Positions 1-26,186 of a DNA stretch of 26,186 bases are shown in pieces; the stretch's first letter is position 1, and each line of letters opens with the position of its first letter. The position numbers and the translations under genes are program-made. The notes under the pieces are model-generated. The model saw only the letters and a list, made by a program, of their open reading frames with translations. It made no database searches and had not been told where the DNA came from. This DNA comes from an uncultured Akkermansia sp. (GTDB taxonomy: Bacteria > Verrucomicrobiota > Verrucomicrobiia > Limisphaerales > UBA9464). The stretch is from assembly GCA_964509045.1 (NCBI GenBank), contig CAZDYB010000001.1, forward strand, positions 5,083 through 31,268. The letters are read 5' to 3'.

Positions 1-73
1 GCCAGGAAGATGCCAGAACGGGCGTGGCACCACACAGGATCCCAGTTAATAGGATTGGAAGTAGGGCATTCAT
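1..73 (-). CDS. 5' end of a secreted protein (runs off the window edge)
   Basis: Not in the ORF track. The reverse strand from ATG at 73 reads MNALLPILLTGILCGATPVLASSW with no stop before base 1. It has a hydrophobic core and a VLA-S cleavage-like site. GAGAG lies just upstream. Confidence 0.55.
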   Translation of the reverse strand, partial: MNALLPILLTGILCGATPVLASSW

Positions 74-194
74 GGCTCTCGGGGTGACGGCTTCCTACGT
101 ACATAGACATGGGCTTTCAGTCCAGCCCAATATTTGGGCAATCAAGAGCCACAGATAGGGAGAGAGCGAAACCGAGAAACCCGGAGAGGGGCTG

Positions 195-319
195 GCCGCA
201 GATTTCGCTGATTACACAGATTGATCCTTCGTGGCTTCGTGCCTTCGTGTGAGGTTCCCCCCTGATTCTGCGTCGGGACGGAGGGAGCATTCACCACAGA
301 GGACACAGCGAGCACAGAG
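195..319. repeat. Cluster of three short triple tandem repeats in the intergenic region
   Basis: gccgcagat/ttcgctgat/tacacagat (195-221, 9-bp period); cttcgtgg/cttcgtgc/cttcgtgt (227-250, 8-bp period); accacagag/gacacagcg/agcacagag (293-319, 9-bp period). Confidence 0.7.
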
Positions 320-451
320 AGGGACTCAGTGGCGCGGTCCGATTGTCGGCTTGGCGTTCCACATCCCGGAGGAATGCCGGCCAGGAGCCAGGGTTGAGCC
401 GCCCAGTCCCGCATTGCCAGACCTCGGCAAATCCCGTCGCATCGCCGGAAC

Positions 452-2488
452 ATGAAGCACGGTCCCGCCTTTCTCCTCGCCCTCGGTCTGGCCCTGGTTC
501 CCAGCGCCCGTGCCGCCGAGGTCGCCGCGCCGATCCCACCCCGGTTCAGTGTGGCCCTCATGGACACCAACGCGGATCCACGCGCTGATTTCCGCCAGTT
601 CGCCTTTGGCCGTTGGGCCCGGGAAAATCCGATTCCCGCCGACAAGGCCCGATGGAGCGGTTTCGAGGAACTCTCCCAGTTCAACTGGGCCGCCCTCCGC
701 AGCATCCTTGAGACCGTGTCCGCCGGTTCCCATCCGGCCGGCTCCGTGGAACAGAAGGTCGGCGACTTCTTTGCCTCGGCCATGGATGAAGGCGCAATCA
801 ACGCCGCCGGACTCAAGCCGATCGAAGCCGATCTTGCCCGCATCGAGGCCATCGCCGGTGCGGAGGATCTCGTCCGGGTCGTGGCATCACTGCACAACCT
901 GGGAGCCGGCGCCCTGTTCAGCTCCTATGTCTATGCCGACCAGAAGAACAGCGGGGTCAACGGGCTCTACGCAGTCCAGGGCGGGATGAGCCTCCCCAGC
1001 CGTGACTACTACTTCAGTCCGCAGTTCGAGAAGCAGCGCACCGCGTTCGTCGGCCATGTCGCCATCCTGCTCATCCTCGCCGGCGATTCCCCCGAGGACG
1101 CCGCGGCCCATGCACGCACGGTGTTCGAGGTGGAAAAGTCCCTTGCTGAAAATGCCAGGACCCCGGTCGAACTCCGCGACCGTCTCGCCAACTACAACAA
1201 GATGCCCGGGTCCGAACTCGCCGGGAAACTCGCCGCCTTCCCCCTCGCCCTCTACCTGACCGAACGCGGCATCGGAACCGCGATCGATGGCGACATCATC
1301 GTCGGTCAACCCCGGTTTTTTGAAGGCCTCCAGGAACAGCTCGCTGCCCGGCCCCTGTCCGAGTGGAAGACTTATCTCCGGTACAAGACGCTGGCTGATG
1401 CCGCCCCCTTGCTGCCCGCAGCGTTCGAGCAGGAACATTTCCGATTCTACTCCACCATCCTCCGCGGCACCCCCGCCATGGAACCCCGATGGCAACGCGC
1501 CGCCCGGATGGTTGACGGCGGGATCGGCGAAGCCCTCGGCCAACTCTATGTCGCCCGGTATTACCCGCCCGAGGCCAAGGCCCGCATGGACGAAATGATC
1601 TCCAACATCCAGGTCGTCATGCGCGAGCGACTCCAGAAACTCGACTGGATGACCGAGGCCACCCGGCAGAAGGCGCTCGCCAAGTTCGACCGTTTCCAGG
1701 CCCGCATCGGTCATCCCGACCGGTTCCGCGACTACTCCACCGTGGCCATCCGACGCGACGATCTCTTCGGCAATGTGCGGGCTTCGACCCAATTCGAAAC
1801 GAAACGGAACCTGGCCAAGCTCGGCAAACCGGTGGACAAGTCCGAATGGGGAATGACGCCGCCCACCGTCAACGCCTACTTCCAGGCCACCGCCAATCAG
1901 ATCGTCTTCCCCGCCGGCATCCTCCAGCCGCCCTTCTTCGATTTCACCCTCGATGACGCCGTCAATTACGGCGCGATCGGCGCGGTCATCGGGCATGAGA
2001 TCACCCACGGATTCGATGACCAGGGCCGCCGTTACGATGCCGAGGGCAACCTCGCCGATTGGTGGCAGCCGGAGGATGCCGAGAAGTTCACCGCGCGCGC
2101 CGCCGCCCTCATCGAGCAGTACAACAACTACACCGCGTTGCCCGGGCTCAACGTGAATGGCGCCCTTTCACTCGGCGAAAACATCGCCGATCTCGGCGGC
2201 ACCTCGATTGCCTTCGAAGCCCTGCAACGTTCCCTCGCCAACAAACGGGTCCCGCTCATCGATGGATTCACCCCGGAACAACGCTTCTTCCTTTCCTGGG
2301 CCCAACAATGGCGCACCCAGTTCCGCGAAGAAGCCCTCCGTCGTCAGGTCGCTGTCGGACCCCATTCCCCCGGGATGTTCCGTGCCATCGGTCCCATCTC
2401 CAACATGGCCGAGTTCTACCAGGCCTTCGGGATCAAGGAAGGCGATCCCATGTGGCGCCCAGTCTCGGTCCGGGTGAAGATCTGGTAG
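452..2488 (+). CDS. Secreted M13 family (neprilysin/PepO-like) zinc metallopeptidase, 678 aa
   Basis: Signal peptide MKHGPAFLLALGLALVPSARA; VNAYF, HEITH (HExxH), GENIADLGG and HSP motifs in the M13 order. Confidence 0.96.
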   Translation: MKHGPAFLLALGLALVPSARAAEVAAPIPPRFSVALMDTNADPRADFRQFAFGRWARENPIPADKARWSGFEELSQFNWAALRSILETVSAGSHPAGSVEQKVGDFFASAMDEGAINAAGLKPIEADLARIEAIAGAEDLVRVVASLHNLGAGALFSSYVYADQKNSGVNGLYAVQGGMSLPSRDYYFSPQFEKQRTAFVGHVAILLILAGDSPEDAAAHARTVFEVEKSLAENARTPVELRDRLANYNKMPGSELAGKLAAFPLALYLTERGIGTAIDGDIIVGQPRFFEGLQEQLAARPLSEWKTYLRYKTLADAAPLLPAAFEQEHFRFYSTILRGTPAMEPRWQRAARMVDGGIGEALGQLYVARYYPPEAKARMDEMISNIQVVMRERLQKLDWMTEATRQKALAKFDRFQARIGHPDRFRDYSTVAIRRDDLFGNVRASTQFETKRNLAKLGKPVDKSEWGMTPPTVNAYFQATANQIVFPAGILQPPFFDFTLDDAVNYGAIGAVIGHEITHGFDDQGRRYDAEGNLADWWQPEDAEKFTARAAALIEQYNNYTALPGLNVNGALSLGENIADLGGTSIAFEALQRSLANKRVPLIDGFTPEQRFFLSWAQQWRTQFREEALRRQVAVGPHSPGMFRAIGPISNMAEFYQAFGIKEGDPMWRPVSVRVKIW

Positions 2489-2588
2489 GGCGGTCACACC
2501 ATCGAATCGACGCTCTGAACCCGGCGCACACCTCGCGTGCGTGGACCCGCTTCACCCACCTCGGCATCCATCGCGTCCTTCCGCCCAA

Positions 2589-2630
2589 ACGCTCAACTTC
2601 GTGTTGCACCTGCAACACGAAGTTGAGCGT
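2589..2630. repeat. Perfect long palindrome (20-bp arms, 2-nt CC centre), REP-like, copy 1
   Basis: acgctcaacttcgtgttgca-cc-tgcaacacgaagttgagcgt. The core 2593-2626 is identical to 25989-26022. Lies between convergent genes. Confidence 0.9.
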
Positions 2631-2829
2631 CTCGCCGCGGCAAATGGCAGGAGGGATGCCCGCCGTGGCGGCTGTCCACGAGAATCGATGGAGAGCCGAA
2701 TGACAGGATTCGAACTGCAAAGGAGGCCTGAGGAACCGAATGGGACTGTTTGCGGCCAGAGATGGCTTCCAAACGGGTTGCCACCCTCCTTCGTGTCTCC
2801 TTTTGGACGTCCTTCGAGGCTCACCCGGG

Positions 2830-3927
2830 TCACGGCCCGGTCGGAATCGTCAGCAAAGGCTGGCGTCCGTTGCCGGTCGCGGTCTGGAGGGAGAACAGCG
2901 TGTGCAACAGGGCGAACGCAACCCGCGATTGGACATCGTTCTCCTCCAGATAGAACCAGTGATCCCGGTGAAAGATCTTCACCGCGGCCTTGTCCGGACG
3001 CGAAGCCGATTGTCGGATGTGGAAGTAGCGGAGGGCGGGTTCCAGGAACGGGACCGCCTGTCCACTGGTCCCGCGCAACATCGGGACAATCCCGGCCGCG
3101 GCATGGGCGGGCGGCACTTCAATCCCCTTTGCCATGAAACCCATCACCGCCGCCAGGGACCGGGCATCGATGGCGATCTCATCGGGCCCCTGCGCATGGC
3201 CGCCGTTCCGCAGCAGGAAATCCTTTCGTTCCATGTCCATCTTCAGAGCGTCCCGGATATAGAACGCGTCTGGAATGACGGCGTTGTTGGTGATTGCCCG
3301 GGGGAACAACCGGATCCGATGACCACCCCCATTGGTGGCCAACTCCAGGCTGAGGCTGAGTTCACCCATGCGCTGAAAGGTCCGGAGTTTCCGGGCGACG
3401 TTCTCGAACACCTCGAACCGGGGATGATCCGAGGGGGCAAGCCCGGCGGATTCAACGGCATTCTCCACTCCATTGATCCGCTGGACACAGACCATCAGCA
3501 GGAGATCGATGGGCCAACCCGACTGGGAAAGGAGCACGATGGTCTCGGCAGGAATCGGGGAGAGGAGACGGCGTGCGAACTGTTCTCCCTGAAGCGGGGT
3601 GTAAGTGATGGTCGGACGCTCGGCATAGGTGAACCCGGCGCCAACCGGCAGGCGTTGGGTGGAACGGGGACCGCTGATGATGGGGTCCGCCCCGATGTTG
3701 CCGCGTCCCTCGATGGAGTACTGGACCACGACATTGCCCATCTCGAGGAAGAGGGGGGTGTCGACGTACCGGGTTCGGACGAGGTTGAGCAGGAGTTGTT
3801 CGTCGAGTGAACGGACGATCTGCTGGTTGTAATCGAGGTTCTCGCTGCGGATGAGGTTCGGCCCGATGCCCGTGGCGCATCCACCCCAGAGAAAACCCAG
3901 ACCCAGCAACAACACGATTCGCCACAT
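2830..3927 (-). CDS. Conserved hypothetical lipoprotein, about 365 aa
   Basis: From ATG 3927: MWRIVLLLGLGFLWGGC (lipobox-like Cys), then YNQQIVRSLDEQLLLNLVRTRY and ERPTITYTPLQGEQF. The ORF-track start at 3975 only adds 16 residues ahead of the signal peptide. Confidence 0.8.
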   Translation of the reverse strand: MWRIVLLLGLGFLWGGCATGIGPNLIRSENLDYNQQIVRSLDEQLLLNLVRTRYVDTPLFLEMGNVVVQYSIEGRGNIGADPIISGPRSTQRLPVGAGFTYAERPTITYTPLQGEQFARRLLSPIPAETIVLLSQSGWPIDLLLMVCVQRINGVENAVESAGLAPSDHPRFEVFENVARKLRTFQRMGELSLSLELATNGGGHRIRLFPRAITNNAVIPDAFYIRDALKMDMERKDFLLRNGGHAQGPDEIAIDARSLAAVMGFMAKGIEVPPAHAAAGIVPMLRGTSGQAVPFLEPALRYFHIRQSASRPDKAAVKIFHRDHWFYLEENDVQSRVAFALLHTLFSLQTATGNGRQPLLTIPTGP

Positions 3928-4138
3928 CGGGGACGATGGGACCAGATCGATGGCAGGGAGGGAAGACCGCGCCATAAGCCGTCACGCCAACCGAACGTCG
4001 CCGCTCCATCCACACGGGGCGGCGAGTGCCACTCGCCGCACTCATTCGCCAACGGCGCCCGAACGTCGCCGCTTGCCGTCCCGATTCCCATCCGTCCGCG
4101 GCTTGATTCCTCGTGCGACCTCCGCGAGCGTCGGCCCC

Positions 4139-5728
4139 TTGCGTTTCAATCCCTCCAGTCTGGGCTGGGCGATGGCCATCCTGCTGGCTGTCGGCCAGTG
4201 GCCTGCATCCGCCTCCGGGACGGATCGTTGGTGGGGACCGTTGTTCAGCGAGTACGAGCTTACGGTAAACCCGGGCCGGGGCACCGAGGCCCTGGGCCCG
4301 ATCTGGGGCACGGAGAAGACCGATGAACTTTCCCTGTGGCGGATCTCCCCATTGATCTCCGGGGTGAGGGAACCGGATCTCGAACGGACCGAGTGGGAAT
4401 TCGTCTATCCGCTGGCCACCTACGACCGGTTCGGGACGGAGTGGCGGCTTCAGATCTTCCAGATGCTCAACTTCGCCGGATCCGAGTCCCTGGATGGCGA
4501 GGTCAAGCGTCGGCAGACGTTGTTCCCCCTGTATTTCCGGCAACAGACCAGTTCCGGGACCAACGACTACCTCGCGATCCTTCCGATTTACGGACACCTG
4601 AAGAACCGTCTGTTCCGGGATGAGGTGAAGTTCCTGCTGGTACCGCTCTGGGCGCAGACCCGGAAGCGGGGAGTCACCACCGACAATTATCTCCTCCCCT
4701 TCTTCCATGTCCGACACGGGGGCGGGGTCACGGGCTGGCAATTCTGGCCGGTGGTTGGATCCGAGACCAAGGTCATCACCCAGCGCACCAATGTCCTGGA
4801 CGAACTCGAACAGGTCCCGGGACATCGCCGCCACTTCTTCGCCTGGCCCCTGTTCTTCAGCGAGACCACGGGGATCGGCGGAGCCAACCCGGCCACCAAC
4901 CTCTACGCATTCCCCTTCCACCTGCGCACCCGGTCGCCCGCCATGGACTACGATTGGTGGCTGTTTTTCAGTCACCGGACCAATCGGGTTGCCCGCTACG
5001 AGGAATGGGCTGCCCCCTGGCCGTTCATTGGAAAGGCGCGTGGACCGGGCAAACGGGCGCTGCGTTTCTGGCCCCTCTGGGGTCGCGCCACTTCCGGCAC
5101 CCTGACCAGCGACTTCGTTGCCTGGCCATTCTACGTCCACAAGAAGCTGGATTCACCACCACTGGAGCGCGAACGCCACCGGTTCCTCTACTTCGCCTAC
5201 AGCAACATCCGGGAGGAAGACATGGAGACCGGACGCGCCTTCCGTCGTCGCGATCTCTGGCCCCTGTTCACCTGGCGCCATGAGAAGGACGGAAGCGAAC
5301 GTTTGCAGGTGCTCGCGCCCATCGAGGGAATCCTTCCCCACAACAAGAGCATCGAACGCCTTTACAGCCCGCTCTGGTCGATCTGGCGTCAGGAGACCCG
5401 GCCCGCCACCGATTCCCGTTCCCAATCCTTCCTGTGGAACCTTTGGCGGCGTGAACAACGGGCCGGACACTCCCGAACCAGCCTGTTCTTCGGTGCCGTC
5501 CAGACCTCCAAGGCTCCGGATCAACGCCGCACCTGGCACGTGTTCGGCATCGGTCCCCGTCCCGTTCCATCCACACCCTCCCAGAACCAACCGCCGGTTG
5601 CCCCCCCCGCCCCGGCAAGGTCAGGGGGCGAGGATTCCCAGCCCCGGACCGGATCGACTTCCCATGGGGGACAAACATCGGGGAATGGGCAAATGCCCCG
5701 GCATCTGCTTGTCTTCAGGGGTCACTGA
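4139..5728 (+). CDS. Secreted protein with repeated aromatic/hydrophobic-Pro motifs (WP/FP-rich), about 529 aa, function unknown
   Basis: Part of ORF 3851-5728. An in-frame TTG at 4139 gives the signal peptide MRFNPSSLGWAMAILLAVGQWPASA (alternative ATG at 4172). About 17 xxP-phi-phi motifs. The stop is 1 nt before the mlaE ATG. Confidence 0.8.
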   Translation: MRFNPSSLGWAMAILLAVGQWPASASGTDRWWGPLFSEYELTVNPGRGTEALGPIWGTEKTDELSLWRISPLISGVREPDLERTEWEFVYPLATYDRFGTEWRLQIFQMLNFAGSESLDGEVKRRQTLFPLYFRQQTSSGTNDYLAILPIYGHLKNRLFRDEVKFLLVPLWAQTRKRGVTTDNYLLPFFHVRHGGGVTGWQFWPVVGSETKVITQRTNVLDELEQVPGHRRHFFAWPLFFSETTGIGGANPATNLYAFPFHLRTRSPAMDYDWWLFFSHRTNRVARYEEWAAPWPFIGKARGPGKRALRFWPLWGRATSGTLTSDFVAWPFYVHKKLDSPPLERERHRFLYFAYSNIREEDMETGRAFRRRDLWPLFTWRHEKDGSERLQVLAPIEGILPHNKSIERLYSPLWSIWRQETRPATDSRSQSFLWNLWRREQRAGHSRTSLFFGAVQTSKAPDQRRTWHVFGIGPRPVPSTPSQNQPPVAPPAPARSGGEDSQPRTGSTSHGGQTSGNGQMPRHLLVFRGH

Positions 5729-5729
5729 C

Positions 5730-6476
5730 ATGTTTCGCGAACTCGGCCAGATGCTCATGCTCTTCGGCGCCACCCTCCGGGCGTTGCCGGGATTCCTTCG
5801 TCGCCGCCGTTCCATCGGTGAACAGATCTTCGAGATCGGCAATGCCAGCCTGCTCATGGCCTGCATGCTCTCGTTCTTCATCGGCGGCGTCCTCGTCCTC
5901 CAGGCCGGCTCCGTCCTCGTCGAACGTGGCCTCGGTTCCCAACTGGGCGGCCTGGTCGGCATCTCCCTCTGCAAGGAACTTGCCCCGGTCATGATGGCCA
6001 TCCTCCTCGCCGGTCGCGTCGGCTCCGCCATGGCCGCCGAACTCGGTTCCATGCAGGTCTACCAGGAAGTGGATGCCCTCCGCACCCTCAACATCGAGCC
6101 CATCGATTACCTCGTCCTCCCCCGCATCGTCGCCATCACCATCGCCCTCCCCGCCCTCGTCGTGTTCTCCAACCTCGTCGGATGGCTCGGTGGCGCCGCC
6201 GTCGCCAGCTTCAATGCCGACATCGGCATCCCTGCGGCCACCTTCTTCTCCAACCTCCGCGAGGTCGTCGACACCTGGGACATCGCCCACGGCCTCATCA
6301 AGGCCTTCGTCTTCGCCATCGCCGTCGGCACCGTCTGCTGTCATCAGGGCCTCCAGACCCGCGGCGGCCCCCGCGGAGTCGGCCGTTCCGTCACCAAGGC
6401 CGTCACCAATTCCATCGTCCTGGTCCTCCTCCTCGACTACGTCCTCACCCGCCTCCTCCAACCCTTCGACGCATGA
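5730..6476 (+). CDS. mlaE: MlaE family Mce/Mla ABC transporter permease, 248 aa
   Basis: KELAPVMMAILLAGRVGSAMAAELGSMQVYQEVDALRTLNIEPIDYLVLPRI and GVGRSVTKAV motifs; multiple TM segments; ATG at 5730 within ORF 5118-6476. Confidence 0.95.
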   Translation: MFRELGQMLMLFGATLRALPGFLRRRRSIGEQIFEIGNASLLMACMLSFFIGGVLVLQAGSVLVERGLGSQLGGLVGISLCKELAPVMMAILLAGRVGSAMAAELGSMQVYQEVDALRTLNIEPIDYLVLPRIVAITIALPALVVFSNLVGWLGGAAVASFNADIGIPAATFFSNLREVVDTWDIAHGLIKAFVFAIAVGTVCCHQGLQTRGGPRGVGRSVTKAVTNSIVLVLLLDYVLTRLLQPFDA

Positions 6477-7249
6477 CGCCCGCCCCCAGCCCGGCCCCAT
6501 CCGTCGCCTCCACCCACGGCGGCCTCCAGGTCACCGTCCGTGACCTCCGCAAGAGCTATCGCCAGCAGGAAGTCCTGCGCGGACTCGACCTCGAGATCGC
6601 CCCCGCCGAAATCTTCGTCCTCATGGGCCCCAGCGGCTCCGGCAAGTCCGTCTTCCTCCGTCACCTCATCGGCCTCGAATCCCCCGACAGCGGCGAGGTG
6701 CGCATCCAGGGGGAGCTTCTGGCCGACGACTTCCGGGATCGGTTTCGGATGGCCATGGTGTTCCAGAGCGGCGGCCTGCTGAGTTCCCTCACCGTCGCCC
6801 AGAACGTCGGGCTTTACCTCTCCGAACACCGACTCCGTCCACCCGCTGAAATCAAGGCGGTCGTCGCCGAGAAACTCGCCCTGGTCCAGTTGCCCGAAGG
6901 CACCGCCGACAAATATCCCACCGAACTGTCCGGCGGCATGCGCCGGCGCGTCGCCATCGCCCGCGCCCTCACCATGGATCCCCAGTTGATCCTGTTCGAC
7001 GAACCCACCGCCGAACTCGATCCCCTGGTCGCCCTGACCATCGGACGCGAGATCGTCGCCCTCAACCGTCGAACCCACGCCACCACCCTCGTCGTCACCC
7101 ACGACCGCGACCTCGCCTTCGGCATCGCCCATCGCATCGGATTCCTCGTCGATGGCCGCATCGTCGCCGTCGGTTCCCCCACCGAGATCCGCTCCCATCC
7201 CCTTCCCCTCCTCCAACAATTCCTTGCCGCAGATTTCACCCCGCAGTGA
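6473..7249 (+). CDS. mlaF: MlaF family ABC ATP-binding protein, 258 aa
   Basis: Walker A GPSGSGKS, signature LSGGMRRRVAIARAL, Walker B ILFDEPT, H-loop VVTHD; ATGA overlap with the mlaE stop. Confidence 0.94.
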   Translation: MTPAPSPAPSVASTHGGLQVTVRDLRKSYRQQEVLRGLDLEIAPAEIFVLMGPSGSGKSVFLRHLIGLESPDSGEVRIQGELLADDFRDRFRMAMVFQSGGLLSSLTVAQNVGLYLSEHRLRPPAEIKAVVAEKLALVQLPEGTADKYPTELSGGMRRRVAIARALTMDPQLILFDEPTAELDPLVALTIGREIVALNRRTHATTLVVTHDRDLAFGIAHRIGFLVDGRIVAVGSPTEIRSHPLPLLQQFLAADFTPQ

Positions 7250-7294
7250 TGTACTCCCCTGCGGGAACCCATTTCCCTTCCCACGCCTGTCACC

Positions 7295-8287
7295 ATGCGC
7301 AACTCGCTTGAAACCCGACTCGGCATCTTCGCCGCCCTCGTCGTTGTCGGTGCCTTCCTCCTCCTCGAAGTCGGCGGCGGCCTCAACTGGTTCAAGGGCG
7401 GTCGCACCGTCCGCGCCCGCTTCAATTCCGTCCAGGACCTGAAGCCCGGCGACCCCGTCAAACTCGGCGGTGTTCCCGTCGGCCGCGTCTCCCGCATCGC
7501 CCTCGCCGAAGACAAGGTCGAGGTCACCCTCCGCATCGATTCGGATGCCCAGGTCCGGACCGACAGCGCCGCCACCATCCGCTTCACCGGACTCATGGGA
7601 CAGAACTTCGTCGCCCTCGACTTCGGCACCCCGGGCGCTCCCATTGCCGAGGCCGATGCCCTCCTCGCCACGCGCGAACAACCCGATCTCGCCTCGCTCA
7701 TGGACCGTCTCCAGGGCGTGGCCGATGGCGTCCAGAACATGACCAAGTCCTTCTCCGGTGAAGATTTCTCCAAGCTCCTCGGCCCCGTCACCGAACTCCT
7801 CAAGGACAATCAACCCCGCATCAACTCCATCCTCTCCAACGTCCAGTCCGTCGCCACCCAGGTCGCCGAGGGTCGTGGCACCGTCGGTCGCCTCATCTTC
7901 GACGACACCCTGCATCGCAATGCCCTCGGAATGGCCACCAACCTCAATGACCTGGCCGCCGATGCGAAGGTCATGATGACCGACACCCGGGCACTGGTGG
8001 ACGACACCCGCAAGGTGGTCGCGTCGGTCGATCGCGGTGAGGGAAGCGTCGGCAAACTGCTGCGCGACGACACCCTGGCCCGTGAACTCACCTCCGCGTC
8101 CACCGCCCTGCGCGAGATCCTCACCAAGATCAACAGCGGCCAGGGAAGCGTCGGCAAGCTCGTCAATGACGAGACCTTCCTCCGCAACATCAAGATGACC
8201 TTGCAGAAGGTCGACAAGGCCACCGAGGGCCTCGAAGACACCGGCCCCCTCAACGTCCTCGGCACCGCCGTCCAGACCCTGTTCTGA
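7295..8287 (+). CDS. mlaD: MlaD/MCE-domain protein with a long helical C-terminal extension, 330 aa
   Basis: N-terminal TM anchor; MCE motifs LKPGDPVKLGGVPVGRV and FTGLMGQNFVAL; three GxG(T/S)VG(R/K)LxxD(D/E) repeats. Confidence 0.93.
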   Translation: MRNSLETRLGIFAALVVVGAFLLLEVGGGLNWFKGGRTVRARFNSVQDLKPGDPVKLGGVPVGRVSRIALAEDKVEVTLRIDSDAQVRTDSAATIRFTGLMGQNFVALDFGTPGAPIAEADALLATREQPDLASLMDRLQGVADGVQNMTKSFSGEDFSKLLGPVTELLKDNQPRINSILSNVQSVATQVAEGRGTVGRLIFDDTLHRNALGMATNLNDLAADAKVMMTDTRALVDDTRKVVASVDRGEGSVGKLLRDDTLARELTSASTALREILTKINSGQGSVGKLVNDETFLRNIKMTLQKVDKATEGLEDTGPLNVLGTAVQTLF

Positions 8288-8381
8288 TCCCTGCGGTTCG
8301 GAGCAGAGACGTCCGGTCGACGTTGAACCGGATCCATGCAGTAGGGCGGGAGTGGGCGAGGAGCCTGTCAAAACACCATTT

Positions 8382-8400
8382 CGGCGGGTGACACCCGCCG
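8382..8400. terminator. Possible terminator hairpin between the convergent mlaD and kinase genes
   Basis: cggcgggtg-a-cacccgccg, a GC-rich inverted repeat. The U-tract is weak on both strands. Confidence 0.35.
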
Positions 8401-8438
8401 CTCCAGCTGCCCAACGCGATCACACCCCGACCCCTCCG

Positions 8439-11400
8439 TCATTTCCGCTGCCGACGTTCCACCGGATCGATCACTCCCGGGTCCAGCCCGCGTCGCCCCA
8501 GTTCCCCGGCCAATACCGGCAGATCCCAGACCCGGAGCTTCCCCTGCGCCGTCGCCGCCGCCAACCGCGTGCCGTCCGGACTCCAGGCCAAGGCATGGAT
8601 CCGCAACGGACTCGGCGGATCAATCCACGTCGTGATCCGGTTCCCCACCAGGTCCATCAACAGGATGCCGTAAACGTCCGACACCACCGCCAACCGCATT
8701 CCATCCGGTGAAAACGCCGCCGCGCCAAGGACCGGTCCACCCGCTTCCAACGGCAGGCGCACCGGCTTCCATCCACCCGTCTCCAGCAACACCAGGCCAT
8801 CCCCCCAGATCGCCAGTCGTGTGCCGTCCGGACTGAACTGCGCCCCCGCTCCCGCCCCCGCCCGGATCCGATGGACCTCCGTCCCGGCCTCGACATCCCA
8901 GATCCGTGTCTCGCCCGATGCCGAATTGAGGGAGACCAACCAGGGGCCCAGGGGATCCGTCACCATGAAATCCAGACCCGGATGGATTCCCAATTGCCGC
9001 ATCGGCATCCCGGTCATCGGGTCAATCTCTTCGATGGACCCATCCGCGCCGCCCACCCACAGGCCTCCATCCCGGTTACCCTGGGCCACCGCCACCAATC
9101 CCGGTACCGACCTCGTTGCCCCTCGCCCCCCGGCAGGTCCGCGTCCCGATTCAAGCTTCCAGGTTCCCACCCCGGCCCGATCCACCACCGCCAGATAGGT
9201 TCCACTCCGGCTGAAGGACATCGCCTTGGGAAATTCCGTTCCCAAAATCCATCCGCCATCGGGTGCGCCGATCTCAAACACCCGCACCCCCAATTGATAC
9301 CGTCCCGCCATCCACCTGGAATCCGCACTGAAACGCACGTCCAACTCTGAACTGCCCAGGTACCCCGCCAGGATCTCCTCGAATCCTTTCGCAGGAATCA
9401 TCCGATACCATCCCACCCGACCCCGCTGCTGCACCGGACCAAATGCCGCCGTGTTGGAATGGAATCCCATCCGGGCCGCGTCCCCCGGCGCCTCCACCAG
9501 CAATCGTCCCGCATGCAGGTCCCACAACCGCACCGTCCGATCATCCCACGCCGCCGCCAGCAACCGCCCCGTCGGATCCATGACCATTCCCCACGGTTGC
9601 GCCGGGGCGAAGGTGAACGACAGGATCCGGCCCCGGGCCACCAGGTCGTGGTAGAACAACCGACCATCCTGGGTCGCCACCACAAACCGTTGGCTGTCTG
9701 GCGACCACGCCAGCATCGAGGCCGGTCCCGGCTGGATCAGCCGCGCTTCCAGACCCCGCGACTCCGTCAGGTACAGGTCCACCGAATTGGTCAGCAACGG
9801 CGCCACCGCCAACCGTTTGCCGTCCGGGGTGAATCCCAGGTGTCGCCAACCCGCCAACCCGGTCTCGATCCGATGCCGCGCGCCGCCCCGGAGATCTTCC
9901 CACACCAGCGCCGATCCTTCATCCGCCGTCACCAACCAGCGTCCGTCGGGTGACAACGCATGATGCCGCGGCTTCGGTTTCAGCGTCGCCAGACTCCGGA
10001 GTTCTCCTTCCCCCAGTTCCAACACCCACAACTGGTCTCCATTCTCCAGCACCTGCACGGCTCCATCCGACGACGCCATCCCCAGTCGCGCCCGCGACAT
10101 GGATTCCGGCAATTGCCAGTTGCGCCCGGCAATCATGTCGGCGCCGCCGAAGTCGCCCACGATTCCATCCGTCCCCAGGCTTCGCCACCGGTCACCGCCG
10201 CCGATCGACATCAGTCGATGCGGATCCCAGGGCAAATCCGCCCCGGGGACGAACTCGAGGTCCGATTGCGCCAGGGCAGCGATCACTTCGCGGGCGGCAC
10301 GTTCCCGGACCGAACCGTCCGGTTCACGGGCCAGCGCCTGTTCAATGGCCGCAAGGCTCGCCGTCTGTTGACCCGGCCCACCCGCCAACCGCAGTGAACG
10401 CGCCTGGACCAGCAACGAATCCCGGAGGTTGCGGTTCGCCACATGCTCGGCCTGGACAATCCGTACCGCCGCCGCCGTCCCCACCCCGCCCAACCCCAGC
10501 AGGGCCAGCATCAGCGCCACCGCCAGTCCGGCCACCGCCGGACGCCGACGCGCCCAGCGACTGAGGCGTCCCGCCCATCCCAGAGGTCGGGCATGCACCG
10601 GTTCACCCCCAAGAAACCGACCCAGTTCCTCCACCACCTCACGAGCCGTCGCATACCGCCGCACCGATTCCTTCTCGAGACACTTCAGACAGACCGTTTC
10701 CAGGTCAGCCGGCACCGACGGATTCAATACGCGCGGCGGGATCGGATCGGTCTCCAGGACCTGGTGCAACACCGCCTGCACCGTCCCACCCTGGAACGGG
10801 GGGCGACCCGTCAACAGATGGTAAAGCAACGCCCCCAGCGCGTAGATGTCCGCCCCCACCCCGACCGCCGAACCTTCGCCCCGCACCTGCTCCGGCGCTG
10901 CATACGACGGCGATCCCACCATCGCCCCCGTCATCGTCACCGCCGATGTCCCATGCAATTGCTTGGCCAACCCGAAATCCGTGACCCGCGGTTCATCCAA
11001 CTGATCGACCATCACATTGGATGGCTTCAGGTCCCGGTGCAGCACGCCTTGCCGATGCGCATGGTCAACCGCCGCCGCCACCCGGGCGAGATACCGCGCC
11101 GCTTCCAATGCCGGCAATGGCCCGGTCATCACCCGTTCCGCCAGGGTCTGGCCCTCGATGAAATCCATCGAGAAGTAGGGTTGCCCCTCGTGCTCTCCGA
11201 TCTCATGGATGGCCACGATGTTGGGATGCTGGATCCGGGCGGCGGCGGCAGCTTCACCGCGAAACCGGGTCCGGGCTTCCTCCGAGGCAAAATCCCCCCC
11301 CAACATCAGCTTCACCGCCACAATCCGGCCCAGGCTCTGCTGTCGCGCCCGGAACACCACCCCCATCCCTCCACGCGCCACTTCCTCCAACAGTTCGTAA

Positions 11401-11567
11401 TCCCCGATCACCCGCACCTCGTCCGGCAGGTACGGTTCGAAATCCTCCGTCTCCGCCGCCTCACCCAGCAGGCAGATGGGACAAAACTCGGGTCGCACAC
11501 CTTTCCCCAGCGGTTGTCCGCAATCCGGGCAGTTCGCCCGTCCACCCGGATCAACTGGAGCGCTCAT
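8439..11567 (-). CDS. Membrane Hanks-type Ser/Thr kinase with N-terminal Zn-ribbon and C-terminal WD40-like beta-propellers, 1042 aa
   Basis: CPDC-x12-CPIC; ARGGMGVV, VAVK, HRDLKPSN, DFGLAK and APE motifs; TM segment AVAGLAVALMLALLGLGG; repeated FSPDG/WSPD and VRLWD/RVWD repeats. Confidence 0.95.
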   Translation of the reverse strand: MSAPVDPGGRANCPDCGQPLGKGVRPEFCPICLLGEAAETEDFEPYLPDEVRVIGDYELLEEVARGGMGVVFRARQQSLGRIVAVKLMLGGDFASEEARTRFRGEAAAAARIQHPNIVAIHEIGEHEGQPYFSMDFIEGQTLAERVMTGPLPALEAARYLARVAAAVDHAHRQGVLHRDLKPSNVMVDQLDEPRVTDFGLAKQLHGTSAVTMTGAMVGSPSYAAPEQVRGEGSAVGVGADIYALGALLYHLLTGRPPFQGGTVQAVLHQVLETDPIPPRVLNPSVPADLETVCLKCLEKESVRRYATAREVVEELGRFLGGEPVHARPLGWAGRLSRWARRRPAVAGLAVALMLALLGLGGVGTAAAVRIVQAEHVANRNLRDSLLVQARSLRLAGGPGQQTASLAAIEQALAREPDGSVRERAAREVIAALAQSDLEFVPGADLPWDPHRLMSIGGGDRWRSLGTDGIVGDFGGADMIAGRNWQLPESMSRARLGMASSDGAVQVLENGDQLWVLELGEGELRSLATLKPKPRHHALSPDGRWLVTADEGSALVWEDLRGGARHRIETGLAGWRHLGFTPDGKRLAVAPLLTNSVDLYLTESRGLEARLIQPGPASMLAWSPDSQRFVVATQDGRLFYHDLVARGRILSFTFAPAQPWGMVMDPTGRLLAAAWDDRTVRLWDLHAGRLLVEAPGDAARMGFHSNTAAFGPVQQRGRVGWYRMIPAKGFEEILAGYLGSSELDVRFSADSRWMAGRYQLGVRVFEIGAPDGGWILGTEFPKAMSFSRSGTYLAVVDRAGVGTWKLESGRGPAGGRGATRSVPGLVAVAQGNRDGGLWVGGADGSIEEIDPMTGMPMRQLGIHPGLDFMVTDPLGPWLVSLNSASGETRIWDVEAGTEVHRIRAGAGAGAQFSPDGTRLAIWGDGLVLLETGGWKPVRLPLEAGGPVLGAAAFSPDGMRLAVVSDVYGILLMDLVGNRITTWIDPPSPLRIHALAWSPDGTRLAAATAQGKLRVWDLPVLAGELGRRGLDPGVIDPVERRQRK

Positions 11568-11576
11568 GATCCAGGT

Positions 11577-12347
11577 TCAGCCCGGTTGCACCACGTCCCC
11601 CGCCCCCTCAGAAGACAACACGGCATACAGATGCCGCAATTCATCCTCCAACTCCGAGGCGTCGGCCACCGTCTCCGCCACCTCTTCCCGGATCAGTTCA
11701 CGATAACGCTGCCGCAGCCGGTAGGATGCCAGCTTGACCGCCCCCTCGCTCATCCGGAACCGGCGCCCGATCTCCTCCAGCGATTCCCGGGCTCCACCCC
11801 CTCCCGTCACCCCCAATGCCTCGAACAACTCTCCACGCCCCGCATCCCGGGCCTCGCCCTCCAACCGTTCCCCCACCCGCCGCATCAGCACCCGCGCCCA
11901 CGCCCGATCCATCCACAGATCCGCACCGCCCGCCTGGTCCGGTACCCGGTCCAGCCAGTGCTCCGCTTCCCTCGTGTCCAGGTGCACCCATTGCACCCGC
12001 CCCCCACGCTTCCACGCCTGCACCCGATCCATCTCGTCCGCAATGAAATGACGCAGCGCCGTCAACAGGAAGGACCTGAACCTGCCCTTCATCCGGTCCG
12101 CCTTCCCCACGTCGTTGCGCTCCAACACCCGCTCGAAAAATGCCTGCGTCAGATCCTCCGCATCCGCCGGACCAAATCCCTGCCGACGCACATAGGCGTA
12201 CAAGGGCATCCAATAGGTCGTGCACAATGCCTCCAACGCCCGCGCCGAATCCGTCGTCCCCGGGTCTCCGGCCCGCAACACCACGCTCCATCGCGTGGTG
12301 GCAAACACCGGACCTTCCCCCACTGACCTGCCTGATTTCCCCGACAC
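11577..12347 (-). CDS. ECF sigma factor (kinase-associated PVC type), start uncertain
   Basis: FATTRWSVV, ALEALCTTYWMPLYAYVRR, DAEDLTQAFF, GRFRSFLL, and region 4 MSEGAVKLASYRLRQRY. Candidate GTG starts at 12347 or 12323. The ORF-track ATG at 12425 overlaps the divergent promoter. Confidence 0.9.
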   Translation of the reverse strand: MSGKSGRSVGEGPVFATTRWSVVLRAGDPGTTDSARALEALCTTYWMPLYAYVRRQGFGPADAEDLTQAFFERVLERNDVGKADRMKGRFRSFLLTALRHFIADEMDRVQAWKRGGRVQWVHLDTREAEHWLDRVPDQAGGADLWMDRAWARVLMRRVGERLEGEARDAGRGELFEALGVTGGGGARESLEEIGRRFRMSEGAVKLASYRLRQRYRELIREEVAETVADASELEDELRHLYAVLSSEGAGDVVQPG

Positions 12348-12401
12348 ACCCACACCCTGCCCATCCCCATCCAATCCGCCAAGTCCCAGACGCCAGCCGG
12401 G

Positions 12402-12430
12402 TTGACCCCCCACCCGACCCACCATAGGGT
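12402..12430 (+). promoter_or_regulatory. Putative sigma70 promoter for ispB and downstream genes
   Basis: TTGACC (12402-12407), 17-bp spacer, TAGGGT (12425-12430, TAnnnT). It ends 9 nt before ATG 12440. Confidence 0.55.
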
Positions 12431-12439
12431 GCGCCCACG

Positions 12440-13486
12440 ATGGCGGTTCCCGCGCCCCAATTCCTTACCTCTGGCATCCTCACCGATCCCAATGGCCGCG
12501 TCCGCGCCGCCTGGGAAGAGGTGGTGTCGCCGGTCAAATCCTTCCTGGGCGACGTCTCAGTCCGCCTGGTGGACCAGGTGCGCGATTTCGAACCCGAAAT
12601 CGCCGAGTACGCCCGTTACGCCCTCGACAATCAGGGCAAACAACTCCGACCCGCACTCGTCGCCCTCGCCGGCGGTTCCTGCGGACGGTTGACCGATGAC
12701 CACGTCTCCCTCGCCGCCATCATCGAGATGATCCACCTGGCCACCCTCGTCCATGACGACATCATGGATGGCGCCTCCCTGCGCCGTGGTCGGTCCACCC
12801 TCGCCACCCGATGGGGCAATGACATCGCCGTCCTCGTCGGTGATTGCCTGTTCGCCCACGCCCTCAAACTGGCCGCCGGATTCGCCACCGTCGAGGTCTG
12901 CCGCGCCGTCGCCCTCTCCACCCACGTGGTCTGTGCCGGCGAAATCCTCCAGTCCCATCGCAGGCGCCGCTGGAACCTCGATCGCACCGACTACTTCAAG
13001 GTGCTCGAGATGAAGACCGCCGAACTCTTCGCCCTCGCCTGTGACCTCGGCGGACGCCTCTCCGGCGCCAACCCCGCCCAACAACAGGCCCTCCGTCGCT
13101 ACGGCATCCTCCTCGGGACCGCTTATCAGATCTACGACGACATCCTCGATCTTTACGGCGCCGAGGATGACGCCGGGAAATCCCTCGGCACCGATCTCGC
13201 CAAGGGAAAGGTCACCCTCCCCCTCCTCGTCTTCTTCGAACGGGCTTCGTCCGCCGATCAACAGCAGATGATCCAGTGGCTGGAAGCCTGGGACCCCTCC
13301 TGCTTCGTGGGCGTCCGCTCCCTCCTCGACCACGTCGATGCCCTCGGCGAATCCCGGCGCACCATCGATTCACTCCTGGTCGAAGCCCGCGAAACCCTCA
13401 CGATCCTGCCGGATACCCCCGAGACCCGGGCTCTGGATGCATTGCCCGGATTTCTCACGCAACAAACCGCGGCACTTGGTGTCTGA
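12440..13486 (+). CDS. ispB: Polyprenyl (octaprenyl/heptaprenyl-type) diphosphate synthase, 348 aa
   Basis: GKQLRP, first aspartate-rich motif LVHDDIMD followed by RRGR, KTA, second motif QIYDDILD, GKSLGTDL. Chain length cannot be determined by eye. Confidence 0.93.
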   Translation: MAVPAPQFLTSGILTDPNGRVRAAWEEVVSPVKSFLGDVSVRLVDQVRDFEPEIAEYARYALDNQGKQLRPALVALAGGSCGRLTDDHVSLAAIIEMIHLATLVHDDIMDGASLRRGRSTLATRWGNDIAVLVGDCLFAHALKLAAGFATVEVCRAVALSTHVVCAGEILQSHRRRRWNLDRTDYFKVLEMKTAELFALACDLGGRLSGANPAQQQALRRYGILLGTAYQIYDDILDLYGAEDDAGKSLGTDLAKGKVTLPLLVFFERASSADQQQMIQWLEAWDPSCFVGVRSLLDHVDALGESRRTIDSLLVEARETLTILPDTPETRALDALPGFLTQQTAALGV

Positions 13487-13492
13487 CCGCCC

Positions 13493-14158
13493 ATGACCGG
13501 AGTCGCACCGCTCATGGATATCCCCGCGAACATCCCTTCCCATGCCCCCGCTGCCCTGGCGGGGGTTCCTTCCCCAACCGTCGAGGATTCCGGGGACCGA
13601 CAACTGGTGAGGCGCGCCCAGTCCGGTGATCTCGACGCCTTCGACGACCTGATCGTCCGTTATCAGGAGCGGATCTACGCACTGGTCTACCACATGACCT
13701 CCAATCACGAGGACGCAACCGACCTCGCCCAGGAGGCGTTCCTCAAGGCCTGGAAAGCCCTCCGCAACTTCAAGGGCGACTCCAGCTTCTACACCTGGGT
13801 CTATCGCATCGCCGTCAATCACACCCTCAACCACCTCAAATCCCGACGGCAACGCACCCAGCATCTGTCCCTCAACGATCTCGATTTCAATGCCGAGAAT
13901 GACCCCGGCCTGGTCCAACTCATCTCGGACAAGACTCCCCGTCGCGATGTCAACCTGCGCGAACTCGGTCAGCATTTGAACGAGGCCATGATGCGCCTGT
14001 CGGAGGAACACAGAACGGTCGTGACGCTGCACGACATCCAGGGCATGCCCCACGACGAGATCGCCCAGATCCTCGAATGCAACCCCGGTACCGTCCGCTC
14101 CCGTCTGTTCTACGCACGCCAGCAGTTGCAGGCGTTGCTTTCGGACTATTTGCGTTGA
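13493..14158 (+). CDS. ECF (RpoE/sigma24-like) sigma factor, 221 aa
   Basis: AQSGDLDAFDDLIVRYQERIY, DATDLAQEAFLKAW, SSFYTWVYRIAVN; region 4 EIAQILECNPGTVRSRLFYARQQL. Alternative ATG at 13514. Confidence 0.95.
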   Translation: MTGVAPLMDIPANIPSHAPAALAGVPSPTVEDSGDRQLVRRAQSGDLDAFDDLIVRYQERIYALVYHMTSNHEDATDLAQEAFLKAWKALRNFKGDSSFYTWVYRIAVNHTLNHLKSRRQRTQHLSLNDLDFNAENDPGLVQLISDKTPRRDVNLRELGQHLNEAMMRLSEEHRTVVTLHDIQGMPHDEIAQILECNPGTVRSRLFYARQQLQALLSDYLR

Positions 14159-14161
14159 GCC

Positions 14162-14716
14162 ATGGAAAGCACCCCAGAAAGAAATCCGGAACAATCCCCG
14201 GCATCCATCCCGCCCCCCCCCGAAGCCCAACTTGAGGCCGTCGGCCGCCTCCTCGCCCTCAAACGCCACGAGACACCTCCCCCCGGCTTCTTCCGGGATT
14301 TCCAACGCCAGGTACGACGCCAGATCGAGGCCGAGACCGAGGCCCGCCGCTCCGCCTCCCCCTTCACCCGCTTCCTGGATTCCCTCCGTTCCCGACCGGC
14401 CTTCGCCGGCGCCAACGCCCTCATCGCCACCGGCCTCGCCGTCCTCGCCGTCACCGCCTTCGTACGCCGCCCAGATCCCCTCGCCCAAGGCAACCCGACT
14501 CCCAAACAGGCTCCAGTCGTCGCCGGTTTCGGTGGCACCGCACCCGGTTCCCTCTCCTCCGCCTCGGATCAACCCGTTTCCTTCCCCCAGACCTTCTTCC
14601 TGCCCGCCGGCGTGACCTATCGGATCGAAATCCACTCCGTGGATTCCAATGCCGTCCCCGAAGGAATCTTCACCCGGCCGACACCGGATTTCGAACACGT
14701 GCGCTGGCCACGCTGA
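14162..14716 (+). CDS. Putative single-TM anti-sigma factor, 184 aa
   Basis: 3 nt after the ECF gene; short helical N-domain RLLALKRHETPPPGFF; one TM (ALIATGLAVLAVTAFV); Pro-rich tail. Confidence 0.7.
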   Translation: MESTPERNPEQSPASIPPPPEAQLEAVGRLLALKRHETPPPGFFRDFQRQVRRQIEAETEARRSASPFTRFLDSLRSRPAFAGANALIATGLAVLAVTAFVRRPDPLAQGNPTPKQAPVVAGFGGTAPGSLSSASDQPVSFPQTFFLPAGVTYRIEIHSVDSNAVPEGIFTRPTPDFEHVRWPR

Positions 14717-14778
14717 ATCCCCCGTGACAGTCTCGCCGAACGGGTTGCACGGTCTCCACCGCAGCCCGTCCCCGGCTC

Positions 14779-16281
14779 ATGTTTTCCGCACGCGGCGTCA
14801 TCCTCGGTTCCCTCGGAGCCATCGGGCTCCTCATCGCCCTGATGGTCTGGAACCAGTCCAACCCCTCCCTCCCGGCCGGCACCCCAGCCTCCCACCCCCT
14901 CGTCGTCTTCTGCGCCGCCGGCATCCGCGCACCCGTCGAAGCCGTCGCCCGCGAATACGAACGCGAGTTCGGCACCTCCATCCAACTCCAGTTCGGCGGC
15001 TCAGGCACCCTCCTCAACAACCTCCGCGTCGCCCAACGCGGTGACCTCTTCATCGCCGCCGATTCCTCCTTCGTCTCCCTCGCCCGCTCCAACAACCTCA
15101 TCGACGAAGTCCTCCCGCTCGCCCGCATGACCGCCGTCATCGGCGTCCCCAAGGGCAATCCCCGGCAGGTCTCCGGGATCTCCAGCCTTCTCCAACCCGG
15201 TCTCCGGGTCGCCCTCCCCAATCCCGACGCCACCGCCTGCGGTTCCCTCACCCGCTCCGCCCTTTCCCAGGCCGGCACCTGGGACGCCCTTTCCACCCGC
15301 GCCCTCGTCTTCAAACCCACCGTCACCGACGTCGCCAATGACATCAAACTCGGCTCCGTCGACGCCGGCATCCTCTGGGATGCCACCGTGCGCCAATACC
15401 CGGGACTCGAAGCCGTCTCCGCCTCCGAACTCGCTCCCCATCCCTCCCACGTCTCGGTCTGCGTCCTCCGCTCCTGCGATCAACCCACCGCCGCCCTTCG
15501 CTTCGCCCGCTACCTCGCCGCCCGCGACCGCGGCCTGCCTCACTTCGCCACCGCCGGTTTCACCCCGGTCACCGGGGACGTCTGGCAACCCAACCCCTCC
15601 GTCCTCCTCTACAGCGGGACCGTCAACCGCGTCGCCATCGAGGAGTCCCTCCGCGAATTCGAACTCCGCGAGGGCGTCCGCGTCACCCGCGTCTACAACG
15701 GATGCGGCATCCTCACCGCCCAGATCCGCGCCGGCCAAAGGCCCGATGCCTACTTCGCCTGCGATGTCTCCTTCATGGAAACCGTCCAGTCCGGATTCCA
15801 ACCCGCCGTCGCCCTCGCCGAAACCGACCTCGTCCTCCTCGTCCAGAAAGGCAACCCCTCCAGGATCTCCAGCCTCGCCGATCTCGCCCGACCCGGCCTC
15901 AAGGTGGGCCTCTGTCACGAACAACAGAGCGCTCTCGGCGCCCTCACCGCCCGTCTCCTCCGCAATGTCGACCTCCACGACTCCGTCTCCCGCAACACCT
16001 CCGTCCAATCCCCCACCGGCGATCTCCTCGTCAACCAACTCCGCTCCGGTGCCCTCGACGTCGCCGTCGTCTATGCCGTCAATGCCTCCCAGGTCCTCGA
16101 TCATCTCGACGTCATCTCCGTCTCCGGCCCCGGTACCGTCGCCGTCCAACCCTATGCCGTCGGCCTCGGATCCGATCACGCCCAACTGATGTCGCGTCTC
16201 TACGAGAAACTCCGCGCCCAGGCGTCCCGCGACCGCTTCCTCCAGGCCGGTTTCCGATGGAAGGTTCCCGATGCCCGGTGA
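14779..16281 (+). CDS. modA: Molybdate/tungstate ABC substrate-binding protein with two tandem ModA domains, 500 aa
   Basis: N-terminal TM anchor. Repeat 1: CAAG..GGSG..DLFIAAD..PKGNP..DAGILW. Repeat 2: SGTV..NGCG..DAYFACD..QKGNP..DVAVVY. Followed by modB and modC. Confidence 0.9.
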   Translation: MFSARGVILGSLGAIGLLIALMVWNQSNPSLPAGTPASHPLVVFCAAGIRAPVEAVAREYEREFGTSIQLQFGGSGTLLNNLRVAQRGDLFIAADSSFVSLARSNNLIDEVLPLARMTAVIGVPKGNPRQVSGISSLLQPGLRVALPNPDATACGSLTRSALSQAGTWDALSTRALVFKPTVTDVANDIKLGSVDAGILWDATVRQYPGLEAVSASELAPHPSHVSVCVLRSCDQPTAALRFARYLAARDRGLPHFATAGFTPVTGDVWQPNPSVLLYSGTVNRVAIEESLREFELREGVRVTRVYNGCGILTAQIRAGQRPDAYFACDVSFMETVQSGFQPAVALAETDLVLLVQKGNPSRISSLADLARPGLKVGLCHEQQSALGALTARLLRNVDLHDSVSRNTSVQSPTGDLLVNQLRSGALDVAVVYAVNASQVLDHLDVISVSGPGTVAVQPYAVGLGSDHAQLMSRLYEKLRAQASRDRFLQAGFRWKVPDAR

Positions 16282-17128
16282 TCCGTCCCCGTCCACTTCC
16301 CGGCCCCCTGCCCAACCCCCGCTTCCCCGGGCCGGTTCCGATCGCGTCTTCTACGCGTGCCTCGGGATCCTCGCCGGAACCTACGTCCTGCTCCTCGTCG
16401 CCACCGTCGCCGCCGACCTCTTCTACACCACCCCAGGCCACCTCTGGCGCGCCCTCAAGAGCCCCGAGATCCAATACGCCATCCGCCTGAGCCTCCTGAG
16501 CTGTACCCTCACCACCCTCCTCTCCCTGTGGGTCGCTGTCCCCGTCGGTTATCTCCTCGCCCGCTTCAGATTCCCAGGCCGCGCCCTCCTCGATGCCATC
16601 CTCGACATCCCCATCGTCCTCCCTCCACTCGTCATCGGACTCAGCCTCCTCATCCTGTTCCAGGCCCCACCACTCCGCGCCCTCGAACGGATCTTCCCCG
16701 TCACCTACGCCATTCCGTCCATCATCCTCGCCCAGTTCATGGTCGCCTGCGCCTTCGCCGTCCGAACCATGCGCGCCACCTTCGAGCAACTCAGTCCCCG
16801 ACACGAACAGGTCGCCCTCACCCTCGGCTGCAACCGTTCCCAGGCCTTCTGGCGCGTCGTCCTCCCCTCCGCACGACGCGGGATCCTCACCGCCGCCACC
16901 CTCGCCTGGGCCCGCGCCCTCGGTGAATTCGGCCCCATCCTCATCTTCTCCGGCGCCACCCGCATGAAGACCGAGGTCCTCCCCACCACCGTCTTCCTCG
17001 AACTCTCCATCGGCAACATCGAGGCCGCCGTCGCCGTCTCCCTCCTCATGATCGTCGCCGCCGTCGCCGTCCTCGTCCTCATCCGAACCCTCGGCCTCCC
17101 ACACACCCACTCCCACGCCCCACGCTGA
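16271..17128 (+). CDS. modB: Molybdate ABC permease, 285 aa
   Basis: DIPIVLPPLVIGLSLL, EAA-like QVALTLGCNRSQAFWRVVLP, LAWARALGEFG; overlaps the modA stop. Confidence 0.93.
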   Translation: MPGDPSPSTSRPPAQPPLPRAGSDRVFYACLGILAGTYVLLLVATVAADLFYTTPGHLWRALKSPEIQYAIRLSLLSCTLTTLLSLWVAVPVGYLLARFRFPGRALLDAILDIPIVLPPLVIGLSLLILFQAPPLRALERIFPVTYAIPSIILAQFMVACAFAVRTMRATFEQLSPRHEQVALTLGCNRSQAFWRVVLPSARRGILTAATLAWARALGEFGPILIFSGATRMKTEVLPTTVFLELSIGNIEAAVAVSLLMIVAAVAVLVLIRTLGLPHTHSHAPR

Positions 17129-17129
17129 C

Positions 17130-17780
17130 ATGATCGCCCTCGACCAGGTCACCGTTCACGCCGGCACCTTCTCCCTCGCCAACGTCTCCTTCGAAGTCCC
17201 CTCCGGCAGCCACACCGCCCTCATGGGCCGCACCGGCTCCGGCAAGACCACCCTCCTCGAAGCCATCTGCGGCCTCCGTCCCGTCTCCGCCGGTCGCATC
17301 ATCGTCGATGACTCCGATGTCACCCGCGCCGCCCCAGGCCAACGCGGCCTCGGTTTCGTCCCCCAGGACGGCGCCCTCTTCGAACACCTCACCGTCCGCC
17401 AACACCTGTCCTTCGCCCTCGAACTCCGACGTTGGCCCATCGACCGCATCCAACAGCGCGTCGCCGAACTCAGCCTCTGGCTCCAACTCGATCCCATCCT
17501 CGACCGCCGTCCCCACGGCCTCAGCGGCGGCGAATCCCAACGCGTCGCCCTCGGTCGCGCCCTCTCCTTCCAACCCTCCGTCCTCTGCCTCGACGAACCC
17601 TTGTCCGCTCTCGACGACGAAACCCGGTCCGATGTCTGCCAGGTCCTCGCCGATATCCGCGCCCGTACCGGCATCACCCTCCTGCACATCACCCACAACC
17701 GGTCCGAGGCCGAACGTCTCGCCGACCGCCTCCTGATCCTCACCGATGGCCACATCGAATCCCGTCCCATCCGTGCCTGA
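17130..17780 (+). CDS. modC: Molybdate ABC ATP-binding protein, short and without a TOBE domain, 216 aa
   Basis: GRTGSGKTT, FVPQDGALFEHL, LSGGESQRVALGRAL, LDEP, HITH. Confidence 0.9.
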   Translation: MIALDQVTVHAGTFSLANVSFEVPSGSHTALMGRTGSGKTTLLEAICGLRPVSAGRIIVDDSDVTRAAPGQRGLGFVPQDGALFEHLTVRQHLSFALELRRWPIDRIQQRVAELSLWLQLDPILDRRPHGLSGGESQRVALGRALSFQPSVLCLDEPLSALDDETRSDVCQVLADIRARTGITLLHITHNRSEAERLADRLLILTDGHIESRPIRA

Positions 17781-18531
17781 ATCCGACCTGCCCGAACTCT
17801 CGCCCGAGGAGGTCGCCACCTACGAATGGCAGTCCGATGTCTCCGGCTTCAGCGAATCCGCACAACGCCGCCTGAAGGGCGCTTCCGTCCTCGTCTCCCG
17901 CGTCGGTGGCCTCGGGGGGATGGTCGCCTTCGAACTCGCCGCCGCCGGTGTCGGCCGCCTCATCCTCGCCCATGGCGGCCTGCTCCGGCCCTCCGACCTC
18001 AATCGCCAACTCCTGATGACCCATGATCACATCGGGAAACCCCGCATCGACAGCGCCGTCGCCCGCCTCAAGGCCCTCAACCCACGCCTCGACATCATCG
18101 CCGAACCCCACAACATCCAACCCGACAACGCCGCCCGCCTCGTCGCCCAGGCCGATGTCGTCGTCGATTGCGCCCCGCTCTTCTCCGAACGGTATCTCCT
18201 CAATCACCACGCCATGGCCCTCCGCAAACCCATGGTCGAGGCCGCCGTCCATGACTTCGATCTCCACCTGACTTCCTTCATCCCCGGTCGTTCCGGCTGT
18301 CTCCGCTGTCTCTACCCCCAACCCAGCACCACCTGGACCCGTCGCTTCCCCGTCCTCGGCGCCGTTCCCGGTGTCGCCGGCTCCCTCGCCGCCCTCGAAA
18401 CCATCAAACTCATCACCGGGATCACTCCCACCCTCGAATCCCGCCTCCTGACCTGGGATCTGCGTTCCTATCGTGTGAAAATGCTGCGACTCCACCGGAT
18501 TGTGGATTGTCCGGACTGCGGCGCCTTGTAG
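17746..18531 (+). CDS. hesA: HesA-type ThiF/MoeB family protein with degenerate nucleotide-binding motifs, up to 261 aa
   Basis: VGGLGG, SDLNRQ, VVDCA, CLRC and CPDC zinc pairs. LILAHGG..RQLLMTHDHIGKPR and KPMVEAA resemble the HesA subgroup. Alternative GTG start at 17773. Confidence 0.82.
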   Translation: MATSNPVPSVPESDLPELSPEEVATYEWQSDVSGFSESAQRRLKGASVLVSRVGGLGGMVAFELAAAGVGRLILAHGGLLRPSDLNRQLLMTHDHIGKPRIDSAVARLKALNPRLDIIAEPHNIQPDNAARLVAQADVVVDCAPLFSERYLLNHHAMALRKPMVEAAVHDFDLHLTSFIPGRSGCLRCLYPQPSTTWTRRFPVLGAVPGVAGSLAALETIKLITGITPTLESRLLTWDLRSYRVKMLRLHRIVDCPDCGAL

Positions 18532-18545
18532 TCTCCCAGGTCGAA

Positions 18546-19733
18546 ATGTCGGGGCGCCTCTTCATCCTCCTGCTGGGACTCATCCTCGCGATCAGTCCGC
18601 ATTCCTTCGCCGTTGCCTGCCGTTATTCGGTGCGCGACACCGGCTTCATCGACCTCGGCACCTCCGCCTACCGACTCGAACTGGTCGCTGATCCCGCCTT
18701 CCCCAACGCCCTCCGCCAGACCTTCCAGCAAGCCGCCGCCGCACTGCTCCTCGATTCCAACATCTCCTTCGATCCCAATGGCCCCACCCCAGCTCCCGGC
18801 ATGGGCCCCGGCCTGCGCCTCGTCGATTCCGACCGGCGCTCCCTCAACATCGCCCAACTCGATCCCTCCGCCCCAGCCGACGCCCTTCGCCTCCTCGAAT
18901 CCGTCGCCTCCTCCCCTGCCCGCGACCGACTCTTCCGCGAAACCCTTCGCGCCTACGCCGTTGTCCTGTTGATCGAAGGGTCCGATTCCACCGCGAACCA
19001 AGACGCACGCGACGCCGCCCAGGCCGCCATCGAGGCCATCACCCGACTCCTGCCCACCATGGCCAAGCCCATGGATGTCCCACCCGTCCTCCTCAGCCTT
19101 TCGACCGCTGAACAGGCCGCCGAATCCGTCCTGCTCTGGGGTCTCGGCTTCGACCCCGCCCCCACCGATTCACCCCGCATGGCCCTGGTCTTCGGTCGCG
19201 GTCGTCGTCTCGGTTCCACTCTCGAAGGCCCGCTCATCACCCAGACCGCCCTCCGCGAACGCCTCGTCCTCATCGGCCAGGATTGCGAATGCGAACTCGA
19301 CCGCGCCTGGCTCAGCGGCCCCCTCCTCCCCGGCCGATGGGATCGAACCCTCCAGCAAACCGCCGCACGCACCCTCGGTTTCGACCCCGAAAACCCCGTC
19401 GTCCGCGCCGAAGTCAGCCGGATCATCGAACGGGGTCCCCAGGCCAACCAACGCAAACGCACCCCCGCCACCTCCCAGGCACTCGGCTATTCCGAGGAAT
19501 CCATCGAGGAACCCCTCGTCGACTCCTCCGATTCCACCCCTCCAACCGATCCCACCGACACTTCCGAGGTCGTCACAACTCCTGGCCCGCCGGCTTCCAT
19601 CGGAGTTCTCCCGGCTGGATCCGCTGCGGCGGAATCCTCTGGCGCCCGACGCGCCTGGATCGCCCTCGCCGGTGCCATCACCGCCGCCCTCGCCGCCGGC
19701 ACCTGGCTCTTCTTCCGGTCTTCCTCCCGATGA
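18546..19733 (+). CDS. Secreted, C-terminally membrane-anchored hypothetical protein, 395 aa
   Basis: ATG 18546; signal peptide MSGRLFILLLGLILAISPHSFAVA, then CRYSVRDTGF; DCEC motif; acidic Pro/Thr linker; TM AWIALAGAITAALAAGTWLFF. Confidence 0.82.
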   Translation: MSGRLFILLLGLILAISPHSFAVACRYSVRDTGFIDLGTSAYRLELVADPAFPNALRQTFQQAAAALLLDSNISFDPNGPTPAPGMGPGLRLVDSDRRSLNIAQLDPSAPADALRLLESVASSPARDRLFRETLRAYAVVLLIEGSDSTANQDARDAAQAAIEAITRLLPTMAKPMDVPPVLLSLSTAEQAAESVLLWGLGFDPAPTDSPRMALVFGRGRRLGSTLEGPLITQTALRERLVLIGQDCECELDRAWLSGPLLPGRWDRTLQQTAARTLGFDPENPVVRAEVSRIIERGPQANQRKRTPATSQALGYSEESIEEPLVDSSDSTPPTDPTDTSEVVTTPGPPASIGVLPAGSAAAESSGARRAWIALAGAITAALAAGTWLFFRSSSR

Positions 19734-20884
19734 TCTCCCCGGTCTCCCTCATCCTCCGCGAACTCCGGCATCACCGGTTCAATGCCGGGCTCGCCCTGTT
19801 CGCCCTGACCGCCGCAGTCGCCCTGCTCGTCGTCGTCCGTCTGCTCACCACCGCCGCCGAACGCGAGACCCGGCGCGTGGTCCGCGATCTCGGATTCAAT
19901 CTCCGCATCATTCCGCGCGACACCGATCCCGAGCAGTTCTTCCTCACGGGTTACTCCTCCGGAACCCTGCCAGCCGACTCCGTCCAACGCCTCGCCGCCG
20001 GTGCCGGTACTTTCCTGAGCTTCAATCACCTCACGCCTTCCCTCGAACGCCGCATCCAACTCGAAGGCCGTGAAGCCCTCCTCACCGGACTCGGTCGCGC
20101 CGTCGTCGGCCCCGGCGAAGGCAAACAGCCCATGGGCTTCAACATCCCCGATGGCAAGGCCTACGTCGGTCATGTGCTCGCCCAACGTCTCCAGGCCAAA
20201 CCCGGCCTCGCCCTGAATGTCCAGGGACGCGCCCTCGCCGTGGAACGGGTCCTGGTCGAGGCCGGCACCGATGACGACATCCGACTCTTCACTTCCCTCG
20301 GCGATGCCCAGGCCATCCTCGGGCTTCCCGACCGCATCAGTGAGATCAAGGCCATCGATTGCCTCTGCCTCACCGCCGATCAGGATCCGCTCACCCAACT
20401 GCGGCAGGCACTCGAAAAGCTCCTGCCCGAAGCCCGCGTCCTCCAGATGCGCACCATGGCCGATGCCCGCGCCCGGCAACGTCAGGCCGCCGAACGCGTC
20501 GCCGCCTTCGCCGTTCCCCTCACCCTGCTCGTCGCCGCCGCCTGGACCTGCACCCTCGCCATCCTCAACGTCCGGCATCGCCGACAGGAACTCGGCCTCT
20601 GGCGCGCCCTCGGCATCAGCTCCTCCCGCATCGCCTTCCTTTTCCTCGGCAAAGCCATCCTCCTCGGCCTCGTCGCCGCCCTCCTCGGTTACCTCGCCGG
20701 CACCGGCATCGCCCTCAGCTTCGGTCCACGCCTGTTCCCCGTCACCGCCGCCGGCATCCGACCCGAACATCTCCTCCTGCCCTGGGCCCTCCTCCTCGCC
20801 CCCGGCTTCGCCGCCCTCGCCTCGTTCCTTCCGGCCATGATCGCCGTCACCCAGGACCCCGCCGAAACCCTCCGCGCAGATTGA
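19730..20884 (+). CDS. FtsX/MacB-type (type VII) ABC permease, 384 aa
   Basis: ATGA overlap; N-terminal TM, large periplasmic domain, then RHRRQELGLWRALG and three C-terminal TMs ending QDPAETLRAD. Confidence 0.9.
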   Translation: MISPVSLILRELRHHRFNAGLALFALTAAVALLVVVRLLTTAAERETRRVVRDLGFNLRIIPRDTDPEQFFLTGYSSGTLPADSVQRLAAGAGTFLSFNHLTPSLERRIQLEGREALLTGLGRAVVGPGEGKQPMGFNIPDGKAYVGHVLAQRLQAKPGLALNVQGRALAVERVLVEAGTDDDIRLFTSLGDAQAILGLPDRISEIKAIDCLCLTADQDPLTQLRQALEKLLPEARVLQMRTMADARARQRQAAERVAAFAVPLTLLVAAAWTCTLAILNVRHRRQELGLWRALGISSSRIAFLFLGKAILLGLVAALLGYLAGTGIALSFGPRLFPVTAAGIRPEHLLLPWALLLAPGFAALASFLPAMIAVTQDPAETLRAD

Positions 20885-21576
20885 CCGTGATCTCCTGCTC
20901 CCATCTCACCCGCCAGTTCGCCACCCGACCCGGCATGGTCGCAGGTCTCATCGATGTCTCCCTCGACATCGACCGCGGCGAATTCGTCGTCGTCCAGGGC
21001 CCCAGTGGCTGCGGCAAATCCACCCTGCTCCTCTCCCTCGCCGGCATGCTCCGACCCGATTCCGGCACCATCACCGTCGATGGAATCAATCCCTACTCCC
21101 TGTCCACCGCCGACCGTTCCCGGTTCCGCGCCCGCTCCATCGGGTTCGTCTTCCAACTCTTCCACCTCATCCCCTACCTCGACGTCCGCCACAACATCCT
21201 CGCCGGTCTTCCCACCACGTCCCCAGAGGCTGTCGCCCGCGTCGAAGACTGGATCCGGGATCTCGGCCTGACCGATCGTCAGGACGCCTTCCCCACCACC
21301 CTCAGCGCCGGCGAACGCCAGCGCGTCGCCCTCGCCCGCGCCCTCGCCAAACAACCCCCGATCATCCTCGCCGACGAACCCACCGGCAGCCTCGATCCCG
21401 CCAACAGCGCCATTGTCTTCAACCAACTCAACGCCTTCCGCCACGCCGGCGGCACCGTCGTCGTGGTCACCCACGGGCACGAAGCCCATCCCTTCGCCAC
21501 CCGCATCCTCCGACTCGAGGCCGGCCGCATCGTCTCCTCCCTTTCCTCCACCCCGAAACCCCTGATCGCCTCGTGA
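20881..21576 (+). CDS. LolD/MacB-like ABC ATP-binding protein, about 231 aa
   Basis: TTG 20881 (or GTG 20887); GPSGCGKST, IGFVFQLFHLIP, LSAGERQRV, ILADEPTGSLD, VVTH. Confidence 0.93.
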   Translation: MTVISCSHLTRQFATRPGMVAGLIDVSLDIDRGEFVVVQGPSGCGKSTLLLSLAGMLRPDSGTITVDGINPYSLSTADRSRFRARSIGFVFQLFHLIPYLDVRHNILAGLPTTSPEAVARVEDWIRDLGLTDRQDAFPTTLSAGERQRVALARALAKQPPIILADEPTGSLDPANSAIVFNQLNAFRHAGGTVVVVTHGHEAHPFATRILRLEAGRIVSSLSSTPKPLIAS

Positions 21577-22997
21577 AACCGTTCCACCCCCTCCTCTTCC
21601 TCCTCGGCTCGCTCGCCTGCGTCCAGGCATCCGATTGGCCCACTTATCGCGGCGATTATTCCCGCAGCGGTGTCTCGCCCGATCCCCTTCCGCCCCGCCT
21701 CACCGAGGCCTGGTCCTGGCAATCCATCCATCCACCCCAACCCGCCTGGCAGGGCGAAGCCAAGTGGGACGGCTGGAACAAGGTCTTCAACATGAAGCCG
21801 CGCCAGACCTTCGACCGCGCCTTCCATGTCGCCGTCGCCGGCGGCAGGGTGTTCTTCGGTTCTTCCTCCGATGACCAGGTCCGCTGTCTCGACGCCCGCT
21901 CCGGCAAGCTGCTCTGGACCTTCCACACCGAGGGCCCCGTCCGTCTCGCCCCCACCGTCCAGGACGGTCGCGCCTTCTTCGGTTCCGATGACGGCTGCAT
22001 CTATTCCGTGGACGCGGATTCAGGCAAGCTCGCCTGGAAGGTCCGCGCCACCCCAAAGGATCGCCGCATCCCCGGCAATGGCCGCATGATCTCCGCCTGG
22101 CCCGTCCGCACCTCCATCGTCGTCCAGGACAACACCCTCTACACCACCGCCGGCATGTTCCCCGTGGAAGGCGTCCACCTCGTCGCCCTCGATGCCAGCA
22201 ATGGCTCCGAGAAATGGCGCCAGATCCAGAACGATCTCCCCGCCCAGGGCTATCTCCTCGCCTCCCGTTCCCGCCTCTATATCCCCGCCGGTCGCGACAA
22301 CCCCGCCGTGTGCGACATCGGGTCCGGCAAACGCATCCGCGTCGTCGAGGGCGCCGGTGGCACCTACGCCCTCCTCACCGATGACATGCTCGTCTTCGGC
22401 CCCGGCAAGACCGGTCAACTCGGGGCCGTCGAGGAAGGACGCTCCGACCAGCTCGCCAGCTTCCAGGGCAACCACATGATCGTCACCCCGGAACGGTCCT
22501 TCCTCCATTCCGACACCGAACTCACCGCCCTCGACCGCGCCCGTTACCTCGCCCTCGCCCGCGAACGCAAACAGCTCGGGACCGAACAGGCCGCCCTCAA
22601 CAAGAAACTCAAGGCCCTCGGCAACAAGGCCGGCACGGAATCCGAACGCGACTCCCTCAAGACCCAACTCGCCGACCTCGGCAAACGCATCGACGCCGCC
22701 ACCCAGGGCATGGACCAATGCCAGCTCTGGCGCTCCCCTTCCTCCTGGCAACATTGTCTCGTCCTCGCCGGCACCACCCTCGTCGCCGGTGGCACCGACG
22801 AAGTCGCCGCCCTCAATGCCACCGATGGCTCCCTCGCCTGGCGGCATCCCGTCCGCGGTCGCGCCTATGGCATCGCCGCATCCGACGGCGCCCTCTTCAT
22901 CAGCACCGACCAGGGAACCATCCATTGCCTCCGCACCGGCACCACCCAGGCCTCCCTCTCAACCCCCACCACCGCTTCCACGGAGATCTCCCGATGA
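21573..22997 (+). CDS. Secreted PQQ-like/BamB-like beta-propeller protein, 474 aa
   Basis: GTG start overlapping the previous stop; signal peptide; DWPTYRGD; repeated LDAxSGKxxW blades (LDARSGKLLW, VDADSGKLAW, LDASNGSEKW, LNATDGSLAW). Confidence 0.88.
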   Translation: MKPFHPLLFLLGSLACVQASDWPTYRGDYSRSGVSPDPLPPRLTEAWSWQSIHPPQPAWQGEAKWDGWNKVFNMKPRQTFDRAFHVAVAGGRVFFGSSSDDQVRCLDARSGKLLWTFHTEGPVRLAPTVQDGRAFFGSDDGCIYSVDADSGKLAWKVRATPKDRRIPGNGRMISAWPVRTSIVVQDNTLYTTAGMFPVEGVHLVALDASNGSEKWRQIQNDLPAQGYLLASRSRLYIPAGRDNPAVCDIGSGKRIRVVEGAGGTYALLTDDMLVFGPGKTGQLGAVEEGRSDQLASFQGNHMIVTPERSFLHSDTELTALDRARYLALARERKQLGTEQAALNKKLKALGNKAGTESERDSLKTQLADLGKRIDAATQGMDQCQLWRSPSSWQHCLVLAGTTLVAGGTDEVAALNATDGSLAWRHPVRGRAYGIAASDGALFISTDQGTIHCLRTGTTQASLSTPTTASTEISR

Positions 22998-25894
22998 ACC
23001 TCCTCCCCTCCCCTTCGTCCTTCGCGCCTCTCACACTCGCCCTCGGCCTCACCCTGTCCCTTCAGGCCCAGGAAACCGGTCTGATCGGTCACTGGGAGTT
23101 CGCACCGGAACGGACCCAGAACTCCGGCATGCGCGCCGTCTCCGGCCCCGGTGTCTCCTTCTTCTCCACCCCCAGCGTCCTCCGCGATCCGCCCCCAGCC
23201 CGCATCGAACTCCCCGGCCGCGACGAACGCATCGTCATCTCCTCCACCCTCGACAAATCCCAGCAACCCACCCGCGAAATGACCGCGGAAGCCTGGGTGC
23301 GCGTCGACCGCACCTCGAAATGGGGCGGCATCATCGGCGCCCTCCAGGACAACGGGGATTTCGAACGCGGATGGCTCCTCGGCTTCGTCGACAACCACTT
23401 CTCCCTCGCCATCGCCTCCGAAGGCGCCAAACGCCTCACCTATCTCGCCGCCACTCCCACCTTCGAAACCAATCGCTGGTATCACGTCGCCGGCACCTAT
23501 GACGGCGCCGAGATGCGCATCTTCGTCAATGGCACCCTCGCCGCCTCCAGTCGCGATCAGTCCGGCCCCATCCTCTACCCGCCCTCCGCTCCGTTCGTCA
23601 TCGGCGCCTATCAGGATGATGACGAACATTACCGTCTCACCGGAGCCATCCACGAAGTCCGCCTGCTCCGCCGCGCCCTCGCCCCCGCCGAACTCCTCGC
23701 CCGGTACCAGGCCCGCAAGGACCTCTTCCCCGAACCCACTCCCGCACCCCGTTTCTTCAAGCCCGAATACGGTCCCTTCGTCGATTGGCAGGATCGCCAT
23801 TCAGCCGTCGTCACCTGGGAATCCGCCGTCCCCCAACCCACCGCCCTCGACCTCGAACGTCCCGGCATCGGCACCCAACGCCTCGGCGATGGCCAATCCC
23901 GGACCTCCCACTCCATCACCCTCACCGAACTCGAACCCGACCTCGAATACCATTACCGCCTCGTCGCACCCTCCGAGGGCCCGCGCCAGGTCGTCTCCCG
24001 ACGCTATCAGTTCGACACCTCCTTCTACTACCGGCCCGCTCCCAGCCCCGCTCCCAGCCCCGCCGCTCCCGCCGGTCCCGCCGCACGCGCCCGCCAAATC
24101 CTCGACGCCGCCGGTGTCTCCAAGGGCTACGCAGTCCTGCTCGGTTCCCCCTCCGCCGCCCTCGCCATCGAACTCGTCCGGCACAGCGAGTTCGACCTCA
24201 TCCTCGTCGAACCCGATGCCTCCCGCATTCCCGCCCTCCGACGCGATCTCGATGCCGCCGGTGTACAGGGCATCCGCGCCGCCGTTCATCACGCCACCAC
24301 TTCCGAACTCCCCTATGGCGATCTCTTCGCCAACCTGGTCCTGGTCGAGAATGGACGTCCGCCGTTCATCAGCGCCACCGAGGCGCATCGCCTCATCCGT
24401 CCTTCCGGCGGGGTTTTCCTCGTCGATTCCGCCCAACCCGCCGACTCCGCCGCCTGGTCGCGGTGGCTCGCAGATTCCCCCCTCGCCAGCCTGACCATCG
24501 GCAAACCCGGCGCCGCACAACTCGCCTTCCATCGCCCTCGTCTCGCCGGTTCCGGCGATTGGTCCCATCAATATGGTGGCGCCGACAACTCCGCCTGCAG
24601 CCAGGACGAACTCGTCAAAGGCGATCTCGACGTCGCCTGGTGGGGTGATCCCGGCCCGCGCCCCATGCCCGATCGCGGCAACCGCAATCCCGCCCCTCTC
24701 AGCGTCAATGGCCGCCTCTTCGTCCAGGGCGACCGCGTCCTGTTCGGTCTCGATTCCTACAACGGCGCCATCCTCTGGAACTTCTCCGCCCCAGAGATCC
24801 GTCGCGCCAATGTCACCCGTGACTGCTCCAACATGTCCGCCGCCGGCGACCTCCTCTTCATCGTCCATGGCCGCTTCTGCCTCGGCATCGATGGCCAGAC
24901 CGGCAACCGCCGCATCCGACTCGCCGTTCCCACCTCGGACAATCAGGAAGAACGCGACTGGGGCTACATCGCCGCCGGATCCGATTTCATCGTCGGCAGC
25001 CGCGTGAAACGCGAATCCGCCTATCTCGGCGATGACGGCGAATGGTACGAGGAATTCGCCTCCGACCAGGTCAGCCGGGTCACCAGCGACCTGCTCTTTG
25101 CCCAGGATCCCGCCAACGGGAAGGTCCTCTGGGAATACCGCGGCGGTGCCATCCTCAACTCCACCATCACCCAGGGCGATGACATGGTGTTCTTCCTCGA
25201 AAGCCGGAATCCCGCCGCCATCAACGCCCCCAACGCCCGACTCGATCCCGCCGTCCTGACCGAACAGTTCCTGGTCGCCCTCGACCGCAAGACCGGCCGC
25301 AAGCTCTGGGAAAAGGATCACGACTTCAGTTCGCTCGAATTCATGAGCTACCTCGTCTACGGCAACAATTCCGTCGTCGTCACCGGCACCGACCGCCGCA
25401 AACACTTCCACACCTTCGCCTTCAATGCCCCGTCCTCCAAGGCCCCGAAATCCGGTGGCGATGACATCGCCAACGCCATCGGCGGTCGCCTCCTCTGGTC
25501 CGAATCCCACAAGGAAGACAAGGGACATCACAGCGGTCACCTCCAGCATCCCGTCGTCATCGGCGACACCTTCTATTCCGACCAACGCTCCTTCAACATG
25601 GTCACCGGCGAACTCCTCAGTAAGGATCTCCCCGAACGTCGCGGATGCGGCGTCATGTCCGCCGCCAAGGGTGCCATCTTCTTCCGCCATTACTTCCACG
25701 GCATGTGGGATCTCGAATCCGACAAACGTCAGCAGTTCCTCGGCATCCGTTCCGGTTGCTGGCTCAGCCTGATCCCTGCCGGCGGATTCCTCCTCGCCCC
25801 CGAAACCAGCGCCGGTTGCTCCTGCACCCACGCCATCCAGACCTCCGTCGGTTACATCCCCCGCAGCCTCACCGCCCGAGGTCAGGGCAAGTAG
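22994..25894 (+). CDS. Secreted multidomain protein: LamG/ConA, FN3-like, methyltransferase-like fold, PQQ-like beta-propeller; 966 aa
   Basis: ATGA overlap; signal peptide ending SLQA. LamG: TAEAWV..WYHVAGTYDG..FVNG. FN3-like: SAVVTW..LTELEPDLEYHYRL. MTase-like: LVEPD..LPY..FANLVL..IRPSGG. Propeller blades LDSYNGAILW, QDPANGKVLW, LDRKTGRKLW. Confidence 0.88.
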   Translation: MNLLPSPSSFAPLTLALGLTLSLQAQETGLIGHWEFAPERTQNSGMRAVSGPGVSFFSTPSVLRDPPPARIELPGRDERIVISSTLDKSQQPTREMTAEAWVRVDRTSKWGGIIGALQDNGDFERGWLLGFVDNHFSLAIASEGAKRLTYLAATPTFETNRWYHVAGTYDGAEMRIFVNGTLAASSRDQSGPILYPPSAPFVIGAYQDDDEHYRLTGAIHEVRLLRRALAPAELLARYQARKDLFPEPTPAPRFFKPEYGPFVDWQDRHSAVVTWESAVPQPTALDLERPGIGTQRLGDGQSRTSHSITLTELEPDLEYHYRLVAPSEGPRQVVSRRYQFDTSFYYRPAPSPAPSPAAPAGPAARARQILDAAGVSKGYAVLLGSPSAALAIELVRHSEFDLILVEPDASRIPALRRDLDAAGVQGIRAAVHHATTSELPYGDLFANLVLVENGRPPFISATEAHRLIRPSGGVFLVDSAQPADSAAWSRWLADSPLASLTIGKPGAAQLAFHRPRLAGSGDWSHQYGGADNSACSQDELVKGDLDVAWWGDPGPRPMPDRGNRNPAPLSVNGRLFVQGDRVLFGLDSYNGAILWNFSAPEIRRANVTRDCSNMSAAGDLLFIVHGRFCLGIDGQTGNRRIRLAVPTSDNQEERDWGYIAAGSDFIVGSRVKRESAYLGDDGEWYEEFASDQVSRVTSDLLFAQDPANGKVLWEYRGGAILNSTITQGDDMVFFLESRNPAAINAPNARLDPAVLTEQFLVALDRKTGRKLWEKDHDFSSLEFMSYLVYGNNSVVVTGTDRRKHFHTFAFNAPSSKAPKSGGDDIANAIGGRLLWSESHKEDKGHHSGHLQHPVVIGDTFYSDQRSFNMVTGELLSKDLPERRGCGVMSAAKGAIFFRHYFHGMWDLESDKRQQFLGIRSGCWLSLIPAGGFLLAPETSAGCSCTHAIQTSVGYIPRSLTARGQGK

Positions 25895-25986
25895 TCACGG
25901 CCTCGACGTCCACGGGAACATCCCCATCCACGCCCCCGCCTGCGCCCAGGCTCGAACTCGTGGGCAGCGGTTCGCGATCCCCTTCA

Positions 25987-26024
25987 CATCAACTTCGTGT
26001 TGCACCTGCAACACGAAGTTGATG
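25987..26024. repeat. Perfect long palindrome (18-bp arms, 2-nt CC centre), REP-like, copy 2
   Basis: catcaacttcgtgttgca-cc-tgcaacacgaagttgatg. The 34-bp core is identical to copy 1. Lies 92 nt after the last stop of the long + run. Confidence 0.9.
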
Positions 26025-26081
26025 CGATTTCGACCGACCCCAGGCTCAACGGAATCACTCCACCGAAAAACAGGGGTTGAA

Positions 26082-26108
26082 ACCGCAGATGGCGTAGATG
26101 GCGCAGAT
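26082..26108 (+). repeat. Triple 9-bp tandem repeat
   Basis: accgcagat/ggcgtagat/ggcgcagat; same CGCAGAT unit as 195-221. Confidence 0.7.
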
Positions 26109-26186
26109 GATGAGGAAGTTGCGGAGTGGGAGGATCGCATCGCGTGGATGAGTTCGGCGGCGCATGGATGCCCCCGTCCAACCCTT

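What the first reader, a model, noticed from the sequence alone, without database searches (positions are those of the whole stretch)
14779..25894. Candidate undescribed oxyanion (Mo/W)-linked envelope system: modA2BC, hesA-like, anchor protein, type VII ABC and two propellers
Seen: nine tightly coupled genes join an oxyanion importer, a degenerate E1-like protein, a membrane-anchored secreted protein, an FtsX/LolD-type ABC and two large secreted propeller proteins. The window has no nif, moa/moe/mog, ModE, MoaD/ThiS or molybdoenzyme gene. Established: modABC normally accompanies Moco or nitrogenase genes; hesA is a nif-cluster gene in heterocystous cyanobacteria and Paenibacillus; type VII ABCs act on periplasmic substrates. 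Inference: a module that imports an oxyanion or thio-oxyanion and uses the type VII ABC to load or mature a Cys-coordinated cofactor on periplasmic propeller proteins. I know no characterised pathway with this combination.
Basis: partly seen in the sequence, partly recalled or inferred. Interest (0 to 1): 0.72.

Follow-up and report, generated by a model that had tools for sequence, protein, structure and literature searches.

The report
Oxyanion importer joined to cysteine-relay envelope machine
Nine tightly packed genes of a freshwater Verrucomicrobium join a molybdate-type importer and an unusual ThiF-like protein to an undescribed ATP-driven periplasmic machine studded with invariant cysteines, and this pairing recurs in several gene orders across two phyla, so it is probably one system, but what it handles is still unknown.

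Summary
Nine + strand genes (14779-25894) overlap or nearly abut: tandem ModA-like binding protein, ModB, ModC, ThiF-like protein, signal-plus-anchor protein, FtsX permease, ABC ATPase and two PQQ-like propellers. The block is collinear in 29 of 47 species-level loci with enough flank.

The two halves are separable. Some genomes have modA2BC-thiF alone, and some have the anchor/FtsX/propeller module alone. Even so, they rejoin in at least four arrangements, in Verrucomicrobiota and Planctomycetota, and thiF is the bridging gene. This supports functional coupling.

The anchor is a double thioredoxin fold with an invariant Cys triad. The FtsX outer domain (His + CxC), prop2 (CxC, two Cys, several His) and both ModA pockets also carry invariant Cys. 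The ThiF-like protein is a conserved non-canonical subfamily, not a decayed gene.

Mo/W as cargo is plausible but unproven, and cofactor loading onto the propellers is untested.

This scan had already noted the ABC/anchor core on other DNA. The link to the importer and ThiF is the new part. I found no paper describing it.

The parts
13493..14158 (+). ECF sigma factor (context; possible regulator)
   Evidence: Pfam Sigma70_r2, r4_2 and Sigma70_ECF. It lies in the same metatranscriptome contig as the nine genes. It is adjacent only in the closest relative L035, and lies downstream of the cluster in L101/L103.
14162..14716 (+). Single-pass membrane protein, anti-sigma-like (context)
   Evidence: No Pfam hit. 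One hydrophobic segment at residues 79-102. Its start is 4 nt after the sigma gene's stop.
14779..16281 (+). ModA2: membrane-anchored tandem ModA-like oxyanion-binding protein
   Evidence: Two SBP_bac_11 stretches. TIGR01256 scores 80 bits for the whole protein but 54 and 30.6 for the single repeats, against a cut-off of 62.5. Repeat 1's best PDB matches are almost all ModA. N-terminal hydrophobic segment at 1-26. C309 and C328 are kept in every copy examined; C45 is invariant in the 42 anchor-linked copies and kept in 9 of the 10 other copies checked, including stand-alone ones.
16271..17128 (+). ModB-like permease (NifC-like clade)
   Evidence: BPD_transp_1. TIGR01581 scores 206 bits against a cut-off of 210.3, ahead of the sulfate and molybdate permease models.
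17130..17780 (+). ModC-like ATPase, short form without a TOBE domain
   Evidence: ABC_tran. The best NCBIfam hits are WtpC, sulfate and ModC ATPases, all below their cut-offs; the protein is 216 aa.
17746..18531 (+). ThiF*: non-canonical ThiF/MoeB-like protein
   Evidence: Pfam ThiF, 162 bits. Aligned to E. coli ThiF and MoeB structures. It carries SRVGGLG, LAHGG and DCAPLF in place of the Gly loop, the ribose Asp and the Mg Asp, and these substitutions are conserved in 64 orthologues and in all contexts. Both CxxC pairs are kept.
18546..19733 (+). Anchor: exported double-thioredoxin-fold protein with a C-terminal membrane helix
   Evidence: No Pfam or NCBIfam hit. AxA|C signal-peptidase site; invariant C25, C247 and C249. 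AF2 pLDDT 83. Foldseek matches PDI b-b' type tandem Trx folds at E 5e-5 but with low TM. The family has 1085 representatives of 50%-identity clusters.
19730..20884 (+). FtsX/MacB-type permease (type VII ABC)
   Evidence: FtsX Pfam domain at the C-terminus. Four hydrophobic segments with a ~210-residue loop between TM1 and TM2. H100, C211 and C213 in that loop are invariant in 71 sequences, and are kept at 29-31% identity and in Planctomycetota.
20881..21576 (+). FtsE/LolD/MacB-type ABC ATPase
   Evidence: ABC_tran. The best NCBIfam hits are FtsE, DarD and LolD, all below their equivalog cut-offs.
21573..22997 (+). prop1: Sec-exported PQQ_2/BamB-like beta-propeller with a coiled-coil insert
   Evidence: PQQ_2, 93.7 bits. 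The PQQ-dehydrogenase model TIGR03075 scores far below its cut-off. A signal-peptide-like N-terminus is visible in the translation. It is present next to the anchor in most loci.
22994..25894 (+). prop2: exported LamG + FN3-like + methyltransferase-like + PQQ_2 propeller protein
   Evidence: Laminin_G_3 and PQQ_2. The AF2 domain layout has pLDDT 77.6. The best PDB fold match is tetrathionate hydrolase 7cqy, E 5e-14, TM by target 0.54-0.57. C885, C922, C942, C944, H525, H806, H846 and H852 are invariant.

Best explanation
This is a composite operon built from three separable modules that work together. Module 1 is a binding-protein-dependent ABC importer for a tetrahedral oxyanion, most likely molybdate or tungstate. 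Its binding protein is a membrane-anchored tandem ModA with cysteines in both pockets. Module 2 is ThiF*, a cytoplasmic ThiF/MoeB-like protein of a conserved non-canonical subfamily. It keeps the Zn site but has replaced the residues that hold ATP-ribose and Mg. In other lineages it sits beside a MoaD/SAMP-like Gly-Gly protein or a canonical MoeZ-type E1-rhodanese, so it probably acts in sulfur-carrier chemistry as a partner or scaffold rather than as a stand-alone adenylating enzyme. Module 3 is the PVC 'Cys-x-Cys' envelope machine. It comprises a MacB/FtsX-type ABC pair, which like other type VII ABCs would use cytoplasmic ATP to move its periplasmic domain rather than carry solute across the membrane. 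It also has a membrane-tethered double-thioredoxin-fold partner, and it has Sec-exported PQQ-like propellers as clients or co-workers. Proposed mechanism (inferred, not shown): the FtsX outer domain (His100, Cys211, Cys213), the anchor (N-terminal Cys25, Cys247, Cys249) and the His/Cys-rich C-terminus of prop2 pass a thiophilic cargo from one to the next. The cargo could be a metal, sulfane sulfur or a thio-metallate. ModA2BC and ThiF* connect that periplasmic pool with cytoplasmic Mo/S metabolism. Shown: gene content, conservation, recurrent linkage, folds, topology and invariant residues. Inferred: the direction of flow, the cargo and the relay itself.
For: The nine genes are translationally coupled. 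The block keeps sharp boundaries while the flanks change in relatives. Among loci with enough flank, 29 of 47 hold the full set and 40 of 47 have thiF next to the anchor. The linkage is re-created in different orders: Isosphaeraceae L110 (TauE-anchor-ftsX-abc-modA2BC-MoaD-like-thiF, with overlapping stops and starts); G145, two copies (MoeZ-like, distant anchor homologue with N-terminal Cys and CSC, ftsX, abc, modA2BC, thiF); and Phycisphaerales L114, with modB/C nearby. thiF goes with modA2BC where the anchor is elsewhere or absent. It goes with the anchor where modA2BC is elsewhere in the genome. This is the pattern expected of a bridging component. Invariant Cys/His residues lie in the extracytoplasmic parts of FtsX, the anchor, prop2 and ModA2. 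The anchor is a tandem Trx fold. FtsX has the 4-TM MacB-like topology. The ThiF* substitutions are conserved, not random. modA2BC is the only ModA-like system found in this assembly, and MoaE is present here and in all five relatives' genomes checked. One 12-13.6 kb contig of a ~92% identical relative spans sigma to prop2 in four lake metatranscriptome runs and ends about 150 nt after prop2 in three of them. In Paenibacillus, the ThiF-family protein HesA is tied to Mo and S supply but not to Moco (PMC6361004).
Against: The modules are separable. modA2BC-thiF stands alone in G038, G048 and G060, where no anchor was found. It lies on other contigs than the anchor in G037 and G039. The anchor module occurs without thiF or mod (L079, L102, L107, L086, L089), and the anchor occurs alone in several Planctomycetota. 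In three loci the core sits beside aminoethylphosphonate catabolism genes instead (PhnW), so it may be a general envelope device that is merely co-regulated with different pathways. Most full-set loci belong to one order, so they are not independent. Type VII ABCs are not known to export solutes, and an importer does not obviously feed a periplasmic assembly line. Conserved Cys in exported proteins may simply be structural disulfides. The His/Cys loops of prop2 are the low-confidence parts of the model. Cargo identity is untested: no ModA, ModB or ModC equivalog cut-off is passed by a single domain. The RNA-library contigs do not prove a single transcript.
Confidence: 0.5

Rival explanations
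1. Juxtaposed but functionally independent units. modA2BC plus ThiF* would be the cell's ordinary molybdate uptake and Moco-related sulfur-transfer set. The anchor/FtsX/ABC/propeller genes would be an unrelated envelope module, for example for protein handling, envelope remodelling or nutrient capture. Both would share an operon only for co-regulation or by descent.
For: Each half exists without the other. modA2BC is the only ModA-like transporter found in a genome that makes Moco, so it has an obvious housekeeping job. The core also neighbours phosphonate catabolism genes in L086, L089 and L098. Most full clusters come from one order.
Against: Linkage is re-created in at least four gene orders and in two phyla. 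thiF switches sides between the two modules. Overlapping stop/start codons cross the supposed boundary in the window and in L110. The ModA2 pockets carry invariant Cys like the envelope proteins.
Confidence: 0.25
2. A sulfur-compound system rather than a Mo/W system. The propellers would act on a periplasmic sulfur species such as a polythionate, thiosulfate or polysulfide. The CxC motifs would carry persulfide. ModA2BC would import a sulfur oxyanion. ThiF* with MoaD-like carriers would feed it into thiocarboxylate-based sulfur assimilation, as in the CysO/MoeZ route of mycobacteria (comparison from my own knowledge).
For: The best solved-structure match of the prop2 propeller is tetrathionate hydrolase. 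SBP_bac_11 and the permease family also include sulfate/thiosulfate systems, and weak sulfate-model hits are seen. A MoaD/SAMP-like Gly-Gly protein, a MoeZ-type E1-rhodanese and a TauE/SafE anion exporter are neighbours in other lineages. The Cys-rich extracytoplasmic parts fit persulfide chemistry.
Against: The binding protein and permease score clearly closer to molybdate/NifC-like models than to sulfate models, and the PDB hits of repeat 1 are almost all ModA (13 of 14). The genome has a separate CysT/CysW-like pair. The tetrathionate hydrolase match may only reflect the shared PQQ_2 fold (BamB scores similarly). The catalytic residue was not checked.
Confidence: 0.15
3. A periplasmic soft-metal (Cu, Zn or similar) delivery or detoxification machine. 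The Cys triads and the His/Cys site would bind the metal itself, and the oxyanion importer and ThiF* would be only co-regulated.
For: Cys3 and His-Cys2 sets and a His-rich loop (H839-H852) are typical metal sites. The loops are poorly modelled without a ligand.
Against: There is no known metal-chaperone, P-type ATPase or RND partner in the conserved block. This reading does not explain the recurrent link to modA2BC and thiF.
Confidence: 0.1

Closest known systems
Type VII ABC systems with a dedicated periplasmic partner (FtsEX-EnvC, LolCDE-LolA, MacAB-TolC, HrtBA)
   Same: A 4-TM FtsX-fold permease with a large loop between TM1 and TM2, a separate FtsE/LolD-like ATPase and a co-encoded extracytoplasmic partner. 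The likely logic is ATP-driven work outside the membrane.
   Different: The partner is an undescribed double-thioredoxin-fold protein with its own membrane helix. An invariant His + CxC sits in the permease loop and a Cys triad in the partner. No equivalog cut-off is met. The system is linked to an importer and an E1-like protein.
ModABC molybdate importer (and the NifC-like clade TIGR01581)
   Same: The three-gene order of SBP, permease and ATPase. The nearest profiles and solved structures are ModA/ModB/ModC or WtpC.
   Different: The SBP is a fused tandem with an N-terminal membrane segment and invariant Cys in both pockets. Repeat 2 is barely ModA-like (E 4e-4). The ATPase lacks the TOBE domain. 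Single domains fall below all curated cut-offs.
MoeB/ThiF/HesA E1-like adenylyltransferases
   Same: The ThiF fold and both Zn-binding CxxC pairs. MoaD-like Gly-Gly neighbours occur in two lineages. Like HesA, it is genetically associated with Mo supply (PMC6361004).
   Different: The first Gly of the loop is Arg, the ribose Asp is His and the Mg Asp is Pro, conserved across the subfamily. It has no rhodanese domain. It is not in a nif context, and no nitrogenase was found in the genome.
NosDFY-NosL maturation of the CuZ site of the NosZ propeller (analogy only, from my own knowledge)
   Same: An ABC system plus a membrane-tethered periplasmic helper encoded with a Sec-type exported beta-propeller that needs a sulfur-containing metal site assembled outside the cytoplasm.
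   Different: There is no sequence or fold relationship. NosFY is not an FtsX-type transporter. No metal site has been shown here.
Tetrathionate hydrolase and BamB-type 'empty' PQQ_2 propellers
   Same: Eight-bladed PQQ_2-family propellers without the PQQ-enzyme signature. 7cqy is the best fold match.
   Different: prop2 carries extra LamG, FN3-like and methyltransferase-like domains and a His/Cys-rich C-terminus. Catalytic equivalence was not tested.

Membership tests
ModABC molybdate transporter | The binding protein passes the ModA equivalog model (TIGR01256, cut-off 62.5 bits) | tested here: inconclusive
   The whole tandem protein scores 80 bits, the sum of two repeats. The repeats alone score 54 and 30.6 bits.
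ModABC molybdate transporter | The permease passes ModB (TIGR02141) or the NifC-like model (TIGR01581) | tested here: not met
   154.8 bits against 182.6, and 206 bits against 210.3; the second is marginal.
ModABC molybdate transporter | Anion-ligand positions of E. coli ModA (Ser12, Ser39, Ala125, Val152, Tyr170; from my own knowledge) | tested here: inconclusive
   Aligned to 3r26, repeat 1 has Gly for Ser12, keeps GGSG at the Ser39 position, keeps Val, and has Trp for Tyr. Repeat 2 has GCG. Binding was not measured.
ModABC molybdate transporter | ModC with a C-terminal TOBE/Mop regulatory domain | tested here: not met
   The protein is 216 aa and matches only profile positions 6-212 of 353.
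MoeB/ThiF adenylyltransferase | ThiF-family fold | tested here: met
   PF00899, 162.5 bits; PDB ThiF E 2e-34.
MoeB/ThiF adenylyltransferase | ATP/Mg-binding residues (Gly loop, ribose Asp, Mg Asp of the TDN motif) | tested here: not met
   SRVGGLG, LAHGG and DCAPLF, aligned against ThiF's GLGGLG, LADDD and DCTDN. Conserved in 64 orthologues.
MoeB/ThiF adenylyltransferase | Zn-binding CxxC pairs | tested here: met
   C185, C188, C255 and C258 are invariant in the main set. They are lost in the G145/G100 lineage.
MoeB/ThiF adenylyltransferase | Co-encoded ubiquitin-fold Gly-Gly substrate (MoaD/ThiS) | tested here: not met
   There is none in the window or in the other loci of this type. One is present next to thiF* only in L110 and G154. 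Three ThiS-family genes lie elsewhere in the genome.
HesA (nif-associated ThiF-like protein) | Location in a nif cluster or a nitrogenase-bearing genome | tested here: not met
   No Oxidored_nitro match in the 82%-complete genome, and no nif gene in the window.
HesA (nif-associated ThiF-like protein) | Orthology to characterised HesA | not tested
   No HesA sequence was available to compare. Database names are the generic 'HesA/MoeB/ThiF family'.
Type VII (MacB/FtsX-fold) ABC system | 4-TM permease with a large extracytoplasmic domain between TM1 and TM2, and a C-terminal FtsX domain | tested here: met
   Hydrophobic segments at 16-44, 253-282, 298-332 and 348-374. PF02687, 45.5 bits.
Type VII (MacB/FtsX-fold) ABC system | Separate ATPase of the FtsE/LolD/MacB type | tested here: met
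   The best NCBIfam hits are FtsE (163 bits), DarD and LolD. All are below their equivalog cut-offs, so it belongs to none of those named systems.
PQQ-dependent dehydrogenase | Passes the PQQ enzyme model (TIGR03075, cut-off 480) | tested here: not met
   39.4 bits for prop1 and 14.5 bits for prop2. Only the generic PQQ_2/BamB repeats are present.
Thioredoxin/PDI-type oxidoreductase (anchor) | CxxC active site on a Trx fold | tested here: not met
   Tandem Trx-like folds resembling the non-catalytic PDI b-b' domains. The invariant Cys are an N-terminal Cys and a CxC after the second domain, not a CxxC.

The most novel reading that the evidence does not exclude
The cluster would be an extracytoplasmic cofactor-assembly line of a kind not yet described. 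A type VII ABC motor would drive a Cys-x-Cys relay (FtsX loop to double-Trx anchor to propeller). The relay would build or insert a sulfur-containing Mo/W (or other thiophilic metal) centre into Sec-exported beta-propellers. It would be supplied through a Cys-lined tandem ModA importer and a cytoplasmic sulfur-carrier branch. In that branch ThiF* would be the inactive half of a prokaryotic heterodimeric E1, paired with a canonical MoeZ.
Probability: 0.12. Interest if true: 0.9.

Novelty: new variant of a known kind. Interest (0 to 1): 0.62.

Why it matters
The anchor family alone has over a thousand representatives of 50%-identity clusters, with no Pfam model and no name. Its ABC partner belongs to the mechanotransducing type VII class, for which only a handful of jobs are known. 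A relative's version of the whole cluster is assembled at high depth from lake metatranscriptomes, so it is probably in active use in common freshwater Verrucomicrobiota.

If the link to the ModA-like importer and ThiF* is functional, three things follow. It would give a first handle on what this widespread Cys-x-Cys machine handles. It would define a conserved non-adenylating branch of the E1-like family. It could reveal a route by which PVC bacteria process Mo/W or sulfur outside the cytoplasm.

If the link is only co-regulation, the finding still marks the boundaries of two reusable modules.

Tried and rejected
1. Cysteine desulfurase replacing thiF. The class-V aminotransferase next to the anchor in L086, L089 and L098 looked like a sulfur-mobilising substitute. 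NCBIfam shows it is PhnW (478-503 bits, cut-off 296), with PhnA-like and aldehyde dehydrogenase genes downstream in L098.

2. A MoaD/ThiS gene hidden in the window or in relatives' clusters. tblastn with the L110 MoaD-like protein found none, except in G154.

3. A nif context. No nitrogenase family match in the genome.

4. The promoter/terminator scan gave nothing above shuffled expectation.

5. Literature searches for this gene combination, or for a tandem ModA, found nothing relevant.

6. The Foldseek matches of prop2 to toxin receptor-binding domains and PAPP-A only reflect the generic LamG/jelly-roll domain.

7. The L097 'permuted' order may be two tandem clusters cut by the locus edge, so I did not count it as an independent arrangement.

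8. At phylum-wide sampling ThiF* is rare (3 of 200 genomes outside the order), so a broad phylogenetic profile had little power and I did not pursue it.

Full report
**What is in the window**

The window is high-GC (63-68%), with a strongly C-rich + strand. Names attached to homologues place it in Verrucomicrobiota of the Limisphaerales/Pedosphaera type.

- a 500-aa protein with two SBP_bac_11 (ModA-like) repeats behind an N-terminal hydrophobic segment
- a ModB-like permease nearest the NifC-like clade (TIGR01581, 206 bits against a cut-off of 210.3)
- a short ModC-like ATPase without a TOBE domain
- a 261-aa ThiF-family protein
- a 395-408-aa protein with no family hit
- an FtsX-domain permease
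- an FtsE/LolD-like ATPase
- a PQQ_2 propeller (prop1)
- a 966-aa protein with LamG, an FN3-like domain, a methyltransferase-like Rossmann domain and a PQQ_2 propeller (prop2)

The mechanical ORF list over-extends three of the genes. Orthologue alignments and the 4-nt ATGA/GTGA overlaps fix the real starts. Gene junctions are -11, +1, -35, +14, -4, -4, -4 and -4 nt.

Upstream lie an ECF sigma factor and a single-pass anti-sigma-like protein.

**Is the block real and conserved?**

A search of 61 related genomes with the unknown 'anchor' protein found it in 25. In 13 of the 17 loci I cut out, all nine genes are present in the same order, at 45-85% protein identity, while the sigma, anti-sigma and polyprenyl synthase genes of the window's flank are absent. 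So the unit has sharp boundaries.

A pattern scan of one genome per species returned 80 further loci. Of the 47 with enough flank:
- 29 have mod + thiF + ftsX/abc + prop1
- 9 have thiF + ftsX/abc + prop1 without mod
- 40 in all have thiF beside the anchor

**Are the two halves linked elsewhere?**

They are separable:
- In five other families of the order, the ThiF orthologue (55-60% identity) sits in a stand-alone modA2-modB-modC-thiF unit, once as thiF-modA2BC.
- In G037 and G039 that unit is on different contigs from the anchor genes. In G038, G048 and G060 no anchor was found.
- In G037 and G039 the anchor instead travels with FtsX/ABC or with propellers.
- The anchor module also occurs with neither thiF nor mod (L079, L102, L107), and alone in several Planctomycetota.

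They are also re-joined repeatedly in different ways:
- An Isosphaeraceae MAG (Planctomycetota) has TauE/SafE-anchor-ftsX-abc-modA2-modB-modC-MoaD-like-thiF, with overlapping stops and starts.
- A distant verrucomicrobial family has, twice in one genome, a canonical MoeZ-type E1-rhodanese, a remote anchor homologue (HMM E 3e-6, same N-terminal Cys, CSC motif and C-terminal helix), ftsX, abc, modA2BC and thiF.
- A Phycisphaerales MAG has modB/C beside the anchor-ftsX-abc-propeller genes.
- Fourteen loci have thiF-anchor-ftsX-abc(-prop1), while modA2BC stands alone elsewhere in the same genome, as checked in three of those genomes, two of them complete.

So thiF goes with mod in some genomes, with the anchor module in others, and with both in most. 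This is the classical signature of a component shared by two cooperating modules. I take it as good, though not conclusive, evidence of functional coupling. Most full clusters come from one order and are not independent.

**The unknown proteins**

*Anchor*
- It has an AxA|C signal-peptidase site, so the mature protein would start with an invariant Cys in the motif CRYSVRDTGF.
- It also has an invariant DCEC and a C-terminal membrane helix.
- AlphaFold2 (pLDDT 83) gives two thioredoxin-like domains. Foldseek's best solved matches are the non-catalytic b-b' domains of protein disulfide isomerases (E 5e-5, low TM), and the AFDB matches are unnamed PVC proteins.
- A profile search finds 1085 representatives of 50%-identity clusters, all without Pfam families.

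*FtsX*
- It has the MacB-like 4-TM topology with a ~210-residue outer loop.
- His100, Cys211 and Cys213 in that loop are invariant in 71 sequences. They are retained at 29-31% identity and in both planctomycete lineages.

*prop2*
- It has invariant C885, C922, C942 and C944 (a CSC-T-H motif), plus H525, H806, H846 and H852 and a near-invariant His-rich loop.
- These loops are the low-confidence parts of an otherwise fair model (pLDDT 77.6).
- Its propeller is closest to tetrathionate hydrolase (7cqy, E 5e-14, TM by target 0.54-0.57). BamB scores similarly, so this may be no more than the shared PQQ_2 fold.
- Neither propeller approaches the PQQ-enzyme model.

*Export route*
- Both propellers have Sec-type signal peptides without twin arginines (sequence). 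Any cofactor would therefore have to be added outside the cytoplasm.

**ThiF***

Aligned to E. coli ThiF and MoeB structures, the protein has three substitutions:
- Arg for the first loop Gly (SRVGGLG)
- His for the ribose-binding Asp (LAHGG)
- Pro-Leu for the Asp-Asn of the Mg site (DCAPLF)

It keeps the NRQ arginine and both CxxC pairs.

These substitutions are the same in 64 orthologues and in every genomic context, including the stand-alone mod-thiF units. It is therefore a conserved subfamily under selection, not a decaying gene.

It probably cannot adenylate in the MoeB manner (inference from the known role of that Asp, from my own knowledge). Its neighbours in other lineages are a MoaD/SAMP-like protein ending in Gly-Gly (twice) and a canonical MoeZ-type enzyme. 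These suggest it still works in ubiquitin-fold sulfur-carrier chemistry, perhaps as the inactive partner of an active E1.

The genome has its own canonical MoeB-type gene, MoaD+MoaE and three molybdopterin oxidoreductases, and no detectable nitrogenase.

The only experimental anchor is HesA of Paenibacillus. That ThiF-family protein's loss is suppressed by high molybdate or cystine and does not affect nitrate reductase (PMC6361004). Orthology to it was not tested.

**The importer**
- Repeat 1 of ModA2 matches solved ModA proteins (E 5e-13), and repeat 2 barely does (E 4e-4).
- Each repeat alone is below the ModA cut-off.
- The sulfate models score much lower than the molybdate/NifC-like models.
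- No other ModA-like gene was found in this assembly. The other SBP_bac_11 genes in complete relatives have open frames of about 320-365 aa, against the roughly 250 aa of a typical ModA (my knowledge).
- MoaE is present in this genome and in all five relatives' genomes checked.

So molybdate or tungstate is the most likely substrate, at perhaps 60%, but this is an inference.

The family-wide Cys at 'FCAAG', 'GCG' (the Ser39-equivalent of repeat 2) and 'ACD' are unusual for ModA. They are present whether or not the gene is linked to the anchor module.

**Expression**

Four lake metatranscriptome runs of one study each contain a single 12-13.6 kb contig, about 92% identical to the window. It covers 13403-25878, from the sigma gene to the end of prop2, at assembler depth 75-293. 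In three of the four runs it stops about 150 nt beyond prop2. This fits a long, well-expressed transcript. DNA carry-over and joined transcripts cannot be excluded.

**A caution on the sulfur theme**

A class-V aminotransferase beside the anchor in three loci looked like a cysteine desulfurase. It is PhnW, with further aminoethylphosphonate catabolism genes downstream in one locus. The core module therefore also neighbours an unrelated pathway. This keeps alive the rival that it is a general envelope device co-regulated with various uptake or catabolic genes.

**Earlier notes of this scan**

Three earlier follow-ups on other genomes had described the ABC/anchor core as an undescribed 'Cys-x-Cys' module of PVC bacteria. 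One placed it in a nine-gene operon and mentioned catabolic neighbours. My own tests agree on the double thioredoxin fold, the invariant CxC motifs and the distribution.

What this window adds:
- the recurrent link to modA2BC and ThiF*
- the conserved non-canonical ThiF* motifs
- the MoaD-like and MoeZ-like neighbours
- the Cys in the ModA pockets

**Verdict**

All parts but the anchor belong to known families. The assembly is a new variant of type VII ABC systems with a dedicated periplasmic partner, and I found no description of it in the literature I could search.

Noticed in passing
window 1-26186: GC skew is strongly negative throughout (down to -0.37), although most genes are on the + strand. 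The coding strand is unusually C-rich, and long spurious ORFs fill the other frames.
   Followed up: no
window 12440-14716; L035; L101 7798-9426; L103 16031-17660: A polyprenyl synthase + ECF sigma pair lies just upstream of the cluster in the window and its closest relative. Homologous copies (48% and 62-64% identity) lie about 1.7 kb downstream of the reduced cluster in two marine relatives. This may hint at a regulatory link.
   Followed up: partly
window 13403-25878 (lake metatranscriptome runs X14-X17): One 12-13.6 kb contig of a ~92% identical relative covers the sigma gene through prop2 at high assembler depth in four RNA libraries. It ends about 150 nt after prop2 in three of them.
   Followed up: partly
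window 24070-24500 (prop2 residues ~360-500): An exported protein carries a class-I methyltransferase-like Rossmann domain. Relatives keep an LGAxDGxLA glycine loop, and the G039 homologue hits Methyltransf_25. The window's copy has LGSPSAALA instead. A SAM-type domain outside the cytoplasm is odd.
   Followed up: partly
L086 8656-9927; L089 8691-9908; L098 11325-17947: PhnW sits directly beside the anchor module in three loci. In L098 it is followed by class-III aminotransferases, a PhnA-like phosphodiesterase-family gene and an aldehyde dehydrogenase, which together look like aminoethylphosphonate catabolism.
   Followed up: partly
L124 and L125 (genome G145): Two paralogous copies of a MoeZ-like / remote-anchor / ftsX / abc / modA2BC / thiF* cluster occur in one genome. 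Their ThiF* has lost the Zn-binding Cys pairs and the C-terminus.
   Followed up: partly
L110 9194-9937 and 16998-19331: In the Isosphaeraceae version, a TauE/SafE-family anion exporter gene overlaps the start of the operon. A 777-aa protein with a weak squalene-hopene-cyclase-like repeat follows thiF*.
   Followed up: no
window 8439-12425, - strand: A 1042-aa Ser/Thr kinase with WD40 propellers sits next to a divergent sigma-70-region-2 protein, transcribed away from the cluster.
   Followed up: no
window 22530-22730 (prop1 residues ~320-385): A predicted coiled-coil stretch is inserted between blades of the prop1 propeller.
   Followed up: no
L097: After prop2 the contig continues with modA2BC-thiF. 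This is either a rotated gene order or two tandem copies of the whole cluster. The locus edge prevents a decision.
   Followed up: no
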